A stretch of DNA of 64,000 nucleotides from a virus: IMG/VR virus record IMGVR_UViG_3300020724_000005; one strand, given 5' to 3'. A model generated the notes under the pieces. That model was given only the letters and a program-made list of their open reading frames with translations, searched no databases and was not told where the DNA came from. The position numbers were made by a program, and so were the translations under genes. Numbering within the stretch: position 1 is the first letter of the stretch; the number at the start of each line of letters is the position of its first letter. Below, one piece after another: positions 1-64,000 of the stretch.

Positions 1-643
1 ATGATGAAGTAGAACCAAAATTTACAGTACCAGAAACAGTTATAGTTCCTGCTGAATTGAATACAAGACTTAAACCTAGATTACCACTCCCTGTCCAAGT
101 ACTATTACCAGCTAAAACAATTGTAGATGCTGCTCCTGGAGTGTTAAAATTTAAGTCAGCATTAACATTAAAAGTTCCAGTTACTGTTAGGTTAAAAGCA
201 CCTGACATTCTGGTAAGAACACCTACAGTTAAATTATTAACTGAAAAGTTAGATGAAGTTAATGTTTTTATTCCATTACTAGTTGCAAAGGTTAATAACC
301 CTCCCCAACTCCCCCCTGCTCCCGACGCTAATGTAGTACTCCCAGCAGCTACCAAAGCACTGGATCCTGAGACACTAACAGTTGTAGTTCCTAAAGTAAC
401 AGTTCCACCAGTAGTTGTAGTAATAGTATTTGACATGGTTATGGTATTAGTATAACCTGTAAAATTTATAGATAAACATACTCCAGCAACATCTACTGTA
501 CAGTTTCCTGAGTTAGCATCAAATACAGCAGTATCAGCAGTAGTAGGTACTGCCCCACCAGTTCCACCACCTGAACTTAAACTCCAGTTGGTAGATACAC
601 TCCAGTTTACGTTACCACTATTTCTAAAATAATATGTTGCCAT
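1..643 (-). CDS. Tail-fibre / receptor-binding-like protein, N-terminal part only (ORF runs off the window start); paralog of 647..1408
   Basis: ATG at 641-643 on the minus strand. Hand translation MATYYFRNSGNVNWSVSTNWSLSSGGGTGGAVPTTADTAVFDANSGNCTVDVAGVCLSINFTGYTNTITM... stays open to base 1. The first ~70 aa align with the 647..1408 product. The listed + ORF 57..455 is its antisense shadow. Confidence 0.7.
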   Translation of the reverse strand, partial: MATYYFRNSGNVNWSVSTNWSLSSGGGTGGAVPTTADTAVFDANSGNCTVDVAGVCLSINFTGYTNTITMSNTITTTTGGTVTLGTTTVSVSGSSALVAAGSTTLASGAGGSWGGLLTFATSNGIKTLTSSNFSVNNLTVGVLTRMSGAFNLTVTGTFNVNADLNFNTPGAASTIVLAGNSTWTGSGNLGLSLVFNSAGTITVSGTVNFGSTSS

Positions 644-646
644 TGT

Positions 647-1408
647 TTAAAATCCTCCTAAGAAAGTAAATGATGTATTTACTGGAAAAACTGACATATC
701 TTGCCAGTTTAAAGTATTACTTAATACTCCACTGTATGTCCATATTGTTTGCCCATTGGAGCTGTCTATCCATGTTCCATCTAAAAATCCGTTATCCTGT
801 GTTCCAGTCAAGGTAAGTATTGCGTATGTTCCTGCAGAAGATGATGTAAGTATTATGTGGGAAGTAGCAGTCCCTGTGGTTGTCATCGCACCTGTTATAG
901 TATAAGTGTTTCCTGCAACCAATGTATGCGTAAGACCTGCAGTAGTACAAGTAAAATTGTTTGTAGTAAACCCATTAGTACCTGCAAATGTTAGCGCTGC
1001 TGATAAAGTCAAAGTACCTCCTATTGTAAATACAAATGAGTTTATGGTTATGGTTGATGTTGCTGATACTGTAATGGAGTTGGGCCATGTTTTATTATTG
1101 CTTATCCAAGTACTAGAAGCATTAAAGGTTAACCCACTTGCTCCTGATATTGTCATACCTGAAACTAATGTAATATTTCCTGATATCGTAAGTCCATTGG
1201 TCATTGTCAATGTACCAGTATAGCCAGTACAAGTAAGAGATTTACAAACAGAAGCTGCGTCTACTGTACATCCACCTGAGTTGTTATCTAAAATAGCATC
1301 ATCTGTAGCAGTTGGCACAGCACCGTTGGCCAGACCTCCTGAAGAAGTTGACCAGCTGGATGCTGCACTCCAGTTACCGTTAGAATTTCTAAAGTAATAA
1401 GTTGCCAT
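647..1408 (-). CDS. Tail-fibre / receptor-binding-like protein (T/S/G-rich, beta-helix-like)
   Basis: 253-aa ATG ORF. The N-terminus MATYYFRNSNGNWSAASSWSTSSGG..VPTATDDAILDNNSGGCTVDAASVCKSLTCTGYTGTLTM is shared with the upstream paralog. It lies at the distal end of the virion gene block. Confidence 0.65.
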   Translation of the reverse strand: MATYYFRNSNGNWSAASSWSTSSGGLANGAVPTATDDAILDNNSGGCTVDAASVCKSLTCTGYTGTLTMTNGLTISGNITLVSGMTISGASGLTFNASSTWISNNKTWPNSITVSATSTITINSFVFTIGGTLTLSAALTFAGTNGFTTNNFTCTTAGLTHTLVAGNTYTITGAMTTTGTATSHIILTSSSAGTYAILTLTGTQDNGFLDGTWIDSSNGQTIWTYSGVLSNTLNWQDMSVFPVNTSFTFLGGF

Positions 1409-1409
1409 G

Positions 1410-1652
1410 TTATATTGTCACTACTTGTCCTATTGGTACTTGGGGTATGATAGCTGCTACTTGCTGTGTGCGCGTTATTCTTGCTTGCTCAGATTGCCCT
1501 CTGATGGAGAGACTCAAATTGATATAATCTATTGAATCTGGAGCAAAGATAGCAACTACTATTTCTTGTTTTGTACCGTCATCAAATGTATACTCTGCCG
1601 TAACATTTAAAGTTTCTCCTGCCTGTTCTGTCGATAAAATTTTGTAAGTCAT
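1410..1652 (-). CDS. Hypothetical small protein (fibre-associated by position)
   Basis: 80-aa ATG ORF packed 1 nt from the next gene, co-directional with the fibre genes. Confidence 0.6.
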   Translation of the reverse strand: MTYKILSTEQAGETLNVTAEYTFDDGTKQEIVVAIFAPDSIDYINLSLSIRGQSEQARITRTQQVAAIIPQVPIGQVVTI

Positions 1653-1666
1653 AAATTTATTTATTT

Positions 1667-4600
1667 TTAAGGTAATGTTCTTATTGCTACGAATTGTACT
1701 GTAACTCTGCTTAAAGTTGTTGCTGAGTTAACAACAAATTCCATTATGTCGTTTGCGTTTATGTTTGTTGAAGTCCATCCTGAAACGCTCGCTGATGCAA
1801 ATTGTTGGGAAGATAGAGACGCTGAGTTGCCAGTTCCTACCAATGAGGTTGAGTTTCTTTTTAAGTCTATCTGTATACAGCTTCCTGCACTTCCAGTATT
1901 TGCCATTACCACCCAGCTTTTGATGGATCCTGACCATGGAATAGATACATATCCTTTAGTACCTGTTGATATAGTTCCACCCTGTCCGTCTAATGTTATA
2001 CCAAAAGATGAAGTTGCAGTAGAAGCTCCACCACCTCCACCGCCAGCAGAACTTAAGGCGTACGAAGCTGTTAAAGCGTAGCTTGAGCTGACCGCGTTTA
2101 GGACATATGATGCAGTTTGGGCTGTTGTAACATAGGACGCTGTAGACGCATAAGAAGCTGTTCCAAATAGAGATCCTGTTATTGAAGATGCACTTACAAA
2201 TGATGCAGTCAGACTATTAACTGATACTCCGTCATTCGTAACTAAACTTCCGCTGAGTGTATAGCTTCCGCTTAGTATCTTGGTGTTGTACCAAACGTTA
2301 GAGTCATACATCAGTAGATCTCCGTATGTAGGACTTGTTAACAATACGTCGCTTAAAGCAGCCAAAGACGTGGTACTTACGCCGGTGCTGCCTCCTATTC
2401 CTCCTACGTTTCTAAATAGACCTCCTTGCTGTATTATCGCTCTTGTGCTTGATAGATCTGTACACCCTTTTTGTACGATTATGTACGCTACAAATATCGC
2501 GTTAAGAGCTGTATTTGGAGCTTCAGTAAACGCTTCTGTGTTTATTGCTGCCTGTGCTGCTGCTGACGTAGAATATTGCGCATTTCCATAATATACCACA
2601 AAAGCATTTGTAGGAGAATTTGGAAACCAGAATACTCTTTGGATAGTCCAGTTAGAGTTATTTACATTATTGCCTGTTACCGTAGTTAAATTTCCTGTTG
2701 TAATATTTACGTATTGACTTGGATCTATGACTGTGTATCCAGCATTTGCAACACCAGTGTCTATGACTGGAGTAGAACCTGATATGTAGTACCTGAATAT
2801 CTTTGAAGTTGTTATAGCTCCTTCTACTGTGGTAGACGGGTGGTTTGGGTTTATTGTATAATTAGCTCCCTCTCTCCACGCGTTTCCTCCTGTTTTGATG
2901 ATACTTAACGTAGATCCGCTTGGCTGTAAAACGTGCCCAGATAATTTAAGAGGTCCAAATGCTCTAAGAAAGTCATCAGATTTTTGGAATCCACCGTATG
3001 ATATCTGAGGTGAGTTAAATACTCCAGAAGATACACTGCCGCTGAGATGTAGAACAACTCCTAAAGGTATAGAATTGTCCCACTGGTTTATGTCAGTAGA
3101 TCCCCAAGGAGTGACTTGTTGTATTACAGTGCTTCCGCTATTTATGCCTACGTATGTTATCTTTGCAGAACCTGAATTGATTATGGGCTGAGAAGTATAA
3201 TTAGGCCATGATATGTACTGGACTGTTGGATACGGCGCACTTGCTGTAGAAGCATTCAGGGTGACTATTATTCCGGTTCCAGCAGATATGTTAAACGTTG
3301 TAGATCCTGTAGTTGATGATAGTATGCCTCCGCTTAGTATGCCGGTATATAATACGCTTTCTAACCAACGTAAACGAGTTGAGTTTGAATATCCTGATCC
3401 ATTCTGTGAAAAGTATAGATCTTGCGTTGAACCAGAAACGTAAATGTACGATGCTGATATCGAGTTGTCTATACTCTTTACTACTGGATTAAACTTAATT
3501 ATGCCGCTCGTCTCCATGTCTCCGTATACCCCGATCGTTGGAGTTGCTGGAGTTGTGGTTGAACCTGAGATTATGATAGATCCTGAGAGAGTCGTGTTAC
3601 CATACAGGTTGTTATTTCCTATTTGAGTAGTAGATCCAGAGATATTCAAAGATCCTGTTAACGTAGTACTGCCGATAAGCGTATTAGATCCGGATGTATT
3701 TATGCTTCCGGTGATTGTTTGATTGCCGATAAAAACGTTTGAACCTGTCGTAGCAAGACTGGCGGATTTTGACACAAACACTGGGTCTACTTCTTGGTAA
3801 TACGAAGCAGATGTGCTTGAGTAACTGTAAGAAGAGCTTATAGCATACGAAGAGCTTAAAGCTTGTGTTGCATATGAAGCTGTACCTTGCAATGAACCTG
3901 TGAATCCACCTGTAGATGATACAGACCCAGTTACGCTAAGAGATCCTGATATGATCGCTGATCCAGTGAAGGGGAATGATGCGCCTGTACCTCCATTTAG
4001 AGCATATGATGCAGTAACCGCGTATGATGAACTCAAGATGCTGTTAGATCCGTAAGGACCATACACGTTAGAACTTGTTACATATGACGCAGTAGATGAA
4101 TACGAAGCTGATGTAACTGATCCTGAAAAGTAACTTGCTGACAGCGCATAAGAAGCTGATAACGCATATGAAGCAGTCGTACTTGTGTTAGAATACGATG
4201 AGCTTAAACTGCTTGAAGCGTATGAAGCAGACAGTATAGAGTTTGCTCCATAAGGTCCATATACTTTTGATGAAGTCACAAAAGACGCTGTCTGAGCGGT
4301 TGTGGTGTACGAAGCAGTAACTGCATATGAAGCGCTCAGCACAGACATCGAACTAGTCTGGTTGCTTAACACCGCTGGGCTGCCGTTTACTGACAGTGAT
4401 CCTGTGATGCTTACGCTGCCGGTCATCACTTGAGTGTTAGTCAGAGAGTTACCGAATATGTTGCTTCCAGAGCTGAATATCACCGATGATGTCTCTGTCT
4501 GTACTACTAGAGTCTTTGCTGTGAGAGTTCCTGCTACTGTAAAGTTATCTGCATAGGAGGCCGTTACTGCTACTGTTGCAAAAGAGGCAGATATGGAGTT

Positions 4601-5878
4601 ATCTGCGTTGTTTGCATGAGAAGCGCTAGTTGAGTTTAAAGAATAAGAGCTTGATGTTGAGTTTTGCGCCTGTGAACTGCTTATGGCATATGAAGCACTT
4701 ACGACTGATCCTCCGTAGTAAGAGGCTGTTAAAGAATACGAACTAGAAACTGCATTCAAAACGTATGAGGCAGTGACTGCATTCTGAGCTTGGGAACTGC
4801 TTACGGCATAGGATCCGGATTTAGAATAAGAACTGCTTACTGAATATGATGCTGTTGATGCATAGGATGCTGTTAGAGACACAGAAGAGTAAGATGCTGT
4901 GTTGCTATAGCTTGAGCTCAGAGATGCCAAAGAATATGATGAGGATACGCTGTACGATGCTGTGCCCTGTAGCGACCCAGTAAATGACGGAGCTGTTACT
5001 CCTCCAGGCATTGAAGTTGTACCGTTATTGTAATAGTTCCAAGTATATGATCCTGAGGTTTGGGTATATGCGCCATAATCATCTACCCAAACAAGTGATT
5101 GAGTGTTGCTTGAGGCCATCTCTACATACTCCCCAGGAGCCGCTATTAAATCAACCCCACCTTCTAAAAATAAATTATATACAAGACTACCACCTCTTAA
5201 ATTTACTGAACCTGTTACTTCTACATTATTTACAAAAGCAACTTTATCCTCATATACTATTAGCCCATTCTCTGCACTATATCCGTTAACCTGCAATCCT
5301 ATGCTCTGGGTTGAATCATTATGGAAAACAAAACGACCATCATTCCACCCAAAGTAGCTCATCACAGAGTTTGTTTTTGAGAAGGTATCATTATAGAAAC
5401 GAGCTATCCGAGGAGAATCATTATTTCCGTGTATCTCTTGAATTGAATAGTTTGGACTACCAACAGTAGGGGACAGTATTATTACACCACCGCTTCCTGT
5501 TATAGTTAGATTAGTATCAAAGACTGAATTTGTTTCTCCTACTTGTAATTTAATAGTAGGTGACGCCCAAACATTATCATATTGAGCGCTTGTGTCTGCT
5601 ATTACGAATGTAGATCCAGAAACTCCAGCAGTATAGTGCGCATATCCTTCATTTGCAAACTTAATACCTGAGCCAAATCCATCTGAACTACCTCCGTCTA
5701 TTATTTGATTTCCAAAAAATAGATTTGACCCAGTTGTAGCTAAGCTTGCAGACTTTTCAACAAACACTGGATCTGTCTCATGGTAATAAGACGCGGTACC
5801 TTCTAGAGAACCTGTGAAAGTCCCCACAAAAGATCCAGATATCGGTTTTAAAAGCTGTTTACTGTTTATTTGAGCCAT
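1667..5878 (-). CDS. Long tail-fibre protein with Ser/Ala/Tyr low-complexity repeats
   Basis: 1403-aa ORF. It has duplicated boxes E(T/V)DPVFV(E/S)KSASLATTGSN.F.GNQ, three GSL.GTASY boxes, dozens of (S/T)ASY units, a G6 linker and a ~130-aa distal C-terminal domain. Confidence 0.8.
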   Translation of the reverse strand: MAQINSKQLLKPISGSFVGTFTGSLEGTASYYHETDPVFVEKSASLATTGSNLFFGNQIIDGGSSDGFGSGIKFANEGYAHYTAGVSGSTFVIADTSAQYDNVWASPTIKLQVGETNSVFDTNLTITGSGGVIILSPTVGSPNYSIQEIHGNNDSPRIARFYNDTFSKTNSVMSYFGWNDGRFVFHNDSTQSIGLQVNGYSAENGLIVYEDKVAFVNNVEVTGSVNLRGGSLVYNLFLEGGVDLIAAPGEYVEMASSNTQSLVWVDDYGAYTQTSGSYTWNYYNNGTTSMPGGVTAPSFTGSLQGTASYSVSSSYSLASLSSSYSNTASYSSVSLTASYASTASYSVSSSYSKSGSYAVSSSQAQNAVTASYVLNAVSSSYSLTASYYGGSVVSASYAISSSQAQNSTSSSYSLNSTSASHANNADNSISASFATVAVTASYADNFTVAGTLTAKTLVVQTETSSVIFSSGSNIFGNSLTNTQVMTGSVSITGSLSVNGSPAVLSNQTSSMSVLSASYAVTASYTTTAQTASFVTSSKVYGPYGANSILSASYASSSLSSSYSNTSTTASYALSASYALSASYFSGSVTSASYSSTASYVTSSNVYGPYGSNSILSSSYAVTASYALNGGTGASFPFTGSAIISGSLSVTGSVSSTGGFTGSLQGTASYATQALSSSYAISSSYSYSSTSASYYQEVDPVFVSKSASLATTGSNVFIGNQTITGSINTSGSNTLIGSTTLTGSLNISGSTTQIGNNNLYGNTTLSGSIIISGSTTTPATPTIGVYGDMETSGIIKFNPVVKSIDNSISASYIYVSGSTQDLYFSQNGSGYSNSTRLRWLESVLYTGILSGGILSSTTGSTTFNISAGTGIIVTLNASTASAPYPTVQYISWPNYTSQPIINSGSAKITYVGINSGSTVIQQVTPWGSTDINQWDNSIPLGVVLHLSGSVSSGVFNSPQISYGGFQKSDDFLRAFGPLKLSGHVLQPSGSTLSIIKTGGNAWREGANYTINPNHPSTTVEGAITTSKIFRYYISGSTPVIDTGVANAGYTVIDPSQYVNITTGNLTTVTGNNVNNSNWTIQRVFWFPNSPTNAFVVYYGNAQYSTSAAAQAAINTEAFTEAPNTALNAIFVAYIIVQKGCTDLSSTRAIIQQGGLFRNVGGIGGSTGVSTTSLAALSDVLLTSPTYGDLLMYDSNVWYNTKILSGSYTLSGSLVTNDGVSVNSLTASFVSASSITGSLFGTASYASTASYVTTAQTASYVLNAVSSSYALTASYALSSAGGGGGGASTATSSFGITLDGQGGTISTGTKGYVSIPWSGSIKSWVVMANTGSAGSCIQIDLKRNSTSLVGTGNSASLSSQQFASASVSGWTSTNINANDIMEFVVNSATTLSRVTVQFVAIRTLP

Positions 5879-5881
5879 TCC

Positions 5882-7144
5882 TTATGCAAATTTACCTATT
5901 CCTAATACTGTATCACTTGGATCAAAACCGTATCCTAAAGCTGTTGGATCTATCACCAAAGTGGATGTACTTATTCCGTCTGTTGTAAAACTAACTATCG
6001 AACTCTTTTCTACAAAAGCTCCGTTGATAAAGAAGTTGAAGTTATCTAACCCTGTCGCTGGTAGTCCTGAAGGCGCTGTTAACCATATACCTGGGAAAGT
6101 AACTGTTGCGTTATCTACGTAAGTTGCCTGTAGCTGCTTATTGGTAGAAAGGTATGTAAGGAGCAATGGATTCACAGACCCTGCGTTTATGTTGTACACG
6201 TTATTGACAGAATCGTTTATCAGCGCACCCTTGGCAGGACTTCCTGTCTTCTTAGCGGCGGTGCTTGAAGTCTCTGTTCCGCTCGTGGTCTCGAGTCCAA
6301 ACACCAGCTTTGATATCCCATACGATCTACTAGCGCCCGCTATCTTGCTCATCTCTGTGTCTGGGATCAGGTAGCCGTTCAGTGTGAGGTTAAAACTGTT
6401 TCTTACCAGCCTATCGTCTCCAAGATCATACGATAATGTGTCGGTGAATGTTTCTATGTTGCTGTAGAAAAGGAAGCGATTAGGGTCACCCCAGTAGCTT
6501 CTAGATGAAAAGTTCAATGACTCGATAATAGTATCTATCTGTTCTACAAAGTAAGTCCACACCATGCAAGTGTATTCTACAGTCACGTAGTCTGGGGTTA
6601 TCGACACCAAGTACTCTGTCTCTGGAGATCTGTTGTTCAGAGCCGCAAAGTTGCTGTATATGTTTCTCTTTGAGTATTTCTTTTGGAAGAACTGCAAGTT
6701 ATGAGCCTGGTTACCGTCGAGTTTGTTTCCTAAAGTTCTGTTCTGAGTAACTGAGTTACGTTTGAACATGATCAGAGGCGCCATAAGCTTTCCTTTCTGG
6801 TCTCTGTAGTATCCGTCTGCTTGCACGCTCTTCCAGTTCTCAGGAGTTCCGTACAATATAGGAACGTTCAGCTTGGTGTTGTTTTGAACCACCGTCGGTT
6901 TCAGTACTTGGGTAAAGTAGTACATCACCGCATCGTCTATGTCTTTTATCCCTACTGAAAATACTTTATCAGTGTCTCCTTTCAAAGAGTACTCTAAAGC
7001 TCTGTTGTTCTCTGGCTGTCCCAGCTTCTGAGGCTCTGTGAAAACTGGATCTGGAACTTGCTGTACATATGGGGTCTCAAGAGTCTTCATGAACTCTCGT
7101 CTGCTTTGTGGCCTTGTCGTCTGTATCCCGCCTTTTCCTGCCAT
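5882..7144 (-). CDS. Putative virion structural protein
   Basis: 420-aa ATG ORF, 3 nt from the fibre gene start, within the late structural operon. No motif recognised. Confidence 0.6.
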   Translation of the reverse strand: MAGKGGIQTTRPQSRREFMKTLETPYVQQVPDPVFTEPQKLGQPENNRALEYSLKGDTDKVFSVGIKDIDDAVMYYFTQVLKPTVVQNNTKLNVPILYGTPENWKSVQADGYYRDQKGKLMAPLIMFKRNSVTQNRTLGNKLDGNQAHNLQFFQKKYSKRNIYSNFAALNNRSPETEYLVSITPDYVTVEYTCMVWTYFVEQIDTIIESLNFSSRSYWGDPNRFLFYSNIETFTDTLSYDLGDDRLVRNSFNLTLNGYLIPDTEMSKIAGASRSYGISKLVFGLETTSGTETSSTAAKKTGSPAKGALINDSVNNVYNINAGSVNPLLLTYLSTNKQLQATYVDNATVTFPGIWLTAPSGLPATGLDNFNFFINGAFVEKSSIVSFTTDGISTSTLVIDPTALGYGFDPSDTVLGIGKFA

Positions 7145-7145
7145 G

Positions 7146-7637
7146 TTATAGTCTCTCTTGTTTTATTCCCAACGAATCCGGAGAAGCGTAGTGGGTCTTC
7201 AGTATCATCGAATATGAAGATCCAAAGTTCTCTAGACCGTCTTGGTATGCGTATTGGTTGTCTTTTCCTAGTATCAGCTGATTCTCGTTTACAGAGTCCA
7301 CAGAAAAATACAACTCATTGTACATGATCACATCACCCACCTCAGGAAACACGTTTGCTTGAATTAGATGGTCTTTAAAGAACCTGAACTCAACTGCCCT
7401 TGTGTTGTCTGGTCCAAACTCTGTCTGCGTGAATTCGAAGTCTCCTCTCTGTATCAAGCAGTTTATCAGCACAGGTCCTATGTAGGTTTTGTTAAGAGCC
7501 TCTCCGTATGTGTTGAAAGGCGTATCTCCTAAAACTACCTTGTAATATCCGATTGCTTGACTCACGATGTTCTCCACGACTTCTCTCGTCATAAATTTGA
7601 ACGTTGTTATGTCTCTTGTTGATCCGAATAGAGCCAT
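7146..7637 (-). CDS. Putative virion structural protein
   Basis: 163-aa ATG ORF. Its start overlaps the upstream stop by 1 nt (TAATG). Confidence 0.6.
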   Translation of the reverse strand: MALFGSTRDITTFKFMTREVVENIVSQAIGYYKVVLGDTPFNTYGEALNKTYIGPVLINCLIQRGDFEFTQTEFGPDNTRAVEFRFFKDHLIQANVFPEVGDVIMYNELYFSVDSVNENQLILGKDNQYAYQDGLENFGSSYSMILKTHYASPDSLGIKQERL

Positions 7638-8800
7638 TAGCCGATGTAGATTAATAGTGGAACGTTCAATAATGTGTCGCTTTCAGATTTTGCCTCTGCG
7701 GCTTTTCTCTCCAGCTGACTCTGTCTTGTCATATCTTCAAGCTCCTGTCTCAATCTTTCTTTCAGTGCCTGCTGCGTGTTTTGTCCTTTCGATATCAGAT
7801 CTGCTCCATTCAAAGTCACTTCAGACCCTGGAACTGGAACTTGAGTGTACTTTCCTCTCACTAGACCAAGAAGTTCAGAAGCAAGAGCCAATGTGTATTC
7901 GTATATCCACTGCCTTCCTGGTCTATTGATCTGAGAGTACGTTATCGTGCCGTATGGAACTTGAGAAGGATTAGCTACGAGGTTTGTGCTTCCGGAGTAT
8001 GGACTGTTTATGCTTGGATCTCCCATCTCGCTCTTCTTTGAATACTGGATCCAAAGGGCGCTGTTTATCTCAGGCATCGGGAATATCTTGAGCTTGTTGT
8101 TGACTATCTCAAACGTATACGCGCTTCTTCTCACAGTGTTTGACATCTCTATCTCCTGGATCCTCTGTATGTCCCAGTAGACAGGGAACAGGGTGAAGTT
8201 GAGTCCTGGAGAATACGACGCCCATCCAAAGTTCTCTGCTGCTCCTTGGTAGTTTATAGATCCACCAACGTATGGATCGTAGTATTGGTTTATCGCTGGG
8301 TTTCCTTGGTAGTACACTTGCTGCACAACGACTCTGTCTCCTGGCTGTATCCATCCTCCTGAGATAGCGATGCTCTGAATGTCGTATATCTGACTGCCCG
8401 AGTATAGTGTTATCGAGCCCGTGTACCAATCTATGTTTCCGCCAACTCCAGCAGGAGCTCCGTATGAGTCTGCTATCGTTATGACTGTATTTAGGTTTGG
8501 GACTACGACTGTGTTATTGAGAAGAGATCCAGTAGGAGAACCTTCTAGACCTAGATAGTTGTCTTTTATCTTAGACTGGTATATCTCTAGAGCATATGTG
8601 GAAACAGCCTCTTCAAAACAAGCAAAAAATTGACTATCTTGAAGCTCCACTTCCATCATGGGGTAACCTAGCTTTTTGGCACAGTAATCAGCTACTTGCA
8701 CAGATTCACTTACAAATACTGGATCTGTATCGTAAAGTCCAAACGGTGTACTACCTGTTGAGAATGAAGCGCTGCCTGGCCACGGTTGAGGGTTACTCAT
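7637..8800 (-). CDS. Putative virion structural protein
   Basis: 387-aa ATG ORF preceded by a promoter-like motif at 8814..8822. It contains a TDPVFVSES box also seen in the long fibre. Confidence 0.6.
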   Translation of the reverse strand: MSNPQPWPGSASFSTGSTPFGLYDTDPVFVSESVQVADYCAKKLGYPMMEVELQDSQFFACFEEAVSTYALEIYQSKIKDNYLGLEGSPTGSLLNNTVVVPNLNTVITIADSYGAPAGVGGNIDWYTGSITLYSGSQIYDIQSIAISGGWIQPGDRVVVQQVYYQGNPAINQYYDPYVGGSINYQGAAENFGWASYSPGLNFTLFPVYWDIQRIQEIEMSNTVRRSAYTFEIVNNKLKIFPMPEINSALWIQYSKKSEMGDPSINSPYSGSTNLVANPSQVPYGTITYSQINRPGRQWIYEYTLALASELLGLVRGKYTQVPVPGSEVTLNGADLISKGQNTQQALKERLRQELEDMTRQSQLERKAAEAKSESDTLLNVPLLIYIG

Positions 8801-8813
8801 TTTTTGTGTTTAT

Positions 8814-8822
8814 AATAAATAT
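8814..8822 (-). promoter_or_regulatory. Promoter-like motif, variant ATATTTATT (gene-sense strand)
   Basis: 13 nt upstream of the ATG at 8800. Confidence 0.4.
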
Positions 8823-8837
8823 CAGGAAAGCCGACAA

Positions 8838-9515
8838 CTAGTCCTCATATTGCTTATAAACTCTGAGGATCTCTTCTACTATCGGATCTCTGTGGTTTTG
8901 TTTGAGAGTGACTACCGCAAACTTAGGAACATCGGTAAAGTTCTTACAAATGAAATCGAACCCTGAAGTTTTTTTCTCCTTTAGATCGATCTGAGACGCA
9001 TCTCCGCAGAGCACCATCTTTGAACCTTTGCATATCCTGCCCAGCACCAATCTCATCTGATCGTGTGTTATGTTCTGTGACTCATCTACCAGCACAAGAC
9101 AGTCTGAGAAGTTTCTGCCTCTCATGAAGCCAAGAGGACATATCTCTATCTTGCCTTCTTCTACCAACTTGTCTATCTTCTCTTTGTTGTAGAGTCTGTA
9201 CATGTTATCAAACACTGGAGCTGTGAACGGCGCTAGCTTGTCTTCTTTCGATCCTGGGAGGAATCCTATGCTCGCTGCTGCCTCTACAGTGGGTCTTGTT
9301 ATGATGACCTTTTCTATGTCTTTCTTAAAGAGCATGTCCAAAGCGACCTGTGCAGCAAGCAAAGACTTACCAGAGCCCGCCTGGCCTTTCAGTATAGTCA
9401 CCGTGTTGTCAAAGATCACTTGCTTAGCCAAACGCTGTTCTTCATTCAACTGTATCTGAAACTTTATAGGGCCTTTGGGTTTTCTGCCGTTAGGACCAAC
9501 TTTTTCTTCGACCAT
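8838..9515 (-). CDS. phoH: PhoH-like ATPase
   Basis: Walker A GQAGSGKS. PhoH signature ITRPTVEAAASIGFLPGSKEDKLAPF, FMRGRNF, Walker B LVLVDESQN, and GDASQIDL. Confidence 0.9.
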   Translation of the reverse strand: MVEEKVGPNGRKPKGPIKFQIQLNEEQRLAKQVIFDNTVTILKGQAGSGKSLLAAQVALDMLFKKDIEKVIITRPTVEAAASIGFLPGSKEDKLAPFTAPVFDNMYRLYNKEKIDKLVEEGKIEICPLGFMRGRNFSDCLVLVDESQNITHDQMRLVLGRICKGSKMVLCGDASQIDLKEKKTSGFDFICKNFTDVPKFAVVTLKQNHRDPIVEEILRVYKQYED

Positions 9516-9539
9516 TATGTTTGGTTGGGTTTGAAACTA

Positions 9540-9806
9540 TTAATATCCTGGGAAGTAAGATCCGCTGTATATTATCGCAAGACCTGCTGATTGTGTCACA
9601 GAAGTTATGTTACCGTATATGCTTTGGCCTTGGTTGAATGATGCGCTTATTGAACTTCCGCTAAGATTTGAAAATTTAATGATCGCAGTGGTCCCTGTTA
9701 CTGCATAATACCAAAAGGCATCACAAGCTTTATTCACAGATCCGCTAAGTATAGCGCCTCCATTTAAACCATACGGGTCTTTTAATCCGTCTACTATTTG
9801 TGGCAT
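9540..9806 (-). CDS. Hypothetical small protein
   Basis: 88-aa ATG ORF with a promoter-like motif 12 nt upstream. Confidence 0.55.
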   Translation of the reverse strand: MPQIVDGLKDPYGLNGGAILSGSVNKACDAFWYYAVTGTTAIIKFSNLSGSSISASFNQGQSIYGNITSVTQSAGLAIIYSGSYFPGY

Positions 9807-9818
9807 GTTATTGTTTTA

Positions 9819-9827
9819 TATAAATAT
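9819..9827 (-). promoter_or_regulatory. Promoter-like motif ATATTTATA
   Basis: 12 nt upstream of the ATG at 9806. Confidence 0.5.
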
Positions 9828-9837
9828 TGAAATTATT

Positions 9838-10155
9838 CTAAAGAGTAGACTTGAAAATGTAAACTTTTCCTTCAAGGTCTAATATATCTTTTATAGCAAG
9901 GTTCAGTTCTTTTGTTATTTTTTGGGATAGATCTGCTATTCCTTTGTTAGAAGAGTGCTTGTATATATCTAAATTCTTTTTGACGTCTCTAAGAGATTTT
10001 GCAAACTTTTTAAAGTCTGCTACATTGTATACTTGGGTCTTTACACTTCCAGTTTCTGGGTCTATCGTCTCTGGCCCTTGTAAGAATCCCTTCTTCATCA
10101 ATTTATCGACGTCTATTATTTCCTCGTCTTCAATTAAAAGATCTATCAGTTTCAT
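9838..10155 (-). CDS. Hypothetical protein with an MKLIDLLIE N-terminus (CTS-like family, divergent member)
   Basis: The ORF track starts at a TTG (10191) inside the capsid-gene terminator. The first ATG is at 10153-10155 and gives MKLIDLLIEDEE.... Confidence 0.55.
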   Translation of the reverse strand: MKLIDLLIEDEEIIDVDKLMKKGFLQGPETIDPETGSVKTQVYNVADFKKFAKSLRDVKKNLDIYKHSSNKGIADLSQKITKELNLAIKDILDLEGKVYIFKSTL

Positions 10156-10158
10156 GCT

Positions 10159-10167
10159 TATAAATAT
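10159..10167 (-). promoter_or_regulatory. Promoter-like motif ATATTTATA
   Basis: Only 3 nt upstream of the ATG at 10155, just downstream of the MCP terminator. Confidence 0.4.
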
Positions 10168-10185
10168 AGAATACTTTTTGATGAA

Positions 10186-10215
10186 AAACAAAAAAGCCCG
10201 GTAAAAACCGGGCCT
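10186..10215 (-). terminator. Rho-independent terminator downstream of the major capsid gene
   Basis: Perfect GCCCGG/CCGGGC stem (10196-10201 / 10208-10213) with a 6-nt loop, followed on the minus strand by a U-run (A-run 10186-10195). It lies 28 nt after the MCP stop. Confidence 0.85.
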
Positions 10216-10242
10216 TTCTTTTATTATTGTCTTAGATTAAAC

Positions 10243-11955
10243 TTAGACTACATTCAAATCTGATACGAACAAGTTCGCATAAAATTCGGGCCTGACCATC
10301 GTCATTGCGTAACGTGTCATTATCCCCTTTCTTGGAGTAAAGGTGTTAGGATCGTACACCAGAGGCGTCATGATCAATGGCACGTAAGGAGCGTAAACCG
10401 CACCACACTCTAAGAACTGGTTGCCACGGAAACCTAACAGTACCACGTTCTCCAGCATATAAGGGTTCTTATACACTTTGTAACGGCTGTTAAGAGAACC
10501 GATCTTCTGTACACCGAAAGCATACTTCATTGTGTCTGCTGCACCGTCAGTATCAGCTGCAAATCCTGGGATTGATTCAAGGATCGTAGCTACTGCTGGA
10601 GAAACTACCATGAAGTTTGCACCGCCACGGAGAGTCTTCTGGTGGATGATGTTAGACAGCTTCTGAAGCTTGATACCGATGGTCTGGAACCAAGTCATCT
10701 GGTTGTAGAACACGCCTGCAGTGTTTGAAGTAAACGCAGTGTTTGTTGAGTTGATCTGGTTACCAACTTTAGCAGACCAGTAGTCAACTGTTGGAGCCTT
10801 TTGGATCAGCATGTCAAGAACTTCAAGATCTATTTCCAGAGTGATGTACTCAGAAAGAATACCAGTCAATTCAGCCTCAGCGTCAAGTGAGTGGTATGCG
10901 TTAAGATCCTGTGCAAATTCTGGTGTCCACTGTGCTTTCAACTTACGTGTTTTAGCAGAGATCGTCTGGCTTACCATCTGTACGTTAACCTCTGGGATAG
11001 AAATTGAAGTAGGAGAGTATGCGTTAGGAACAGAAACACCTTGTGTAGATGTACGATCTTCAAAGTCACCGATTGCGTTAAAGTCAGTCTGCTTGTTATA
11101 GTATACTGTCATCAAGCTACCAGTCAACAGGTTATTTGTAGCTGTAGCATATGTGCTAGAACCACTAACAATAACAAAGGACAGAGTATCTGTAATATTA
11201 TTGTAAGAAGTAAATTGATTTGCACTATTTGCTGGGTTAACTAGTGCTGCAATGCTAGATACAGATCCTGTAATTTCAAAAGCACGAACGCCATTCTGAT
11301 TCAAATATGGGAATAGGGTTGCATTAGCATTTGCAAAGTTTACAATAGCTACTGCGCCAGCCGCAACAGATGCAGAATAGTTAGCATCAAAGTTAAGGTT
11401 TGCCCAAGTTACTTGAGAACCAGTTAATACTGAAGATGCTGTAAAGCTTGCGCTAAAAAGGTTTAAAGAATAACCAAAAGTACCAGCACCATAAAGACCA
11501 CCAGCATTTGAGTTACCAAAATCTTTTGTGTCTTTTGTACCGTACATTGAAGTACCAGCACCAAATCCAGGATTACCTGTAGTACCGTACTGGAAGTCAA
11601 GGTAGAACACCAGACCAGCAGGAAGGTTCATTGGCTGTACGCTAACGAACTCCTTAGATGCAAGCTGACCGAAGATCTTACGAACCAACGGAAGAGCCAC
11701 ACCAGCCCACTGTTCACCAGCACCAGCTGTGAAAGTAGCACCGTTAGATACTCCGCCTGTTGCAGCAGAAGTCTCAGTTACGAGCTGTTTAGACTGATTC
11801 TCAAGGATCATCGCCATCGTCCTAGAGTCATGCTCGTTCAAGTTTTTAAGCAGGCCTGATTTGCCCCACTTCTTAACGAGTCTTTGAGAAACTGACAGAG
11901 TCGAACTATATGCGTTCTGTGCAGATTCTTGTAAAAGGGAATTTACTAGATTCAT
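10243..11955 (-). CDS. Major capsid protein, T4 gp23-like
   Basis: 570 aa. Blocks recalled from T4 gp23 are present: ENQ..., FVSVQPMNLPAGLVF (T4 ICGVQPMNSPTGQVF), SAKTRKLKAQWTPEFAQDLNAYHSLDAEAELTGILSEYITLEI (T4 EAKSRQLKAAYSIELAQDLRAVHGMDADAELSGILATEIMLEI), and YAPYVPL. It follows the scaffold and protease genes. Confidence 0.92.
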   Translation of the reverse strand: MNLVNSLLQESAQNAYSSTLSVSQRLVKKWGKSGLLKNLNEHDSRTMAMILENQSKQLVTETSAATGGVSNGATFTAGAGEQWAGVALPLVRKIFGQLASKEFVSVQPMNLPAGLVFYLDFQYGTTGNPGFGAGTSMYGTKDTKDFGNSNAGGLYGAGTFGYSLNLFSASFTASSVLTGSQVTWANLNFDANYSASVAAGAVAIVNFANANATLFPYLNQNGVRAFEITGSVSSIAALVNPANSANQFTSYNNITDTLSFVIVSGSSTYATATNNLLTGSLMTVYYNKQTDFNAIGDFEDRTSTQGVSVPNAYSPTSISIPEVNVQMVSQTISAKTRKLKAQWTPEFAQDLNAYHSLDAEAELTGILSEYITLEIDLEVLDMLIQKAPTVDYWSAKVGNQINSTNTAFTSNTAGVFYNQMTWFQTIGIKLQKLSNIIHQKTLRGGANFMVVSPAVATILESIPGFAADTDGAADTMKYAFGVQKIGSLNSRYKVYKNPYMLENVVLLGFRGNQFLECGAVYAPYVPLIMTPLVYDPNTFTPRKGIMTRYAMTMVRPEFYANLFVSDLNVV

Positions 11956-11993
11956 TTTGTTTGTTTTTAAGTTTTAAAATAGTTGTTTCTGAA

Positions 11994-13529
11994 TTAGATG
12001 CCTGCTAGTTTCTGCATTCTTGCTATGAAAGGATCAGACTCCAGTGTGTTTCCTTTTGGAGCTCCGCCTGTTGGCTTAGATGCAAATCCTGAGAAGGATT
12101 CTTTTAATTGTTTCTTAGGAGCAGCAGTTATTGATTCGCTGATGAACTTAAATGTGTTCTTCACTTCTTTAACCGACGTCGCTCTATCGAATGCATTCAG
12201 GACCTTTACTTTTTGTGCTTCAGTAAGAGATTTAGATTTGAAGATCTTGTTAACATAAAGAAGCTTAGCGTTCAGAAGATTGATCTCATTCAGCTCTTTC
12301 TGCATCAGTTTGATTGCTTTCTTAGCCTCTTCGAGTTCTTTCTTTTCTGCCATCTTTTTCTTCTCTTCCATCTTCTTCTTCTCGTGCATTTTCTTTTTGG
12401 CTTCTTCCATGTGATGCTTAGCTTCGTCCATTTCGTCTTCTTCTTCATCATCCTCTTCGCCTTCGTCTTCGAGTTCAGCTAGAATCTCATCAAGAGAAAC
12501 TTCATCATCACCAGCTTCTGCGCCTTCTCCACCTTCGTGGCCAGCCATTGCAGCTTTGATTGCGTTTACAAGATCTCCAAGAGTTACGTCAACAACTTTG
12601 GTGTCTTCTTCAGACTCTTTGCCGTCTTCTCCCTCTTCTTCATCTTCTTCTTCGTCGTCTTCTTCTTTGGCTTCTTCCATTTCGTCGTAATGTTCGTCTA
12701 GCTCTTCTTCATGTTTGGCTTTCTTTTTCTTTTTAGCCTCGTCCATGTGGTGTTTAGCTTCGTCCATTTCGTCTTCTTCTTCATCGTCTTCTTCATGGTG
12801 AGCTTCGTCCATTTCTTCGAGTTCGTCTAGGATCTCATCAAGATACTTTTCATCAAGATTACCAGGATCTGCTTCGTCCATTTCGTCATAGCCTTCTTCC
12901 ATGTCTTCAATAGCGCCTTTATGAGCTGGAGCATGTTTGTAACCGGCTTCTTTTGAGCGATGTGCTTTATTTGTATGCACAATGTGCTCTGCCTCGTCCA
13001 TCTCTTCTTCAGATTCGTCCATTGATAGAATATCTTCTATACTCTCAGTCTCTGGATCATTTTCTTCTGAGTGTATGTGAGTTGCGCCCATTTTTTTAGC
13101 GGCCTTTGCAATCATCTTCCAGAATTTATCAACATCTTCACCAGTACGTTCTACAACTTTAGCAGTTTTACCGTTAAATTCAACTGTAGCTTCATGTTCA
13201 CCAGAAGGTGATGTATATACTTCTGCTGTTGTTGCTTGATCACCATCTTCTCCTTCGTCCATTTCATCATACTCATCTAAATCTTCGATCGCGCCTTTAT
13301 GAGCTGGAGCATGTTTGTAACCGGCTTCATGACTACGAGCTGATTTCTTTGTGTGAACGATGTGCTCTGCTTCGTCCATTTCTTCTTCTTCAGATTCTAC
13401 GATGTGTTTCTTCAACATCGCTTTGATCTTTGGCTCGAATGCTTCTTGAATCGCAGCTTTAGCGTTGGCCATGGCGCTTTCACGAACTGCTTTTGCATCA
13501 GCAACAGCCTGAGTGTAAATACTTTCCAT
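11994..13529 (-). CDS. Prohead scaffold/core protein (gp22-like by position), extremely acidic with internal repeats
   Basis: 511 aa, very D/E/K-rich, with coiled-coil-like tracts. Six MDEA(E/K/H/D) boxes and two pairs of ~50-aa repeats. It sits immediately upstream of the MCP. Confidence 0.75.
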   Translation of the reverse strand: MESIYTQAVADAKAVRESAMANAKAAIQEAFEPKIKAMLKKHIVESEEEEMDEAEHIVHTKKSARSHEAGYKHAPAHKGAIEDLDEYDEMDEGEDGDQATTAEVYTSPSGEHEATVEFNGKTAKVVERTGEDVDKFWKMIAKAAKKMGATHIHSEENDPETESIEDILSMDESEEEMDEAEHIVHTNKAHRSKEAGYKHAPAHKGAIEDMEEGYDEMDEADPGNLDEKYLDEILDELEEMDEAHHEEDDEEEDEMDEAKHHMDEAKKKKKAKHEEELDEHYDEMEEAKEEDDEEEDEEEGEDGKESEEDTKVVDVTLGDLVNAIKAAMAGHEGGEGAEAGDDEVSLDEILAELEDEGEEDDEEEDEMDEAKHHMEEAKKKMHEKKKMEEKKKMAEKKELEEAKKAIKLMQKELNEINLLNAKLLYVNKIFKSKSLTEAQKVKVLNAFDRATSVKEVKNTFKFISESITAAPKKQLKESFSGFASKPTGGAPKGNTLESDPFIARMQKLAGI

Positions 13530-13627
13530 ACTTTTTTAAAGTTTTTTGGATCTTAATCGTTCATTGAGGATGTGGAACGATATGGGAAATTAGTGTAATA
13601 GCGTCATATTGGGAAGACGCATCTGTT

Positions 13628-13636
13628 GATAAATAT
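13628..13636 (-). promoter_or_regulatory. Promoter-like motif, variant ATATTTATC
   Basis: 98 nt upstream of the scaffold ATG at 13529. It is the only candidate seen for the scaffold-MCP unit. Confidence 0.3.
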
Positions 13637-13708
13637 ACAACTTTTGACGAGAATCGAGTTTAAACAAAAAAAATATTACAACTTAGAGTTTAAATTTGCT
13701 ATTGTCTG

Positions 13709-13717
13709 ATATTTATA
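13709..13717 (+). promoter_or_regulatory. Promoter-like motif ATATTTATA
   Basis: 96 nt upstream of the HNH ATG at 13814, same orientation as that gene. Confidence 0.45.
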
Positions 13718-13813
13718 ATAAATTGCTACTGGTACTAGTAATTAACAAAGATATTGAGTCATCATAGATGGAGTTGTACCAGAACTCTGTTTATTTTGAC
13801 TCACTTTTATTTT

Positions 13814-14446
13814 ATGGATCATCTCAAAATTTACAATAGGATCATTGCAAAGGCTAAATTAGAAGGGAGAAAAAAACTTTCTAGAGATCATAATGATTAT
13901 GTCTACTACGAAGCTCATCATATCATTCCAAGATGTTTAGGAGGTATGAATGATAAAACTAATATAGTACTACTTACAGCTAGAGAGCATTTTATCGTCC
14001 ATTGGTTATTATATGAAACTGATAATGGAAATGTAAAATTAGCTTTGGCATTTTTTATGATGTGTAATACTAAAGATCACAATCAATTAAGATACATTCC
14101 AAGTTCTAGAATTATAGAATATTCAAAAAATCAACACTCTAAGTATCACCACTCAAAACTACCTAAATTTAAAAAAATAAATTCTGATTTAAGAAAAGGA
14201 AAATCTATAGTAGAACAGTTTGGAAAGCAAAAAGCTTTAGAATGTTCAATTAAAAAATCTAATTCTTTAAAACTGAGCTATCTAAATGACCCCACACTAT
14301 CAAAAAGAAAAAGTGATTCTATGAAAGGAAAAAATAAAATTGTTCGTAAATTTACATGCCCACATTGCGGAAAAATAGGAGGAATTTCTACTATGAAACA
14401 GAAACATCTTCCTATATGTAAATCAGCTCAAACAGCAAATCCCTGA
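13814..14446 (+). CDS. Free-standing HNH homing endonuclease
   Basis: YYEAHHIIPRCLGGMNDKTNIVLLTAREHFIVHWLL (H-N-H) plus a C-terminal CPHCGK zinc motif. It is the only + strand gene in a 38-kb minus block. The first ATG is at 13814 (the track start 13754 is a TTG). Paralog of 33082..33852. Confidence 0.85.
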   Translation: MDHLKIYNRIIAKAKLEGRKKLSRDHNDYVYYEAHHIIPRCLGGMNDKTNIVLLTAREHFIVHWLLYETDNGNVKLALAFFMMCNTKDHNQLRYIPSSRIIEYSKNQHSKYHHSKLPKFKKINSDLRKGKSIVEQFGKQKALECSIKKSNSLKLSYLNDPTLSKRKSDSMKGKNKIVRKFTCPHCGKIGGISTMKQKHLPICKSAQTANP

Positions 14447-15061
14447 TTGTAAACAGATGATCTCTGAAATTAACTTATGAATTCTAGAATATTTATCTAC
14501 TGATACAGAATGATCTATCGATTCTTTAAGCCCTTTTTTGCCTTCTTGGTGCATATAGGAACCGAAATTTGAGGGTTGCGAAACAAAATCCCACCCAATA
14601 AGATCTAAATCGTCTTCTACCTGCACCAATCCTTCTCCTATTTGTGTAACTGATCCCATAGCTCTTGATGATATACCCACTGAGAGGTTATTCTCAAACA
14701 GCGTCTTTAGGATGTTTCCGGATGGTGTAGGGAGTATTTCAACTCTGCCATATAGATCTTTGCCTTCCCACCATATTTCCATGATGTTGTGGCTTACGTT
14801 CTTTAAGTTGATGATGCTTGTTTCTGGATGGTCTAATTCTCCAAATGCTCTTCTTTCTTTTATAGGTCCTTCAGCATATTTCTGTGCTTGAGACATAAGG
14901 ATATCATGCGGATAGATTCGTTGATTTGCATTGGGAATATCAGCAGAAGACAGCTTACCGACAACTACCATATTACTATTTCCACGAAGTCCTTCTTTAA
15001 GGTGACTAAGAGGTTTAAATACTGAATACTCTATGAGAAGTTGTGGTTTCATATTATACAT
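14423..15061 (-). CDS. Prohead core protease, T4 gp21-like
   Basis: 212 aa (same length as T4 gp21). MKPQLLIEYS resembles the T4 NEPQLLIETW N-terminus, and the GELDHP motif is present. It is positioned upstream of the scaffold and MCP. An alternative ATG lies at 15052. Confidence 0.8.
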   Translation of the reverse strand: MYNMKPQLLIEYSVFKPLSHLKEGLRGNSNMVVVGKLSSADIPNANQRIYPHDILMSQAQKYAEGPIKERRAFGELDHPETSIINLKNVSHNIMEIWWEGKDLYGRVEILPTPSGNILKTLFENNLSVGISSRAMGSVTQIGEGLVQVEDDLDLIGWDFVSQPSNFGSYMHQEGKKGLKESIDHSVSVDKYSRIHKLISEIICLQSGICCLS

Positions 15062-16238
15062 CTATTGCTTGTCCTGAATTAAAAGCTTTTTGTAGATCTG
15101 CTCTTGCTGATCCTTGAACTTTATTTAATTTATTTTGTACTGCTTGATTATGAGCAGAGTCGGTAGTTTTAGCTGTGGCAACTTCATCTACTTCTTTTGT
15201 CTTCTTTTTCTTTTTAAGGAACTCCACTACTTTCTTGATCACAGCATCTTTCTTTTCATCTACTGTCTTTACTCCGGGTTTTGCTTTTGCGTCAAATTTC
15301 TTTATCTTTGCATCATCAAGCTCATTTGAAGATTTATCATGGTGCCCAGAAAAGTGATTTATGATGTTCATCTGGTAGTCTTTATGTTTGCCTTCTCCTA
15401 ATTCTACAGTGAGAGTTGATCCTACTATTGCTTTTACAGTTCCTGGTCCATCTGGTGTTTCTACTCCCATGCCTATTCCGTATACGTGGTGACTATCTTC
15501 GGTCAATCTTTTTTTTAAGAAAGTCTCTATGGCCTCCATCACCTTGTGTTTCTTTTCAGGCTGCTTCATCTGCTTCATGCCTTTATGACCTTTTGCATGA
15601 CTTGACATCTCCTTTACTCCTTTTGGCTTTCCCTTCTTATTCTCTTTTGTAGAAGCTTTTGTGTTTGCTTTATGCTTTTCTACTCCTTTTGGAGACTTCA
15701 TCTGATGATGCTGATCTTTAAGTTCTTTCTTTACTGGGATCATCTTACGCTTCTCGTCTACTTTATTGATCTCCTTTGCGTTTGCGACTAGCACATCATC
15801 ATAACATCTTGGATCTTTTTTGAGCTTAGCTACCACCTTCTCAAGCGTCTTTTGGTACACTTCACCGTCTATCTTAGGAAGCTTTGCAAGCTCTACGTTC
15901 ACAGCTTTGTTCACCAGGATCGGATTCAATCTGTCTATGGTAAGGTGTAGATCTTCTTGCTCTTTTATGATTTTCTTTGGAGATTTACCTTCTTTTAGTT
16001 TTAATAGACCCAATCTAATAGCCTGTTCTACTTTATCTTGAAGTAAAGGTTCATTATCTTCTCTAGTCTCTTCTGCTTCTCTGATCACAGACTTCTGCTT
16101 CAGAATCCTGATAGCATCATCGTATGAGGTCAAGTTGCTTATGTATGGGAGTTGAGCGTCTTTACGAACTTCGTAGAGGAACTTCTCTTTTGATACTTCT
16201 CCCGCTCTATGTTTCGCAAATAGGTTTGCTACTGTCAT
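15054..16238 (-). CDS. Lys-rich prohead core / internal protein candidate
   Basis: 394-aa ATG ORF between the portal and the protease, highly basic and charged. A promoter-like motif lies 17 nt upstream. Confidence 0.6.
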   Translation of the reverse strand: MTVANLFAKHRAGEVSKEKFLYEVRKDAQLPYISNLTSYDDAIRILKQKSVIREAEETREDNEPLLQDKVEQAIRLGLLKLKEGKSPKKIIKEQEDLHLTIDRLNPILVNKAVNVELAKLPKIDGEVYQKTLEKVVAKLKKDPRCYDDVLVANAKEINKVDEKRKMIPVKKELKDQHHQMKSPKGVEKHKANTKASTKENKKGKPKGVKEMSSHAKGHKGMKQMKQPEKKHKVMEAIETFLKKRLTEDSHHVYGIGMGVETPDGPGTVKAIVGSTLTVELGEGKHKDYQMNIINHFSGHHDKSSNELDDAKIKKFDAKAKPGVKTVDEKKDAVIKKVVEFLKKKKKTKEVDEVATAKTTDSAHNQAVQNKLNKVQGSARADLQKAFNSGQAIDV

Positions 16239-16255
16239 CTTTTTGTATTTTTAGT

Positions 16256-16264
16256 AATAAATAT
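16256..16264 (-). promoter_or_regulatory. Promoter-like motif, variant ATATTTATT
   Basis: 17 nt upstream of the ATG at 16238. Confidence 0.4.
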
Positions 16265-16370
16265 CGATTATCGTCCCTGACCTCTATACGCCTTTGGCCT
16301 TTTAGAGTTTTTATTGTAAGATTTTTTAGCTTTTCCTTTCTTCTTAATTCCAAACGAAACTTTTACCATA

Positions 16371-17354
16371 TCATTTGAGTTTTTTGTGTTTTACGTAAAT
16401 GCTCTTTATCATCTCTGTCATCTTTTCAAGAGACCTTTTTGTGTGAGTGGTCTCGTTTACCATTCCAGCAGTAGTCAGATCGCTTTTAAGAGTAGCAAGG
16501 TACTCCACCATTCTATTGACCTCGGCCAGCTTCTTTCTCACTAGGCCAACTCCAGTGTGGTACTGTCCAGCTGCATCTCTCTCACGTGTTGCTTTTTTGA
16601 ATCTAGAGTAGCTCTCTTGGAGTTCTTCTGATTCGTCCCACAGCGCTTTGTATTGGAATCCTCCTGTGGAAGGACGATTGGGTATTGAAGGGGCTGGCGT
16701 GAAACCAAACTTATCAACAGCATAATTCTTTTTAAGTTTTCCTGCTGCGAGCTTTGGTTCTTTGTCTTTTGATTCTTTTGCTGATGGAGCAACTGACGTA
16801 TACTGCATAGGAGATCCTGTCACTATCGTGCCGTCTTCTTTCTTTGCAGATATTCTATTCTTGCCATTATCTTTGAATATCTTAGTAATCACTGCTTTTT
16901 CTCCAGCATGATATACGCTGCTTCCTACTTTTACTTCTTTGCCGTCTCTAGTCTCTGCTGTAGGTTGATCTTTAAAAGCAAAAGAACTTCCTGGCTTGAA
17001 CTTTCCAGGCTCTCCCTTTTTTATGTTAGACGGATCTGGAGTCCTATAATCTTTTTTACTATAAGATTCTTTCATTTTTTTCTTTGGCTTATCAAGAGCT
17101 TGAGCGTATTGCATGCCTGAACCAGGGGTGAACGTGGCTCCGCCTGAACCTACTCCGCCTCCAGTAGCTGACATCTCTTCCATGGTATTAGGAGCTTTAC
17201 GGATGATGTCTTTGGCCTCCTCAGCTGTTATCTTTCCAGACTCTACAGCAGCAAGCAACGTATCTATGAGATGCTCTGCCATGTCCATTTCTTCTTGGCT
17301 AGGCTGATGCTCACTGCCACGCATCCTATCTACCATCGATTGCATATCACTCAT
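16371..17354 (-). CDS. Prohead-associated protein candidate
   Basis: 327-aa ATG ORF whose start overlaps the upstream gene's stop by 4 nt. It shares an ATGG.(S/G).GATFT.G.G.Q.A box with the MCP N-terminal region. Confidence 0.6.
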   Translation of the reverse strand: MSDMQSMVDRMRGSEHQPSQEEMDMAEHLIDTLLAAVESGKITAEEAKDIIRKAPNTMEEMSATGGGVGSGGATFTPGSGMQYAQALDKPKKKMKESYSKKDYRTPDPSNIKKGEPGKFKPGSSFAFKDQPTAETRDGKEVKVGSSVYHAGEKAVITKIFKDNGKNRISAKKEDGTIVTGSPMQYTSVAPSAKESKDKEPKLAAGKLKKNYAVDKFGFTPAPSIPNRPSTGGFQYKALWDESEELQESYSRFKKATRERDAAGQYHTGVGLVRKKLAEVNRMVEYLATLKSDLTTAGMVNETTHTKRSLEKMTEMIKSIYVKHKKLK

Positions 17355-18208
17355 TTGTGTATCTTTTTAAGCTCATCTATAAGATCTATGTACTGTAGAA
17401 GTCCTGATATTGTCTCGTCTTTTACTCTTTTTCCTTCTTTTATCGGTTGAACCAGCTTTACCACTTCGTCCAGCTTTATCTTTACTACTGGATCAGTGAC
17501 CTTTTTAGAGAGCTTCACTATGTCTGCTTTGATCTCTGTCAGCTGTTGGTTTACGTAAGAATTGAGCTTTGTTGTGTTAGATATGCTGGTGATGTAATTA
17601 TTGAGGATGTCTTTTTGCCTTGTTGACATGCCTTCGTACTTTTCATTGAACTTTTCTACCAGTATCTTGTATGTAAGCAGCCTTATCTCTTTGTCTTCCT
17701 GCATCAACTCTTCCATGATATTTTTGGAAGCTGGCATATTTTCAAGTTTGGATTTTGTCACATGCTCTAATACTACGACTTTATTTAGGAAGACTTGCTT
17801 AATATCAACATCTTTTGTATTTTGAGATTCGAGTGTATTATATATTGCAGCAAGCGTTTTGTAATTATCTACCTTAGCCTTAAAGAAATCGTCAATATCA
17901 TACCCAGACTTGATTTCTCTTATAAGGTTATACTTTAGTTTCTGTATTGCTTCTTTATCAAGCTTCTTATACTGCTCTAAAATTGTAGAGATTAGCATCT
18001 CTGCTTTAGATTCTGAGAGTTTAGGACTTGTTACTACTCCATTGTAAAGAGCGTACTCCTTGCCTAGTTCTGTGTTCGTAAAATACTTCTTGAGTATCTT
18101 TACTGCTTTTGACTCCCTATTGGCAATAAAATCAGCCGTAGTCTGTCTGACTAGCAACTCAAAAAGTATGCCAGAATTTCGATATTTCGAATGTTTAAGT
18201 GATGCCAT
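17351..18208 (-). CDS. Hypothetical protein (head module)
   Basis: 285-aa ATG ORF with a promoter-like motif 19 nt upstream, directly downstream of the portal gene. Confidence 0.6.
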   Translation of the reverse strand: MASLKHSKYRNSGILFELLVRQTTADFIANRESKAVKILKKYFTNTELGKEYALYNGVVTSPKLSESKAEMLISTILEQYKKLDKEAIQKLKYNLIREIKSGYDIDDFFKAKVDNYKTLAAIYNTLESQNTKDVDIKQVFLNKVVVLEHVTKSKLENMPASKNIMEELMQEDKEIRLLTYKILVEKFNEKYEGMSTRQKDILNNYITSISNTTKLNSYVNQQLTEIKADIVKLSKKVTDPVVKIKLDEVVKLVQPIKEGKRVKDETISGLLQYIDLIDELKKIHK

Positions 18209-18227
18209 GAATTGGATCGATTCTATT

Positions 18228-18236
18228 TATAAATAT
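18228..18236 (-). promoter_or_regulatory. Promoter-like motif ATATTTATA
   Basis: 19 nt upstream of the ATG at 18208. Confidence 0.5.
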
Positions 18237-18256
18237 ATCTAATTGCTTCTCGGTGT

Positions 18257-21200
18257 TTATTCTTTGATGTTTCTTTCATCTAAAAGCCCACCTGTTTCAC
18301 TTTGGTTCTCAAACAGGGACACCTTCTTGCCCGCAAACATCTTTGCCATGCTGTCTTTATTCTGAAGATACACCGCTTTAGTGCTTTCAAAGCTCAATGG
18401 TCCACCTTTATATTCTACCTTATCTTCTCCGCGTTCCATGCTAGATCCCATTCCTTTTCTGCCTATTGGATCTCTACCAAACGCACTTTTGTCAGTTCCG
18501 ATGATCGATTTGTACTTTTCAGGCCTTCCTGGCATCTTCACTGGCTCATTAGGATTTGTTTCGTTGTAGCCGTCTGGAACGTCTAAGGTAGGTTTTCCGC
18601 CGTACAGTCCTGCTATCTGGGAAGGAGTTCCGTATGCTGTGCCTGACTCTAGAGGATCGTTTCCTTCTGTCTCTATCTGATCGTATCTGAATTTGTTCTT
18701 TTGGTCTTCGATGATCATGTCTTGGAGCTCACCAAACGAATCAGGAGAAAGGTGGAATATGTTTTCCCAGATGTACTCTTTAGGAAGTATCGCTCCTTCA
18801 ACAGCTTGAGTTGCCAGATCGATCTTCTCTTTGAACATCGCTATCCTCTCCTGGTCGTATATGATGGACGGATTTGTCAGGCTCAGGGTGAAGTTTGCCA
18901 TGCCTTCGTCTGTGTATCCGTTTGCATATAGATGAACTAGAGCTATCTTCTTGAGCTCTGATACTATGATCCTCTGCAGTCTTTCTACAGTACGAGCAAA
19001 CCTGATGTCTTCTGCCGCGAGGGTAGCTTTACCTGTGAGGTCTTTTTCGTATCCCATGAACGCCTTTGGTATCTTCAACGCTGCGAATAGCTTTTCTCTA
19101 AAGTATATGACGTCTTCTATCGCATTGTACTCCAGGCCTTTCGCCGTATCTATCCTTGTAGACGTATCATTGCCTCTTACAGGAACTATGAAGTCTTCTA
19201 GTAGGTTCTGTTGGTTGTACTTTAGGTTGTATTGTCCTGTGTTAGGATCGATCAATGGAGTCTTCTTCATCTTGTTGATCATCCTCTGAACGTAGTTCTC
19301 TACCTCGTTTGGTGGTATCGCTCCAACGTTCGTGTAGAATATCCTTCTCTCTGGGGCACGAGTGATCCTATGGATCAACATGGCATCTTCTATGAGCGTA
19401 TACTGTTTAAACAGCTTTCTTGCTGGCTCTAGGTATGATCTGCCATAGGGAAGATAGTTGACGTCTCCAATGAGCCTGAAATGTGCCATCTCGTAGTTAT
19501 CAAACCACACTCCTGGGTCTTGGTTGTTGAAAGCCGAAGTGTATCCAGATGTTGCTGCCAATGCTGCGTTAGGATCAAACTTGAATCTCACCTCATTAGG
19601 GTTGTTCGGGTTGTATCCTTCCTGGCGCACTATGTTGTATGCTGAAAATGGAATTACATTATACACGCCAAATTTATCAGAGATCTCCATCTTTAAGTAG
19701 AAGTCCCCGTACTTGCACATGTTTCTTATCCAAGACCATAGATTGAACTCTATGTTGAGCACTGAGTAGAATAGGTTTTCTAAGATCTTCTGTATGTTTT
19801 CGTCTGAAGACCTTATAGTCAGTACTTGACCCTGTTCATTTTTGAGTGTACAATTGTGTGTATATATCTTAGACCCGTCTTTAGCCTCTATAGCAAATAT
19901 GTGATTGTCTCCTGCATTTACTATGTCATAAACATCTTCATATCCGCATTCTTCTATTGATACAACTTTATGATTAGATGATTTTGCAAAATCTTCTAAA
20001 GTTGAATATCCATTACCCAACACTATTCTTCTCAACTTATTGATAGTAATAGAATTACTATTACAAAAATCTGATACTAAAAATCTCTTTCCCTCTTTGT
20101 AAGTATTATTGCAATATGACCTAAATTTAATTATAGTATCAGTGCTATGGTTAGAAAGTATTTTATTTATTAGGGTTTTAGTATTATTACACTTATACAC
20201 AGCAAAGAGATCTCTAATTATTTTTCTCCACTCAAATGTTATAATATTAAGTTCTTTTTGTATATCTCCTAAAATATTTTTGTGGGGATCATTTTTTATT
20301 CTATCTATTATATATGCTAAGTTTATAGATTTTTTTCTAGTAGTTTGTGTATTATATCTACCATTTTTTTCTTTTGAAATTTTATATCCTTTTCCATACA
20401 TTCCATTTTTAGATCCACGGTGTCCATATACGATTTTTCTTTCTTCTGAACTCAAATTTTCCATGTAACTTTTCATGGAATCTGATTTCTTTTTCAAAAA
20501 AGACTGCTTATCTACATTTTCCCAAAAATGTTTTTGTCCTTCCATTAATTTTACGTAGTAATCATTTTTTTTGGGCGGATCTGAATTTATACTAACCCAA
20601 AGGTTTTTATTATATTCAGCATGAATTTTATTATGCTCATTCCATCCTACCCACTTTAGAAAATTAGGATTATTATTTCTTTTATCAAAAGAGTCATGGT
20701 GTACTACTGGTTTTTCTTTTGCTGGAATCTGATTCCTCTGTTCTTTTAAAAATGTAACCTGATTTGCTACTATCCTATGAGTATATTCGAATTTATCCCC
20801 ACTCCATATTTTTTCATATCCAGGCATGCTAGTTCCTTCTGATATTTTAGTAGAAAGAGCTAATATACTAGTACTAATTTTTATGTCACTAGTAGTTATT
20901 TGAGATCCACTGCTATCTATCCAAATATGATTAGATGTAGCTTTTACTTCAGTTCCATCATCGAAGGTTATTTTATATACCCTTTTCTTCCCATTATAGG
21001 CCACTTTTTCAGCTTTTACTGGACGGAATTCATTAGTTTTTTCATCTAAACCATATATCCATATGTCTTTTGCTCCTGAGTCGTGCAATTCTTTTATGGT
21101 CTTCTTAGTTCCATCTAAAAGAGGTATAACTGTATCTGCTCCAAGACATTCATCCGCTATAATATCCAATGCTGAAGCTATGATTGCATCTGTATCCATA

Positions 21201-21457
21201 GAATCATAATCAGCGTAGATCTGTACTCTCGCTGACTGATAGTTCATCGCCAGATTCAGGTTGACACCATACGCAGTAGAGGTGGTATAAACTTTGTGGA
21301 ACCTATCAATAAGAGAATTAGTCTGAATAACACCATTGGATTGGATATTATCTGTATCCATGACCGAAAGCATATTGCCCCCATCATTGCGGATAATAAC
21401 GTCCGTACTAAATAGTCTGCGGAGTGTAGAAAATAAATTCTGTTGTATTTCTGCCAT
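18257..21457 (-). CDS. Portal protein (gp20-like) interrupted by an intein
   Basis: 1066 aa. The N-extein ends ...YADYDSMDTDAIIASALDIIADE (resembles the T4 gp20 ALDIYADE block) and the C-extein starts CTLKNEQ.... The exteins total 634 aa. It is located between terL and the prohead protease. Confidence 0.8.
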   Translation of the reverse strand: MAEIQQNLFSTLRRLFSTDVIIRNDGGNMLSVMDTDNIQSNGVIQTNSLIDRFHKVYTTSTAYGVNLNLAMNYQSARVQIYADYDSMDTDAIIASALDIIADECLGADTVIPLLDGTKKTIKELHDSGAKDIWIYGLDEKTNEFRPVKAEKVAYNGKKRVYKITFDDGTEVKATSNHIWIDSSGSQITTSDIKISTSILALSTKISEGTSMPGYEKIWSGDKFEYTHRIVANQVTFLKEQRNQIPAKEKPVVHHDSFDKRNNNPNFLKWVGWNEHNKIHAEYNKNLWVSINSDPPKKNDYYVKLMEGQKHFWENVDKQSFLKKKSDSMKSYMENLSSEERKIVYGHRGSKNGMYGKGYKISKEKNGRYNTQTTRKKSINLAYIIDRIKNDPHKNILGDIQKELNIITFEWRKIIRDLFAVYKCNNTKTLINKILSNHSTDTIIKFRSYCNNTYKEGKRFLVSDFCNSNSITINKLRRIVLGNGYSTLEDFAKSSNHKVVSIEECGYEDVYDIVNAGDNHIFAIEAKDGSKIYTHNCTLKNEQGQVLTIRSSDENIQKILENLFYSVLNIEFNLWSWIRNMCKYGDFYLKMEISDKFGVYNVIPFSAYNIVRQEGYNPNNPNEVRFKFDPNAALAATSGYTSAFNNQDPGVWFDNYEMAHFRLIGDVNYLPYGRSYLEPARKLFKQYTLIEDAMLIHRITRAPERRIFYTNVGAIPPNEVENYVQRMINKMKKTPLIDPNTGQYNLKYNQQNLLEDFIVPVRGNDTSTRIDTAKGLEYNAIEDVIYFREKLFAALKIPKAFMGYEKDLTGKATLAAEDIRFARTVERLQRIIVSELKKIALVHLYANGYTDEGMANFTLSLTNPSIIYDQERIAMFKEKIDLATQAVEGAILPKEYIWENIFHLSPDSFGELQDMIIEDQKNKFRYDQIETEGNDPLESGTAYGTPSQIAGLYGGKPTLDVPDGYNETNPNEPVKMPGRPEKYKSIIGTDKSAFGRDPIGRKGMGSSMERGEDKVEYKGGPLSFESTKAVYLQNKDSMAKMFAGKKVSLFENQSETGGLLDERNIKE
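19853..21148 (-). mobile_element. Portal intein (432 aa) with an HNH + NUMOD-like endonuclease domain
   Basis: Block A CLGADTVIPLLDG (Cys codon 21146-21148). Block B TSNH. HNH core VVHHDSFDKRNNNPNFLKWVGWNEHNKIH. NUMOD3-like GSKNGMYGKG. Terminal VYDIVNAGDNHIFAIE...IYTHN followed by the +1 Cys (Asn codon 19853-19855). Confidence 0.85.
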
Positions 21458-21467
21458 ATTTTATTTT

Positions 21468-22895
21468 TTATCCCAATAGCCAATTCAGATCCTCTATAGT
21501 ATTTCCATTTACTGTAGTGATCTCCATTTGATATGGATTATTATTTATAAAGTTATTTGTATTGTAAACTGGGGATTCTCCCATCTTCTTCATCCCGTCT
21601 AATGTAGCATATGTTAAACTCTCTGCCGTCCTTCTGAATCTTATAGAAGAGTCTCTCATATACATCGATATCGCAAAAGACATCACAAGGTCATCATTGT
21701 ATCCTTGCATTGCTTGTGGTTTTGAGTTCTTCCATATGAACACTCTCAATTCTTCTAAAAGCCTAAGTGATCTTATCTTTACTTGCTTTGTCTCTATGAA
21801 GTCTCTCATCCTCTCTATAATAAGAGGTCTTGATGCTGACGACATAGTGAATCCAGGAACTAATGAGTCTGTTGCTCCGTATCTTTCAAGCCTCTTCTCA
21901 TTGTCTAAACTAAAATCTGTCCTATGCGAGTAGTGTAGGTTACTGTAACCGCTCTCGATCAAAGTCTGAAGAACGTCCCAACCTATGTTTGCATTCTCCA
22001 CAGCGACCAAGGCATTGTTGTACTCGAAAGCCGCTGCCAGTATTGTCTTTGCAAACTCTCTGGTGTCGCACTGGGCTTGGTATTCTGCTACCTGGGTCAA
22101 TGTATCTACGTCTATGATGTGGAACGCGGAATAGTCAGCTCCGTCTCCTCTTGCTACGTCTGCACATAACAGATAGGTTTTTAGAGGGCTTGGGTACTCC
22201 CATATCCACATTGCCTTATCGAGTCCCCTTCTTTCGATAGGCTCTAAGACCATGTTTTCTTCATACCAACTTAGTATGTCTGGGATGATGACAGTATTAC
22301 CCGATGAACTAAAGTCACAATCACACTCTTGCGCAGCCATTCTAACTCCAAGGTCTTGATCTTGTCTATCTCTCCAAGGTTGACTTCTTTCTGGGTGTAC
22401 TGTCCAAGGAAGTGATACTGGTACAAAGCTGTTTTCTTTTTTCTGCGCTTTTATATATGTTTTGTGGAACCAATTACCTACGCCGTTTGGAGTCGATAAT
22501 GCTATACATTTACCACCGGTTGCCAAGGTTTGCTGAGCAGAACCAAAAAGATCCTCTGCATTATCTATGAAAGCGCAATTATGACTAACTACATCATTTG
22601 TATAATATTCGTTTTTATTCTTTACGTTTACTAAATCATAAACTTCGAATTCTTCTTCTATAATATCAATAGAAATAATAGAAATATTCCCAAATAGTAT
22701 ATCGCCTACTCTCAATAAACACGCTTCTAGAAACTCACCATTTGGAAATTTAAGACAATGCCCCTCTGTACACTTTATAAAAGAATTATTTGATAATTTT
22801 ATATGAAAAATGATATTAGTAATCTTTGATAAAATTCCATCAAAATCACTAAACCCGGTTGGAGTTAAAATTTCATATTTAGTATTTTTTATCAT
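21468..22895 (-). CDS. terL: Terminase large subunit, C-terminal fragment preceded by a 106-aa C-intein
   Basis: Starts MIKNTKYEILTPTGF...TEGH (block B)...VYDLVNV...NDVVSHN|CAFIDNAEDLF. CAFI matches the T4 gp17 DECAFI Walker-B continuation. The 369-aa C-extein carries the nuclease/translocase part. Confidence 0.9.
   Translation of the reverse strand: MIKNTKYEILTPTGFSDFDGILSKITNIIFHIKLSNNSFIKCTEGHCLKFPNGEFLEACLLRVGDILFGNISIISIDIIEEEFEVYDLVNVKNKNEYYTNDVVSHNCAFIDNAEDLFGSAQQTLATGGKCIALSTPNGVGNWFHKTYIKAQKKENSFVPVSLPWTVHPERSQPWRDRQDQDLGVRMAAQECDCDFSSSGNTVIIPDILSWYEENMVLEPIERRGLDKAMWIWEYPSPLKTYLLCADVARGDGADYSAFHIIDVDTLTQVAEYQAQCDTREFAKTILAAAFEYNNALVAVENANIGWDVLQTLIESGYSNLHYSHRTDFSLDNEKRLERYGATDSLVPGFTMSSASRPLIIERMRDFIETKQVKIRSLRLLEELRVFIWKNSKPQAMQGYNDDLVMSFAISMYMRDSSIRFRRTAESLTYATLDGMKKMGESPVYNTNNFINNNPYQMEITTVNGNTIEDLNWLLG
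22578..22895 (-). mobile_element. Split-intein C-fragment (IntC, aa 1-106 of the 21468..22895 ORF)
   Basis: Contains the TxxH block B (TEGH) and blocks F/G (VYDLVNV..., VVSHN), followed by the +1 Cys. Confidence 0.8.
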
Positions 22896-23599
22896 TTTAA
22901 AAATTGTCTCATCGATTTTAATAACTGGGGTTGTTCTTCATAATTAATCATATTCGCATTTTTCTTAAACCAACTATCTGAAATTATTACCATTTTATAA
23001 GAATTATCTTTACACCATGATAATGCGCTTTTAAATTTAATTATATTTTTAGGATCCGATTTTAATTTTGATGGTTTTATTTCATATAAAATTTTTTTGT
23101 CAAAATCAACGAAATCTACTATATAAGATGATACTTTATTTTGATATTCATATTGTATTCTTACTTTTTCGTAGTCTAGATGTTGATTTAATAGAAAAAA
23201 TACAGCTTCCCAATTACTTCTGAATTTTTTTATGTCATCTTTAATTTTAATATAGCTTTTCCAATTTGTCCAACTATTAGTTATGCATGGCGTAAATTTA
23301 CCTTCTTTTATAAGTCTCTTTAATCTTATTGAATTCTGTCTTCGTGCTTCTATTACTCTAGGACTACTCTTAATCTTTTCTTTATGTTCCTGTGTCGATA
23401 CAGTTTTTTTATTTGATTCTACTCTTTTTCTTTTTGTTTCTTCTGAATCTTTATGGTGATTATGTGAAGTCCAACATGGTTGAGTACAGTATTTTTTATT
23501 TTCTTTTTTTGTTAAATATCTCTTTCCACATCCGGAACATTCTTTTTCTATAGGTTCTTTCCAATTCCACGAGTGTTTTTTAATATTCTCTATAAACAT
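22892..23599 (-). CDS. Free-standing putative homing endonuclease (Zn-ribbon + PD-(D/E)xK-like C-terminal domain) lodged between the intein halves
   Basis: 235 aa. N-terminal CSGCGK..x..C..PC, a basic middle region, and a C-terminal IVDFVDFDKKILYEIKP (D...ExK pattern). It has its own promoter-like motif 10 nt upstream, and its stop overlaps the IntC start (ATGA). Confidence 0.6.
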   Translation of the reverse strand: MFIENIKKHSWNWKEPIEKECSGCGKRYLTKKENKKYCTQPCWTSHNHHKDSEETKRKRVESNKKTVSTQEHKEKIKSSPRVIEARRQNSIRLKRLIKEGKFTPCITNSWTNWKSYIKIKDDIKKFRSNWEAVFFLLNQHLDYEKVRIQYEYQNKVSSYIVDFVDFDKKILYEIKPSKLKSDPKNIIKFKSALSWCKDNSYKMVIISDSWFKKNANMINYEEQPQLLKSMRQFLK

Positions 23600-23609
23600 T
23601 TGCTTTTAC

Positions 23610-23618
23610 TATAAATAT
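23610..23618 (-). promoter_or_regulatory. Promoter-like motif ATATTTATA
   Basis: 10 nt upstream of the endonuclease ATG at 23599. It abuts the IntN stop codon. Confidence 0.5.
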
Positions 23619-24217
23619 CAATAATGTCCAGATAATTTATTTTTTAATTCATTTATTGTTGTCTTTTCTATTTCGCCAGTATTTTTATTCTTAATTAATA
23701 TTTCAGTATCTCCAGTTACACATTCATCCATCACAAGAAGAGATACTGCTTCAGAACGAGCTGAGTCGCTTGCTCCTGACACTGCCTTTATCTGAGAACC
23801 GTTTGTGAGTCGTAAACTTAGCCTGTTGTCTTCAGTAGCTCCTATCTTCAACCAAGCTGGAAGGTTATCGTATGCAAATCGTACCTTTGTGACCATATTC
23901 TTGGCCGTCTCTTGCTTTGTTGCTATGACCAGTACGTTCTTATCTTTGTGGAATACCATGAGCCAGAGCGCATAAGCAGACACCAACGTTGATATCCCCA
24001 GCTGTCTTGACTTGTTTATTATTACATTTTGGTCTCCTGAAAAGACCTTTAGCATGGATTCTTGGAATGGGTATAGATCAAAGAGCATCCTGCCTCTTTG
24101 AGGGTGTTGGATCATGTAATACTTCTTCATGAAATATACCGGGTCTGTGGCGCATTTCACAAATTCTTCTCGTATCTTATCTTTGATAGTGGATTGCCTC
24201 GTAATCGGTTCGGGCAT
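23618..24217 (-). CDS. terL: Terminase large subunit, N-terminal ATPase fragment followed by a 34-aa N-intein
   Basis: Walker A SRQLGISTL (T4 gp17 SRQLGKT-like). Walker B LLVMDE, followed directly by CVTGDTEILIKNKNTGEIEKTTINELKNKLSGHY and a stop. Confidence 0.9.
   Translation of the reverse strand: MPEPITRQSTIKDKIREEFVKCATDPVYFMKKYYMIQHPQRGRMLFDLYPFQESMLKVFSGDQNVIINKSRQLGISTLVSAYALWLMVFHKDKNVLVIATKQETAKNMVTKVRFAYDNLPAWLKIGATEDNRLSLRLTNGSQIKAVSGASDSARSEAVSLLVMDECVTGDTEILIKNKNTGEIEKTTINELKNKLSGHY
23621..23722 (-). mobile_element. Split-intein N-fragment (IntN, 34 aa)
   Basis: Block A CVTGDTEIL begins at Cys166, right after the Walker-B DE. The ORF terminates before any block B. Confidence 0.8.
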
Positions 24218-24228
24218 AAAACTTTTGT

Positions 24229-24265
24229 TTATAAATATATCGGATTTGACTGAGTATATTTATAA
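24229..24265. repeat. 11-bp perfect inverted repeat TTATAAATATA / TATATTTATAA with a 15-nt spacer
   Basis: Left arm 24229..24239, right arm 24255..24265, in the terL upstream intergenic region. Confidence 0.7.
24230..24238 (-). promoter_or_regulatory. Promoter-like motif ATATTTATA
   Basis: 12 nt upstream of the terL ATG at 24217. It forms the left arm of an 11-bp inverted repeat. Confidence 0.5.
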
Positions 24266-24321
24266 GTCTCCTGCATCAATATAATCTTCAATGTTGATTT
24301 TAAAAAGTCTATCTTTGCAGT

Positions 24322-24780
24322 TTAAGTAGTTTCTTCAGGAGTCTCTGGTTTTTCCTTTGGTTTTTCTTCTTTTTTTGTTGGAAGCTCTTCTGACCTTGGT
24401 CCTTCTTCGCTCTCTGGACCTTCAGACTTTGATTTTGCTCCATATCTCTGTATCCTATTGATCGCCATAGTAGCCCTTTGGATGTCTCCTATGTTCATCA
24501 GATAGTAGCGCTTGCCTTGCACACCTGCTTCGTACGCTTTTCCCATGAACGTCATAAAGAAGTACTGATTGTTTTTTAGCAGTATCTTGAAGGTGGTCGG
24601 CTTTCCAGATATTATGAATATTCCATCCAAGTATTCTTCAAAGTTATCTCCCATCAAAGTTATTAGGTTCTTGTTGAGCCTTTTATACTTTCTCAGGATG
24701 TAGCCCATAGGATCTGCATCAAACTCTGGATTTGTGTGATCTTCATGTACTTCTTTGAGTATGTCTATCAGTTTTATCAT
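24322..24780 (-). CDS. Accessory protein with an MIKLIDILKE N-terminus (CTS-like family)
   Basis: 152-aa ATG ORF. N-terminal decapeptide shared with four other ORFs. PEK-rich C-terminal tail. Confidence 0.7.
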   Translation of the reverse strand: MIKLIDILKEVHEDHTNPEFDADPMGYILRKYKRLNKNLITLMGDNFEEYLDGIFIISGKPTTFKILLKNNQYFFMTFMGKAYEAGVQGKRYYLMNIGDIQRATMAINRIQRYGAKSKSEGPESEEGPRSEELPTKKEEKPKEKPETPEETT

Positions 24781-25040
24781 TATTTTTCTATTTGTCTTAA
24801 TGCCACTATAAGATCGAGTATTTTATCAGAAATATAATCTTCATAATCTGAACTTACTTCTTTTCCCCTAAGATAATAATCTTTCGTATAATCATCTATC
24901 TCAATATCATAAAAATCTTTTAGATCATCTATGATATCTTTATCTAACTTTTTAGATATTCTTAATTTTACTATAATATCATCTAAAGATCTTATAAGAT
25001 TATCTATATCTTTATTACTTTCTAAAAGTTTATTTGACAT
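24780..25040 (-). CDS. Small highly acidic protein
   Basis: 86-aa ATG ORF, D/E/I/K-rich (DDIIVKL...DIEIDDYTKDYY...DYEDYISD). Confidence 0.6.
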   Translation of the reverse strand: MSNKLLESNKDIDNLIRSLDDIIVKLRISKKLDKDIIDDLKDFYDIEIDDYTKDYYLRGKEVSSDYEDYISDKILDLIVALRQIEK

Positions 25041-25407
25041 ACCCTCTATCTTTTAGTTTTGATATGATATTGTCTACCTTATTTGATATCTTTTTATAGT
25101 GAGATTTCATTATAGATTCATCAAAAGATTCATCTACTCTAGATATTGGTTCTATACTATACCCAAAATAATTTTCTTTATCCTCTGGATTATAATATCG
25201 AGTTCTAGTTGTAAAAATATAATCATCAACTCTAGGATCATAGTCTTCTACTCCACGTTCCTCCCATTCATTTGATTCAACCCAACTTTCTGCTTCGTCT
25301 TTTGAATCAAAAATTCTGCTTGTAGGGAATTCTTCATCTCCATAATCTGTAAATACTACTCTGTATTTTATTATACTCTCTTTGGGTATGTCTATGAGTT
25401 TTATCAT
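25030..25407 (-). CDS. Accessory protein with an MIKLIDIPKE N-terminus (CTS-like family)
   Basis: 125-aa ATG ORF, acidic. Confidence 0.7.
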   Translation of the reverse strand: MIKLIDIPKESIIKYRVVFTDYGDEEFPTSRIFDSKDEAESWVESNEWEERGVEDYDPRVDDYIFTTRTRYYNPEDKENYFGYSIEPISRVDESFDESIMKSHYKKISNKVDNIISKLKDRGYVK

Positions 25408-25418
25408 TGTAATTATGT

Positions 25419-26018
25419 TTAAGCAACTTCTGATGCATATTCTGCTACGCTATGCATGTAATCACTAGCAAGAGTTATATATGCTGCAACCCATCCAGGA
25501 AGCTCTGTTCCTGGTTCTACCATGCTGTAAAGCTTTGATGCGTTAGATATCAGATCTTTAAGTTCAGCTCTTGCCATAGTGGCTTGGTGTCCAGAATCAG
25601 GTTTCCCCCAAACATCTCCACACTGGGCGCATTTTCCATTTACCATTTCCTCTCCACAGTCTGTGCAAACCTCTTCTGCTATTGGGTGTGTTGATTTTAT
25701 TGCATTCATATCCTGATTGTCAAATGATGGCTGCTTAAAATATCTTCTTTTTTCATTTCCGTAGTATATCTCTGGAGTCTCTGCTGGATTTGGGGTAAAC
25801 TCCTTTAAATTCCTCATCTTTGGAATAAAATGATCTTTTATCCAGTCCTGAGTCTTTTGGCTAAGCTGTTTTCTTGGAAAGTCTCTCTTAAACAGATTTT
25901 GAAGATGTAATCCTCGCTTTTTTAACTCTTTTTCTACGTAATCAGGAACATCTACTTCCATTTTTTTAGGATTTAGTGCTTCTGCTAAAAGTTTTGTTAT
26001 GAGGCTCTTTTTTGTCAT
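25419..26018 (-). CDS. Hypothetical protein with a CxxC-x7-CxxC zinc ribbon
   Basis: The track start (26048) is a GTG. The first ATG at 26016-26018 gives MTKKSLITKLL.... Zinc ribbon CTDCGEEMVNGKCAQCGD. A promoter-like motif lies 18 nt upstream of this ATG. Confidence 0.6.
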   Translation of the reverse strand: MTKKSLITKLLAEALNPKKMEVDVPDYVEKELKKRGLHLQNLFKRDFPRKQLSQKTQDWIKDHFIPKMRNLKEFTPNPAETPEIYYGNEKRRYFKQPSFDNQDMNAIKSTHPIAEEVCTDCGEEMVNGKCAQCGDVWGKPDSGHQATMARAELKDLISNASKLYSMVEPGTELPGWVAAYITLASDYMHSVAEYASEVA

Positions 26019-26036
26019 ATCTGCTGTTTTATATAG

Positions 26037-26045
26037 TATAAATAT
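26037..26045 (-). promoter_or_regulatory. Promoter-like motif ATATTTATA
   Basis: 18 nt upstream of the ATG at 26018. Confidence 0.45.
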
Positions 26046-26284
26046 CACTTAGGTTCGAACCAATCACTACACCATTTTCTAGGATCTTTTATGTCCATCA
26101 CAGCGTTTCCGTTCCATGCCTCGTAGTATTGGTTTCCACAGATGTGTTGGTCATTCTCGTAGCTGTAGTACTTGCATACTGCGCAGCTAAAGCCATCAGG
26201 ACTGTACATGAAAGGTTCATGGTTTGTTGGGAGAGTTATGTCCCCTTTGATCTCTTCTTTAAGTAAGTCTGTAAGCTTTATCAT
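26045..26284 (-). CDS. Accessory protein with an MIKLTDLLKE N-terminus (CTS-like family), Cys-rich
   Basis: 79-aa ATG ORF containing CAVCKYY...HICGN...WCSDW. Confidence 0.7.
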   Translation of the reverse strand: MIKLTDLLKEEIKGDITLPTNHEPFMYSPDGFSCAVCKYYSYENDQHICGNQYYEAWNGNAVMDIKDPRKWCSDWFEPK

Positions 26285-26288
26285 ATTT

Positions 26289-27053
26289 TTAGTTTTTTCT
26301 TCCCCACTGTATGCCTTCTTTTCCGCTTTGCAACCACATCTTTACGTAGTTCTTTTGTCTTTCTGTGGCTTTGTATCCTTGCTTTTTTATAGAGTTCATG
26401 ATCCCATCTAGGTAATCATCTTGCTTGCTCCTCTTTGCTATGTTGTTCACTCTGTTCCACTCTTGCTCTCCAAACGGCTGTAAATTCTTCCAATCTTCTT
26501 TTAGAAAGTCTGATAGCTTTATCGTCTTGCTCTCTTTAATGCTAGCAAGAGCTTTTAATTCTTTGTTTGCGTCGTCTATTTTATAGAGGTATTTTTTTAT
26601 CTTTGTAGAAAAGAAACTTACTATCTTATTGAGGTACAATTTGACTTTATCTGCAGTTGATGCTTCAGATAGTTTTCCTATGGTAAATCTAGTGGATACT
26701 TTTCTTACAGTAGACTCTTCTTCTTCTAGCTTCTTACAAACTGCTTTTGTAGCTTCATTCAGCTTGGTTAGCGCATATTCATATGCTTTTTTATATTTGT
26801 GAACTTGAGACTCATATGCCGGTTGCTTAATAGTTATTATGTAATACTCTGAAACCGCTGTTTTTTCTTCAAGCTGCTTCATTGTTTCAAACATCGGAGC
26901 TAGATCTTTTGCAAATTCACCATATTTTTTTTCCATAACTTTCATTCTGTCAGACAGCTCATCTATCTCATTTTGTAGATGGTAGAATTTTTCTAGTTGT
27001 GCAACTATTGCTGGATCCTGGATCTCAATTTCTTTAAGGTAGTTTTTTTTCAT
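26289..27053 (-). CDS. Coiled-coil protein fused to a CTS-like-family module (internal TIKLSDFLKE)
   Basis: 254-aa ATG ORF. At aa 177-186 the family decapeptide appears with ACG in place of ATG (26496..26525). Confidence 0.7.
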   Translation of the reverse strand: MKKNYLKEIEIQDPAIVAQLEKFYHLQNEIDELSDRMKVMEKKYGEFAKDLAPMFETMKQLEEKTAVSEYYIITIKQPAYESQVHKYKKAYEYALTKLNEATKAVCKKLEEEESTVRKVSTRFTIGKLSEASTADKVKLYLNKIVSFFSTKIKKYLYKIDDANKELKALASIKESKTIKLSDFLKEDWKNLQPFGEQEWNRVNNIAKRSKQDDYLDGIMNSIKKQGYKATERQKNYVKMWLQSGKEGIQWGRKN

Positions 27054-27262
27054 CTCTTTTCTTTTTTAGGACGTAATAAGATATATAAACCAAAGAACAA
27101 TCCCGCTATACAGTACAAAACGAAGTTTGCTCTCCATAAACTTCCTGTCTTTAGAAATAGCCAATATTGAACTGCATCGAACCCAAACGGGTTGAAGAAC
27201 ATCGCTGCCATCAGACAGATCGTTGCCAAGTTTTGTTTTAGTGTTTTGTTCCAAGTATTCAT
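27050..27262 (-). CDS. Small two-TMD membrane protein (holin-like)
   Basis: 70 aa. Two hydrophobic segments (LATICLMAAMFFNPFGF; FVLYCIAGLFFGLYILL) and a basic tail RPKKEKR, adjacent to the lysis genes. Confidence 0.5.
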   Translation of the reverse strand: MNTWNKTLKQNLATICLMAAMFFNPFGFDAVQYWLFLKTGSLWRANFVLYCIAGLFFGLYILLRPKKEKR

Positions 27263-27310
27263 GTCTACTATCGGGGTCCATATTACGGGGTTAACGTTAA
27301 CAATACAAGA

Positions 27311-27955
27311 TCAATTCATAGAGAACTTGAATCCTGTTAATTTTTCAACATCTGCGATTTGTACCTTCCAGTGGTCTATCCCTTTAGGTTTATCTGTCGT
27401 GTTATCAAATATGTAAGCTTCATACGCCTTTGTCTTTTTTACATAGATCACCTTCCAACATTTAGTAGGCACGGTAGTAGTTCCTATCTTTTTTGCAGAT
27501 CCAATAGAACCACACCAAACGTAGACTGAATCTTGGTTGTCTACTATAAGCCTTGTTTTCGTTTCCAATGACTTCCAATCTCCAGCATTCAGAGAGTGGT
27601 ATTGAGCCGCCATGTTTGAGAAATAAAAACACTCTGCTTGTTGTTTTGCGCCAAAGCAAAGGTTGTCTGCTGCTGGACACATATGGCCACGGTCTGTGCC
27701 TGAACCAACATAGTCCTTTGCCAAATTCGTTTCTGAAGGAAGAAGAGGATCTGGAGCAAATTGGTCTTTCCTTGCCAGGGGACTTTTGCAACCAACTCTC
27801 GCTTTTGTGTCCCACCATTGAACCAAAACTGGGTAATGAAAGGACTTACTGTACGTGGTCTTGTATGCCTCGTGTACTAAAGTTACTGTGTCTTGTGCTG
27901 AGCTGGTTAGTATGCAAAACAGTATTGCTGCAACCGTAGCGATTATATTTTTCAT
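27311..27955 (-). CDS. Secreted DNA/RNA non-specific endonuclease (Serratia NucA / Endonuclease_NS family)
   Basis: Signal peptide MKNIIATVAAILFCILTSSAQ. Active-site block GTDRGHMCPAAD. Downstream SNMAAQ...LNAGDWKSLE, matching the NxxPQ...N.G.W..LE pattern. Confidence 0.8.
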   Translation of the reverse strand: MKNIIATVAAILFCILTSSAQDTVTLVHEAYKTTYSKSFHYPVLVQWWDTKARVGCKSPLARKDQFAPDPLLPSETNLAKDYVGSGTDRGHMCPAADNLCFGAKQQAECFYFSNMAAQYHSLNAGDWKSLETKTRLIVDNQDSVYVWCGSIGSAKKIGTTTVPTKCWKVIYVKKTKAYEAYIFDNTTDKPKGIDHWKVQIADVEKLTGFKFSMN

Positions 27956-27959
27956 GTTT

Positions 27960-28559
27960 TTATTTTAAAAGTGAATAATACTCATTGAAGTGTTTGATTC
28001 TATCGTCATTTCCTATAGTCCCACCGTTCACTCTCTTTGTGATCTTGGTGACTGTATCAACTGTTGCGCCTTCGTCTGCTATCTTGTGAAGACCGTTTTT
28101 GTGGAAGAACCACGCTGCAGAAGCCAAAGGGTATTTAGTTGCTACCAGATCAGGACTAGCCACACAATCTTCGTTTATTGCTTTTGAAAACGCAGCGTAG
28201 TTGTCTTTTCCTGTCAGTTGAATACAGCCGCGACCACGGAATTTGTATCCTTCTCCAGATGATTCAGGACCGTTGCCCATGCGGCCTCCATAGACTAAAT
28301 TAGCTATCTTTTCGGGTTTTCTTTCATACTCCAAAGCTTTTGCGTCTGTTGGGAAATACTTGCCGAATATGCTACGAAGTCCTTTTGCTCCGTAATTCAG
28401 ATTCTCGTTTAACACTTTGAAACCACCTGATTCGTGTCCTGCTTGAGCAAGGAAATGCGCTAAACGCAGCGGGGTGTTCAATTCAAACTTTGCCATCGTA
28501 TCTGGCAGTTGAGCGATGATGTTGTCTGGAACGTGTCCTTTTAAACTCTCTAGATTCAT
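27960..28559 (-). CDS. Endolysin, glycoside hydrolase family 19 (chitinase-like lysozyme)
   Basis: AHFLAQAGHESGGF, NLNYGAKGL, YGGRMGNGPESSGEGYKFRGRGCIQLTGKDNY: the classic GH19/COG3179 blocks. Confidence 0.85.
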   Translation of the reverse strand: MNLESLKGHVPDNIIAQLPDTMAKFELNTPLRLAHFLAQAGHESGGFKVLNENLNYGAKGLRSIFGKYFPTDAKALEYERKPEKIANLVYGGRMGNGPESSGEGYKFRGRGCIQLTGKDNYAAFSKAINEDCVASPDLVATKYPLASAAWFFHKNGLHKIADEGATVDTVTKITKRVNGGTIGNDDRIKHFNEYYSLLK

Positions 28560-28574
28560 ACTTTATTTTTGTTT

Positions 28575-29282
28575 TTATTTTTTAAAATAGTAGGCGTGTA
28601 TCATGTCTGCCGTCATTCCAAGCACTGCTGCTACAAGACCGCCTTCTATGAATGCCCTTGTGGTTTTGTACCTGGTAGCTTTCTCTTCATATTCAAGCTT
28701 GTACTTATAGTCCTCAAGTTTCATCTCTGTCGTGGTCTTGTATAGTTCAAACTTACCTTGTACATCTGTCTTTGACATATCTACCCTCAGTCTTTCAAAG
28801 TCTAACCGGTAGTTCATAGCCTTGATGGTATCATTCAGACTAGCAACATTCTGGGTCAGCTTGTAGTTCTTATCGGCTATCAAGTTCAGTTCACCTTCAA
28901 GATCTCTGTTCTTTATCCATACAGCATGACTATAATCACTCAAGAAAAGATTGGCAGCATTTAAAGTATCTACCAACCTATGGAAACTCTTCATGCTATC
29001 TTTGAACATCGTAAACCTTCTGTTCATGTCCTTTCCTTGCTGTACTGTCATCACTACTACTGTATCATCATCCAGGATCCTAGTCATGGGGTATTGCGCC
29101 TGTGATTTAGGAGTCGGAAGCGCTGTCGGTAATTGAGCAGTATTCAGGGCAGGTGTAGCCGTAACACTATTCGTTATCGCCGGAACTGGGTTTGCTGTCG
29201 CTATTTGGTTCGTTGACTGGCAGTAGGTTGAAATGCTTATTAACATTAACAACAGTGTCACCAAGCTTCGCTTTAAGTTCAT
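28575..29282 (-). CDS. Lipoprotein-like envelope protein (spanin candidate)
   Basis: Signal peptide MNLKRSLVTLLLMLISISTYC, then a Pro-rich segment, coiled-coil-like repeats and a weakly hydrophobic C-terminus GGLVAAVLGMTA. The start overlaps the upstream gene by 116 nt in another frame. Confidence 0.5.
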   Translation of the reverse strand: MNLKRSLVTLLLMLISISTYCQSTNQIATANPVPAITNSVTATPALNTAQLPTALPTPKSQAQYPMTRILDDDTVVVMTVQQGKDMNRRFTMFKDSMKSFHRLVDTLNAANLFLSDYSHAVWIKNRDLEGELNLIADKNYKLTQNVASLNDTIKAMNYRLDFERLRVDMSKTDVQGKFELYKTTTEMKLEDYKYKLEYEEKATRYKTTRAFIEGGLVAAVLGMTADMIHAYYFKK

Positions 29283-29580
29283 TGTTTTCTTTTTTTAATA
29301 CTTTGACTTCTGTATGTAAAACTTCTATATTCTTTGCAGTTTTTTCGACTTTTGTGATGATCATAGAATCGCTTTTTATGCTCTTCTGTCCCATAGATAT
29401 CACGTTCTTTTTACTCTTTTCCAGTATGGTATCTACAGGTAATACGTCTGCTTGAGGAGCTGATACCGTAGTTGAGTCTTTGTGGGAGATGTATTTATCT
29501 TTCAAAGACATCAACTGATTTCTTCCAAAAAAGGCTGCTGCAGCTAAAGCTGATATCGCCATCACTATTTTCTGTTTCAT
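29167..29580 (-). CDS. Type-II membrane coiled-coil protein (i-spanin-like)
   Basis: 137 aa. N-terminal TMD IVMAISALAAAAFF, then a heptad-like VLHTEVKVLKKENNELKAKL. Confidence 0.5.
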   Translation of the reverse strand: MKQKIVMAISALAAAAFFGRNQLMSLKDKYISHKDSTTVSAPQADVLPVDTILEKSKKNVISMGQKSIKSDSMIITKVEKTAKNIEVLHTEVKVLKKENNELKAKLGDTVVNVNKHFNLLPVNEPNSDSKPSSGDNE

Positions 29581-29582
29581 TC

Positions 29583-29924
29583 CTACTTTATTTTACCGAG
29601 TTGTTGTAACACCGCTATTTTGGATTCAGCCGCTGCTAAAGTGCTATCAGATCTTCTAAGTTGATTGCTTAAGTTCTCTACTCTGACTTCTAACGCCTGT
29701 ATCTTTTTGCTTTGGTTTTCTATCTGGCCAGTATAATTCATCTTGCCATCTACGTATAAATATCCGATCGCGATGAGAACTATGAATAACATCCCTTTTA
29801 CAGGATCTTTACTGAAGTCCTTGAAGCTTATCGGCATCAATGAAGGTGCTTTGACAGCAGTCTCTTTGGGCACAACAGCTTTAGGCTTTGCAGCCTTAGG
29901 CTTTACAGTTTTAACAGTAGTCAT
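29583..29924 (-). CDS. Membrane-anchored coiled-coil protein (lysis-cassette associated)
   Basis: 113 aa. Lys-rich N-terminus, TMD GMLFIVLIAIGYLYV, then a coiled-coil tail. A promoter-like motif lies 15 nt upstream. Confidence 0.55.
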   Translation of the reverse strand: MTTVKTVKPKAAKPKAVVPKETAVKAPSLMPISFKDFSKDPVKGMLFIVLIAIGYLYVDGKMNYTGQIENQSKKIQALEVRVENLSNQLRRSDSTLAAAESKIAVLQQLGKIK

Positions 29925-29939
29925 TTAGATAGGGTTTGA

Positions 29940-29948
29940 TATAAATAT
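29940..29948 (-). promoter_or_regulatory. Promoter-like motif ATATTTATA
   Basis: 15 nt upstream of the ATG at 29924, at the head of the lysis cassette. Confidence 0.5.
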
Positions 29949-29966
29949 CGAAGTGTTTTCGTAACC

Positions 29967-30437
29967 TTATGATTTTACAAGCTTAGTCTTATCTACAAAA
30001 TCTGCTCTTCTTACTGATGGTATCTTTCTGACTCTGTCTTCTATTGTTTTTATAGTACTTGTGTCAAAAGTTTCAAATGGGGCTGGGTCTATCTTGATGC
30101 TGATGTCCACAACATACTTTTTTAACCTTGCTGCCGATGGCTGACGGTTATTTGTAACACGTACGATGGTAACTCCAGTTAGAGCCCTGATGTCAGAGAG
30201 GATGTCTGCAAGTGATCTCTTTGTAGTATCTGCCATGAGTCTGCCTTCTATCTGATAGATCTTAGGACTGAATGTTTCTTTGACAGTAGAATTTATATCT
30301 TTAGCCGCTTTCACAGCTTTTTTATATGCTTTACTGCCTTTACGAGCAGGTTTCTCTCCCCTAGCTCTTTTTGCTCGGATGTTCGCCCAGAGTCCAGGCT
30401 TTTCTATTTCCTTCAGTATGTCTATGAGCTTTATCAT
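29967..30437 (-). CDS. Basic protein with an MIKLIDILKE N-terminus (CTS-like family)
   Basis: The track ORF is extended to 30491. The ATG at 30435-30437 forms an ATGA overlap with the upstream stop and yields MIKLIDILKEIEKPGLWANIRAKRARGEKP.... Confidence 0.7.
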   Translation of the reverse strand: MIKLIDILKEIEKPGLWANIRAKRARGEKPARKGSKAYKKAVKAAKDINSTVKETFSPKIYQIEGRLMADTTKRSLADILSDIRALTGVTIVRVTNNRQPSAARLKKYVVDISIKIDPAPFETFDTSTIKTIEDRVRKIPSVRRADFVDKTKLVKS

Positions 30438-30691
30438 GTCTTTTTTATCTTTATCTTTACGGATCCGGTTCCTTTTATAGCACGATGCCAAACCCCTCTT
30501 GGTATAAATATCTCTCCTTTCATCTTTACAGGTATCTGGTTGTCCATTTGAAACTTCCAGTCTGTGTCTCCTACCACCTCTATCAACCTATCTTCCTGAT
30601 CTCTGTGCCACTTAAGCTCTATAGGATCTATGTTCTCATCGAACTCTCTGATCAGGACTTCATCTTCCAAAATGTCTTTATATGGCCTCAT
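30434..30691 (-). CDS. Hypothetical small protein
   Basis: 85-aa ATG ORF, translationally coupled to its neighbours. Confidence 0.6.
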   Translation of the reverse strand: MRPYKDILEDEVLIREFDENIDPIELKWHRDQEDRLIEVVGDTDWKFQMDNQIPVKMKGEIFIPRGVWHRAIKGTGSVKIKIKKT

Positions 30692-30693
30692 GT

Positions 30694-31290
30694 CTACCAG
30701 TATCCTGAAAAGTTACTCTTCAATCCCAACAGCTTTGCGTATCGCGGAAGTCTGCACGCCCAGTACCCAGCATGTGTCTTGTCTTTCTTCTGAGCGCATT
30801 TGTGTCTCGCTGCGAAGCTCTTTCTTGCTGCTGGGTTGTTGATCTTTGCGCTAAGTCCTGTCGTGTCTCCAAAGCTGACCTTCTTTATTCCGCCTGTCTT
30901 TGGATTCCTTACGAACACATAGAACTTCTTAGATCCTCCTCTGTGTGGTTTGTTCAAAGCCGGCTGTTTCTTTTTTGACTTTGCCTTTGCTTCGAGTAAA
31001 AAATCTCTCGTCATCGGATAGTCTAGCGGAACTGTAATGCCTTTGTAGTTTCCGGTCAATCCTAGGTCAGTTTCTGTCAGGTACCATATATCTTCATCGC
31101 CCAACGACAAAAGTCCCCTATTTAGCAACTGGCGCGCTTCTGTGAACAGGGCTACGAAGTTTGCTGACTGAGGACGATATATGTTTTCGTTCAAGTCGAT
31201 GGAATTGTCCAAATGGTAAGCAAGCCCCTCAGATATAAGGAGCTTATTTGCAGTTTCATGTAAAGTTATCTTGCCTCTATTGCAACACAT
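30694..31290 (-). CDS. Hypothetical protein with a basic C-terminal domain
   Basis: 198-aa ATG ORF containing KKFYVFVRNPKTGGIKKVSFGD...ARHKC...AGYWACR. The family was not identified with confidence. Confidence 0.6.
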   Translation of the reverse strand: MCCNRGKITLHETANKLLISEGLAYHLDNSIDLNENIYRPQSANFVALFTEARQLLNRGLLSLGDEDIWYLTETDLGLTGNYKGITVPLDYPMTRDFLLEAKAKSKKKQPALNKPHRGGSKKFYVFVRNPKTGGIKKVSFGDTTGLSAKINNPAARKSFAARHKCAQKKDKTHAGYWACRLPRYAKLLGLKSNFSGYW

Positions 31291-31291
31291 G

Positions 31292-31666
31292 TTAGTGTAA
31301 GTATTGTAGTTTGTAAAGTGTTGTCTCTATCAGCTGGTAGATCTCATCTATCAAGTTCTGGAGGTATGTGTCATCTTGCAGCATCGTTCTAGTCCTCTCT
31401 ACATACTGGGAAAGCGCCTTGAAGTATATGACTGGGTTGCCGTCCTCTCTGAAAGTTGTAGGACCGTCGTATCCTGTGATTATGCCGTATTTGCCTTGGA
31501 AAGCTTCTACAAATTCATCGACTGCATCAACTATCTCATCATAGTATTCATTGAGCGCTTTATGCTCAGCAAAAGAAGATTCGTCCTGTACTTGCCAGTG
31601 AAATATATGAGCCTGTGTTCTTGATGCCAGAAGGGTTGATATGAACTTTGCTACTGTTGGATTCAT
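31292..31666 (-). CDS. Dps/ferritin-like four-helix-bundle protein (tentative)
   Basis: The start is re-set to the ATG at 31664-31666, 1 nt after the upstream stop. AHIFHWQVQDESSFAEHKALNEYYDEIVDAVDEFVE resembles the Dps fHWnV.G..F..lH..f.e.Y pattern. Confidence 0.45.
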   Translation of the reverse strand: MNPTVAKFISTLLASRTQAHIFHWQVQDESSFAEHKALNEYYDEIVDAVDEFVEAFQGKYGIITGYDGPTTFREDGNPVIYFKALSQYVERTRTMLQDDTYLQNLIDEIYQLIETTLYKLQYLH

Positions 31667-31667
31667 G

Positions 31668-32465
31668 CTATAATTCCATTTTTTTAATAGTATTTGTAAC
31701 AAATCTTGCTGCATCTTTAATAGAATATTCAAACTCTTTTGCTATCCTTTTTAAAAATGTTTCAACCATTTTTTCCTCAAGTGACAGACTTTTAACAGCT
31801 TCATTCACTTTTTTCTTCTTTCCGTCTTCTTGCTCTTCTGATTCTTCTTCTTTCTTAGACTTAGAAACTTTTTCGAGTTTATCCATCAGGTCTTCTATCT
31901 TGCCTTGGATCTGGGATATGTGTTGTTTGTGTTCTCCTGCATGGTCCGGATTCTCCTTTGCCATCTTCATGTGGTCTTTTCTTTTAGATTCCAGCTTATC
32001 GATCATAGAAGTCAGCTTCTTTGCCACTGTGCCTTTCTTCTCTTCGAGCTTTTTCATCTCGTCAAGGTGATCTTTATGGAGTCCTTCTGCGCATTTCATC
32101 GCCTCGTCTTGGTCTCCGTATACTCCATGGATCGTCTGAGCATCGATGCCTTTGTGGCTTGCACCCAATACTGGATCTATCTCGTGAACCATGTCTTTTA
32201 CATCACACCCTGGGTATGGTTTTAGCACTGCGTGGAGAGAACCTACTTTGTTCTCGTAGTTCTCTTTTACGACTTTCTTAGTCTTTTTCACCTTTACTGG
32301 CAGCTTCTTTGTCTTTGTAGATGCAAAGGCAGTAGCTCCTTTCTTGCTTATATGTTTTGCAACATCTTGAGCTTTTTTAGACACTGAAGATGGTTTTACA
32401 GTCCCTTTTTGGATACCGTGTACTATTCCAAAGAATTTCTGTTGTTTTTGGGATTTTGCTGGCAT
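31668..32465 (-). CDS. Hypothetical Lys-rich protein (MPAKSQKQQKFFG N-terminus)
   Basis: 265-aa ATG ORF with a promoter-like motif 14 nt upstream. Confidence 0.65.
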   Translation of the reverse strand: MPAKSQKQQKFFGIVHGIQKGTVKPSSVSKKAQDVAKHISKKGATAFASTKTKKLPVKVKKTKKVVKENYENKVGSLHAVLKPYPGCDVKDMVHEIDPVLGASHKGIDAQTIHGVYGDQDEAMKCAEGLHKDHLDEMKKLEEKKGTVAKKLTSMIDKLESKRKDHMKMAKENPDHAGEHKQHISQIQGKIEDLMDKLEKVSKSKKEEESEEQEDGKKKKVNEAVKSLSLEEKMVETFLKRIAKEFEYSIKDAARFVTNTIKKMEL

Positions 32466-32479
32466 GGATTTGTATTTTC

Positions 32480-32488
32480 TATAAATAT
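32480..32488 (-). promoter_or_regulatory. Promoter-like motif ATATTTATA
   Basis: 14 nt upstream of the ATG at 32465. Confidence 0.5.
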
Positions 32489-32489
32489 A

Positions 32490-33065
32490 CTAGATTTCGA
32501 TAGCTTTGATCTTCTTCAGGTTCTCCTTGATCTCGTCGTAAACCTTGGTCTTGTCTCCGCCTTTCCAGCTTTCGACCTCTCCGTTCTCAGATACAAATGA
32601 CTCGTCTTGCATCTCAAACCAGGAATCTATCGCCTTTTCTATGTCTTCTAGGGTAGCATTCTTGTTTGAGTTCAGAATTCCTTTTTCGTACTCTTCCCAA
32701 CGACCTTCTTGCTTTATCTTAGACTCCATGTCTATGACGCAGTCAAAGCACATCTGGTGTATCGAATACATCTTCTTATTGAGATCATGGGATTTCATTG
32801 GGTTCAAACACTTTGGACAGCACAAAGGCAGACTCAACAGCTTTTTCACGGAATCCAGCTTTGTCACTGTCTGTTTTATCCCTCGTTTTATAGTCCAAGT
32901 CTTACCATCTTCTTCCCAAATATCGCCCTCTAAATGATCTTCAGCCTTCTTTTCGTATCCAGACTGTATTTGGGTCTTGTCTCCCGTCTTTCCGGTTAGG
33001 AGGTTTCTCAGTCTTGTGACGTCCTTTTTAGAGAACTCTTTTTTTAGGTTTGATTCCTTTGCCAT
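32490..33065 (-). CDS. Hypothetical zinc-ribbon protein
   Basis: 191-aa ATG ORF containing CCPKC...x...CFDC. Confidence 0.6.
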   Translation of the reverse strand: MAKESNLKKEFSKKDVTRLRNLLTGKTGDKTQIQSGYEKKAEDHLEGDIWEEDGKTWTIKRGIKQTVTKLDSVKKLLSLPLCCPKCLNPMKSHDLNKKMYSIHQMCFDCVIDMESKIKQEGRWEEYEKGILNSNKNATLEDIEKAIDSWFEMQDESFVSENGEVESWKGGDKTKVYDEIKENLKKIKAIEI

Positions 33066-33081
33066 ATTTCGTAACTTTTGA

Positions 33082-33852
33082 TTAATAATATTTTAATTTC
33101 ACCCCTTTTTGTAAGTCTTTCCACACTTTGGATACACTACATTTATTTTGTCTAGAATATTCTGCTAAAGAACAGAAAACTAACCCTGATTCAATTTCTA
33201 TTATTTTTTTACTTTTTTTAGGATGATTTTTAAGTGCATTACTTAATTTAAGTTTTACATCTTTTGAAGTAGTCTTTCCATACATCGGATTTTTTTCTCC
33301 TTTTCTATTATCACTTAATGTTTTTCTACTTTTTTTATCCATGTAATGTTTTCCTTTATTATTAATCGATATTTTAATTTTATGTTCTTCAGATAAAGAT
33401 TTTGTTTTTATTCCAAAATTCCAAGGAATATTACCTTTTAGAGATTCTCTTATTTTATTTTTAATATCGTCTGATATTTTTTTATTTTTATGTATTTTAG
33501 AGTTGCTTTTACAAAATTCAATTTTTAATCTTTCATAAACCCGACTAGATACTTTATATTCAACTATAGATTTTTTTCTTCTTTTATTACTCATTGCCCA
33601 TGATATGTATTTTATTTTTTTATTTCTGGGGTATATTTCACAGAGTAAAAGATGACATAAAAAATGTTCTCCTGCTGTTAGCGGTATTATATTTTCATCA
33701 TTCCAATTTGAACTTTTACCTTTTCCTCCTAAGCATTTTGGAATAATATGATGTCCTTCATAATAACCTCCATTCTTTTTATGTAATTTTCTTTGTTCTA
33801 GTTCAGATTTTGCTCTTTGACAGATTTGATTATATATCTTATAGTAATTCAT
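33082..33852 (-). CDS. Free-standing HNH homing endonuclease with NUMOD3-like repeats
   Basis: YYEGHHIIPKCLGG...NIIPLTAGEHFLCHLLL and GEKNPMYGK. The track start (33894) is a TTG. The ATG at 33850-33852 gives MNYYKIYNQICQRAK, parallel to MDHLKIYNRIIAKAK in the paralog at 13814. Confidence 0.85.
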   Translation of the reverse strand: MNYYKIYNQICQRAKSELEQRKLHKKNGGYYEGHHIIPKCLGGKGKSSNWNDENIIPLTAGEHFLCHLLLCEIYPRNKKIKYISWAMSNKRRKKSIVEYKVSSRVYERLKIEFCKSNSKIHKNKKISDDIKNKIRESLKGNIPWNFGIKTKSLSEEHKIKISINNKGKHYMDKKSRKTLSDNRKGEKNPMYGKTTSKDVKLKLSNALKNHPKKSKKIIEIESGLVFCSLAEYSRQNKCSVSKVWKDLQKGVKLKYY

Positions 33853-33952
33853 AAAAAAATAGGCCGAAGATAAAAGAGTTCTAGTCCAACTCAAAAATCA
33901 AACGGCCAATAAATTCATATTTATAATAGCTAGGACTAGTAGTATTATCTAC

Positions 33953-33961
33953 TATAAATAT
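33953..33961 (-). promoter_or_regulatory. Promoter-like motif ATATTTATA
   Basis: 100 nt upstream of the HNH ATG at 33852. An oppositely oriented copy lies at 33917..33925. Confidence 0.4.
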
Positions 33962-33975
33962 TAGTCTTTTGAAAT

Positions 33976-34338
33976 TTACTCATATATATCTGGGCATATT
34001 TTACCCCACTCTCTTAGACAAATTCCAGCTACATCATGAGCATCGTTCTCTATTGGGCTTCCAGTCTCTCCAGATTTTGGCCCCAGAGTTCCCATCTCGT
34101 TCTGCTTGTGGTGAGTCATTTCATGCGCCAGAGTCCTACATATGTCAGCGAGGTTTCTGTTCTTTATGTAAACGACTAGAGATCTTGTCTCATTGGTGTA
34201 CTCTCCCATGGTGCCTTTCTTCTTAGACCAGGCGTTGTCAGATATGAATTTGATCTTTGGAAGAGCCTCAAGGTCGAGAGCTTCTTTTGTGAAATTTATG
34301 AAGTCGGCGATTATTTCAGCCCTTTTTTGTAGTTCCAT
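33976..34338 (-). CDS. Small HExxH zinc-metallopeptidase-like protein
   Basis: 120 aa containing TLAHEMTHHKQNE. Confidence 0.5.
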   Translation of the reverse strand: MELQKRAEIIADFINFTKEALDLEALPKIKFISDNAWSKKKGTMGEYTNETRSLVVYIKNRNLADICRTLAHEMTHHKQNEMGTLGPKSGETGSPIENDAHDVAGICLREWGKICPDIYE

Positions 34339-34342
34339 ATAT

Positions 34343-34351
34343 TATAAATAT
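34343..34351 (-). promoter_or_regulatory. Promoter-like motif ATATTTATA
   Basis: 4 nt upstream of the ATG at 34338. Confidence 0.4.
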
Positions 34352-34352
34352 G

Positions 34353-37300
34353 CTACTCGTGGTATACCTTTGAAAAACCGTCTTTGACTTTGTCTATGGA
34401 GATCTGATGATCTACTATGTCTTTTATGGATTCTATGTGAGATATTATGACCACAAATTTGAACTGAGTCTTTAGGTATTCCATCAATATAGAGACGTTT
34501 CTAAGATTTCCTTGGTCTAAAGTTCCCCAGCCCTCATCTATAACCAGGAAGTTAGGTCTTGGCAAAGAAGTCAAATTTATCAAAGAAGACCTTATTGCTA
34601 GAGAAGATATGAATTTTTCCATGCCACTGGACAGCTCTATTGGCCACTTTTTGGTCTCATCATACACTATATAAGCATTTATGTTCTTACCGTCAGACTG
34701 TATTGAGATACAGAAATCTACTATCTGAGCCAGTATGTTGTTTATCTCATCCTGTATTTTTGGTATCACCGAGCTTATCAAATCATATGGAAGTCCGTCT
34801 CTTCCTGTTGCAGAAAGATAATACTCGTAGTATTTGAACTTATCTTCTAAAGCCTTCAGGTTGTTTATGTTTAGGTTTGTTTTTGCTATCTCTTCTTCAC
34901 ACACGTTGATGTTTGTATTACAGCTCATAACGTATCCAGACACCTTAGAAAGATCAGACTTTAAAGAAGATATCTCAGCCTGTAAAACATTTAGCCTTGA
35001 TCTTATGTCTTTGTTCGATTCTATGGCGGCTTCTTTTTCATCATGCAGTTTGATCTTCGACTCTACATCCTTTATTGATGTCTCATTTTTATGAAGGTCC
35101 AGATCTATCTTATTCAGATCAGACTCTGTCTTCATCTTTTCATTCTTCTTCTTTGTTAAATTTACTTGGGCAGATTCATACGATGCAACTTTTGTATTTA
35201 AAATTTGAACTCTTCCTTTTAATTCCTCCAGCTCTAATACTACTTTTTTTGAATTTTCTTTGTCAGATTCTATAGAACCTTTTGTGGCTATTGCATCTTT
35301 CACAAATGCATTTTCCATGCAATACTTGCAGCTTTCATCATATTTTAAATCCTCAAGCTTTTTCATCTTTTCTAGCTTCTGGGATATATCATACTTTAGA
35401 TTTTCTGAAAGTATAGACAGCTGAGCTATCTTATCAGTAGAATTTTTGAGATCAAGCTTTGCATCATTATAGCTCAATTCATCTGATTTTTGAGCTTCAT
35501 CTTCTGCTTTTTTTAGCTCTAATTCATTGTCTTTTAGCTTTTTTTCAAGGTCTTTCTTTTTATCATTTAAAGCAGATCTTACGTCAGTCATTGCTTTCTT
35601 TTGTGATTCTAACCTCTCTATGTCAAGTATATCTGAGTCTATCACCGCCAACTTTGAGCTCATTTTGACGTAATCTTCAGTTGCAATGTCTATTTGCTCT
35701 TCCAATATTTTTTTCTTTTCTTCGAGCTCTCTGTATTCTACAGAATACGATTTTAGACTTGAGTCTAGATCCTTCAACTTTGAAAAGTAGTCGTATTTTT
35801 TGTATTCTTTTATGAGCACTGAATACTCTTTTATATTCTCACTTGCAATGCTGTTTAGGTCTTCAAAAACTTTTATGTCCAAAAACTGAGACAGCAGATC
35901 CTTTCTTTCAGACTGCCCCATATCAATAAAACCAATGTTGTTATTCTGCATTGACATGCTAGTAAGAACAAAATCGTCATATGTTCCTATCACCGATCTT
36001 ATTGATGCATTTGTGTCTGCTCTATCTTTACCGTTAAGGAGGATGATATTTCCTTGATCATCTGCGTAATAAAAGCTTACATCTTGCTTTACACTGTCTG
36101 AGTTAGATCTGTATGACGCTCTTCTCTCTATGGTATAGATGTTTCCATCAAGTTCAAATTCAAATTTGCAATAGAAGTCATTGCTGCGGTTGTTCATAAC
36201 CATTGCTGCTTTGTTAGTCTTGGATGACTTGTCAAAAAGACAATACACAAGTGCTTCTATTGCAGAGCTTTTTCCAGATGCATTTCTGGCAAACACTCCA
36301 TAAGATCCATTCATATCTGTAAAGTCTATTACATTGTCTTTTCCATAGCTGAACATGTTAGAGAACTCAAATCTCTTTGGATTCCAGTGTATGTTTCTTA
36401 TAGAATCTGTCTTTGGCAAGCTTTTATTTATCTCTGTGTTGAGTTCACACACCTTTTCTATATCTTCTTGAGATAATCCAAATTTAGACTTTAAATGATC
36501 TGTCAGCAGAAAGTTTTGATATGACACATCTCTTACATTAGAGTTGTTTACATTAACAAGAGATGCAGATGTTTGGTCTTTTACAACCTGTTGAGTAAGC
36601 TCTATGACATTTTTTTGATCTTTTATTTCAGCCACTATGCTTTTTATTTCTGCTGGAGAAGTGTTTTTTGATCTTATCTTCAAGTATATGTTTACAGGAA
36701 GATCTTTTGGGAGGTCTTTGTATATACCATTTTCTACGTCTATAGTATAAAACGCTGTATCATTTTGTATCCTTACAAATTCTGAAGTTTTTGACTCTAC
36801 ATCCCACACAAGTATTCCATGGTCTAAAGACTCTCCATGGTCTTGTTGTATCAGGCTTCCTGGATAAGCTGCTGTCTTCTTGTCATTTACATACTGGCAC
36901 GCAACATGTATGTCTCCAAGCAGTGCAAGATCAAACCCACCAAAGTCAGATGGGCTTACGCTATTGCCAGTAAGCTTGAACCCAAGATCAGTGTAAGAAT
37001 CATTAACTGGTCCGTGGTACAGACATATCTTACATTCAGACTTTATATCAGACGCTTTTATGTAGTTTTTTACGTCATCAAATACTGACCAATGTACAAA
37101 ATCTATGTTTGCTATCTTAAATACCCCGCTGTCTTTTAGATAAGTTATATTCTTGTCTGCCATTGCATTTATGATAGGACTTAAGCTATCTAGCCTATCA
37201 TTGTTGTTTAGATTTGCGTCATGATTGCCAGGTATAACTACAACTGGCAACAGCGCACTCATCATCCTTAAGAACTCTTGCACTTCTTGCACAAGCTCCG

Positions 37301-37478
37301 GCGTTATGTCTGTTTTTGAATGCACAACATCTCCAGTTATGCAAATTATGCTTTCATCTGTCTTTGTATTTTTTATGTAGTCTGAGACTTTTTGAAACAC
37401 CCTTTTGTATTCAGCGTGTCTTTTAAAATTTCGCAGATGTATGTCTGATATGTGGTAGATCTTTTTTATTTTTAGCAT
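34353..37478 (-). CDS. Fused Mre11/SbcD-like nuclease + Rad50/SbcC-like ATPase (T4 gp47+gp46 equivalents in one polypeptide)
   Basis: N-terminal phosphoesterase motifs: SDIHLR, TGDVVH, PGNHD, LYHG, LLGDIH. Rad50 part: Walker A GVFARNASGKSS, Q-loop MSMQNN, long coiled coil with a CKYC zinc hook (~35318-35330), signature LSSGMEKF, Walker B FLVIDEG, H-loop IISHIE. Confidence 0.85.
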   Translation of the reverse strand: MLKIKKIYHISDIHLRNFKRHAEYKRVFQKVSDYIKNTKTDESIICITGDVVHSKTDITPELVQEVQEFLRMMSALLPVVVIPGNHDANLNNNDRLDSLSPIINAMADKNITYLKDSGVFKIANIDFVHWSVFDDVKNYIKASDIKSECKICLYHGPVNDSYTDLGFKLTGNSVSPSDFGGFDLALLGDIHVACQYVNDKKTAAYPGSLIQQDHGESLDHGILVWDVESKTSEFVRIQNDTAFYTIDVENGIYKDLPKDLPVNIYLKIRSKNTSPAEIKSIVAEIKDQKNVIELTQQVVKDQTSASLVNVNNSNVRDVSYQNFLLTDHLKSKFGLSQEDIEKVCELNTEINKSLPKTDSIRNIHWNPKRFEFSNMFSYGKDNVIDFTDMNGSYGVFARNASGKSSAIEALVYCLFDKSSKTNKAAMVMNNRSNDFYCKFEFELDGNIYTIERRASYRSNSDSVKQDVSFYYADDQGNIILLNGKDRADTNASIRSVIGTYDDFVLTSMSMQNNNIGFIDMGQSERKDLLSQFLDIKVFEDLNSIASENIKEYSVLIKEYKKYDYFSKLKDLDSSLKSYSVEYRELEEKKKILEEQIDIATEDYVKMSSKLAVIDSDILDIERLESQKKAMTDVRSALNDKKKDLEKKLKDNELELKKAEDEAQKSDELSYNDAKLDLKNSTDKIAQLSILSENLKYDISQKLEKMKKLEDLKYDESCKYCMENAFVKDAIATKGSIESDKENSKKVVLELEELKGRVQILNTKVASYESAQVNLTKKKNEKMKTESDLNKIDLDLHKNETSIKDVESKIKLHDEKEAAIESNKDIRSRLNVLQAEISSLKSDLSKVSGYVMSCNTNINVCEEEIAKTNLNINNLKALEDKFKYYEYYLSATGRDGLPYDLISSVIPKIQDEINNILAQIVDFCISIQSDGKNINAYIVYDETKKWPIELSSGMEKFISSLAIRSSLINLTSLPRPNFLVIDEGWGTLDQGNLRNVSILMEYLKTQFKFVVIISHIESIKDIVDHQISIDKVKDGFSKVYHE

Positions 37479-38410
37479 AATGCTGTTTGCATTTTTAACA
37501 TTAATAAACTTGATGCTGTCAAAGGTTTTGCCTTATGTAAGTATTCTATCGTTCCTTTAAATCCTATCTCAGAAGGATCTTTTCCTTCAAGCTTGATCAG
37601 GTAAACTTCCTTTCCAAAGTCTAGTAGCTTTTGTGCGTGGTCTATAGATTCCATTAGAGCATCTTCATCCAAAGCAAGATATATGGTCTTGACTTCATGT
37701 TGAAGCAGCTTGATCATTAGTGCCTTTGATATTGTCTTTCCAAATAATGGAACTGCATTTCTTTTTACAGCCATAGCGTCAAATATGCCTTCGCACAATA
37801 TGATCGGAACTTCCCAGTTTATATAATATTCAAAGCCGATGATCTCAGATTTTTTGCATTCTGGAGAGTCTATCTTAAGCTTAGGCTCCTTTTCAAAAGA
37901 CCTAGCTATAAAATAATTGATCTTGCCATCTTTGTTGTAGGATGGTATGATAACTTTGTTTTTATATCTGCCTGAAGCACAATACCCTATGTTGTATTTT
38001 TTGATATCTAAGTCTGTTAAATTTCTCTTTTTTAGATAGATCATAGCCTGTCTTTTTTCTAAACTCAAATCAGAGTTGTCTAACAAGCTAACAAACTCTT
38101 TAGGCATAGATACAGATTTCTGTTCTTTATCTACATCAACACTTGTAGTATCATTTAAAAAATAGCTCTTCATCTCTCTTATGGCTTCAGATGGAGCTTC
38201 TATCTTTTTTAACAAAGATACTGGAGTTTTCCCCTTTGTTGCAGGGTGGCACGTAAAGCAGTTGTAGTTTCCAGAAATAACATTGATTATAAGCTTTGGA
38301 TTTTTATGCTTACATATAGGACAATAGAATGATACATCTCCTTTTGAAAGATTTTTACCTTTTCCTATATAAACTTCAAGTAAACTTTGAACCAATCGGG
38401 AATTATCCAT
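37472..38410 (-). CDS. DNA primase (DnaG/TOPRIM type, T4 gp61-like)
   Basis: Zn finger CPICKHK-x17-CFTCH. TOPRIM ILCEGIFDAMAV and LALDEDA. The track start (38554) is a TTG. The first ATG at 38408-38410 gives MDNSRLVQSLL. Confidence 0.8.
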   Translation of the reverse strand: MDNSRLVQSLLEVYIGKGKNLSKGDVSFYCPICKHKNPKLIINVISGNYNCFTCHPATKGKTPVSLLKKIEAPSEAIREMKSYFLNDTTSVDVDKEQKSVSMPKEFVSLLDNSDLSLEKRQAMIYLKKRNLTDLDIKKYNIGYCASGRYKNKVIIPSYNKDGKINYFIARSFEKEPKLKIDSPECKKSEIIGFEYYINWEVPIILCEGIFDAMAVKRNAVPLFGKTISKALMIKLLQHEVKTIYLALDEDALMESIDHAQKLLDFGKEVYLIKLEGKDPSEIGFKGTIEYLHKAKPLTASSLLMLKMQTALC

Positions 38411-38623
38411 ATTACAGAATATGATAAAAAACTTATTAATAGATAAATTTAAAAAAAAAGTGAACAAAAATAATTCCACTTTAAACGAGAATTTTTTTAT
38501 TCCACAGAATTTTTTATTTTCTCTAAACGGAACGGGGAGATAGTAGTGGAACAAAGGGGCTGGCGCCCAAGCTACTTAATAACATAAGAATATAATAATA
38601 CTATAAGTATACTATATAATACT

Positions 38624-38782
38624 ATGAATATAGAAGATTATAAAGACAGAAAAGAATTAACTGAAGATGAACTGGACGCATTGTATATGTATCTTGCTAT
38701 AGAATTAGAAGGAATGCAAGATGAACAAAGAGCTATGTGGGCAGATATTCTTGATAAAATTGACCCAGATGACCAGATATAA
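38624..38782 (+). CDS. Small acidic ORF (52 aa), first gene of the plus-strand block
   Basis: Hand-translated MNIEDYKDRKELTEDELDALYMYLAIELEGMQDEQRAMWADILDKIDPDDQI*. It is below the ORF-track length cutoff, and its end overlaps the next start by 14 nt. Confidence 0.4.
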   Translation: MNIEDYKDRKELTEDELDALYMYLAIELEGMQDEQRAMWADILDKIDPDDQI

Positions 38783-39095
38783 AATCGTATTAGCAACTCT
38801 TACTGGATGTAAGTCTTGCCAAGGACTTAAAGAACTTTTAAATGCAAATCAAATAAAATTTGTAGAAGTTCCGTGTGATAAAGATCCTGGAATGTGTGAC
38901 CAGCTTGAAAAGATAACTGGAAAGTCACACTATCCTATGGCAGTAATAAAGGACTTGACTAAAAACTTAGACTACATATATTTCACAAGTTTTGATTATA
39001 ATGAATTAGGAAAAGAAAGAATTGTTGATGAAAAAGTTAGAGCTGTCCCGTTCTTTTCCCAGGAAGAAATACTAAAAAAGATAAAAAATATATGA
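38769..39095 (+). CDS. Glutaredoxin/thioredoxin-like protein (NrdC/NrdH-like)
   Basis: MTRYKIVLATLTGCKSCQGLKELL (CxxC after beta1), then ...YPMAVIKD. The start is re-set to the ATG at 38769. Confidence 0.65.
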   Translation: MTRYKIVLATLTGCKSCQGLKELLNANQIKFVEVPCDKDPGMCDQLEKITGKSHYPMAVIKDLTKNLDYIYFTSFDYNELGKERIVDEKVRAVPFFSQEEILKKIKNI

Positions 39096-39739
39096 TGAAA
39101 CAACTTACAGAGCAGAAGCTAATAGACAATGTCGCAAAGTTCTATGATCTGATAAATAAATATCTTCCAGATAATTCAAGAACAAAGAAGCTGATTAAAT
39201 TCTATGAAGGAATAGAAGTCACTTTGACCACATCGCCAGCATCTACAAAAATACACCACCACAACTGCTTCATAGGAGGATACGTAGATCATGTTATTAG
39301 AGTCACAGAAGCTGCACTGGTAATGGACAAGGTTTGGGATAAATTTGGTGCTGCAAAAAACCATACAACTGAAGAACTTGTGTTTTCTGCTATAAATCAT
39401 GATCTTGGGAAGCTTGGTACGAACTCAGATCCATACTATTTACCACAACCGTCAGAGTGGCACCAAAAGAACCAAGGGAAGTATTTTACTTACAATCCAA
39501 AGGTAACTCACATGAAGATAGCAGATAGAAGCCTGTTTTACCTTCAGCAAGCAGGCATACAAGTATCTGAAAATGAATACATTGCAATAAAAATACATGA
39601 CGGACTTTTTGAATCTGGAAATGAATCATATCTAATAACAAGTTCTCCAGACTTACAACTGAAAAGCCACCTTCCTTGCATATTGCACCAAGCTGATCTG
39701 ATGGCATCCAGAGTAGAAAACGACGTAAACAAAGCATAA
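39092..39739 (+). CDS. HD-domain metal-dependent phosphohydrolase
   Basis: YVDHVIRV, INHDLGKLG, KIHDGLFE, HQADLMA (H...HD...H...D pattern). Confidence 0.75.
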   Translation: MMKQLTEQKLIDNVAKFYDLINKYLPDNSRTKKLIKFYEGIEVTLTTSPASTKIHHHNCFIGGYVDHVIRVTEAALVMDKVWDKFGAAKNHTTEELVFSAINHDLGKLGTNSDPYYLPQPSEWHQKNQGKYFTYNPKVTHMKIADRSLFYLQQAGIQVSENEYIAIKIHDGLFESGNESYLITSSPDLQLKSHLPCILHQADLMASRVENDVNKA

Positions 39740-39740
39740 T

Positions 39741-40013
39741 ATGATAGAAGTAATTTCAATAGCAATTTGGCCGCTCACAATCATCGGATATGTGATCTGG
39801 AATCTATACAACAAGAACGTTAGACTAGAAAAGATGCTCAAAAAGGAAGACGAATTTGTGAGAAAAGTTTTATCTTTGGCCGATAACATAGACAAGACAG
39901 CCGCAAAGATAGATGCAACTATGTGGGTGTCAGCTGATCAAGAGCTCAAGACGATGTTTGAAGACATCAAGACTATGCAAGAGAGCATAAAACAATTCAC
40001 AGGTAAACTATGA
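39741..40013 (+). CDS. Small membrane-anchored protein
   Basis: 90 aa with an N-terminal TMD VISIAIWPLTIIGYVIW. Confidence 0.55.
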   Translation: MIEVISIAIWPLTIIGYVIWNLYNKNVRLEKMLKKEDEFVRKVLSLADNIDKTAAKIDATMWVSADQELKTMFEDIKTMQESIKQFTGKL

Positions 40014-40750
40014 GCATGGCAGAAGAAGTTTTACTGACAAAGAAAGGGAATCCTAGAAAGAGAAAGCCAAAGTCAAAGATAGATTACTTCACTTTAGAGA
40101 CACAGGATGCGATACTTAGGTACAGAGAGAGTCACAGCCAAGACGAAAGAAACAGGATATACAACGCTGAGATCCACAATGCTTTATACAAATTAGCCGA
40201 GAACATAATCCACACTTTCAAGTTTTATCACACTGAGGTTGAGAATTTGGAAGATCTAAAGTATGAAGTGATCTCTTTCATGCTCCAAAAGCTGCATCTG
40301 TACGATACTACTAAAGGAAAGGCGTATTCTTATTTTGGCACTATAGCAAAAAGGTATCTCATAGCATACTGCCAGAGAAACTACAACAAGCTTGTAGAAA
40401 AGAAGTCTATAGATAACGTAGACAATGATGAAATGACAATAGACAGCTTGGTAATGACGCCTGGAAACGGTGAACTTAACAGGCTTGAGGTGATAGACGA
40501 GCTCATCCAGCACATAGAACTCAACATGTTCAATATGTTTGAGAAAGAAGATGAGATAAAAGCAGCAGATGCTGTAGTTGAGATCTTGAGAAGGTCAGAT
40601 ACGATAGACATCTCAAACAAAAAAGTGCTCTACATCTACGTAAAGGAGATAGCGAACGTAAAATCTACAGCTATAACCCATGTGATAAACCGAATGAAAG
40701 TCATCTATAAAGGAATACTCAACAGAAAAATAGAAAACGAGGATTACTAA
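40010..40750 (+). CDS. Phage-encoded sigma factor (sigma70 region-2-like, T4 gp55 / ECF-like)
   Basis: EIHNALYKLAENIIHTF...LEDLKYEVISFMLQKLHLYDTTKGKAYSYFGTIAKRYLIAY matches the region-2 pattern and the gp55 AY.TQ...NAF block. A C-terminal HTH-like segment is present. It lies near the Mre11/Rad50 genes, as gene 55 does in T4. Confidence 0.6.
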   Translation: MSMAEEVLLTKKGNPRKRKPKSKIDYFTLETQDAILRYRESHSQDERNRIYNAEIHNALYKLAENIIHTFKFYHTEVENLEDLKYEVISFMLQKLHLYDTTKGKAYSYFGTIAKRYLIAYCQRNYNKLVEKKSIDNVDNDEMTIDSLVMTPGNGELNRLEVIDELIQHIELNMFNMFEKEDEIKAADAVVEILRRSDTIDISNKKVLYIYVKEIANVKSTAITHVINRMKVIYKGILNRKIENEDY

Positions 40751-40758
40751 TATTTATA
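40750..40758 (+). promoter_or_regulatory. Promoter-like motif ATATTTATA
   Basis: 12 nt upstream of the ATG at 40771. It overlaps the sigma-factor stop codon. Confidence 0.5.
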
Positions 40759-40770
40759 TAGAAAAGAACT

Positions 40771-41133
40771 ATGGCTTTAGATTTGAGTCAGACAGTGTTT
40801 GAGGGCAAAAAGCTTGAAGATCTTGTCAAAGAGGTGTATGATAACCACAAAGATCAAGACCAAAAACTAAAAACTGAGATCACTAGGCTAGCCGGGATGA
40901 TATCTAATCCTGGAGACGCAGTAGTGATCATTCCTATGTTGAAAGGTCTCATGGATTCTAGCTTAAAGAACGATGAGACTATATTGAAGCTTGTGAATGT
41001 GTTCCAGAAAGCTGCAGAAAGCTCCAAAAAAGACGACTCTGAAGATCTTGGGATACTTACAGAGAAAGACGTAGAACAGCTTTTTCAAGAGATAAACATT
41101 ATAAAAGCCCCAAAGGAGAAAGAAAATGTCTGA
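40771..41133 (+). CDS. Hypothetical protein
   Basis: 120-aa ATG ORF with a promoter-like motif 12 nt upstream. Confidence 0.6.
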   Translation: MALDLSQTVFEGKKLEDLVKEVYDNHKDQDQKLKTEITRLAGMISNPGDAVVIIPMLKGLMDSSLKNDETILKLVNVFQKAAESSKKDDSEDLGILTEKDVEQLFQEINIIKAPKEKENV

Positions 41134-42043
41134 TGCTTTAGGTAGGAACCATGGATCTGGCATAATGCCAAAAGGAAGCACCAGCTTTTTTATGGGACGT
41201 GTCAAAAACATAGTCCTTGGTCCGTATTTAGATAATACAAAAACACCAAATCCAGACTACAATTCAGCAGCAGATGTAGGAAAGATCATATTTGAGCTTC
41301 CTTACGGAGACATAACTAGCACCAAGTACAATAAAGAAAACAGACCAGCATACCCAATGTTCGGTTTTCTCAGACAGTACCCTTTGATAGGAGAGATAGT
41401 TTTTATAGTAGCTGGACCATCTGACAAGCTAAACGATCATAAAGATCACCAAAAGTTGTTTTACTTGCCTGCGTATGCTCTGTGGAATTCTGTGAACCAC
41501 AACGTGTTCCCAAACATGCAGGAATTCAACCAATTCCAACAGCAGATAGCAATGAAACCTGGGTATACAGGATACCCATCTAGGTCAGGCAACCCTCCAG
41601 AGTTTCCTAAAGGAAGTACATTTACAGAATCTTCTGACATAAGGACTTTAACTCCGTTTGAGGGAGATGCTGTGATAGAAGGAAGATTCGGTCAATCTAT
41701 AAGATTTGGATCTACTGTAAGCAAATTCAAAGGATATAACTCTTGGTCTGATGTTGGGACGAATGGATCTCCTATAACTATAATAAGGAATGGTCAGGGC
41801 AAAGTTACTAGCCCAAAAGATCCTTTTGCGAGCACAGTAGAAGACATAAACACAGATGGAGCATCTATATACATGACTTCTGACCAGAGGATAGTTATAG
41901 ATGATCTTTCAAACTTTCCTATGAATTCTTACGGAAAGTCAATAGTGTCTACTGCAGTGTCTAATGTGGTGTCAGTGTTTGAAAAGCCTACTTCTAATGA
42001 CTACTCGGCTGCTTCAGATCAAGACGAAAAAACGTTCAGCTAA
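41126..42043 (+). CDS. Baseplate central-spike protein, gp5 N-terminal OB-fold-like (tentative)
   Basis: GRVKNIVLGP...PMFGFLRQYPLIGEIVFIV...LWNSVNHNVFPN...EGRFGQSIRFGST resembles my recollection of gp5-type spike proteins. No lysozyme domain was seen. Confidence 0.45.
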   Translation: MSDALGRNHGSGIMPKGSTSFFMGRVKNIVLGPYLDNTKTPNPDYNSAADVGKIIFELPYGDITSTKYNKENRPAYPMFGFLRQYPLIGEIVFIVAGPSDKLNDHKDHQKLFYLPAYALWNSVNHNVFPNMQEFNQFQQQIAMKPGYTGYPSRSGNPPEFPKGSTFTESSDIRTLTPFEGDAVIEGRFGQSIRFGSTVSKFKGYNSWSDVGTNGSPITIIRNGQGKVTSPKDPFASTVEDINTDGASIYMTSDQRIVIDDLSNFPMNSYGKSIVSTAVSNVVSVFEKPTSNDYSAASDQDEKTFS

Positions 42044-42495
42044 TGACAAAACCAGAATTTCCATTCTTAGGACCACAGACTATAATCAGTTCAGATAGAG
42101 TTACTCTCCATTCAAAAAAGGATGGTGTTTTTCTTTTCGGTAAATCGACTGTTGGATTATCTTCAGTTGGAACTGTAAATCTGGATTCTAATGAGCAAGT
42201 GCTAATAGATGCACCAAAAATAACTTTAGGACATCAAGCAGATATTCTGGGAAATCAAGCAGTCTTAGGAAATCAGCTTCTTGGATCTTTAAACACTCTG
42301 CTAGATTCTTTAAATACTTTAGGAGATGCTCTAGCAAAAGTAGATGGAACTACTCCGATTTCTACTAAAATAAGCCTTACCATGCTTAAAGTAGTAGGAG
42401 ATAATCTAAAACAGGTCGTGACTATAATTAAAACAACGATAAATGATACAGATCCAGACGTAGGGATACTGTCAAACACAACATACACAAGGTAA
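42043..42495 (+). CDS. Baseplate/spike-associated protein (tentative)
   Basis: 150 aa with an ATGA-type overlap with the preceding gene. Assigned by position only. Confidence 0.4.
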   Translation: MTKPEFPFLGPQTIISSDRVTLHSKKDGVFLFGKSTVGLSSVGTVNLDSNEQVLIDAPKITLGHQADILGNQAVLGNQLLGSLNTLLDSLNTLGDALAKVDGTTPISTKISLTMLKVVGDNLKQVVTIIKTTINDTDPDVGILSNTTYTR

Positions 42496-44306
42496 TGCCA
42501 CAAAAAACACCAGGACCCATAGCAGATCTTTCAGCATCTTACATGAGATTGATGGAAGCCTTAAGCACATCTACGGCGATCTCAACGTCTTTAGATGCTT
42601 CTGTTGGTACTACTGCTGCCACTGGAATGGCCAAAGCATCAAAAAGCATATGGCAGACTATGTGGGATTACCTAAAAAAGATACCTGGACAGCTGTTTGG
42701 GGGCACTGGAGGATCTGGAAAAAGTGCTAGTGACCCTAGTCAGTTAGGCATAGCTAAGGTTTTAGAAATACTAGCTTCTATAGACTTGTGTTCTGTGATA
42801 AACACGTTGTCTAATCTTAAAGGAAAAGCGATATTTGATCCAAATAACCCACCAAAAGAATCAGGACTTCCATATACTAAATGGAAAGTACAAAAGGCGG
42901 CATATGACATCCAAAAAAGCCTGGATGCATTTTCTGCAGTATATGAAGCAACATCAGATCCTGCTGCTACAATAAACAACTTGCTACTAGAGCTTGTTCC
43001 ACTGCTAGAAGTAATAGTGGGACCTGCCTATTTAGGAGATCCTCAGATAAAACAATCATTTCCACAGACCTCGCCCTTCAACAATTTTATATCAGATCTA
43101 ATACAAAAGCTGCTTAAAACAGAGAGGATAAACAATTCTAATAAGCCAGCAATAAAATCTATACTGACTTCAGTCGGACTTTTAAGACAGATATGCGTAT
43201 TAATACAAGGCCTAACATCTCCAGCCAACCTGGCATCATATACAAGTAGCATTATAGATCCAAAGGTCGTGAAGTCTATAGATAGGCTTGGAGTAAATAA
43301 CATGAACGTAAAGCAGATCATCGTGACTCTTACCCAGGTTCAAAAGAAACTAACTGCGATAGAAAGAACTCTTGCTGTAATAACAAACACCCTGTCTAGG
43401 GTGCAAGCATTCATAAAGATCTGTCTTTCTATAGTAAAGATATTCAAAATAATAATAAACTTCTTGAAAGCGCTTCCTATGCCTACCATGTACACTACAG
43501 TGGGCATAAATGTAACAATGTCTGAGGCAGAAAGGGAGCTGTCAGACGAATCAGACAGAATGATCGCAATATTAAGCGAGCTGAATATCATGATGGCCAT
43601 AATAATATCAATGCTCCAAGCAGTAACAGGGGTCATAGATCTATTACTGACAAGCATGGATTCTATAGTAACAAATCTTGAGTCTTGCACTAGAGGTGGA
43701 ACAAATGAACCTCACATGCAAATGCTAAAAGATATCAAGCAGACAGTTCAAAACATAAGATCTAGCAATGATGATGTTAAATCGTATATAGACAACTGTA
43801 GAAACAAAAAGAATAATAGCGATCTTTCATATTATAACTACACTATAAAAATACTCACCGAAGTAATAAATGACAAGGAAGTTCAGAGTATCACTATACC
43901 TAGAAGGTATGGAATAGCAGTAAATTCAGCTGGAATAGAAGTAGTATCTACCGACCCTACGTATGCTTCAGATGATAGTATAATAATATCAGAGGTCAAA
44001 TTGCTTTTAAACTCAAAACATCTAATAAAATCAAATCCGAACGCGTTGTCTTTAGAAGAACAGGCCATCGTGGAAGAATCTTCAAATTTTTTGGTAGACG
44101 ATACAACTCCTATGGATGACATCCCTATAGATAGCCCAACAGACCAGATAGATGCTCCAGACAACGAAGACGATAATAAAGGACTCGGAATCAACGCGTT
44201 CTTCAATAAACAGAAAGGTGGAAGGAAAATGAGAGAGAAAGTAAGAAAAATAATGAATCAGAGCAAACAAAAGCTAAATTCTGATCTACAAAACGTAAAA
44301 AAATAG
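42495..44306 (+). CDS. Tape-measure / baseplate-hub-like protein (gp29-like by size and position, tentative)
   Basis: 603 aa, helical and hydrophobic in the central region, located between the spike-like and gp25-like genes. Confidence 0.35.
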   Translation: MPQKTPGPIADLSASYMRLMEALSTSTAISTSLDASVGTTAATGMAKASKSIWQTMWDYLKKIPGQLFGGTGGSGKSASDPSQLGIAKVLEILASIDLCSVINTLSNLKGKAIFDPNNPPKESGLPYTKWKVQKAAYDIQKSLDAFSAVYEATSDPAATINNLLLELVPLLEVIVGPAYLGDPQIKQSFPQTSPFNNFISDLIQKLLKTERINNSNKPAIKSILTSVGLLRQICVLIQGLTSPANLASYTSSIIDPKVVKSIDRLGVNNMNVKQIIVTLTQVQKKLTAIERTLAVITNTLSRVQAFIKICLSIVKIFKIIINFLKALPMPTMYTTVGINVTMSEAERELSDESDRMIAILSELNIMMAIIISMLQAVTGVIDLLLTSMDSIVTNLESCTRGGTNEPHMQMLKDIKQTVQNIRSSNDDVKSYIDNCRNKKNNSDLSYYNYTIKILTEVINDKEVQSITIPRRYGIAVNSAGIEVVSTDPTYASDDSIIISEVKLLLNSKHLIKSNPNALSLEEQAIVEESSNFLVDDTTPMDDIPIDSPTDQIDAPDNEDDNKGLGINAFFNKQKGGRKMREKVRKIMNQSKQKLNSDLQNVKK

Positions 44307-44314
44307 TATTTATA
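44306..44314 (+). promoter_or_regulatory. Promoter-like motif, variant GTATTTATA
   Basis: 4 nt upstream of the ATG at 44319. Confidence 0.35.
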
Positions 44315-44318
44315 GAAT

Positions 44319-44789
44319 ATGACAAAGTCGCAGTTATTTAGAAAAATGATCCGAGAAGAGGTACAAAAGGCTCTTCGTGAGGAAATGCCTAAGATACTTA
44401 GGGAGATCAAGTCTGTGCCAGAATCAAAGACTTCGTTGAAAGAGACAGTAGCGGACATGTACGGAGTGCCTTTAACGTTGAATCAACCAAAAAAGACGCC
44501 ACAAAACAAACAAAACATGCCAGCTTTTGCAAACAACCAAGCTTTGAATAGCCTTTTGCAAGAAACTATGTTAAGCATGACCAGCGATGATGCTGCTGGA
44601 TTTGGATACAACACAGAAGAACAGCATCCAGGAGTGGTATTTCAACCGAAAGAAGACAAAGTAGGTAGCGTAGATGACATGCTGGCAACTGCAAGAGGAG
44701 CTGGAAACATAGAGGCTGTACAAGTAAACGTGGTACCTGACTTTAGTGCTTTGATGGACAGATTACTAGAAAAAGGAGACATAAAGTAA
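44319..44789 (+). CDS. Hypothetical baseplate-module protein
   Basis: 156-aa ATG ORF. Confidence 0.55.
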   Translation: MTKSQLFRKMIREEVQKALREEMPKILREIKSVPESKTSLKETVADMYGVPLTLNQPKKTPQNKQNMPAFANNQALNSLLQETMLSMTSDDAAGFGYNTEEQHPGVVFQPKEDKVGSVDDMLATARGAGNIEAVQVNVVPDFSALMDRLLEKGDIK

Positions 44790-44790
44790 C

Positions 44791-45204
44791 ATGGCATACA
44801 ATCTGACCCAGATCCCTATAGCAGACCTAAAGCCGTCAATGGCGCTTGGTGTGGCGATACCGTTTCAAGCACCTGGAGCATTCACATCAGTCTATACGAC
44901 ATTAGAGCAGACAAAGTATAACATAATTAACTTTATGCTTACTGATCAGGGAGAGAGGCCGTTCAATCCAAACTTTGGAGCAGGGCTTAGATCTAGATTG
45001 TTTGAGCAGATAACTCAAGATGGACTTGACAGCCTAAAGCAGACAATATCCAACCAAATAGAGTTATACTTCTCAAATGTGATGGTAGATCAACTAAGCA
45101 TCACTGGAAATCCAAACGACAATTCCATATCTATAATATTGACGTACACTCTAAAGAACATACAATCAAGCGACAGCTTAGTGCTAAAGATACAAAACGG
45201 ATAA
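44791..45204 (+). CDS. Baseplate wedge protein, gp25/GPW-like
   Basis: 137 aa. INFMLTDQGERPFNPNFGAGLRSRLFE is the characteristic GPW_gp25 block. Confidence 0.8.
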   Translation: MAYNLTQIPIADLKPSMALGVAIPFQAPGAFTSVYTTLEQTKYNIINFMLTDQGERPFNPNFGAGLRSRLFEQITQDGLDSLKQTISNQIELYFSNVMVDQLSITGNPNDNSISIILTYTLKNIQSSDSLVLKIQNG

Positions 45205-45207
45205 AAG

Positions 45208-47046
45208 ATGGCAAATCAAACCATAGACATAAAATACATAAACAAGAACTTTTCTTCGTTTAAAAATGACCTGATAGAGTATGCACAAGCATACTATCCC
45301 ACAGTCTACACTGATTTCAATCAGGCATCTCCAGGCACAATGTTCATTGAGATGGCATCTTATATAGGAGATGTTATGTCATTCTACTTAGACAACCAGA
45401 TACAAGAAACGTTTGTTCAGTATGCAAAGCAACCAAACAATCTGTACACCCTTGCATACATGTTAGGTTACAGACCAAAGGTGACATCTGTAGCTTTAGT
45501 AGATCTAGATGTATACCAACAAGTCCCAGCAGTTACTGTAGGTGGTCTGCAGTATCCAGATTTTTCCTATGCCTTTACCATAAACGAAGGCATGCAAGTA
45601 AAATCTAACGTAAACTCTTCTGTGGTATTCTATGTTCCGGAAAAGGTAGATTTTACAACGTCCTCTTCTTTGAGTCCTACAGACGTAACAATATATACCG
45701 CTACTGGAACTGGAGTTCCGACTTCATATCTCCTAAAGAAAACTGTACAGGCAATATCTGGACAAATGAAGACTGCAAATTTCAGCTTTGGATCTGCTCA
45801 AAGGTTTAGCACAGTGTCAATAAACGACACGAACATAGTATCTATAGTATCTGCAAAAGATACTGCTGGAAACAACTGGTATGAAGTGCCTTATCTTGCC
45901 CAAGACTACATTCTTTTGAGATCTAACAATACGGCGTCTGATAATAACCAGGTACCTTACATGATACAAAAGACGTATGTTCCTGGAAGATTCACTTCTA
46001 GATTCAAATCAGATTCATCTCTCACCATAGAGTTTGGATCTGGAGTAAACAATGTAGCAGACACCGCAGTAGTGCCTGATCCAAACACAGTGAGTGTGGG
46101 CCTTACTCCAGGCGGGCTAAGCCAGATGTACACAGCATTTGATCCAACTAACTTTGTAACTACTCAGACTTACGGACTTGCTCCTCAAAACACCACTATA
46201 ACAATATCATATCTAGTGGGCGGTGGTGCATCTGCAAATGTTTTGTCAAATCAACTTACAAGCGTAGGAAACTTTACGATCACAGGAAACTCAACCTACC
46301 AGAATACTGTAGTTACAAACAACCCAAATCCGGCATCTGGAGGAGGTGACGGAGATACGGTAGATGAGGTGAGGATGAACTCTATGGTCCAATTTGGAAC
46401 ACAATACAGAGCAGTGACGCAACAAGACTACCTTGCAAGAGCACTCAGCATGCCTGGAGATTTTGGGAAAGTATCTAAAGCATACATAACTAAAGATGAC
46501 GTTACGTTTGGAAGCTATTTAGCAAATGATCCAGCTGACAGAGACCCAATACTCGTCAGTCTTTATGTTCTTGGGCTTGACATCAATGGAAATCTTGCAG
46601 CTCCTACTGAAAACCTGATAAGCAATTTACAGACGTATCTTCAAGATTATAGAATGCTGACTGATGCTATCAATATAAAACCTGGATACATCATCAACAT
46701 AGGAGTCAACTTTGATATATCATTGAGACCTAACTACAACTCCCAAGATGTTCTTGCAAGAGCACTATCAGCAGTACAGGACTTTTTTAATACAGATAAC
46801 TGGCAGATAAACCAACCAATAATACTAAGCAACCTATACTCAACGCTAGACTCAGTAGAAGGAGTTCAAACTGTAAAGAACGTGCAAATAGTGAATTTGA
46901 CTGGTGTAGCAAACGGATACTCTCAATATAGCTATGACATACAAGCTGGAACATTTGACAATGTGATCTATCCATCTTTGGACCCAAGCATTTTTGAAGT
47001 AAAATACCTGAACACAGACATAAAAGGACGTGTTGTAACAATGTAA
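45208..47046 (+). CDS. Baseplate wedge protein, gp6 / Baseplate_J-like
   Basis: 612 aa, directly after the gp25-like gene. SGGGDGDTVDEVRMNS...YRAVTQQDYLARALSMPG matches the Baseplate_J pattern. Confidence 0.75.
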   Translation: MANQTIDIKYINKNFSSFKNDLIEYAQAYYPTVYTDFNQASPGTMFIEMASYIGDVMSFYLDNQIQETFVQYAKQPNNLYTLAYMLGYRPKVTSVALVDLDVYQQVPAVTVGGLQYPDFSYAFTINEGMQVKSNVNSSVVFYVPEKVDFTTSSSLSPTDVTIYTATGTGVPTSYLLKKTVQAISGQMKTANFSFGSAQRFSTVSINDTNIVSIVSAKDTAGNNWYEVPYLAQDYILLRSNNTASDNNQVPYMIQKTYVPGRFTSRFKSDSSLTIEFGSGVNNVADTAVVPDPNTVSVGLTPGGLSQMYTAFDPTNFVTTQTYGLAPQNTTITISYLVGGGASANVLSNQLTSVGNFTITGNSTYQNTVVTNNPNPASGGGDGDTVDEVRMNSMVQFGTQYRAVTQQDYLARALSMPGDFGKVSKAYITKDDVTFGSYLANDPADRDPILVSLYVLGLDINGNLAAPTENLISNLQTYLQDYRMLTDAINIKPGYIINIGVNFDISLRPNYNSQDVLARALSAVQDFFNTDNWQINQPIILSNLYSTLDSVEGVQTVKNVQIVNLTGVANGYSQYSYDIQAGTFDNVIYPSLDPSIFEVKYLNTDIKGRVVTM

Positions 47047-47056
47047 AATACCAACA

Positions 47057-48154
47057 ATGGCAGTATATAAGATATTCGCTTCGGCAGATGCAACGCTATA
47101 CTCAGCGTATCCTACACAGAACACAGGTCTTGATGAGATCTTAGAAGTCGCATGTAAAAATAGCTCTGTGCCATCTGCTGTTCTTAGCTCAGGTGGAGGC
47201 GATGACATTCGTAGAGCGATGATTAAATTTAGCGGTGCTGATTTAAATACAGCATTTAGATTTTTTAATACAAGTGGGTATACTTATGATGCGTATCTAA
47301 GATTGTATCTTGCAACAGCAGAGAATCTTTCAAAAAACTATACATTAGAGATCGGAGAAGTATCTCAGTCTTGGACTATGGGAACGGGTAAATTCTTAGA
47401 TGACCCTGCTGCCACAAACGGAGTATGTTGGTCTACTTCTGATTCTATTACTCCATGGGTAAATCCTATATATTACAACACTCCAGGAGGGGGTAATTGG
47501 GTATCAGGAAAAATTTCAGAAGACGTATTTGATTATAAAGATAATAAAGACATAAATGTTCAAGTAAATGATATTGTAAATTCGTGGGCTACTACCGGTA
47601 CAAATAACGGATTCATCGTTAAGTTTCCAATAGAAGTAGAACAGAACTCTGGTAGCTACATAGGGCTTAGCTTTTTCAGCGTAGATACTCACACCATATA
47701 TGCACCTACGTTGGAGTTCAGATGGGACGATTCTACCTATGATACTTCTAGTCTCAGCGTGGTAGACAACAGCAACATCATAGTGACCATAGCAAACAAT
47801 CCAGGGACTTTCAAGTATGAGACGTCTGGATATGGTGGACTATACAACTTCAGGATAGCGGCAAGGGATAAGTTCCCAGCAAGAGCGTTCGTTACTTCTT
47901 CTGTGTACACCGTCAATAAAGTCTTGCCTGCTACTTCTTACTGGGCTATACAAGACGTTAAGACAGAAGAGATGGTGATCGATTATGACGTAAATTATAC
48001 AAAGATAAGCTGTGATTCTAACGGATCTTTCTTTCCTTTTTTTACCGGAGGATTGGAACCCGAAAGATATTATAAAATATTAATAAAAATTGTATTAGAT
48101 TCTGGAGAGACTATAGAGATCGATAACAACAGCGTATTTAAAATAGTAAGATAG
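47057..48154 (+). CDS. Baseplate/fibre-associated structural protein
   Basis: 365-aa ATG ORF. Assigned by position only. Confidence 0.5.
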   Translation: MAVYKIFASADATLYSAYPTQNTGLDEILEVACKNSSVPSAVLSSGGGDDIRRAMIKFSGADLNTAFRFFNTSGYTYDAYLRLYLATAENLSKNYTLEIGEVSQSWTMGTGKFLDDPAATNGVCWSTSDSITPWVNPIYYNTPGGGNWVSGKISEDVFDYKDNKDINVQVNDIVNSWATTGTNNGFIVKFPIEVEQNSGSYIGLSFFSVDTHTIYAPTLEFRWDDSTYDTSSLSVVDNSNIIVTIANNPGTFKYETSGYGGLYNFRIAARDKFPARAFVTSSVYTVNKVLPATSYWAIQDVKTEEMVIDYDVNYTKISCDSNGSFFPFFTGGLEPERYYKILIKIVLDSGETIEIDNNSVFKIVR

Positions 48155-48155
48155 C

Positions 48156-48494
48156 ATGGAAAGCTTTGATCTAGTAAAAGAAGTCAGAGGTTTAAATACC
48201 TACAAGAAGGCGATAGATACAGGCTTTTCTGAGCTTGTAAGTCCTGCTCCTACGGTTAACGTGAGCGCAGTTACCGTATCAGACTTTTTCACTTACTACG
48301 ATCAGCTTTTCTTTGACATACCAGTTTCAGGATCTACAAACTCCCACATGTACTTGGTACAAAGAAGCCAACAATACATAGGAGGAAATACAGTAGATAT
48401 AGAAAAACAAGCTCTCATAGAAGAAATAAACTCTCTGAGACAGCAGCTTGTTAGTTTGAGTGAAACATACCTTAACATAAGTGAAATATCATAA
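48156..48494 (+). CDS. Small structural-module protein with a C-terminal coiled coil
   Basis: 112-aa ATG ORF. Its stop overlaps the next start. Confidence 0.55.
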   Translation: MESFDLVKEVRGLNTYKKAIDTGFSELVSPAPTVNVSAVTVSDFFTYYDQLFFDIPVSGSTNSHMYLVQRSQQYIGGNTVDIEKQALIEEINSLRQQLVSLSETYLNISEIS

Positions 48495-51400
48495 TGGCAG
48501 AGATAGTAAATATATCATACATAGGAGCAGGAAATGAAACTCAGACGTACAGTCAAAAAGACGATGCGCTGATAACCAATAATACTATCTACTCAAAATT
48601 TGGTGATCCTAATGACTACATTGAGTACTTCATATACGATCTGAATAATCAACTGATCGACTACAACTATGACGCAAACAACTACTATCCTGGACGTGGC
48701 GCCAGCAATCCTGTAACTCAGCAGTATGGTACTATAAATCTAGATCCTCAATCAGATCTAAAGTCTAGAGGATATGACAGAGGTTCTTTGAACATCCAGT
48801 ATAATTTTCACAGAAACCTGTTCAATTCAAGCTATGGCAGATTCTTTTGGATAAAAGAAATATCTCCTAGCAGAACTGAAATAAAGCTTGCATCACAAAA
48901 CATAAGCAACACTGATATTCTAAATGGGTATACTCAGTATCAAGCATATGCCGCAGGTCTAAATTACTATAACGACTTTTATCTAAACTTTGGCAATAAT
49001 GAGCTTTTGATAGCAGTGAATGTTGCCTATACAGAAGATGCTGATGGAAGCTACATTCTGATAAAACTGTATGAACCGCTTCCAGCAGACCACGACGTAA
49101 AAGACCAGCTCTGGATAGTAGAAAAGCTTGCAGAACCTGCCACATACAACGTTGATGTGCAAGTAGAGGCTGTAGATGTTGTTCAACAAAACAGGCTAAA
49201 AGGACCAAATTTTAACGTAAAAGTAAACCAAACCGTTAATCAGACTACTCCTTACTACTCTCATGATAGTCTATTCTCTACATCTGTATCAAGCTCTTAT
49301 CAGAAGATGATAAGCTATTACCAAGATAAGTCAATATCGATCAATGTAGACTACTCCGACTTTTCAAACTTCATACACTTTTCTAGCGCCACTAGCAGAA
49401 TAAACAATTTTGTTTACAAGCTAAAAAGCATAGAGACTTACAATACTCAGATCTTAGCAAGCCTTGCACTCCAGGGTGGAATATCAAACCCTAGCGTGTC
49501 TGCGTCTGTTATTCTGCTTCAAAATTCAATAAGTGATCTCATAACAAACTTTGATGGATACGAGTACTACTTATACTATTCTTCTGGATCATCTGCTTGG
49601 CCAAAATCAAACTCAAAACAGCCATATACGCTGTACTCTGTTACATCTTCTCAAGCGTTGAACTGGCTTGGATCTAGTACAACAGTGCCTACTCTGTCAA
49701 CATACTCAATACTGTATTCTGCGTCTTACTATGACGCAACAAACAAAGATCTGCTGACGAATTCAATACCTCAGTATCTGCAAGATGATTCTACAAATGA
49801 GCCATATGTAACTTTTGTAAACATGGTGGCTCAACACTTTGATAACATCTGGATATACTATAAGGACGTCACCAATAGATTCAATGCTACCAATAATCCA
49901 AACACTGGAGTGTCTCCTGATGTTGTTGCAGATGCAATAATAGGCCTTGGAACTACTCTATATACTAACACGAACGTATCAGACAACCTGTATTATAGTC
50001 TTTTTGGGATAAACCAAGACGGATCTTTGCTCCCTCCTACAGGATCTGAAAAAATAACTACCTATGTAACATCCAGCATAGCAACTGAATCTGCCAATGA
50101 TGTTCAAAAAGAGATCTATAAAAGGATCTACCACAACATCCCCTATCTGTATAAGACCAAAGGAACAAGAGCAAGCATACAAGCGTTGATCAACATATTC
50201 GGTATACCAAAGTCAGTGTTGACAATAAACGAGTTTGGGGGGTATAACAGGTATTCAAAGGACGGAGTATTTGAGATAAACAACAACAAGATCACAGGAT
50301 CTCTTTCTGTTCCAATGCTGAGTGGATCTGGAAATCTGCTACACCCCGATGTTACTATACAGTACTATCAGAACGACAACAGACTAAATTCTAGGAACTT
50401 AGAGGTAGGATTTTCTCCTGCAGATGAGATAAACTCTGTGGTGACTTCGTCTCTTGGGCTATTCAACATAGACCAATACATAGGCGATCCATCATACCAG
50501 TACTCAGGATCTTATCCAGCGCTTGATCAAGTGAAGAGGAACTTCTTCTCTGGATACAGCTACTACCACAACGTTTACGAGTACATAAGGATTCTGAAAT
50601 ACTACAACAACTCTCTGTTCAAGATGGTGCAAGATTTTGTACCGGCAAGGGCAGATCTGTCTACTGGCTTGATCGTAAAATCTCACTTGCTTGAAAGAAA
50701 CAAGTATCAGAGACACGAACCGGCTGTAGACATGAGCATGAACTTCTCTGAGTCTATAGATCTGATAAAAGTATCAGGCGCAGATCCAGGTGAGATACCG
50801 TTCTCAACAGCAAACAACACATACTCTCAGTTTACTCTGATACCTCTATCGAACCCAACAGGATCTGCCCCAGTATACGGTCCAGTTCCGATCTCAAACA
50901 CATACTCTTGGGAGAAATATACAGGTGAATTCGGAGGCTCTGAGATACAAGCTGACTATCATAACTTTGATCAAACTGAGTACACTTCTATAACAAGTCC
51001 TTGGACATCTTCTGTAGCTGGAGGTTGTCAATTAATTAAGATACAAAATAGCAACTTAATTGGACAAAATATAACTGCTAATTTTACTCTGTGTGACGGT
51101 ACTCCATCTAGCTCCTATATCGCAGGTGGAGCTGACTCATCAACGCCAAATATCTGTATGAGAACTGGAGCTCCGATAACTATAACTCCAACATACGGAT
51201 TGACTTATATATTTCGTAATGGAGATTGTACTCCTCCTAAAATGTATGTAGGTCAAGATCAAGGAGCTCTATACAACAACGTGACGTCTTCTGTGACTTC
51301 AAAACTGGTGACAGAAGCAGAATACAGCTATGGGATCAACACTCCTGTGAATTTTGATAACATAAAGACACAGAACTCTTGTCAAAATTGTAATAGGGTA

Positions 51401-54001
51401 TACTGCTCTCAGTACGTAATATCTAATCCAGACTCTATCAACCACGTATTTTCTTATCAGAATTGCGATAATAATACTGTTGTAATAGGTATTCCTGCGA
51501 GTGGAAGCACTATAGTATGTGCAAAACCAGGAACTCTTAATTCTTACGATACTCCTGCTTACAGAGGATTTACTTTTTCTAGCGGAAGCATCTGTGGAAC
51601 TCAGTTTTCAAACTACTCTTATCCCTCTGATTGTAAAGTGGTAAGCGTTAGCAATCTTGGAACTACTAATATACTAGCCGCCTATCTAGATTGTGCAGGA
51701 AACTTTCAATCCAAAACTATATCTTCAGGAACATCGGCAGGTCTAAGCTGTGTACAACTGAGCAGTGTATCTTTGCGATCAATATCTCTGGCTCCTTTTA
51801 CAGCATCTATAATCGACGGCGGATACTGTAGTCCATACTATTCTCCTTATGAATATTGTCAGAATACAAACTTTACAGCATCTTCTGCATTTACGTTAGG
51901 ATATACAACATGCGCTGGATACAGAGTCAGTCAAGCTGTTACTTCAGGCACTAGATTAAACTTAGGGTGCATTCAGGTAGGATCAATAATTGGAGGAACG
52001 TTTACCACTTCTAGCTTAGGACCTTGTAATAACCTAAGCAGCTATACGAAATATTGTGACTACTTCTTAGGTGCAAATTCGTCATGGGGTTTAGGTAATG
52101 GACCAGTAACTGCATCATTTATAGACTGTGGTGGCACTCCAAGAACTATATCACAGTATTCAGCTGGTACGCCGTTCATCTATATTACTCAGTGCATAAG
52201 GTCTGGTTCTCTTGTACTTACAAACTTAGACAGTCCTACGATACTAACCGGATCTATAGGCTACTGCGGCTACTATGAAGATCCAACTCCTTACACAGGA
52301 AGCAGACTTTTAGCAGAGGTACAAGACTACAACTACAATAGAACGAGCACAGTAAATTCCAAGTATGCAGGAGCCAAGAGCACTAGTAATACTTACAATG
52401 TATTCACAAAAGGAGACAAATCATATGGAACTTCTCCAGCAATGGACTACTATGTTGACTATACAGGACTTTTCACTAGTGTAGAATCAAGCTCATACTT
52501 CCCTGATCAGATGGTTGCCAAGATGAGCTACATGGCAGATCTTTCAGGAGGTCTTCAGGAATTGAATTTGCAGAACAACAACTGGGTGTACTTCCAAAAC
52601 ATGTATAAACCAGGAGATACTGTTACCATAAAGCAGTTCAATGCGACACAGTACTCAAACCAGAAATATCTTGATAGAGGATTGACGGTGGTTGAGAGCG
52701 GATATTCTTATCCTCCTTATTGGTATAGACAGTCTGGATCTTTAGAGTGCTACATTGTAGAAGATGGGGCAGTAGATTCATTTGCTACAACTGCGTCTTT
52801 TGCTCAGATCTTCGCATCTACTTTTGGACCAACAACGACGATTATAGATGAAATAAAATACACACCGTCGTATGATCCAGATTCTACATATCCGTACATG
52901 TATCCAACTATTCCGAGTGGATCTTTTTCTGGAGTATCAAATTACAATTGGTATAACGTAAGTCTTGCTTTTTCTAGCTCTTGGTCTAGTAAAAACGATC
53001 CATATTCGATAATAACAAATTTTTCAAGTGGAAGCAGGTATAATTATATATCGGGATCTTATTTTACAATTCCTAGAGATGGTGTATATAACATAAGCAG
53101 CGTTTTTGGTTTTGCTTACTATATAACACCCCCTGGAACTACTGGAGTAAATAGCATAAAATTAGATATAATAAAATGGAACGGTTCATCTACAACATAT
53201 GGATTTGTAGAAGGTACTTCCATTTATAATTCAGGAATAAACCAATGGAATATACCTTCAGGAACAACTGTTGGAGGATTAACTATTTCATTAAATTCTC
53301 AAGCAAATAATGTATTCCTATCGGCTGGAGATAAAGTATCAGTAAAAATTACAGCGTATTTGAATTTTTCAGAAATAAGTTTATATGGAAGAGGCCATAC
53401 TGAAACCTATCAAGCAATACCATCTAATGGATCACTATGTATAGACACAACATCGACAAACCACGCTTTATTCAATACGGGAAGTTACATCAGAGGTGGA
53501 AACACTTTAACTCTATCTTCTGGAATGAGTCAATATTTCAATTCTCTCACTACATATAATCCTGGGTATGAGTCAAATCCATCTCCGTTATATCCTAGAT
53601 TTGGAGATGTAAATTACCCTACAGAAATAGATCCAGGAGATTACGTGATCTTATATTATAGTGGATCTGATGTAGGATATTCGTCTGATACTATATACCC
53701 TATAAGCAGAAGGATAACTGGAGTAAATTACGACTACTCTGGAAGCGTTACAAGCAGTGTGGCAAGCTTTACTGTGTATCCAAACATGCCAGGATTCATA
53801 AGCGGATCTAACATAAACAACTATCAAAAGGCCGTATTCGTAAAAAGAGTATCAGACGAAACAGTGCTTACTCTCCAAGGTAAAAAAAGACCAGGTCAAA
53901 CTTCATATGGATTTGTGGTGCCAGAGAACTTGAATCCAAACATAGCAAAGAACATAAACACGCTTCAATCAACGATACAGTCTCAGATACTAAACTACTA
54001 A
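48494..54001 (+). CDS. Giant baseplate/tail structural protein (gp7-like by position) with an internal Cys-rich repeat array
   Basis: 1835-aa uninterrupted ORF downstream of the gp6-like gene. 22 of its 24 Cys fall between aa 845 and 1258. Confidence 0.7.
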   Translation: MAEIVNISYIGAGNETQTYSQKDDALITNNTIYSKFGDPNDYIEYFIYDLNNQLIDYNYDANNYYPGRGASNPVTQQYGTINLDPQSDLKSRGYDRGSLNIQYNFHRNLFNSSYGRFFWIKEISPSRTEIKLASQNISNTDILNGYTQYQAYAAGLNYYNDFYLNFGNNELLIAVNVAYTEDADGSYILIKLYEPLPADHDVKDQLWIVEKLAEPATYNVDVQVEAVDVVQQNRLKGPNFNVKVNQTVNQTTPYYSHDSLFSTSVSSSYQKMISYYQDKSISINVDYSDFSNFIHFSSATSRINNFVYKLKSIETYNTQILASLALQGGISNPSVSASVILLQNSISDLITNFDGYEYYLYYSSGSSAWPKSNSKQPYTLYSVTSSQALNWLGSSTTVPTLSTYSILYSASYYDATNKDLLTNSIPQYLQDDSTNEPYVTFVNMVAQHFDNIWIYYKDVTNRFNATNNPNTGVSPDVVADAIIGLGTTLYTNTNVSDNLYYSLFGINQDGSLLPPTGSEKITTYVTSSIATESANDVQKEIYKRIYHNIPYLYKTKGTRASIQALINIFGIPKSVLTINEFGGYNRYSKDGVFEINNNKITGSLSVPMLSGSGNLLHPDVTIQYYQNDNRLNSRNLEVGFSPADEINSVVTSSLGLFNIDQYIGDPSYQYSGSYPALDQVKRNFFSGYSYYHNVYEYIRILKYYNNSLFKMVQDFVPARADLSTGLIVKSHLLERNKYQRHEPAVDMSMNFSESIDLIKVSGADPGEIPFSTANNTYSQFTLIPLSNPTGSAPVYGPVPISNTYSWEKYTGEFGGSEIQADYHNFDQTEYTSITSPWTSSVAGGCQLIKIQNSNLIGQNITANFTLCDGTPSSSYIAGGADSSTPNICMRTGAPITITPTYGLTYIFRNGDCTPPKMYVGQDQGALYNNVTSSVTSKLVTEAEYSYGINTPVNFDNIKTQNSCQNCNRVYCSQYVISNPDSINHVFSYQNCDNNTVVIGIPASGSTIVCAKPGTLNSYDTPAYRGFTFSSGSICGTQFSNYSYPSDCKVVSVSNLGTTNILAAYLDCAGNFQSKTISSGTSAGLSCVQLSSVSLRSISLAPFTASIIDGGYCSPYYSPYEYCQNTNFTASSAFTLGYTTCAGYRVSQAVTSGTRLNLGCIQVGSIIGGTFTTSSLGPCNNLSSYTKYCDYFLGANSSWGLGNGPVTASFIDCGGTPRTISQYSAGTPFIYITQCIRSGSLVLTNLDSPTILTGSIGYCGYYEDPTPYTGSRLLAEVQDYNYNRTSTVNSKYAGAKSTSNTYNVFTKGDKSYGTSPAMDYYVDYTGLFTSVESSSYFPDQMVAKMSYMADLSGGLQELNLQNNNWVYFQNMYKPGDTVTIKQFNATQYSNQKYLDRGLTVVESGYSYPPYWYRQSGSLECYIVEDGAVDSFATTASFAQIFASTFGPTTTIIDEIKYTPSYDPDSTYPYMYPTIPSGSFSGVSNYNWYNVSLAFSSSWSSKNDPYSIITNFSSGSRYNYISGSYFTIPRDGVYNISSVFGFAYYITPPGTTGVNSIKLDIIKWNGSSTTYGFVEGTSIYNSGINQWNIPSGTTVGGLTISLNSQANNVFLSAGDKVSVKITAYLNFSEISLYGRGHTETYQAIPSNGSLCIDTTSTNHALFNTGSYIRGGNTLTLSSGMSQYFNSLTTYNPGYESNPSPLYPRFGDVNYPTEIDPGDYVILYYSGSDVGYSSDTIYPISRRITGVNYDYSGSVTSSVASFTVYPNMPGFISGSNINNYQKAVFVKRVSDETVLTLQGKKRPGQTSYGFVVPENLNPNIAKNINTLQSTIQSQILNY
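51026..52267 (+). repeat. Five tandem ~70-85-aa Cys4 modules (coding repeat) inside the giant structural protein
   Basis: Each module follows C-x17-24-C-x17-21-C-x19-27-C, for example CKVVSVSN..YLDCAGNF..LSCVQLS..GGYC. The first Cys codon is 51026-51028 and the last is 52265-52267. Confidence 0.7.
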
Positions 54002-54006
54002 TCCAT

Positions 54007-54015
54007 ATATTTATA
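54007..54015 (+). promoter_or_regulatory. Promoter-like motif ATATTTATA
   Basis: 22 nt upstream of the ATG at 54038. Confidence 0.5.
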
Positions 54016-54037
54016 AACATAAACGAGATACAACAAA

Positions 54038-54697
54038 ATGGCGTACTTAAATAATACATCGGTGGTGATAGATGCCATCCTGACGAAGAAAGGAAGAGAG
54101 CTCCTAGCGAGAAACGATGGCAGCTTTCAAATAACCCAGTTCAGCCTTGCAGATGATGAGGTAGACTACAGCCTCTATAACCCCTATCACCCGTCAGGTT
54201 CTGCTTTCTACGGAGAAGCTATTCAAGCAATGCCGATAATCCAAGCGTATCCAGAAGACCAGGAGATCATGAAGTACAAGCTTCTGACGCTGCCTAGAGG
54301 AACTGGAGCGATACCTGTGATAAATGCTGGATATCAAAAGATATCTCTTCCTATAGGGTCTTCTCTGAGCATCCAGCCACAGACGCTAAACTATATTGGA
54401 TCTAGCACCACGTATGAAACATCTGGATATCAGTTCACCATAGGAGACGTTAGGACTATGTCTAACTTTACAGGAGTCGGCTTGAATACTCCAGAAGCAA
54501 CATCAATGAATAGCACTCTGACAGTTGGAACAAACGTATCTAAAACTGTGATAGGAACTTCACTGAACATGACAGCGACTACGGTAAAAAGCCTATTCGG
54601 ATCAAGCACTACTTCTTTTCTTACTACACAAATTACTATAGTCGGTAGAGACTCAGGAGCAAGATTAACAGTATCAGTAACAATAACTCAAAGCTAA
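54038..54697 (+). CDS. Virion structural protein
   Basis: 219-aa ATG ORF with a promoter-like motif 22 nt upstream. Confidence 0.55.
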   Translation: MAYLNNTSVVIDAILTKKGRELLARNDGSFQITQFSLADDEVDYSLYNPYHPSGSAFYGEAIQAMPIIQAYPEDQEIMKYKLLTLPRGTGAIPVINAGYQKISLPIGSSLSIQPQTLNYIGSSTTYETSGYQFTIGDVRTMSNFTGVGLNTPEATSMNSTLTVGTNVSKTVIGTSLNMTATTVKSLFGSSTTSFLTTQITIVGRDSGARLTVSVTITQS

Positions 54698-54714
54698 AAA
54701 ACACAAGATAACAT

Positions 54715-55773
54715 ATGTCTTTTTCAACACTAGCACCTACAGACTTTGTAGTAAGCTCAGACTCAGTAGTAGCGCCAGCTTGGACCTCAGGGCTTCCAAC
54801 ACTGACTGCATTTTATACGTCATCTACAGCAGTATCTCCTGCTCCAAACTTTTATCTTGATGTGTACGATACCCAACTGACTGGATCTACTGCGCAGGTT
54901 CAATTCTCAATAGCATACGGAAACGTTTTGGGCTCTGGATCTCAGCTGTATAACGATCTTGTTCCTGGAATGAGTCCTTCAAGAACTACATACGGTCAGT
55001 ATAGAAACCTTGTATATGCAGATGAGACCATGCTGTTTAATTTTGGTACAGGAAACATCGCTTCAGTAGATATGTTTGCTATAAACATAGACAGGAACAG
55101 ATACAAAGAGAGTTTATTTCCAGGCACTTTAAAATTAACTTTGGGAAATGGTACCACTTTCATAAACCTAACAGACGATAGCGTTTATACGACCAATAAC
55201 AATCTCACTATAAACTACGGAGACTGTGGACGCATATTCAACATCATATCAGGATCTTATGGCATGCCTACGACTTCTACGATAATATCTGCTCAAGCTG
55301 GATACACCCCCTCTGGGTCTTATGGTCTGTTCTTGCCTGACATCGGTACGATCATATTAAACCCTAGAGCGCTTGCACTACCTGCTGCTTCTGGAGGTAT
55401 CGCGATGACCATAGATACTGCTACTTATAACTCTACAAGTCCTCTATCTGTATCCAACAATAACAAATATCTCTACAATGCGATAAAGACAGGAGTGTGC
55501 TTCCAGTTAAACTCTCAGGAGACGATCTCAGCAAACTATGTGTTTGTCAGAGTAGGAAACCAAGACTACAACTACAGCAATAACCCGTCTTTCCTTTCAG
55601 GCTCTAGCGGACAACTGATATATCCAACTTTGGTAAACAGCCCTCAGACTTTCCCTACGACGGTCGGTTTATACAACGACAATGGAGACCTGCTAGCTGT
55701 GGCCAAGATGAGTAAACCGCTGCTTAAAGATTTCACGCATGAGGCATTAATTAGAGTGCGTTTAGATTGGTAA
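54715..55773 (+). CDS. Virion structural protein (full-length paralog of 55812..57203 + 57207..57503)
   Basis: 352 aa. The C-terminal block NYSNNPSFLSGSSGQL...FPTTVGLYNDNGDLLAVAKMSKP aligns with the 57207 ORF. N-terminal blocks align with the 55812 ORF. Confidence 0.65.
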   Translation: MSFSTLAPTDFVVSSDSVVAPAWTSGLPTLTAFYTSSTAVSPAPNFYLDVYDTQLTGSTAQVQFSIAYGNVLGSGSQLYNDLVPGMSPSRTTYGQYRNLVYADETMLFNFGTGNIASVDMFAINIDRNRYKESLFPGTLKLTLGNGTTFINLTDDSVYTTNNNLTINYGDCGRIFNIISGSYGMPTTSTIISAQAGYTPSGSYGLFLPDIGTIILNPRALALPAASGGIAMTIDTATYNSTSPLSVSNNNKYLYNAIKTGVCFQLNSQETISANYVFVRVGNQDYNYSNNPSFLSGSSGQLIYPTLVNSPQTFPTTVGLYNDNGDLLAVAKMSKPLLKDFTHEALIRVRLDW

Positions 55774-55811
55774 TCAACGAGTTACTATACTTATTTGAAT
55801 TAAAATAAAAT

Positions 55812-57203
55812 ATGGGAAGAAGTTATAATACTCTCAAGGCTTCTGATGTTACTGTTACTCCTGTGAAGTTGAAATACTCTGCTTCATACTACAGTAGCAC
55901 ATTTGGTCCTGGGTCGATAAACGTGCTCACCGGCTCTAACGGCGCTACGTCACCTACAGGCAGCTATCCTGATAGTTTCTTGCTGTATAGATCTATGCGA
56001 AATAGGTTTTACATGCAGTACATATCGGGTTCTCTTTTGGGCTCAGCAAGCGCATACGAGTGGTTTCCTCAGTCAACAGCTGCAACTGGCACCAACGATG
56101 ACGATAACAGATACTTCCCTACAGATCCTACGTCGACTATAAACGTGATCACTGTGCCAAAAGCGAACTTTGGAGAGAACATAGCCAAAGGATCGTTCAA
56201 GATAAAAGCAAGCAGCAGCATATTCAATACGGTAGACGACGGAAACGGAAACCTTGTGGCAGAGAGCAACCATACCATCCACGTAGGAAACATATTCTAT
56301 CCCCAAGGTCTTGCTGTGATCACAAATCCAGACTACCAAGCTATGTTCACAGTTGCTAGTACGGGTGGTGGTGGATTTACTTATCCATCAGGTCTTATTG
56401 CCGCCTACGATCCTGCTATAAACGTGACTTCTGGTATTGGTGGAGTAGTTACCTCATGGGGAAACTGGGTATCTGGAGCTCCTGTTGGAACGAATCTGCT
56501 GGTCAGCACTCCCACAGGCGCTAACATACTTCCGCCTGTTTACGTAAGCAACCTAATAAACGGAAAACCTGGAATAAAGATACAGGACTCACAAACGCCG
56601 ACTTACTTAACAGGATACGTAACACAGTCTTTGGGATTTTATGCTACATTGCCATTTAACACATATGGCCCATCATTTCCAACTGCCATAACAGTAATAT
56701 ACGTAGCAAACATACCAAGTAATACCATACCAGCAGCATCGTCTGGAATAATTACACCTTTTTACATGGCTAGCGGTCCAAAATATTTTGGAACTAAAAT
56801 AGTGTCGTCTTCAGCGGGTTATATACAAACGAGCTTTTCAGATTCTTCTATATCTCCCGCAGTATATCAAGAGTTAGACTACTCAACTAACGTGTTGGGG
56901 TCTCCGCCGTATGGAGTGTCTCCTTATATAATATCACAGACAGTATCATATGGTCCTACCCCTTTGATTTCTGGACAGATAAATAATACAAACGAATCAG
57001 TAACTATAAATCTTGGAACAAGTCCAGTTGTAGGAAGCTTCAACTCGATCATGACTTTCTTCATGGGTGCTGGATCATTGAGCGCAGGTTCTACAATAGG
57101 AACTAACTTTGGAGAGATACTCATTTGGTCAAGACAGCTTAGCTTAACTGAGATAGCATCAGTGAAAAATTACCTTTATACAAAATACAGCATAACACCT
57201 TAA
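55812..57203 (+). CDS. Structural paralog N-domain fused to a LamG/ConA-like lectin domain
   Basis: 463 aa. The N-terminal ~185 aa align with the 54715 product. The C-terminus ends ...NFGEILIWSRQLSLTEIASVKNYL, the typical Laminin_G_3 terminal strand pattern. Confidence 0.65.
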   Translation: MGRSYNTLKASDVTVTPVKLKYSASYYSSTFGPGSINVLTGSNGATSPTGSYPDSFLLYRSMRNRFYMQYISGSLLGSASAYEWFPQSTAATGTNDDDNRYFPTDPTSTINVITVPKANFGENIAKGSFKIKASSSIFNTVDDGNGNLVAESNHTIHVGNIFYPQGLAVITNPDYQAMFTVASTGGGGFTYPSGLIAAYDPAINVTSGIGGVVTSWGNWVSGAPVGTNLLVSTPTGANILPPVYVSNLINGKPGIKIQDSQTPTYLTGYVTQSLGFYATLPFNTYGPSFPTAITVIYVANIPSNTIPAASSGIITPFYMASGPKYFGTKIVSSSAGYIQTSFSDSSISPAVYQELDYSTNVLGSPPYGVSPYIISQTVSYGPTPLISGQINNTNESVTINLGTSPVVGSFNSIMTFFMGAGSLSAGSTIGTNFGEILIWSRQLSLTEIASVKNYLYTKYSITP

Positions 57204-57206
57204 AAT

Positions 57207-57503
57207 ATGCCTCTAGCCGCAACCACAATGTCGTTCCAAGCAGAATCTACAATATATCAAGTAGAGGTGAGGTGTCATGTCAATGAGAATGAGTTCAATT
57301 ACACCACAAACCCATCAGCTGTAAAATCAGGATCTTTGGGTCAACTGAACAACAGTGTGACTGGATCGGATTTCAATCCTTTTGCCACTACGATAGGTCT
57401 GTATAATGCGCAGAACGAGCTGTTGGTAGTAGGCAAGTTCGGCACTCCATATCCCATCCCAAGAAACACAGACGTAACTTTTGTTGTAAAATACGATACA
57501 TGA
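57207..57503 (+). CDS. Structural paralog C-domain (98 aa), in the same frame as the preceding ORF
   Basis: FNYTTNPSAVKSGSLGQL...FATTIGLYNAQNELLVVGKFGTP aligns with the C-terminus of the 54715 product. It is separated from the 55812 ORF only by TAA plus one sense codon. Confidence 0.6.
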   Translation: MPLAATTMSFQAESTIYQVEVRCHVNENEFNYTTNPSAVKSGSLGQLNNSVTGSDFNPFATTIGLYNAQNELLVVGKFGTPYPIPRNTDVTFVVKYDT

Positions 57504-57940
57504 TGAAATGGTTATTAAAGAATGAAGAGATAACAGGCGTAGAGCAATTCCCAGCAGGCGCAGTGGGATTTGTGTATAAGATCACAAACAACGCAACTGG
57601 CAAGTTTTACATCGGAAAGAAGATCCTCGAGAATAAGACAAAAAAGCTTCTCACTAAAAAGGAACAGTCTGAATGGACCAAACCAGGACGTATCCCAAAA
57701 AAGAAGATAGTGATTAAAGAAAGCAACTGGGCAGATTACTGGGGGAGCTGTAAACCGCTGTTAGAAGACGTAAAGACCGTAGGAAAAGACGGCTTCAAAA
57801 GAGAGATCTTGATCGTGTGTTTCAACAAAAAAAGTTTGAGCTACTGGGAGACTTACCACCAGTTTGAATACAAAGTCCTCCATGTAGATAGTTACAACGA
57901 AAACGTGCTTGGAAAATACTTCAGAAAAGACACGCAGTAG
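57500..57940 (+). CDS. GIY-YIG homing-endonuclease-like protein
   Basis: GFVYKITNNATGKFYIGKK (the GIY-x10-YIG motif). 146 aa. Its ATG overlaps the preceding stop. Confidence 0.7.
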   Translation: MMKWLLKNEEITGVEQFPAGAVGFVYKITNNATGKFYIGKKILENKTKKLLTKKEQSEWTKPGRIPKKKIVIKESNWADYWGSCKPLLEDVKTVGKDGFKREILIVCFNKKSLSYWETYHQFEYKVLHVDSYNENVLGKYFRKDTQ

Positions 57941-57943
57941 TCA

Positions 57944-57966
57944 ATATTTATTATAGAATATTTATA
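57944..57966 (+). promoter_or_regulatory. Tandem promoter-like motifs ATATTTATT (57944..57952) and ATATTTATA (57958..57966)
   Basis: The second copy is 16 nt upstream of the ATG at 57983. Confidence 0.5.
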
Positions 57967-57982
57967 CTAAACCCAGAACATA

Positions 57983-58384
57983 ATGTCTACGATAAACGCA
58001 ACGCTGAGTCTACAAACCAGCGATATATTCCCAGATCCAGTGTCATTGAGCACAACTGTATCAAACCAAGTGAATCTGAATGCTGACTTTGCGTCTGATG
58101 TTCTGCCTATGAATAAGAAGGTGGCCATATACGGTCCTTCTCAGAAATCAAACCCATCAGGCACAACATACATGTACATAAAATCTCTGCCCACAAACTC
58201 AGCGAAGATAAACGTGTACCTTGTGGATAAAAACAGCACTGAGATCTTGGCGATGAATCTGTGGCCTGGAGACTTTGCTTGGTTCCCTCTGTTAGACGAT
58301 GCTCAAATAGTTTCCGTAAAAGTTCTGAATCTGTCAACGACCACAACTGCAAAACTAGACTACTTCTTCGGAGAACGCGGATAA
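57983..58384 (+). CDS. Structural-module protein (stand-alone copy of the N-domain of 58404..60800)
   Basis: 133 aa. ...SLPTNS..INVYLV...LWPGDFAWFPL...AKLDYFFGERG aligns with aa 1-145 of the next gene. Confidence 0.6.
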   Translation: MSTINATLSLQTSDIFPDPVSLSTTVSNQVNLNADFASDVLPMNKKVAIYGPSQKSNPSGTTYMYIKSLPTNSAKINVYLVDKNSTEILAMNLWPGDFAWFPLLDDAQIVSVKVLNLSTTTTAKLDYFFGERG

Positions 58385-58403
58385 CATAAAACAAAAACAA
58401 AAA

Positions 58404-60800
58404 ATGGGAACTTTTTCTACAAAACTCAATATATTCACCAACAACACGCTTCCTGTGTCTGTCAGTTCCATAAGATCGAAAGACTTTGGCATCGATGGAA
58501 ACTACAGCGAGTATGGCAGATTGGTGTTGACCAGCGGTGTTTATGAGCCTCTGTCTACCCAAGATTGCGGACCTCACGGAGCCTTTGTGTTTGCACAATC
58601 TCTTCCGTCGAACGATCCTGGTACTGCCATCAAGCTATACGTAAGGCCTGACTTTTACACCTCAGGAAGCGAATATCTCCCTGTTTCACAATCGATTCAA
58701 AGCTTTGCAACCCTATACCCAGGAGACACAGCGATGATCCCGGTCACTCCTCAGCAAAAGGGTCTGATAGCGTCAGTTACACAAGACAACGCTACTCTTG
58801 ACTACTACATAGGAGATCGTGGCGGGGAATTCGGACACAGCGTACATGTGCTAACGACTCAAGGTGAGTTCAGTCCTACATACGAATATTTCGTTATGGA
58901 CGCTCAGCTTGGAGAAACAACTCCGATCGTGGATACTGGGGTATTAATAGGCGATTGGTCTTTTGCATACTCTGGGATAGTCAACAACAAAGGATACGTG
59001 CTTGCTTTTGACAGTGGAAGCTTTCAACAGACTGTTTTTGTGAATACAAGAGGAGAGATAGTGAGCTCGTCTATGCCCGTGATAGATGATGGTACGTTTT
59101 TTGGAGTAGAACCTCTTGATTACTATGGATATGCATATTTTTATCCTATCAGTGGAGGCGTAGAGCTGACATACTTTGACGGAGATAGCACGTATACTCA
59201 CACGTTTACGGGATCTACTAACGTGCATTTGGACAATAACTACGACTCAGTAAACAACGTAGGATGCTTTGTGGCGTATGTCACAGACTACAATGGGGTT
59301 TCAGGAGACTATGCAACCGTGTTGATAAACAAAGATAAAGCGTATGTGTTAAACATATTGAACTCTTCTACGAATCAATATGCTCAGAGCTACGTTTACA
59401 ACTACGCTGGATTTGTTTTCTTATCTACGTATGATAGCGTTGCAATGACATACCAGACAATACAGTTCTGGGACACCAATGGCAATCTGATGAAGAGCAT
59501 AGATGTTTCTTCATACCATTTTGATACGATGGATAGATTCTTCTATGGCACAGGAAAGCTACAACTGGTGCTCCACAACTCTTTGGACACAACTCAGCCT
59601 TTCTACATGATCAACTACGATGAAACTGTAGACGTGTATCAAGGAGATGATCTGACTTGGTGGCATGAGCAAGGAACGAACTTTACAAACTACAATATCT
59701 ATGCAAGAAACAAGAGCGGATTAAATCCTTATCTTGATTCATCTACGGCAAGCTCCTATTATCCAGAATCTGTAGCAATACTGTTCTATACAGGATCTCA
59801 AGACAGCACGTACTTCTTGAACTGGACTGTAAACTACGCAGATGTAACTTATCTGTTCCCAGGATCAACCCACAAAAACCACGTATTTGCTTCAAGTAGT
59901 ATGTCTGGCAGCTTATTGAGAATCCCAAGACAGGAGTCTATGTATCCGACAAGCAATAACATAGTACTGAACTACAACTTAGTAAATTCTGCCTCTGGAG
60001 ATCTAAATGCGCTTGTGATAACAGACGTAGGCGTGAATACTATTCAAGTCATTCCAGATATCAGCGTAGTAAACAACGGATATTACGATATAGCATTCGA
60101 ACCTATCGGAGACTATACGATGTACGGATATTACGTTTCAGGAGACGATCAGACATACTACAAGATGATCACTCCAAACACAGTGGCAGACACGCTGATA
60201 CTGAACGGAAACGAACCGAATTACAGATTTAGATACAACTCTCTGTACATAAGAACTTGGTCTTACGCAAACTACAACTGGTACTTCAACTCTGCTACGA
60301 ACGCATTTAAACAGATAGACACGTTCTACAGCAGAAGATACTTTACTTATGGATTTGGAGAATCTGGAATAAACAACGGCGCGATGCTGCTGGTTAAACC
60401 TGATTACTATGCCCCTACTGGAAGCATCACAGGAAGAGTGTTGACTTCTAACTCCATAACAGACGAGGTGACTTTTCCGTATGCTCCCTATGGATCTTGG
60501 GAATTTTATATGGGAAGCGAATCGGTGGTTTACATATACACAGATCAACCTGATTACGTGAACTCCGAGCTGCACATCTTTGTATACGATCTCAATCTCA
60601 ATCTGAAGAAGACAGTATCAAGCTCACTTGCTCCTATGGGAATGGGCGCAATAGATGTGGTAAACGATAGAATATTCTTAACTTTTGAAAATGGGATCGG
60701 AGAACAGGTGTACTACATGATCACTCAAACCACAGTACAAAGAAAAGTCATCGATTCGAGTACAGTCATAACCGTAGACGACGGGGTTTGGGAATCATAA
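58404..60800 (+). CDS. Large structural protein (fibre/baseplate-associated)
   Basis: 798-aa ORF. Its N-domain is paralogous to the preceding gene (SLPSND..IKLYVR...LYPGDTAMIPV...ATLDYYIGDRG). Confidence 0.65.
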   Translation: MGTFSTKLNIFTNNTLPVSVSSIRSKDFGIDGNYSEYGRLVLTSGVYEPLSTQDCGPHGAFVFAQSLPSNDPGTAIKLYVRPDFYTSGSEYLPVSQSIQSFATLYPGDTAMIPVTPQQKGLIASVTQDNATLDYYIGDRGGEFGHSVHVLTTQGEFSPTYEYFVMDAQLGETTPIVDTGVLIGDWSFAYSGIVNNKGYVLAFDSGSFQQTVFVNTRGEIVSSSMPVIDDGTFFGVEPLDYYGYAYFYPISGGVELTYFDGDSTYTHTFTGSTNVHLDNNYDSVNNVGCFVAYVTDYNGVSGDYATVLINKDKAYVLNILNSSTNQYAQSYVYNYAGFVFLSTYDSVAMTYQTIQFWDTNGNLMKSIDVSSYHFDTMDRFFYGTGKLQLVLHNSLDTTQPFYMINYDETVDVYQGDDLTWWHEQGTNFTNYNIYARNKSGLNPYLDSSTASSYYPESVAILFYTGSQDSTYFLNWTVNYADVTYLFPGSTHKNHVFASSSMSGSLLRIPRQESMYPTSNNIVLNYNLVNSASGDLNALVITDVGVNTIQVIPDISVVNNGYYDIAFEPIGDYTMYGYYVSGDDQTYYKMITPNTVADTLILNGNEPNYRFRYNSLYIRTWSYANYNWYFNSATNAFKQIDTFYSRRYFTYGFGESGINNGAMLLVKPDYYAPTGSITGRVLTSNSITDEVTFPYAPYGSWEFYMGSESVVYIYTDQPDYVNSELHIFVYDLNLNLKKTVSSSLAPMGMGAIDVVNDRIFLTFENGIGEQVYYMITQTTVQRKVIDSSTVITVDDGVWES

Positions 60801-60822
60801 TCTAGTTAATAAAACGCAAGAC

Positions 60823-61218
60823 ATGCAATATACAGCAAACATAAACATATTCGACAAGGTACTGGTAAACTCAACTACTTCTAGCCTGTCCCCTTCTCAG
60901 AGCTACGCGATAACTCCGGTTCTCAAACTGTCAACGGACATCGTATCTTCTGGATATATGACTTTCGATGCTCTCAAAGCAAAGATGAGAGACCTAGCAT
61001 ACATACCATCAGGTTCTGTATTCGAAGAAGAGATCTTGAAGCTGACAGACGCACCAAAGTCGTTGGTCTACTCTGGCTCTATGGTGGTCGAATACACTAA
61101 TCCATACTACAGCGCAACACTGAGAGCGTACAGTGGATCTGTCTCTGTCGACCCTGAACCAACCAGCTCTGTTGCTCCTATCACTAAGACCAGATCTAAG
61201 AAGTCAGGTTCAGTATAA
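60823..61218 (+). CDS. Hypothetical structural-module protein
   Basis: 131-aa ATG ORF, the last gene of the plus block. Confidence 0.55.
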   Translation: MQYTANINIFDKVLVNSTTSSLSPSQSYAITPVLKLSTDIVSSGYMTFDALKAKMRDLAYIPSGSVFEEEILKLTDAPKSLVYSGSMVVEYTNPYYSATLRAYSGSVSVDPEPTSSVAPITKTRSKKSGSV

Positions 61219-61298
61219 CCTCTAGAACCACCATAGAAGCTTCCCAGATGCTCAAGGTTTGATTTTGACGTCGTTTTGATATAGAACATAGACCACAC

Positions 61299-61323
61299 AA
61301 AAAAAGAGCCCTAAATGAGCTCT
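61299..61323 (-). terminator. Rho-independent terminator after the glycosylase gene
   Basis: Minus strand reads AGAGCTC-ATTTA-GGGCTCT (7-bp stem including one G.U) followed by T7. It lies 20 nt past the stop at 61343, in the convergent gap. Confidence 0.6.
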
Positions 61324-61342
61324 AATTCAATATTGCAGTTTT

Positions 61343-61786
61343 TCATATCTGACTTCGTGCCCACTCGCAAAAAGGTCTAAGCACCTTGTCTCCTGGTTCA
61401 AAATCGTACTCGTATAGCTGGAATATCCTCCAAGAATCTAGAGCGTATTCTCCTACGCCTTTCAGCTTTTTCAACACGTCTATGGGGACTTTCGTGAGGT
61501 CTCTGTGCTGCGACTTTATCTCTGTCCACTGTCTCGAGAACTCTATCCACGACTTTGCCCTTCTGTTGTAGAATCCCAAGGGCTTTATCAGCTGCGCTAT
61601 CTCTTGCGGATCTGCCTGAGAAAGAGACTCTGAGTCTGGCCACCTTCTAAAGAACTCGTGCCGGATCTGATCCATCTGTTTGTGGCTGGTCTGGTTGAGC
61701 ATCATGCAAGCCAAGAGCATCTTCCAAGGATCGTCTCTGTACTCTTCTTGTCTCGTGTTTAGCGGGGATGTGCGTAACCTTTTCAT
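61343..61786 (-). CDS. HhH-GPD DNA glycosylase, MBD4-glycosylase-domain-like
   Basis: DPWKMLLACMMLNQTSHKQ...IAQLIKPLGFYNRRAKSWIEFSRQW...LKGVGEYALDSWRIF parallels the human MBD4 blocks DPWKLLIATIFLNRTSGKM...[22 protein letters not shown]...LHGIGKYGNDSYRIF (from memory). Confidence 0.75.
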   Translation of the reverse strand: MKRLRTSPLNTRQEEYRDDPWKMLLACMMLNQTSHKQMDQIRHEFFRRWPDSESLSQADPQEIAQLIKPLGFYNRRAKSWIEFSRQWTEIKSQHRDLTKVPIDVLKKLKGVGEYALDSWRIFQLYEYDFEPGDKVLRPFCEWARSQI

Positions 61787-61804
61787 TTCGTAACCATTTA
61801 GATC

Positions 61805-61840
61805 GAAAAAGGGACGTTGGAAGCGCCCCTTTTCTTTTTA
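61805..61840 (-). terminator. Rho-independent terminator after 61864..62412
   Basis: Minus strand reads GGGGCG-cttccaa-CGTCCC (6 bp including one G.U) followed by TTTTT. The plus-strand version has an A.C mismatch. Confidence 0.6.
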
Positions 61841-61863
61841 TAGTGTGTCAAACTTCAAACTTA

Positions 61864-62412
61864 TCAGTAGAGATCTTCGTCTTCTTCGTCGTCTCCGTAA
61901 AGAAGATCGTGGATGTCTTTGTCAGGGTTCAAGCCTTTTATCGCTTTTGCCCCCTTCTTGGCCTGCTTCATCGCCATCGAGGCCATCTTCTCGTCTTCGT
62001 CTTCTTCAGGTTCAGTTATCTTGGCTTTCATCACTTTGTCAGTTATCAGCTCTCTAACCTCTTCCGGTATCATCTTCCAGCCCATGTATGCATAGTCAGC
62101 AAGGCCCTCTTCTGAGAAATCTTCTGAGTCTAAAATTTCTTCTTTTTCTTCTACTGATATCAAGTCCCACTTTTTAGAGATTTCCATTTCTGTATTTTCA
62201 TACATGTCTTCAACTTCATCCATCTCCTCCTCTTCTCTCATGATGCCATTGATAGCCTGAAGATCCATCATCCCCATGAGTCCTTCGTTGAGTCCTGTCT
62301 TGGATTTTGGTCTTGAAGATTTGAAAGAGACCCTCTCTGCCCCTTTAGCTCCTGTGTAAGGTCCTTGCTTCTGCTCACGCATCCAGCCCTGTAAATCAAA
62401 ATTATCTGCCAT
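61864..62412 (-). CDS. Highly acidic protein
   Basis: The track start (62454) is a TTG. The ATG at 62410-62412 gives MADNFDLQGW.... Long E/D tracts and a C-terminal DDEEDEDLY. A promoter-like motif lies 15 nt upstream. Confidence 0.65.
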   Translation of the reverse strand: MADNFDLQGWMREQKQGPYTGAKGAERVSFKSSRPKSKTGLNEGLMGMMDLQAINGIMREEEEMDEVEDMYENTEMEISKKWDLISVEEKEEILDSEDFSEEGLADYAYMGWKMIPEEVRELITDKVMKAKITEPEEDEDEKMASMAMKQAKKGAKAIKGLNPDKDIHDLLYGDDEEDEDLY

Positions 62413-62427
62413 GTCGTTTGTTTTTGT

Positions 62428-62436
62428 TATAAATAT
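62428..62436 (-). promoter_or_regulatory. Promoter-like motif ATATTTATA
   Basis: 15 nt upstream of the ATG at 62412. Confidence 0.5.
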
Positions 62437-62443
62437 ACAAGAA

Positions 62444-62683
62444 TTATGCTTCAATGACTTCTGTGCTGACCATTTCGAACTCGATCTCCTCGATCTTTTT
62501 ACAGAAGAAGAACCTGGAGTCGTTTTTCAAGGCAACATCAGCACCAAGATGCCCTTTCCAACTGCCAAATAGTTCCTGTTTCAAAAGCTTTTCGTCATTG
62601 TAAAAGTACTCGATCCCGAAAGTCTCTATCACCTCGTACAGATCGTCTTTCTGTCTAAGGAGTTTTCTGTGCGCTGTGATCAT
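62444..62683 (-). CDS. Hypothetical small protein
   Basis: 79-aa ATG ORF. Confidence 0.55.
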   Translation of the reverse strand: MITAHRKLLRQKDDLYEVIETFGIEYFYNDEKLLKQELFGSWKGHLGADVALKNDSRFFFCKKIEEIEFEMVSTEVIEA

Positions 62684-62871
62684 GCTCCTACCTTGTTTAT
62701 CATGTGGCTGGAATCGACATAATGGAGCTTGCCAGTTTCTAGCTCTATCGTGTAGACGTCTTCGTACTCGTCTTGGTGCAGAACGTTTTTCGTATCCTTT
62801 ACGACGCCTATCTTTACTGTGCCTTTTTGAGTGGAGAACATCACAGTGTCTCCGATGTTGTATGTGATCAT
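62680..62871 (-). CDS. Hypothetical small protein
   Basis: 63-aa ATG ORF with a 4-nt overlap with the downstream gene. Confidence 0.5.
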   Translation of the reverse strand: MITYNIGDTVMFSTQKGTVKIGVVKDTKNVLHQDEYEDVYTIELETGKLHYVDSSHMINKVGA

Positions 62872-62891
62872 GTGTTGTGAATTTTAAAGTT

Positions 62892-63065
62892 TTAGTTCAT
62901 ATAGCCACCCTCATGAAGTCTTATGTATGCTTCACAATCTGCAAGTGAGCCTATTATTAAAGCTGAGCCAAGTTCTCCATTTACCATGCCAGATTCATCT
63001 TCTTCTACTTTAAAAACGGCATAATTACCATCTTGCCAATATTGTACTTTGTATTTCTTTTCCAT
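62892..63065 (-). CDS. Hypothetical small protein
   Basis: The track start is a TTG. The ATG at 63063-63065 gives MEKKYKVQYW... (57 aa), 1 nt after the upstream stop. Confidence 0.45.
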   Translation of the reverse strand: MEKKYKVQYWQDGNYAVFKVEEDESGMVNGELGSALIIGSLADCEAYIRLHEGGYMN

Positions 63066-63066
63066 G

Positions 63067-63597
63067 TTATTCAAAGTTTGGGTCGTTTATGATGATGTCG
63101 TAATTCTCAAAATCTTCAAAGTCTTTTCTGTCTGCTTCAAGCCTTCTGTCAACCGTATCCGCGTCAGATCTCAGCGCAAGCCTTTCTCTTCTGACATCCT
63201 CTGTAATATCAAAGCATACCACCAAAGATTCTTTCCTGTCCTCCTCTGACATGTGAGCAAGACCAGACGGTGTCATGATGAATATGCAACCTTTTGTCTT
63301 CATCTGGGCATTAGACGTGCCGTATTGCCATCCGTTGAAAGAGACGTGTTCGTAGAAGAAGTTCATCTTGACCAGATCTTGAAACTTGTACTCTGGGATG
63401 AAATAATAGTCTTTTCCGTGGACTTCACCCGCCCTCATAGGCCTGGTTGTGTAAGAGATCTGGTAGGGATATCCTCTTTCTTCAAGGATCTTTCTCGCAT
63501 GATCTTTTCCAGAAGCCGCTTTACCTATCAAGACGATCCTCTTCTTGTCTTCGGCATCAAACAGAGAGATGAGATGATCTATGTTTTTTATGACCAT
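63067..63597 (-). CDS. Guanylate-kinase-like (d)NMP kinase
   Basis: P-loop LIGKAASGKD. ISYTTRPMRAGEVHGKDYYFI and WQYGTS match the Gmk signature S.TTR..R.GE..G.DY.F ... YGT. Confidence 0.75.
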   Translation of the reverse strand: MVIKNIDHLISLFDAEDKKRIVLIGKAASGKDHARKILEERGYPYQISYTTRPMRAGEVHGKDYYFIPEYKFQDLVKMNFFYEHVSFNGWQYGTSNAQMKTKGCIFIMTPSGLAHMSEEDRKESLVVCFDITEDVRRERLALRSDADTVDRRLEADRKDFEDFENYDIIINDPNFE

Positions 63598-63598
63598 G

Positions 63599-63763
63599 CT
63601 ATTCTCCGATTATTTCCGTGACGAATTCTGTTCTTTCCATCTCCCTGTCGATGAGTTCTAAGCACACCCGTCTTACATCCTCGGAAGTAAATGAGCTCTT
63701 TTCAAAGCACAGGGAGTGGAATGTCTTTTCTACCAGCTCTTTTGCCGCTTGTTCTCTTGTCAT
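63599..63763 (-). CDS. Hypothetical small protein
   Basis: The track start (63910) is a GTG and overlaps another frame. The first ATG at 63761-63763 gives MTREQAAKELVEK... (54 aa). Confidence 0.4.
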   Translation of the reverse strand: MTREQAAKELVEKTFHSLCFEKSSFTSEDVRRVCLELIDREMERTEFVTEIIGE

Positions 63764-63813
63764 AACGTTGTTTTTATAAAAGTAATTGGAAATGTCTACC
63801 TGGAGAAATCTAA

Positions 63814-64000
63814 CTATAGAGTAGAACAGTAATATACGCTGTCTTGTGACCTCATGAACTCGCGATTTTCTTTTATCACTCGAAGGATCCTCTTTTTGTA
63901 AGTCCCGCACTCGGAGTATCTCTTACCGATGAATGCCATATATTGAGATCTTGTAAGTGGCTTCTTTTCAAGTATGCTTTTTTGGTATAGCAAGTAGTCT
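63814..64000 (-). CDS. C-terminal end of an ORF entering from beyond the window
   Basis: Hand translation ...DYLLYQKSILEKKPLTRSQYMAFIGKRYSECGTYKKRILRVIKENREFMRSQDSVYYCSTL* is open from base 64000 down to the TAG at 63814-63816. Confidence 0.4.
   Translation of the reverse strand, partial: DYLLYQKSILEKKPLTRSQYMAFIGKRYSECGTYKKRILRVIKENREFMRSQDSVYYCSTL

Follow-up and report, generated by a model that had tools for sequence, protein, structure and literature searches.

A phage large terminase gene fractured by an atypical split intein, with a free-standing nuclease ORF between the halves

The locus was analysed within a window of 64,000 nucleotides of viral DNA (IMG/VR record IMGVR_UViG_3300020724_000005), and all positions refer to that whole stretch. 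[quoted passage not shown] The initial annotation had described a 34-residue IntN carrying block A only, the TEGH, VYDLVNV and VVSHN motifs and a restart at CAFIDNAE, and the same boundaries and motifs were recovered on the minus strand, as were the zinc ribbon and D...ExK C-terminus of the 235-residue middle ORF. The TGA of the nuclease and the ATG of IntC overlap as ATGA and the nuclease ATG shares the frame of the N-fragment, both as annotated, and IntC lies in a different frame. The sole non-coding spacer, of 18 nt between the N-fragment and the nuclease ORF, had been described as a single TGA and six sense codons, IFIVKA; read in the frame of the N-fragment it gives HY-stop-YL-stop-stop-KQM, with three in-frame stops (TGA, TAG and TAA), and IFIVKA belongs to another frame. 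The GC content of the insert is 22–26% compared to 42–43% for the exteins, a foreign composition.

Table 1. Features of the fractured terL locus, with positions in the 64,000-nucleotide window.
Feature	Position	Strand	Description
ORF 1	24217..23618	minus	199 residues: TerL-N (165) and IntN (34); C-terminus ...SLLVMDE-CVTGDTEILIKNKNTGEIEKTTINELKNKLSGHY-stop
ORF 2	23599..22892	minus	235-residue nuclease; CxxC...CxxxC zinc ribbon; E...D...ExK C-terminal half
ORF 3	22895..21468	minus	475 residues: IntC (106; TEGH, VYDLVNV, VVSHN) and TerL-C from CAFIDNAE
TerL N-extein	23723..24217	minus	165 residues; Walker A and Walker B of ATPase; C-terminus ...LLVMDE
IntN	23621..23722	minus	34 residues, CVTGDTEILIKNKNTGEIEKTTINELKNKLSGHY; block A only
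TGA stop of N-fragment	23618-23620	minus	
Putative homing endonuclease, free-standing	22892..23599	minus	Cys4 zinc ribbon (N-terminal), helical linker, PD-(D/E)xK nuclease (C-terminal)
IntC	22578..22895	minus	106 residues; block B (TEGH), blocks F/G (VYDLVNV...VVSHN)
TerL C-extein	21468..22577	minus	369 residues and stop; Cys+1 first (CAFIDNAE...); remaining ATPase and RNaseH-like nuclease domain
ATATTTATA promoter-like motif	24230..24238	minus	12 nt upstream of the ATG of the terL N-fragment
ATATTTATA promoter-like motif	23610..23618	minus	Overlaps stop of the N-fragment; ATG of the nuclease follows 10 nt downstream

The promoter-like motif ATATTTATA was found 19 times in the window, compared to 1.5 copies expected, and 15 of these copies sit 3–22 nt upstream of the ATG of an ORF of at least 52 residues. 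The nuclease ORF was confirmed to have a copy of its own, 10 nt ahead of its start. The potential hairpin ahead of the nuclease was not above shuffled sequences (z = 0.37) and that ahead of IntC was not significant (z = 1.79), and no sigma-70 promoter or terminator in the region stood above shuffles.

The host protein of the insertion was identified as a phage large terminase. The N-extein matched the Pfam families Terminase_6N and GpA_ATPase and the PHROG 5989 terminase large subunit (E = 4.9e-50), and the C-extein matched the PHROG 2 terminase large subunit (1.4e-25) and Terminase_6C. Joining the exteins in silico gave a TerL of 534 residues (165 + 369), the length that the initial annotation had anticipated, and comparison with the uninterrupted 524-residue TerL of Flavobacterium phage immuto revealed no gap at the junction. 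The N-extein is colinear with the immuto protein, which reads LLLIDE-AAFIDN at the junction site, and the predicted junction peptide of spliced TerL is …SLLVMDECAFIDNAEDLFGSAQQTLATGGK. The +1 residue of the intein-less immuto TerL is Ala rather than Cys, suggesting that Cys+1 is kept in the present protein for splicing.

IntC matched CatC, an engineered consensus TerL intein (PDB 6DSL, 6DSL_B), with an E-value of 1.5e-16, far above chance, and gave weaker matches to VidaL (7.6e-5) and gp41-1 (8.8e-4). A PDB search using IntN alone as query gave no match. The block A nucleophile Cys1, which follows ...LLVMDE, was invariant in 12 of 12 aligned related inteins. The TxxH motif of block B is present as TEGH and blocks F and G as VYDLVNV...VVSHN-C; across 21 sequences His80 (numbered on the fused halves), Asp121, His139 and Cys+1 (Cys141) were invariant and Asn140 was found in at least 90%. 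The catalytic residues (Cys1, the block B His, His-Asn and Cys+1) are kept across inteins of 30–64% identity. The split falls between blocks A and B, giving an IntN shorter than about 40 residues (34) and an IntC longer than 100 (106), and its position is kept in 10 split relatives.

The AF2 model of fused IntN and IntC had a pLDDT of 91.3, with lower confidence limited to the junction loop (residues 31–40) and the last few extein residues, and IntN supplied the opening strands and helix of a HINT fold. When the model was compared with the PDB using Foldseek, 63 matches were obtained at E ≤ 1e-3, the best 50 of which were all inteins or related Hint-domain proteins. The closest were VidaL (5e-8) and Cat (rmsd 1.9 Å over 100 columns, 38% identity), with TM-scores of up to 0.8. 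The fused halves are therefore modelled as the HINT fold of a class-1 intein and, together with the CatC match of IntC, the flanking segments align with the Hint domain as the initial annotation had supposed. Protein splicing in this phage would be expected from the conserved residues and from relatives reported to be active. The window was scanned for further inteins or fractured genes, and a portal intein was the only other found.

The exact 199-, 235- and 475-residue products were found on 27, 32 and 25 contigs respectively, drawn from the JGI, Logan and ENA collections, and an 84-kb ENA contig was identical over 6.6 kb. The recurrence of the same three ORFs on 25–32 contigs excludes the frameshift or nonsense error for which the initial annotation had advised resequencing. 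The locus is complete here, and the contigs that carry it reach 158 kb. Comparison with the relative L001 gave dN/dS values of 0.03 (exteins), 0.27 (intein) and 0.20 (nuclease), which are only approximate because dS was saturated (1.0–1.9). Both intein and nuclease are under purifying selection and, as their dS is similar to that of the exteins, the values point to an old, maintained state.

The frame relations between the N-fragment, nuclease and C-fragment vary among the relatives, as seen in L001, L002 and L003. The only contiguous alleles found (P0001 and P0013) are mini-inteins without an endonuclease, and they fall as sisters to split forms within two subclades. In one relative, P0316, the nuclease is fused in frame to IntC and TerL-C. 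The relatives include a series comprising the contiguous mini-intein, the free-standing nuclease, the IntN-nuclease fusion, the nuclease-IntC fusion, a nuclease remnant, a nuclease-less split and unlinked halves, and their inteins occupy at least three TerL sites.

The initial annotation had implied that such a fracture in a complete phage is rare, a view which did not hold, as the same fracture is present in cultured T4-like phages and an IntC homologue was found in 79 deposited phage genomes. Salmonella phage SG1, E. coli phage phiS and Shewanella phage Thanatos-2 carry an insertion at the same site (IYIDE-C...SHN-CAFI), with the same intein family (39–40% identity) and the same nuclease family as here, although phiS and Thanatos-2 have an in-frame IntN-nuclease fusion. 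Campylobacter phage F207, unlike the present phage, carries its two terL halves at unlinked positions, one on each strand. For Escherichia phage HY03 and the Campylobacter Fletcherviruses the analysis covered tblastn matches only. The GenBank labels for the loci of the cultured phages are two terminase ORFs plus 'endonuclease'. A literature search for split terL in Tequatrovirus returned nothing specific.

The middle ORF matched the PHROG 15427 endonuclease family (2.9e-27), and 894 representative homologues were collected. PF08722 (TnsA-like) was matched by 52 of 64 homologues (best E-value 2.4e-10); the nuclease of the window itself reached no Pfam threshold, its best hit being Tox-REase-9 (E = 0.005), and sequence and profile searches of the PDB gave no meaningful match. 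The AF2 model had a pLDDT of 92.5, and Foldseek related it at high probability, though with weak E-values (at least 0.035), to TnsA, I-Bth0305I and a protein resembling Cas4; for TnsA (1T0F) the probability was 0.99, but the E-value was 0.048 and the TM-score about 0.3. The putative catalytic residues are Glu131, Asp162, Asp165 and E173-x-K175. Asp162, Asp165, Glu173 and Lys175 were invariant in an alignment of 64 sequences, and Glu131 in an alignment of six. The residue pattern is that of a canonical PD-(D/E)xK nuclease, and the protein is probably TnsA-like rather than GIY-YIG or EDxHD.

The EDxHD class is defined by a composite E-D-x-H-D motif with a conserved His as general base (PMC3239194). 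Membership of this Vsr-like class was rejected, as no invariant or nearly invariant His was seen in the 64-sequence alignment; the sole His in the nuclease domain of the window is non-conserved. The protein resembles the EDxHD enzyme I-Bth0305I (3R3P; Foldseek probability 0.94) in its restriction-endonuclease-like catalytic domain, its N-terminal DNA-binding region and its free-standing position between split-intein halves, but its family has neither the conserved His nor the EDxHD motif and the homologues fall in PF08722. The near-identical contigs L012 and L010 differ in the presence of the nuclease. The most likely role of the 235-residue ORF is that of a homing endonuclease mobilising the element, the evidence for the homing class consisting of this presence/absence polymorphism and the location inside mobile inteins. 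A literature search for TnsA-like homing endonucleases returned nothing specific, and the probably TnsA-like nuclease is the only mildly new point of the locus. As a tentative suggestion, a possibility rather than an expectation, the zinc-ribbon/TnsA-like PD-(D/E)xK ORFs could form an experimentally uncharacterised homing-endonuclease family, separate from GIY-YIG and EDxHD, that would target the loop between blocks A and B in TerL mini-inteins.

The atypical split inteins AceL-TerL, GOS-TerL and Cat-TerL were reportedly described in work by Thiel in 2014, Bachmann and Mootz in 2015 and Stevens in 2018. The intein described here shares their host protein and has an IntN of 34 residues compared to 25, 37 and 30 for AceL, GOS and Cat, and an IntC of 106 residues compared to 104–115. 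It also shares the Cys1/Cys+1 pair of AceL and Cat, although it is a distinct natural sequence and none of the engineered or characterised ones. AceL-TerL (25 + 104 residues) and GOS-TerL (37 + 115 residues) have been reported to trans-splice (reviewed in PMC11766414). Because the relatives use at least three TerL sites, the insertion site of AceL and GOS cannot be assumed to be the same.

The locus is a terminase 'fractured gene' of the kind described by Dassa, London, Stoddard, Schueler-Furman and Pietrokovski (2009, NAR 37:2560) and belongs to the AceL-TerL/GOS-TerL/Cat family, an arrangement that is already known; the likeness to fractured genes and to AceL-TerL, which the initial annotation had pointed out, is supported by the gene order, split position and CatC homology. 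In the gp17-like terminase locus that those authors reported, the fracture falls at an unusual position and the 122-residue C part is without motif N1 only (PMC2677866). The present locus likewise has a gp17-like myovirus terminase, an unusual break and a long C part with all motifs but N1, and the same order on one strand of N-extein with IntN, short spacer, endonuclease and IntC with C-extein. Upstream elements resembling late promoters, in the 5' UTR of the endonuclease, and overlaps of the endonuclease with the downstream half were described for fractured loci in general, with the endonuclease 3' end overlapping the downstream half at 15 loci (PMC2677866), and here too a promoter-like element precedes the endonuclease and its stop overlaps the downstream start. 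The differences are an IntC of 106 rather than 122 residues, a spacer of 18 nt rather than 27–51 nt, and a locus that is complete, with contigs as long as 158 kb. An RNA hairpin lies upstream of most fractured-gene endonucleases (PMC2677866), whereas none of significance precedes the nuclease here. The only endonuclease types reported in that paper were GIY-YIG and Vsr-like (EDxHD) (PMC2677866), in contrast to the probable TnsA-like PD-(D/E)xK type of the present nuclease.

The best explanation of the locus, to which a probability of roughly 0.88 was assigned, is a terL gene fractured by a trans-splicing split intein with a free-standing nuclease, as initially proposed; the anatomy, CatC match and HINT model all support it. 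The mobile element combines an intein of the class-1 HINT type with a gene for a nuclease and lies directly behind the catalytic Glu in the ATPase of TerL (…LLVMDE-C…). The intein is naturally split at an atypical position, in the loop between blocks A and B, and two polypeptides would be made, TerL(1–165)-IntN(34) and IntC(106)-TerL(369). The short IntN would dock on the nearly complete IntC to complete the HINT fold, and trans-splicing via Cys1, the block B His, the terminal His-Asn and Cys+1 would produce the 534-residue TerL with the junction …LLVMDE-CAFIDNAE…. The nuclease has its own copy of the promoter-like motif of the phage, and the IntC ORF would be translationally coupled to it through the ATGA overlap. 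Splicing would presumably occur in this phage and be needed for packaging, and the nuclease may be an active homing enzyme.

The initial annotation had further taken the frames as a snapshot of how a contiguous endonuclease-containing intein becomes split. In this reading a nonsense mutation together with a frameshift would only recently have disrupted the intein. The common frame of the nuclease ATG and N-fragment would fit such a transition, as would the half-fusions elsewhere (IntN-nuclease in phiS and Thanatos-2, nuclease-IntC-TerL-C in P0316), but TGA, TAG and TAA separate the ORFs, IntC is in another frame, and the shared frame is a 1-in-3 chance expectation since the frame relations of L001, L002 and L003 differ. 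The nuclease has its own start and promoter-like motif, the intein is broken between blocks A and B rather than where an endonuclease domain canonically sits (Dassa 2009, PMC2677866), and the contiguous P0001 and P0013 are endonuclease-free sisters of split forms. The arrangement is also common to a relative with saturated synonymous divergence and is under purifying selection. A recent transition is improbable, and the snapshot reading is not supported. A non-covalent complex of TerL fragments held together by the intein halves is somewhat less probable still. Functional split phage enzymes that do not splice have precedent in the genes-in-pieces NrdA of phage Aeh1, cited in Dassa 2009 (PMC2677866), whereas in this family the splicing residues listed above, from Cys1 to Cys+1, are kept across inteins of 30–64% identity, Cys replaces the Ala of intein-less immuto TerL at +1, and members are reported to trans-splice (PMC11766414). 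A 140-residue HINT domain beside the catalytic Glu would also probably block the ATPase.

Interruption of the ATPase at its catalytic centre could mean that a selfish insertion inactivated terL, leaving a phage that is defective or has packaging supplied in trans. This is very unlikely given the extein dN/dS of 0.03, the retention of all splicing residues and the same fracture in plaque-forming cultured phages, and no second terL-like ORF within the window matched intein or TerL pieces. A sequencing or assembly artefact concealing a single ORF, a general possibility in an AT-rich region with homopolymer runs, is effectively refuted by the three exact products on 25–32 contigs from three collections and by the identical, independent ENA contig; a single ORF would require three stops and a frame change to be undone, and the tripartite layout is also seen in relatives and cultured phages. 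An intron-encoded endonuclease within a group I intron, as reported in the literature for the terL of phage IBB_35, carries equally negligible weight. Group I and II introns were ruled out by the lack of any Rfam match in the whole window, and on both sides of the nuclease the sequence encodes HINT blocks that continue the reading frames of the exteins, the non-coding spacer being only 18 nt.

The fractured terL described here is a clean and complete natural case of a known arrangement, with no new mechanism, in which an essential packaging ATPase would depend on trans-splicing of the AceL/GOS/Cat type. It gives a family valued in protein labelling a new natural sequence, one with a 34-residue IntN, and supplies the full genomic context of that sequence. 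The comparison reveals that the arrangement is stable and widespread, and that T4-like coliphages available in culture share it and would allow tests of splicing dependence and of homing. Should the nucleases form such an uncharacterised homing family, the series of forms, some of them in E. coli and Salmonella phages that form plaques, would allow direct tests, in a tractable system, of how atypical split inteins arose and what they do in vivo.

The large terminase gene (terL) of the window is divided among three consecutive open reading frames (ORFs) encoding an N-terminal TerL part with the N-terminal half of an intein (IntN), a nuclease, and the C-terminal intein half (IntC) followed by the remainder of TerL. 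The coordinates of these features are collected in the table. The N-terminal part was identified by profile matches to Pfam Terminase_6N and GpA_ATPase and to PHROG 5989 (4.9e-50), and ends in ...SEAVSLLVMDE, placing the intein directly after the Walker-B/catalytic Glu of TerL. IntC comprises the first 106 residues of its ORF, with TEGH, VYDLVNV and VVSHN present, and the C-extein (CAFIDNAE...) begins at residue 107 and matches PHROG 2 at 1.4e-25 and Terminase_6C. The insert has a GC content of 22–26% compared to 42–43% for the exteins, and is compositionally foreign to them.

Coordinates of the fractured terL, associated motifs and further features, in the window unless a phage is named
Feature	Coordinates	Strand	Description
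TerL-N + IntN ORF	24217..23618	minus	199 aa; N-terminal ATPase portion of a T4-type large terminase in residues 1-165
IntN	final 34 residues of the 199-aa ORF	minus	CVTGDTEILIKNKNTGEIEKTTINELKNKLSGHY, then TGA
Nuclease ORF	23599..22892	minus	235 aa; 18-nt spacer after the 199-aa ORF
IntC + TerL-C ORF	22895..21468	minus	475 aa; ATG overlaps the nuclease TGA as ATGA
ATATTTATA	24230-24238	minus	upstream of the terL N-fragment ATG
ATATTTATA	23610-23618	minus	upstream of the nuclease ATG; overlaps the N-fragment stop
ATATTTATA, further copies	18228-18236, 26037-26045	minus	
ATATTTATA, further copies	40750, 54007, 57958	plus	
Portal gene (T4-type gp20)	18257-21457	minus	
Portal intein	19853-21148	minus	432 aa, contiguous (CLGADT...YTHN/C)
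Half-fusion, E. coli phage phiS (L019, PP449093)	1304-3055		
Half-fusion, Shewanella phage Thanatos-2 (L018, MT457553)	467-2212		
N-fragment + IntN, Campylobacter phage F207 (MT863714.1)	107193-107729	minus	
IntC-TerL-C, Campylobacter phage F207 (MT863714.1)	1488-1784	plus	

The two intein halves were fused in silico and compared with the PDB, which gave as best match the consensus engineered intein CatC (6DSL chain B, E=1.5e-16), followed by the VidaL intein (7.6e-5, colinear over IntN and IntC) and then gp41-1. The fused halves were modelled with AlphaFold2 on a 21-sequence alignment; mean pLDDT was 91.3, and confidence was lower only at residues 31–40, which form the junction loop, and at the last few extein residues. 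A Foldseek search of the PDB with this model returned 63 matches at E≤1e-3, the best 50 of which were all inteins or related Hint-domain proteins; VidaL and Cat, the consensus engineered TerL intein, were near the top, and superposition on Cat gave an rmsd of 1.9 Å at 38% identity. Two alignments of relatives, with 12 and 21 sequences, showed no variation at Cys1, at the His of block B, at the Asp of block F, at the penultimate His or at Cys+1; the terminal Asn of the intein was present in at least 90% of the sequences, and the break position was identical in all split members. The two-polypeptide architecture, the HINT-fold complementarity and the conservation of the class-1 catalytic residues are regarded as established.

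By TerL, the closest relative in culture is Flavobacterium phage immuto, whose 524-aa TerL is uninterrupted; joining the exteins in silico gave a 534-aa protein that aligned with it from end to end. The junction was ungapped (...LLVMDE-CAFIDNAE... vs ...LLLIDE-AAFIDNIE...), and the intein-less immuto allele contains Ala at the site of the Cys+1 nucleophile of the intein-bearing allele. The 34-aa IntN would dock onto IntC, and trans-splicing would then regenerate TerL with the predicted junction peptide SLLVMDECAFIDNAEDLFGSAQQTLATGGK; active homologues and viable cultured carriers make this very likely, with a probability of about 0.85. Packaging would require TerL splicing. The initial annotation had identified the feature as a fractured terL with a split intein, which was right, and its coordinates, peptide strings, ATGA overlap and spliced length (165+369 residues) were all correct. 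Its description of the spacer as a single TGA and six sense codons (IFIVKA) does not hold: the frame of the N-fragment reads HY-stop-YL-stop-stop-KQM, with TGA, TAG and TAA, and IFIVKA is read in a different frame.

Readings of the interruption as an artefact or a pseudogene were excluded, as the exact 199-, 235- and 475-aa products recurred on 27, 32 and 25 contigs respectively (JGI/IMG, Logan and ENA), the longest being 157,862 bp, and an 84-kb ENA contig was base-for-base identical to the window along 6.6 kb. Among 24 contigs with the N-fragment, 23 had mostly the same neighbouring proteins as the remaining one. An Rfam scan of the whole window detected no family, and therefore no group I or II intron.

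In the 235-aa product of the middle ORF a helical linker joins a Cys4 zinc ribbon (CSGC...CTQPC) to an alpha/beta domain at the C-terminus. Residues E131, D162, E173 and K175 were invariant in a 6-sequence alignment, and D162, D165, E173 and K175 in 64 homologues. The protein matched PHROG 15427 'endonuclease' at 2.9e-27, and an exhaustive search for homologues gave 894 cluster representatives at E≤1e-3. The window's own nuclease fell below the Pfam thresholds, and PF08722 (TnsA-like endonuclease N-terminal) was matched by 52 of the 64 homologues. The AlphaFold2 model (pLDDT 92.5) had as best PDB fold matches a Cas4-like protein, the I-Bth0305I catalytic domain and TnsA, with probabilities of 0.93–0.99 and weak E-values (≥0.035). 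No conserved histidine was found in the family, which rules out membership of the EDxHD/Vsr-like family as defined by Dassa et al. (2009; PMC2677866) and Taylor (2011); GIY-YIG membership was also rejected. The protein is therefore named a zinc-ribbon/TnsA-like PD-(D/E)xK putative homing endonuclease. Such a nuclease would cleave an empty or mini-intein allele, and so spread the element.

The motif ATATTTATA was present in 19 copies in the window compared to 1.5 expected, an approximately 12-fold over-representation, and no shuffle reached 19 copies. For 15 of the 19, an ATG opening a same-strand ORF of 52 aa or longer follows 3–22 nt downstream. The motif is probably the late-type promoter motif of the phage, a variant of T4 TATAAATA. 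It had been suspected that the nuclease carries the phage's own promoter-like element, and the copy upstream of its ATG bears this out. No copy was found upstream of the IntC ORF, which would presumably be translated either from the longer transcript or through coupling at the ATGA overlap. A hairpin upstream of the nuclease was not significant (z=0.37), whereas 15 of 16 endonucleases in fractured loci are preceded by one (Dassa et al., 2009; PMC2677866).

The IMG/VR scan with IntC gave 16 loci. One of these, the close relative L001, has the same layout as the window, with 92% amino acid identity in the exteins and 53–65% in IntN, nuclease and IntC. The frame relations of the three ORFs vary among the window, L001, L002 and L003, so the frame shared by N-fragment and nuclease in the window is not conserved. 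The nuclease is 344–351 aa in L002–L008 and a 129-aa nuclease-domain-only ORF in L012 (around 3330-3716); L010 has a short remnant of it and L013 lacks it. Its presence or absence is polymorphic between near-identical contigs (L010/L009/L011 vs L012). In the nuclease-free split of L013 (4860-4910) the TGA that ends the N-fragment overlaps a TTG start, upstream of which lies AAAGGAG. A protein search also found contiguous mini-inteins without endonuclease in two proteins, P0001 (Walker-B site) and P0013 (gene call begins MVDE); in a small NJ tree each of them grouped with a split form as its sister. TerL-N, IntN and nuclease form one ORF of 581–583 aa in the cultured phages phiS and Thanatos-2, and nuclease, IntC and TerL-C a single 841-aa ORF in P0316, from a metagenomic contig; no fully contiguous IntN-nuclease-IntC allele was found among the relatives.

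NG86 dN/dS between the window and L001 was 0.03 in the exteins, rising to 0.20 in the nuclease and 0.27 in the intein; these values are approximate because dS is saturated (about 1.0–1.9 in all parts). Judged from sequence, intein and nuclease are both under selection. The frames had earlier been taken as a snapshot of an endonuclease-containing intein becoming split, a reading not supported by the varying frames, the contiguous alleles without endonuclease and the purifying selection. The relatives and the selection do not fit such a recent break-up; they agree with the scenario of Dassa et al., in which a mini-intein gene is invaded by a free-standing endonuclease that persists for long, with occasional decay or fusion.

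Relatives of the intein occupy at least three TerL sites. In many relatives two atypical split inteins, both belonging to this family, divide terL into three pieces (L003–L008, e.g. L003:1476-5882; L016; P0002/P0003/P0006/P0007/P0010; P0001), the second site being QEC/DxDF and the third, in P0001, LSSP/NG. The middle fragments, of approximately 230–240 aa, are IntC-extein-IntN. The 172-aa protein P0027 has an IntC-like domain ending ...VSHNC followed directly by CVSGDTFVQIQTKDG..., an IntN, giving two split-intein halves with a 1-residue 'extein' between them. The portal gene of the window also contains an intein, which carries a large HNH-like insert and has a GC content of 29%, compared to 43% in the extein. 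The L001 portal has an empty site (DIIADE/STLKN) and exteins 96.8% identical to the window, the L002 portal has the same intein, and the L012 portal ORF, judged by its sequence, seems to contain several intein-like inserts. L001 also encodes an 877-aa protein (466-3096), the C-terminal end of which resembles what we take to be a Bacteroidetes gliding-motility/T9SS-type sorting domain (…FTPNGDGLNDLYKP…). This resemblance, and immuto as the nearest cultured TerL, suggest that the host may belong to the Bacteroidota.

Fractured genes were defined by Dassa et al. (2009; PMC2677866) with phage terminase among the hosts, represented by a gp17-like (Myoviridae) locus from Lake Gatun; in fractured loci generally, late-promoter elements lie upstream of the endonuclease and its 3' end overlaps the downstream gene. 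Trans-splicing atypical split inteins listed in a 2025 review (PMC11766414) are AceL-TerL (25+104 aa), GOS-TerL (37+115 aa) and the consensus Cat-TerL (30+104 aa). There is accordingly a published precedent for each element of the finding. The window locus differs from published fractured loci in its new sequence, its completeness on a large phage contig, its 18-nt spacer, the lack of a hairpin and its nuclease, which would represent a third, TnsA-like family alongside GIY-YIG and EDxHD.

The nuclease and IntC were also searched by tblastn against 50,697 deposited phage genomes, which revealed an IntC homologue in the terL of 79 (Campylobacter 39, Escherichia 14, Vibrio 10, Salmonella 5, Yersinia 4, and others). 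The same element is therefore common in these genomes. The high novelty assigned by the initial annotation is not upheld. In Salmonella phage SG1 the N-terminal part continues from ...AMIYIDE into CVAKDT... and a stop, followed by a 199-aa 'endonuclease' and then MQFLELDGYEVLT...ESHN/CAFIPNF..., an insertion at the same site as in the window, directly after the conserved IYIDE motif. The terL halves of Campylobacter phage F207 are unlinked, as they are located at 107.2–107.7 kb and 1.5 kb on opposite strands, and in Campylobacter phage CPX (L022) the IntC ORF directly follows gp13. In Campylobacter Fletchervirus, terL would be a fully dispersed split-intein gene in cultured phages. The cultured coliphages and Salmonella phages that carry the same fractured terL are tractable systems for testing homing by the TnsA-like nuclease and the dependence on splicing.

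What the first reader, a model, noticed from the sequence alone, without database searches (positions are those of the whole stretch)
24322..30437. Family of accessory ORFs sharing the N-terminal decapeptide MIKLIDILKE: a candidate capsid-targeting sequence with an L-x-E protease site
Four otherwise unrelated ORFs start with nearly the same 10 residues:
- MIKLIDILKE (24751..24780)
- MIKLIDIPKE (25378..25407)
- MIKLTDLLKE (26255..26284)
- MIKLIDILKE (30408..30437)

There are two further copies. A degenerate one, MKLIDLLIE, lies at 10129..10155. A fused internal one lies at 26496..26525.

The copies differ by synonymous codons (AAA/AAG for Lys; CTG/CTC/CTT for Leu). Conservation therefore appears to act on the peptide, not just on a DNA cassette. 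Downstream sequences are unrelated.

Established knowledge: T4 internal proteins (IPI-III, Alt) share a 10-aa N-terminal capsid-targeting sequence (MKTYQEFIAE). The gp21 prohead protease removes it after Glu in an (L/I)-x-E context. IP loci are hyperplastic anti-defence loci.

This phage has a gp21-like protease (14423..15061). The shared peptide is also 10 aa long and ends in L-K-E or L-I-E.

Inference: these may be a diversified set of packaged and injected proteins, i.e. candidate anti-defence cargo. An alternative is that the conserved 5' end acts as a recombination handle for cassette shuffling.
Basis: partly seen in the sequence, partly recalled or inferred. Interest (0 to 1): 0.8.

Follow-up and report, generated by a model that had tools for sequence, protein, structure and literature searches.

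The report
Shared capsid-address tag on phage proteins
A distant aquatic relative of phage T4 puts the same ten-residue label (MIKLIDILKE) on the front of dozens of unrelated proteins; the label looks like the signal T4 uses to load proteins into its head and then cut off, so it may mark the proteins this phage lineage injects into its host.

Summary
Four unrelated minus-strand ORFs start MIKL[IT]D[IL][LP]KE. There is also a 9-residue variant just downstream of the capsid gene, and internal remnants in two fused ORFs. Chance expectation is about 0.04.

The tag is a trait of a whole phage lineage:
- At least 116 viral-contig loci match, against 2 for a permuted control.
- Only 5 hits occur in 596 Gb of cellular genomes. 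Two are mis-binned phage contigs and three are chance ORFs.
- 150 unique tagged proteins fall into 68 unrelated cargo families. These include Zeta-toxin kinase, an ART-PolyVal ADP-ribosyltransferase and Fe/Mn superoxide dismutase.

Selection acts on the peptide, because Leu4 uses all six codons. Positions 4, 7, 8 and 10 are almost invariant, and these are the positions that matter in T4's capsid-targeting sequence. Position 10 is always Glu.

The genome encodes a gp21-type (S77) prohead protease. The scaffold, capsid and protease N-termini resemble the tag, as does T4 gp24's cleaved propeptide MAKINELLRE.

Best reading (about 0.6): a capsid-targeting propeptide removed after Glu10. Packaging and cleavage have not been shown, and the window's own cargos have no assignable function.

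Verdict: a new variant of a known kind, of high interest.

The parts
24751..24780 (-). Tag copy MIKLIDILKE at the start of the 152-aa ORF 24322-24780.
   Evidence: Orthologues keep an (I/L)-K-E junction directly before the conserved [VT]HEDH even when the tag has a 4-residue insertion. In the AF2 model the tag is a detached low-confidence helix (residues 4-11) ahead of a confident domain (residues 21-115).
24322..24750 (-). Cargo of the 152-aa protein: a globular alpha/beta domain plus a disordered acidic/Pro-rich tail. Function unknown.
   Evidence: No Pfam or PHROG hit. No significant PDB fold match, best E = 0.43. There are 66 database homologues. In other lineages the same domain carries a class-2 leader.
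25378..25407 (-). Tag copy MIKLIDIPKE (Pro at position 8) at the start of the 125-aa ORF 25030-25407.
   Evidence: Orthologues in L109 and L011 read (GTG)IKLANILKE, so Pro8 is derived.
26255..26284 (-). Tag copy MIKLTDLLKE at the start of the 79-aa Cys-rich ORF 26045-26284.
   Evidence: This cargo family has 8 tagged members in the loci (cluster 2). The orthologue variant MISLIKILQE keeps the hydrophobic pattern and Glu10.
30408..30437 (-). Tag copy MIKLIDILKE at the start of the 156-aa basic ORF 29967-30437 (pI 10.3).
   Evidence: The cargo is modular: a PGLWANIRAKRARGEKP module followed by a ferredoxin/ACT-like domain. Each module is found behind class-1 or class-2 leaders elsewhere.
10129..10155 (-). 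Nine-residue variant MKLIDLLIE at the start of the 105-aa ORF 9838-10155, immediately downstream of the major capsid gene.
   Evidence: In relative L066 a tagged 97-aa ORF (MIKLIDILKE) shares the motif IDPETG with this ORF by eye and lies beside homologues of the window's neck genes. No alignment was run, so homology is not established. TATTTATA lies 4 nt upstream of the start.
26496..26525 (-). Internal copy TIKLSDFLKE (ACG instead of ATG) at residues 177-186 of the 254-aa ORF 26289-27053. Probably a formerly separate tagged gene that became fused to its upstream neighbour.
   Evidence: The C-terminal part only weakly resembles a stand-alone tagged 77-aa ORF in L101 (E = 0.11), so the fusion reading is plausible but not proven.
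25800..25817 (-). Degenerate internal remnant MRNLKE (residues 68-73) inside the 199-aa ORF 25419-26018.
   Evidence: The orthologue in L063 (4721-5155) is a separate ORF starting MIKLASLLNE|FTPNPAETPE. The window has ...IPKMRNLKE|FTPNPAETPE.
14423..15061 (-). Prohead protease of the gp21 type, the presumed enzyme that removes the tag. Its N-terminus is MYNMKPQLLIE.
   Evidence: Pfam Peptidase_S77, E = 6.1e-24. PHROG head maturation protease, E = 7e-47. 29% identity to T4 gp21, with LDHP and GISSR aligned to T4's LNH85P and GVS140SR. T4 gp21 starts MNEPQLLIE.
10243..11955 (-). Major capsid protein (Gp23 family). Its N-terminus MNLVNSLLQE|S resembles the tag, and the likely maturation site is QLVTE|TSAATGG.
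   Evidence: Pfam Gp23, E = 5e-75. Sequence. The T4 comparison is SFLTE|AEIGG.
11994..13529 (-). Acidic scaffold protein of 511 aa, the probable docking partner. Its C-terminus is ...FIARMQKLAGI.
   Evidence: Position between protease and MCP, and composition. Scaffold orthologues start MANSKLLKE|A or MATNRDLLKE|A, and their C-terminal motif is conserved.
44319..44384 (+). Class-2 leader MTKSQLFRKMIREEVQKALREE on the 156-aa ORF 44319-44789. This is a second recurrent N-terminal module of the lineage.
   Evidence: Homologous cargos swap between class-1 and class-2 leaders.

Best explanation
MIKL(I/T)D(I/L)LKE is a portable N-terminal capsid-targeting propeptide of a distant, aquatic T4-like myovirus lineage.

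Proposed mechanism:
1. The amphipathic decapeptide docks the newly made protein onto the scaffold core or inner shell of the assembling prohead. It does this by imitating the N-terminal propeptides of the scaffold and capsid proteins.
2. Once the shell closes, the gp21-type (S77) prohead protease cuts after the invariant Glu10, in an L-K-E context. This frees the mature cargo inside the head.
3. The cargo then leaves the head with the DNA at the next infection.

The genes carrying the tag form a fast-turnover island next to the terminase and head genes.

Shown: the tag's reality, its restriction to N-termini, its restriction to one phage lineage, peptide-level selection, cargo diversity, the presence of the protease, and the resemblance to substrate N-termini.

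Inferred: docking, cleavage, packaging, injection, and what the cargo does.
For: 1. The tag is far beyond chance. There are 6 family hits in the window against 0.04 expected.
2. It is not a host trait. There are 5 hits in 596 Gb of genomes, of which 2 are mis-binned contigs of this phage lineage and 3 are 15-28-aa chance ORFs.
3. It belongs to one lineage. 114 of 117 sequences are linked by leader-independent homology, and TerL, portal, protease and MCP are shared.
4. It is portable. 150 unique tagged proteins fall into 68 BLAST-unrelated cargo clusters.
5. It is N-terminal only. There are about 165 N-terminal copies against about 10 internal in 298,593 residues.
6. Selection is on the peptide. 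Leu4 uses TTA 72, CTA 45, CTT 10, TTG 8, CTC 5 and CTG 4; Asp6 uses GAC 63 and GAT 60. Tag identity is 78% between unrelated cargos and 84% where cargos share under 40% identity.
7. The conservation pattern fits T4. L4 is 100%, I/L7 is 97%, L8 is 92% and E10 is 100%, with Asp never seen although the pattern allowed it; positions 5 and 9 vary. In T4 IPIII, residues 4 and 7 govern targeting, residues 8 and 10 govern processing, and Asp10 blocks cleavage (PMC9026906).
8. The protease is an S77 enzyme with its His and Ser motifs intact.
9. The tag resembles bona fide substrates: scaffold MATNRDLLKE|A, MCP MNLVNSLLQE|S and MSNLNALLE|S, protease ...QLLIE|Y, and T4 gp24 MAKINELLRE|S. PMC5694885 treats the gp24 propeptide as CTS-like.
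10. In several relatives a tagged acidic protein lies between the protease and scaffold/MCP.
11. Orthologues keep the (I/L)-K-E junction through indels in the tag.
12. Another leader class copies the conserved scaffold C-terminus and ends in I-[ST]-E.
13. Tagged cargos include Zeta_toxin and ART-PolyVal. ART domains of the polyvalent-protein clade are predicted to be virion-delivered, and T4 Alt is a packaged ART (PMC5512222).
14. AF2 places the tag as a detached helix in front of the folded domain.
15. T4's proven CTS gives the same signature: 12 hits on 6 unrelated cargo clusters.
Against: - There is no physical evidence of packaging or cleavage for any tagged protein. No virion proteome of this lineage was found.
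- P1' is often Ile or Val here, whereas the T4 sites seen are Ala, Ser or Thr.
- Some cargos are not obvious head passengers: HAD phosphatase, superoxide dismutase, P-loop kinases.
- The window's own cargos have no identifiable function, and three of the five are acidic (pI 4.7-6.2), unlike the basic T4 internal proteins.
- The promoter-like TATTTATA motif is not enriched upstream of tagged genes (15.8% against 14.7% for other genes), so late co-expression is not shown.
- The cultured relative immuto has only one or two clear copies.
- The tag shares no sequence with T4's MKTYQEFIAE.
Confidence: 0.6

Rival explanations
1. The decapeptide is a shared docking helix for some other common partner, and is not a head-targeting signal. 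Candidates are a phage chaperone, a host hub protein, a membrane site or a replication compartment. The tag may or may not be cleaved.
For: The tag is an amphipathic helix detached from the cargo fold. Cargos include metabolic-type enzymes that need not be packaged. Tagged genes show no special association with the promoter-like motif that precedes structural genes.
Against: This does not explain why Glu10 is invariant and never Asp, or why positions 8 and 10 follow the S77 site rule. It does not explain why scaffold, MCP and protease N-termini resemble the tag. It does not explain why a tagged protein sits inside the head module, or why another leader class copies the scaffold C-terminus.
Confidence: 0.15
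2. The 30 bases are a DNA- or mRNA-level cassette. It would be either a recombination handle that lets accessory genes be shuffled, or an AT-rich translation-start enhancer. On this view the peptide is a by-product.
For: The tagged genes sit in a variable island whose content differs even between close relatives. The codons are AT-rich. In a subset of loci, TATTTAT lies exactly 11 nt upstream of the tag, so promoter and tag may sometimes move together.
Against: Nothing outside the 30 nt is conserved. Copies share identical runs of only 8-13 nt. Every synonymous Leu, Ile and Asp codon is used while the amino acids stay fixed, including GAC as often as GAT. The tag stays about 84% identical where cargos have diverged below 40%. 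The tag is absent from cellular genomes.
Confidence: 0.08
3. The tag is an N-terminal degron or timing signal, read by a host protease such as ClpXP or Lon, or by the phage protease acting in the cytoplasm. Its role would be to limit the lifetime of potentially toxic accessory proteins such as Zeta toxin and the ADP-ribosyltransferase.
For: Several cargos are toxin-type enzymes. N-terminal hydrophobic/basic motifs can serve as ClpX recognition signals (my own knowledge, not tested here).
Against: There is no evidence for a link to a cytoplasmic protease. The resemblance to head-protein propeptides, the head-module location and the S77-site logic are unexplained by a degron.
Confidence: 0.05

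Closest known systems
T4 capsid-targeting sequence (CTS) of internal proteins IPI, IPII, IPIII and Alt (Mullaney & Black 1996; reviewed in PMC9026906 and PMC3012670)
   Same: - A 10-residue N-terminal peptide shared by otherwise unrelated proteins.
- It ends in (L/I)-x-Glu, and the genome encodes a gp21-type S77 protease.
- The critical positions 4, 7, 8 and 10 are the conserved ones.
- The cargo genes are highly variable between relatives.
- Scanned the same way, the T4 CTS gives the same signature.
   Different: - The consensus is completely different: MIKLIDILKE against MKTYQEFIAE.
- The cargo repertoire is much larger: 68 families in 116 partial loci, against 6 for the T4 CTS in the same database.
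- The cargos are mostly not small basic proteins.
- P1' is often Ile or Val.
- At least three further recurrent leader classes coexist with it.
- Nothing has been shown experimentally.
T4 gp24 (vertex protein) 10-residue propeptide MAKINELLRE, and the N-proximal (L/I)-x-E sites of gp21, gp22 and gp67
   Same: This is the closest sequence analogue: M-[A/I]-K-[I/L]-x-[E/D]-L-L-[R/K]-E. It is verified against the T4 genome. In T4 it is removed by gp21 and is described as CTS-like (PMC5694885).
   Different: In T4 this peptide belongs to one structural protein. Here the equivalent peptide has become a portable label on dozens of accessory proteins. No separate gp24 paralogue was seen in the window.
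Long N-terminal propeptides of inner-body and ejection proteins in phiKZ and SPN3US giant phages
   Same: These are head-internal proteins targeted by N-terminal propeptides. A gp21-related protease cuts them after Glu in a short motif. Paralogues can share identical N-termini (PMC5694885).
   Different: Those propeptides are 100 residues or longer and are not a single short consensus shared across unrelated families. Their cleavage motif is S/A/G-x-E rather than L/I-x-E.
Polyvalent proteins of phages and conjugative elements (Iyer et al. 2017, PMC5512222)
   Same: Part of the effector domain repertoire matches, notably the ART-PolyVal ADP-ribosyltransferase. The proposed logic of delivering effectors along with the DNA also matches.
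   Different: Here each effector is a separate small protein with its own address tag. They are not many domains fused into one giant polypeptide.

Membership tests
T4-type capsid-targeting sequence (CTS) | A short (about 10 aa) peptide at the extreme N-terminus, shared by proteins that are otherwise unrelated. | tested here: met
   The window has 5 N-terminal copies on 5 unrelated ORFs. Across the loci, 150 tagged proteins fall into 68 clusters, and the tag is restricted to N-termini.
T4-type capsid-targeting sequence (CTS) | The peptide ends in an (L/I)-x-Glu prohead-protease site. Glu at the last position is required, and Asp blocks processing. | tested here: met
   L8 is 92% (Ile 6%). E10 is 144 of 144, although the search pattern also allowed Asp. 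The T4 rule comes from PMC9026906.
T4-type capsid-targeting sequence (CTS) | The same genome encodes a gp21-family (Peptidase_S77) prohead protease with catalytic residues. | tested here: met
   Pfam PF03420, E = 6e-24. The His and Ser motifs align to T4 gp21.
T4-type capsid-targeting sequence (CTS) | Functional positions 4 and 7 (targeting) and 8 and 10 (processing) are constrained, while the others tolerate change. | tested here: met
   L4 100%, I/L7 97%, L8 92%, E10 100%. Positions 5 and 9 are the most variable (one search compared).
T4-type capsid-targeting sequence (CTS) | Sequence similarity to the T-even IP consensus MKTYQEFIAE. | tested here: not met
   Only Met1 and Glu10 are shared, with a hydrophobic residue at position 8. 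The nearest T4 peptide is the gp24 propeptide MAKINELLRE.
T4-type capsid-targeting sequence (CTS) | The tag is sufficient to load a protein into proheads, and is removed during maturation so that mature cargo is found in virions. | not testable with these tools
   This needs virion mass spectrometry or reporter fusions. No proteome of this lineage was found in the literature.
T4 internal proteins (IP-like anti-restriction cargo) | Small, basic, DNA-associated proteins with an anti-defence activity. | tested here: inconclusive
   Only the 156-aa cargo is strongly basic (pI 10.3). The mature 105-aa cargo is mildly basic (pI 8.8), and the other three are acidic (pI 4.7-6.2). No functional assignment came from Pfam, PHROGs or fold search.
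Mobile regulatory cassette (PeSL-type promoter / stem-loop shuffling unit of T4-type phages; recalled from memory) | A conserved non-coding DNA block (promoter plus stem-loop) flanks the shuffled genes. | tested here: not met
   Conservation is confined to the 30 coding bases, with no shared upstream DNA. TATTTAT is not enriched at tagged genes.
Polyvalent proteins | Many (2-15) disparate effector domains in a single polypeptide. | tested here: not met
   Tagged proteins are mostly 50-400 aa with one recognisable domain.

The most novel reading that the evidence does not exclude
This lineage runs a modular address-label system for loading its capsid with effectors.

- Several interchangeable leader classes would each imitate a different terminus of the scaffold or capsid proteins.
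- Class 1, MIKLxDxLKE, imitates the scaffold and MCP N-propeptide.
- Class 4, ...F.RMQKLAGIISE, imitates the scaffold C-terminal coat-binding motif.
- Every leader ends in an S77 cleavage site.
- Together they route many dozens of unrelated enzymes and toxins into the prohead for injection, including Zeta kinase, ADP-ribosyltransferase and superoxide dismutase.

If true, the tag would be a sequence-only way to read the injected proteome of uncultured phages directly from metagenomes.
Probability: 0.4. Interest if true: 0.85.

Novelty: new variant of a known kind. Interest (0 to 1): 0.72.

Why it matters
- **The question it opens.** What a phage carries into the cell alongside its DNA is known for only a few model phages. 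If this tag is a capsid-address label, a ten-residue pattern would identify the injected proteins of a whole uncultured aquatic phage lineage from sequence alone.
- **Size of the repertoire.** That set is far larger than T4's: at least 68 cargo families, including toxin-type and ADP-ribosylating enzymes.
- **Where to look for new functions.** The cargo list would point to new host-takeover and anti-defence functions.
- **How the signal evolved.** The data suggest the targeting signal arose by copying the termini of scaffold and capsid proteins.
- **A possible tool.** A second, orthogonal peptide for loading foreign proteins into phage heads may be available.
- **Testability.** The prediction can be tested directly in the cultured relative, Flavobacterium phage immuto.

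Tried and rejected
- **Function of the window's cargos.** Pfam and PHROGs gave nothing usable for the 152-, 125-, 79- and 105-aa proteins.
- **Cargo folds.** AF2 plus PDB fold search found no significant match for the 152-aa cargo (best E = 0.43). The 156-aa cargo gave only a generic ferredoxin/ACT-like fold.
- **Generic host start-of-protein preference.** Rejected: the genome scan gave 5 hits, none in genuine cellular genes.
- **Compositional artefact of AT-rich coding DNA.** Rejected by the permuted-codon control, 2 hits against at least 116.
- **Conserved promoter or DNA cassette around the tag.** Not found.
- **T4 late promoter.** TATAAATA is enriched in the window (22 against 5 expected). 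It mostly lies in the reverse orientation, reading TATTTATA on the coding strand 4-25 nt before start codons. It is not enriched at tagged genes, so it cannot be used to argue late expression.
- **Fusion origin of the internal copy at 26496-26525.** Only weak similarity to a stand-alone tagged ORF (E = 0.11). The second internal remnant at 25800-25817 is well supported instead.
- **Literature.** Searches for the peptide strings and for the immuto phage found no prior description and no virion proteome.
- **Signal peptide.** Rejected by inspection: there is no hydrophobic core, and the tag has two acidic and two basic residues.

Full report
**1. The observation**

The window is a phage, and the feature lies on the minus strand. 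The mechanical ORF list and direct translation confirm these copies:
- MIKLIDILKE at 24751-24780 (152-aa ORF).
- MIKLIDIPKE at 25378-25407 (125-aa ORF).
- MIKLTDLLKE at 26255-26284 (79-aa ORF).
- MIKLIDILKE at 30408-30437 (156-aa ORF). Its ATG overlaps the upstream stop as ATGA.
- MKLIDLLIE at 10129-10155 (105-aa ORF).
- An internal TIKLSDFLKE at 26496-26525.

A six-frame scan with KL.D[ILVF].[KIR]E finds 8 hits, 6 of which belong to this family. Shuffled sequence gives 0.04. Aligning 150 bases around each copy shows that conservation is confined to the 30 coding bases. The copies share 23-27 of 30 nucleotides, with identical runs of only 8-13. After removing the leader, the five cargos are unrelated by BLAST. 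I found one further remnant, MRNLKE at 25800-25817 inside ORF 25419-26018. Its orthologue in a close relative is a separate ORF starting MIKLASLLNE.

**2. The genome context**

The window carries T4-type head genes:
- A Gp23-family major capsid protein at 10243-11955.
- An acidic scaffold at 11994-13529.
- A Peptidase_S77 prohead protease at 14423-15061 (E = 6e-24).
- A Gp20 portal with an intein at 18257-21457.
- A split large terminase.

The protease is 29% identical to T4 gp21, and the His and Ser motifs align. The nearest cultured phages by capsid protein are Flavobacterium phage immuto (52%), Microcystis phage Mel-JY01 (47%) and Rhodothermus phage RM378 (34%). The exact window proteins occur on a 157,862-bp metagenomic contig.

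**3. The tag is a lineage-wide, phage-specific, portable module**

The same codons in permuted order hit 2.
- The pattern hit only 5 places in 596 Gb of bacterial and archaeal genomes. Two are mis-binned contigs of this same phage lineage and three are 15-28-residue chance ORFs.
- With the first 25 residues removed, 114 of the 117 sequences still join into one homology network. 87 loci share a protein directly with the window. Terminase, portal, protease and capsid genes recur in the loci.
- All hits lie at ORF starts.
- Counting looser variants, 150 unique tagged proteins fall into 68 clusters with no detectable similarity to one another.
- Internal occurrences are rare: about 10 in 298,593 residues, against about 165 at N-termini.

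**4. Selection acts on the peptide**

Among 144 ten-residue tags the residue frequencies are:

| Position | Residue(s) | Frequency |
|---|---|---|
| 1 | Met | 100% |
| 2 | Ile | 97% |
| 3 | Lys | 100% |
| 4 | Leu | 100% |
| 5 | variable | - |
| 6 | Asp | 85% |
| 7 | Ile/Leu | 97% |
| 8 | Leu | 92% |
| 9 | Lys | 69% |
| 10 | Glu | 100% |

My pattern allowed Asp at position 10, but it never occurs. Leu4 is encoded by all six Leu codons, Ile2 by three codons, and Asp6 by GAC and GAT equally. Tag identity is 78% between unrelated cargos, and 84% in pairs whose cargos share under 40% identity. Residues after position 10 are variable.

**5. Fit to the T4 mechanism**

In T4 the first ten residues of IPIII suffice for packaging. 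Residues 4 and 7 matter for targeting, residues 8 and 10 for processing, and Asp at position 10 blocks cleavage (PMC9026906). Those are the positions that are invariant here.

T4's own head proteins, read from the T4 genome, begin as follows:
- gp24: MAKINELLRE|S
- gp21: MNEPQLLIE|T
- gp22: MLKEQLIAE|A
- gp67: MEGLIE|A

The gp24 propeptide closely resembles the tag, and the literature treats it as CTS-like (PMC5694885).

In this lineage the corresponding N-termini are:
- Protease: MYNMKPQLLIE.
- Capsid protein: MNLVNSLLQE|S (MSNLNALLE|S in a relative).
- Scaffold in relatives: MANSKLLKE|A or MATNRDLLKE|A.

In six relatives a tagged acidic protein of 291-574 residues lies between the protease and scaffold/MCP. 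N-proximal [LI]-x-E sites occur in 15 of 71 window ORFs against 6 expected (p = 8e-4). Ten of these are in the head module or the adjacent island.

**6. Tag evolution**

- Orthologues of the 152-aa protein carry MIKLKDILKTILKE|T or MIKLADILKIIIKE|V. The (I/L)-K-E junction sits directly before the conserved HEDH despite a four-residue insertion.
- In more distant lineages the same domain carries a different roughly 20-residue leader, for example MKNKAVLRYLIEQEVRKFLRE|Q.
- The 156-aa protein is modular. Each of its modules occurs behind class-1, class-2 or short leaders elsewhere.
- Natural variants lose the tag's start codon: ATA in L109 and L011 against ATG in L110.
- The gene island next to the terminase differs in content even between relatives with 70-95% identical core proteins.

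**7. Cargo**

Representative tagged proteins of relatives match:
- Zeta_toxin (E = 5e-12).
- ART-PolyVal ADP-ribosyltransferase (E = 2e-10).
- Fe/Mn superoxide dismutase.
- DUF5872.
- More weakly: GNAT, HAD, 2H-phosphoesterase/Acb1, ABC1 kinase, LRR and alpha/beta-hydrolase families.

ART domains of this clade are found in polyvalent proteins that are predicted to be delivered with the DNA. T4 Alt is a packaged ADP-ribosyltransferase (PMC5512222).

The window's own cargos remain unassigned. AF2 models show the tag as a detached, low-confidence helix (residues 4-11) in front of a confident domain. Fold searches gave no significant match for the 152-aa cargo, and only a generic ferredoxin/ACT-like match for the 156-aa cargo.

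**8. Positive control**

T4's proven CTS, scanned in the same way, gives 12 hits on 6 unrelated cargo clusters. This is the same signature on a smaller scale in this database.

**9. Verdict**

The best explanation is a capsid-targeting propeptide cleaved after Glu10 by the S77 protease. I put it at about 0.6, because every step after translation is inferred.

Rivals:
- Another docking role for the helix (0.15).
- A DNA or mRNA cassette (0.08).
- A degron (0.05).

Each rival leaves several observations unexplained: the Glu10 rule, the resemblance to substrates, the head-module location, and the scaffold-mimicking leader class.

As a kind of system, this is the known T4 CTS principle. It is new in three respects: its consensus, its scale, and the coexistence of several interchangeable leader classes. 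I found no prior description.

Noticed in passing
window 44319-44384 (+); L014 11955-12179, 12869-13501; immuto (L117-L120) 102294, 102880, 113188: A second recurrent N-terminal leader of about 20 aa, MKKSELKxLIKEEIxKxLxE, heads many unrelated ORFs (29 unique in the loci). Homologous cargos carry either this leader or the MIKL tag, which suggests the two leaders are functionally equivalent.
   Followed up: partly
window 11994-12035 (-) scaffold C-terminus; L001 392-745; L038 1626-2012; L073 226-825; immuto 25061-25456 and 111675-112139: The scaffold C-terminal motif is conserved across the lineage (window FIARMQKLAGI, immuto SRWQKLAGIIK, others AERFKQLANIK). The same motif reappears at the N-terminus of unrelated small ORFs, for example MKKQILSEEFSRMQKLAGIISE, followed by an I-[ST]-E site. 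It also occurs at the C-terminus of two non-scaffold proteins. This looks like mimicry of the scaffold's coat-binding end.
   Followed up: partly
window 61864-62412 (-); immuto 1803-2318, 103806-104354, 117631-118632, 118632-118931; L014 13952-14467: A third recurrent N-terminus, M(E/AD)NFDLKKFLVENKL, is shared by several otherwise different ORFs.
   Followed up: no
window 21468-24217 (-): The large terminase gene is fractured into three ORFs:
- A 199-aa N-part ending in an intein-like CVTGDTEI.
- A separate 235-aa endonuclease-like ORF (22892-23599).
- A 475-aa C-part.

Relatives have either an uninterrupted TerL of about 530 aa or a 902-aa intein-containing one. This resembles a split intein with a free-standing homing endonuclease.
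   Followed up: partly
window 18257-21457 (-): The portal protein (1066 aa) carries an intein with an HNH-like insert. Supporting hits are Pfam Intein_splicing and PHROG HNH endonuclease. Relatives have portals of about 640 aa.
   Followed up: no
window, e.g. 10159-10166, 24230-24237, 26037-26044, 29940-29947, 32480-32487, 34343-34350, 44307-44314, 54008-54015: TATAAATA is four-fold enriched (22 against 5 expected). In 17 of 22 cases it is oriented so that the coding strand reads (A)TATTTATA, 4-25 nt upstream of a start codon. These include TerL, neck, tail and head genes. It is probably the lineage's own promoter element with very short leaders, not the T4 late promoter orientation.
   Followed up: partly
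window 16371-17354 (-) and small ORFs upstream of the protease in L097 3242-3685, L113 2133-2579, immuto 123355-123576: Head-module proteins contain ...E|(M/S)(S/T)(A/T)TGG(G)V.. stretches. These resemble the capsid protein's predicted maturation site QLVTE|TSAATGGVSNG. They may be prohead core proteins that share the capsid protein's cleavage context and N-arm.
   Followed up: no
window 29967-30437 (-) residues 14-30; P0096-P0186: The short basic module PGLWANIRAKRARGEKP is very widespread (652 database proteins with E <= 0.001). It is almost always preceded by an acidic [LIV]-x-E-E stretch, whatever lies upstream (leader, zinc ribbon or another domain). Its function is unknown.
   Followed up: partly
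L109 about 8875-8920 and L011 about 2733-2778 versus L110 7329-8345: Near-identical phages differ at the tag's start codon, ATA against ATG, on a 338-aa protein. This is natural presence/absence polymorphism of the tag.
   Followed up: partly
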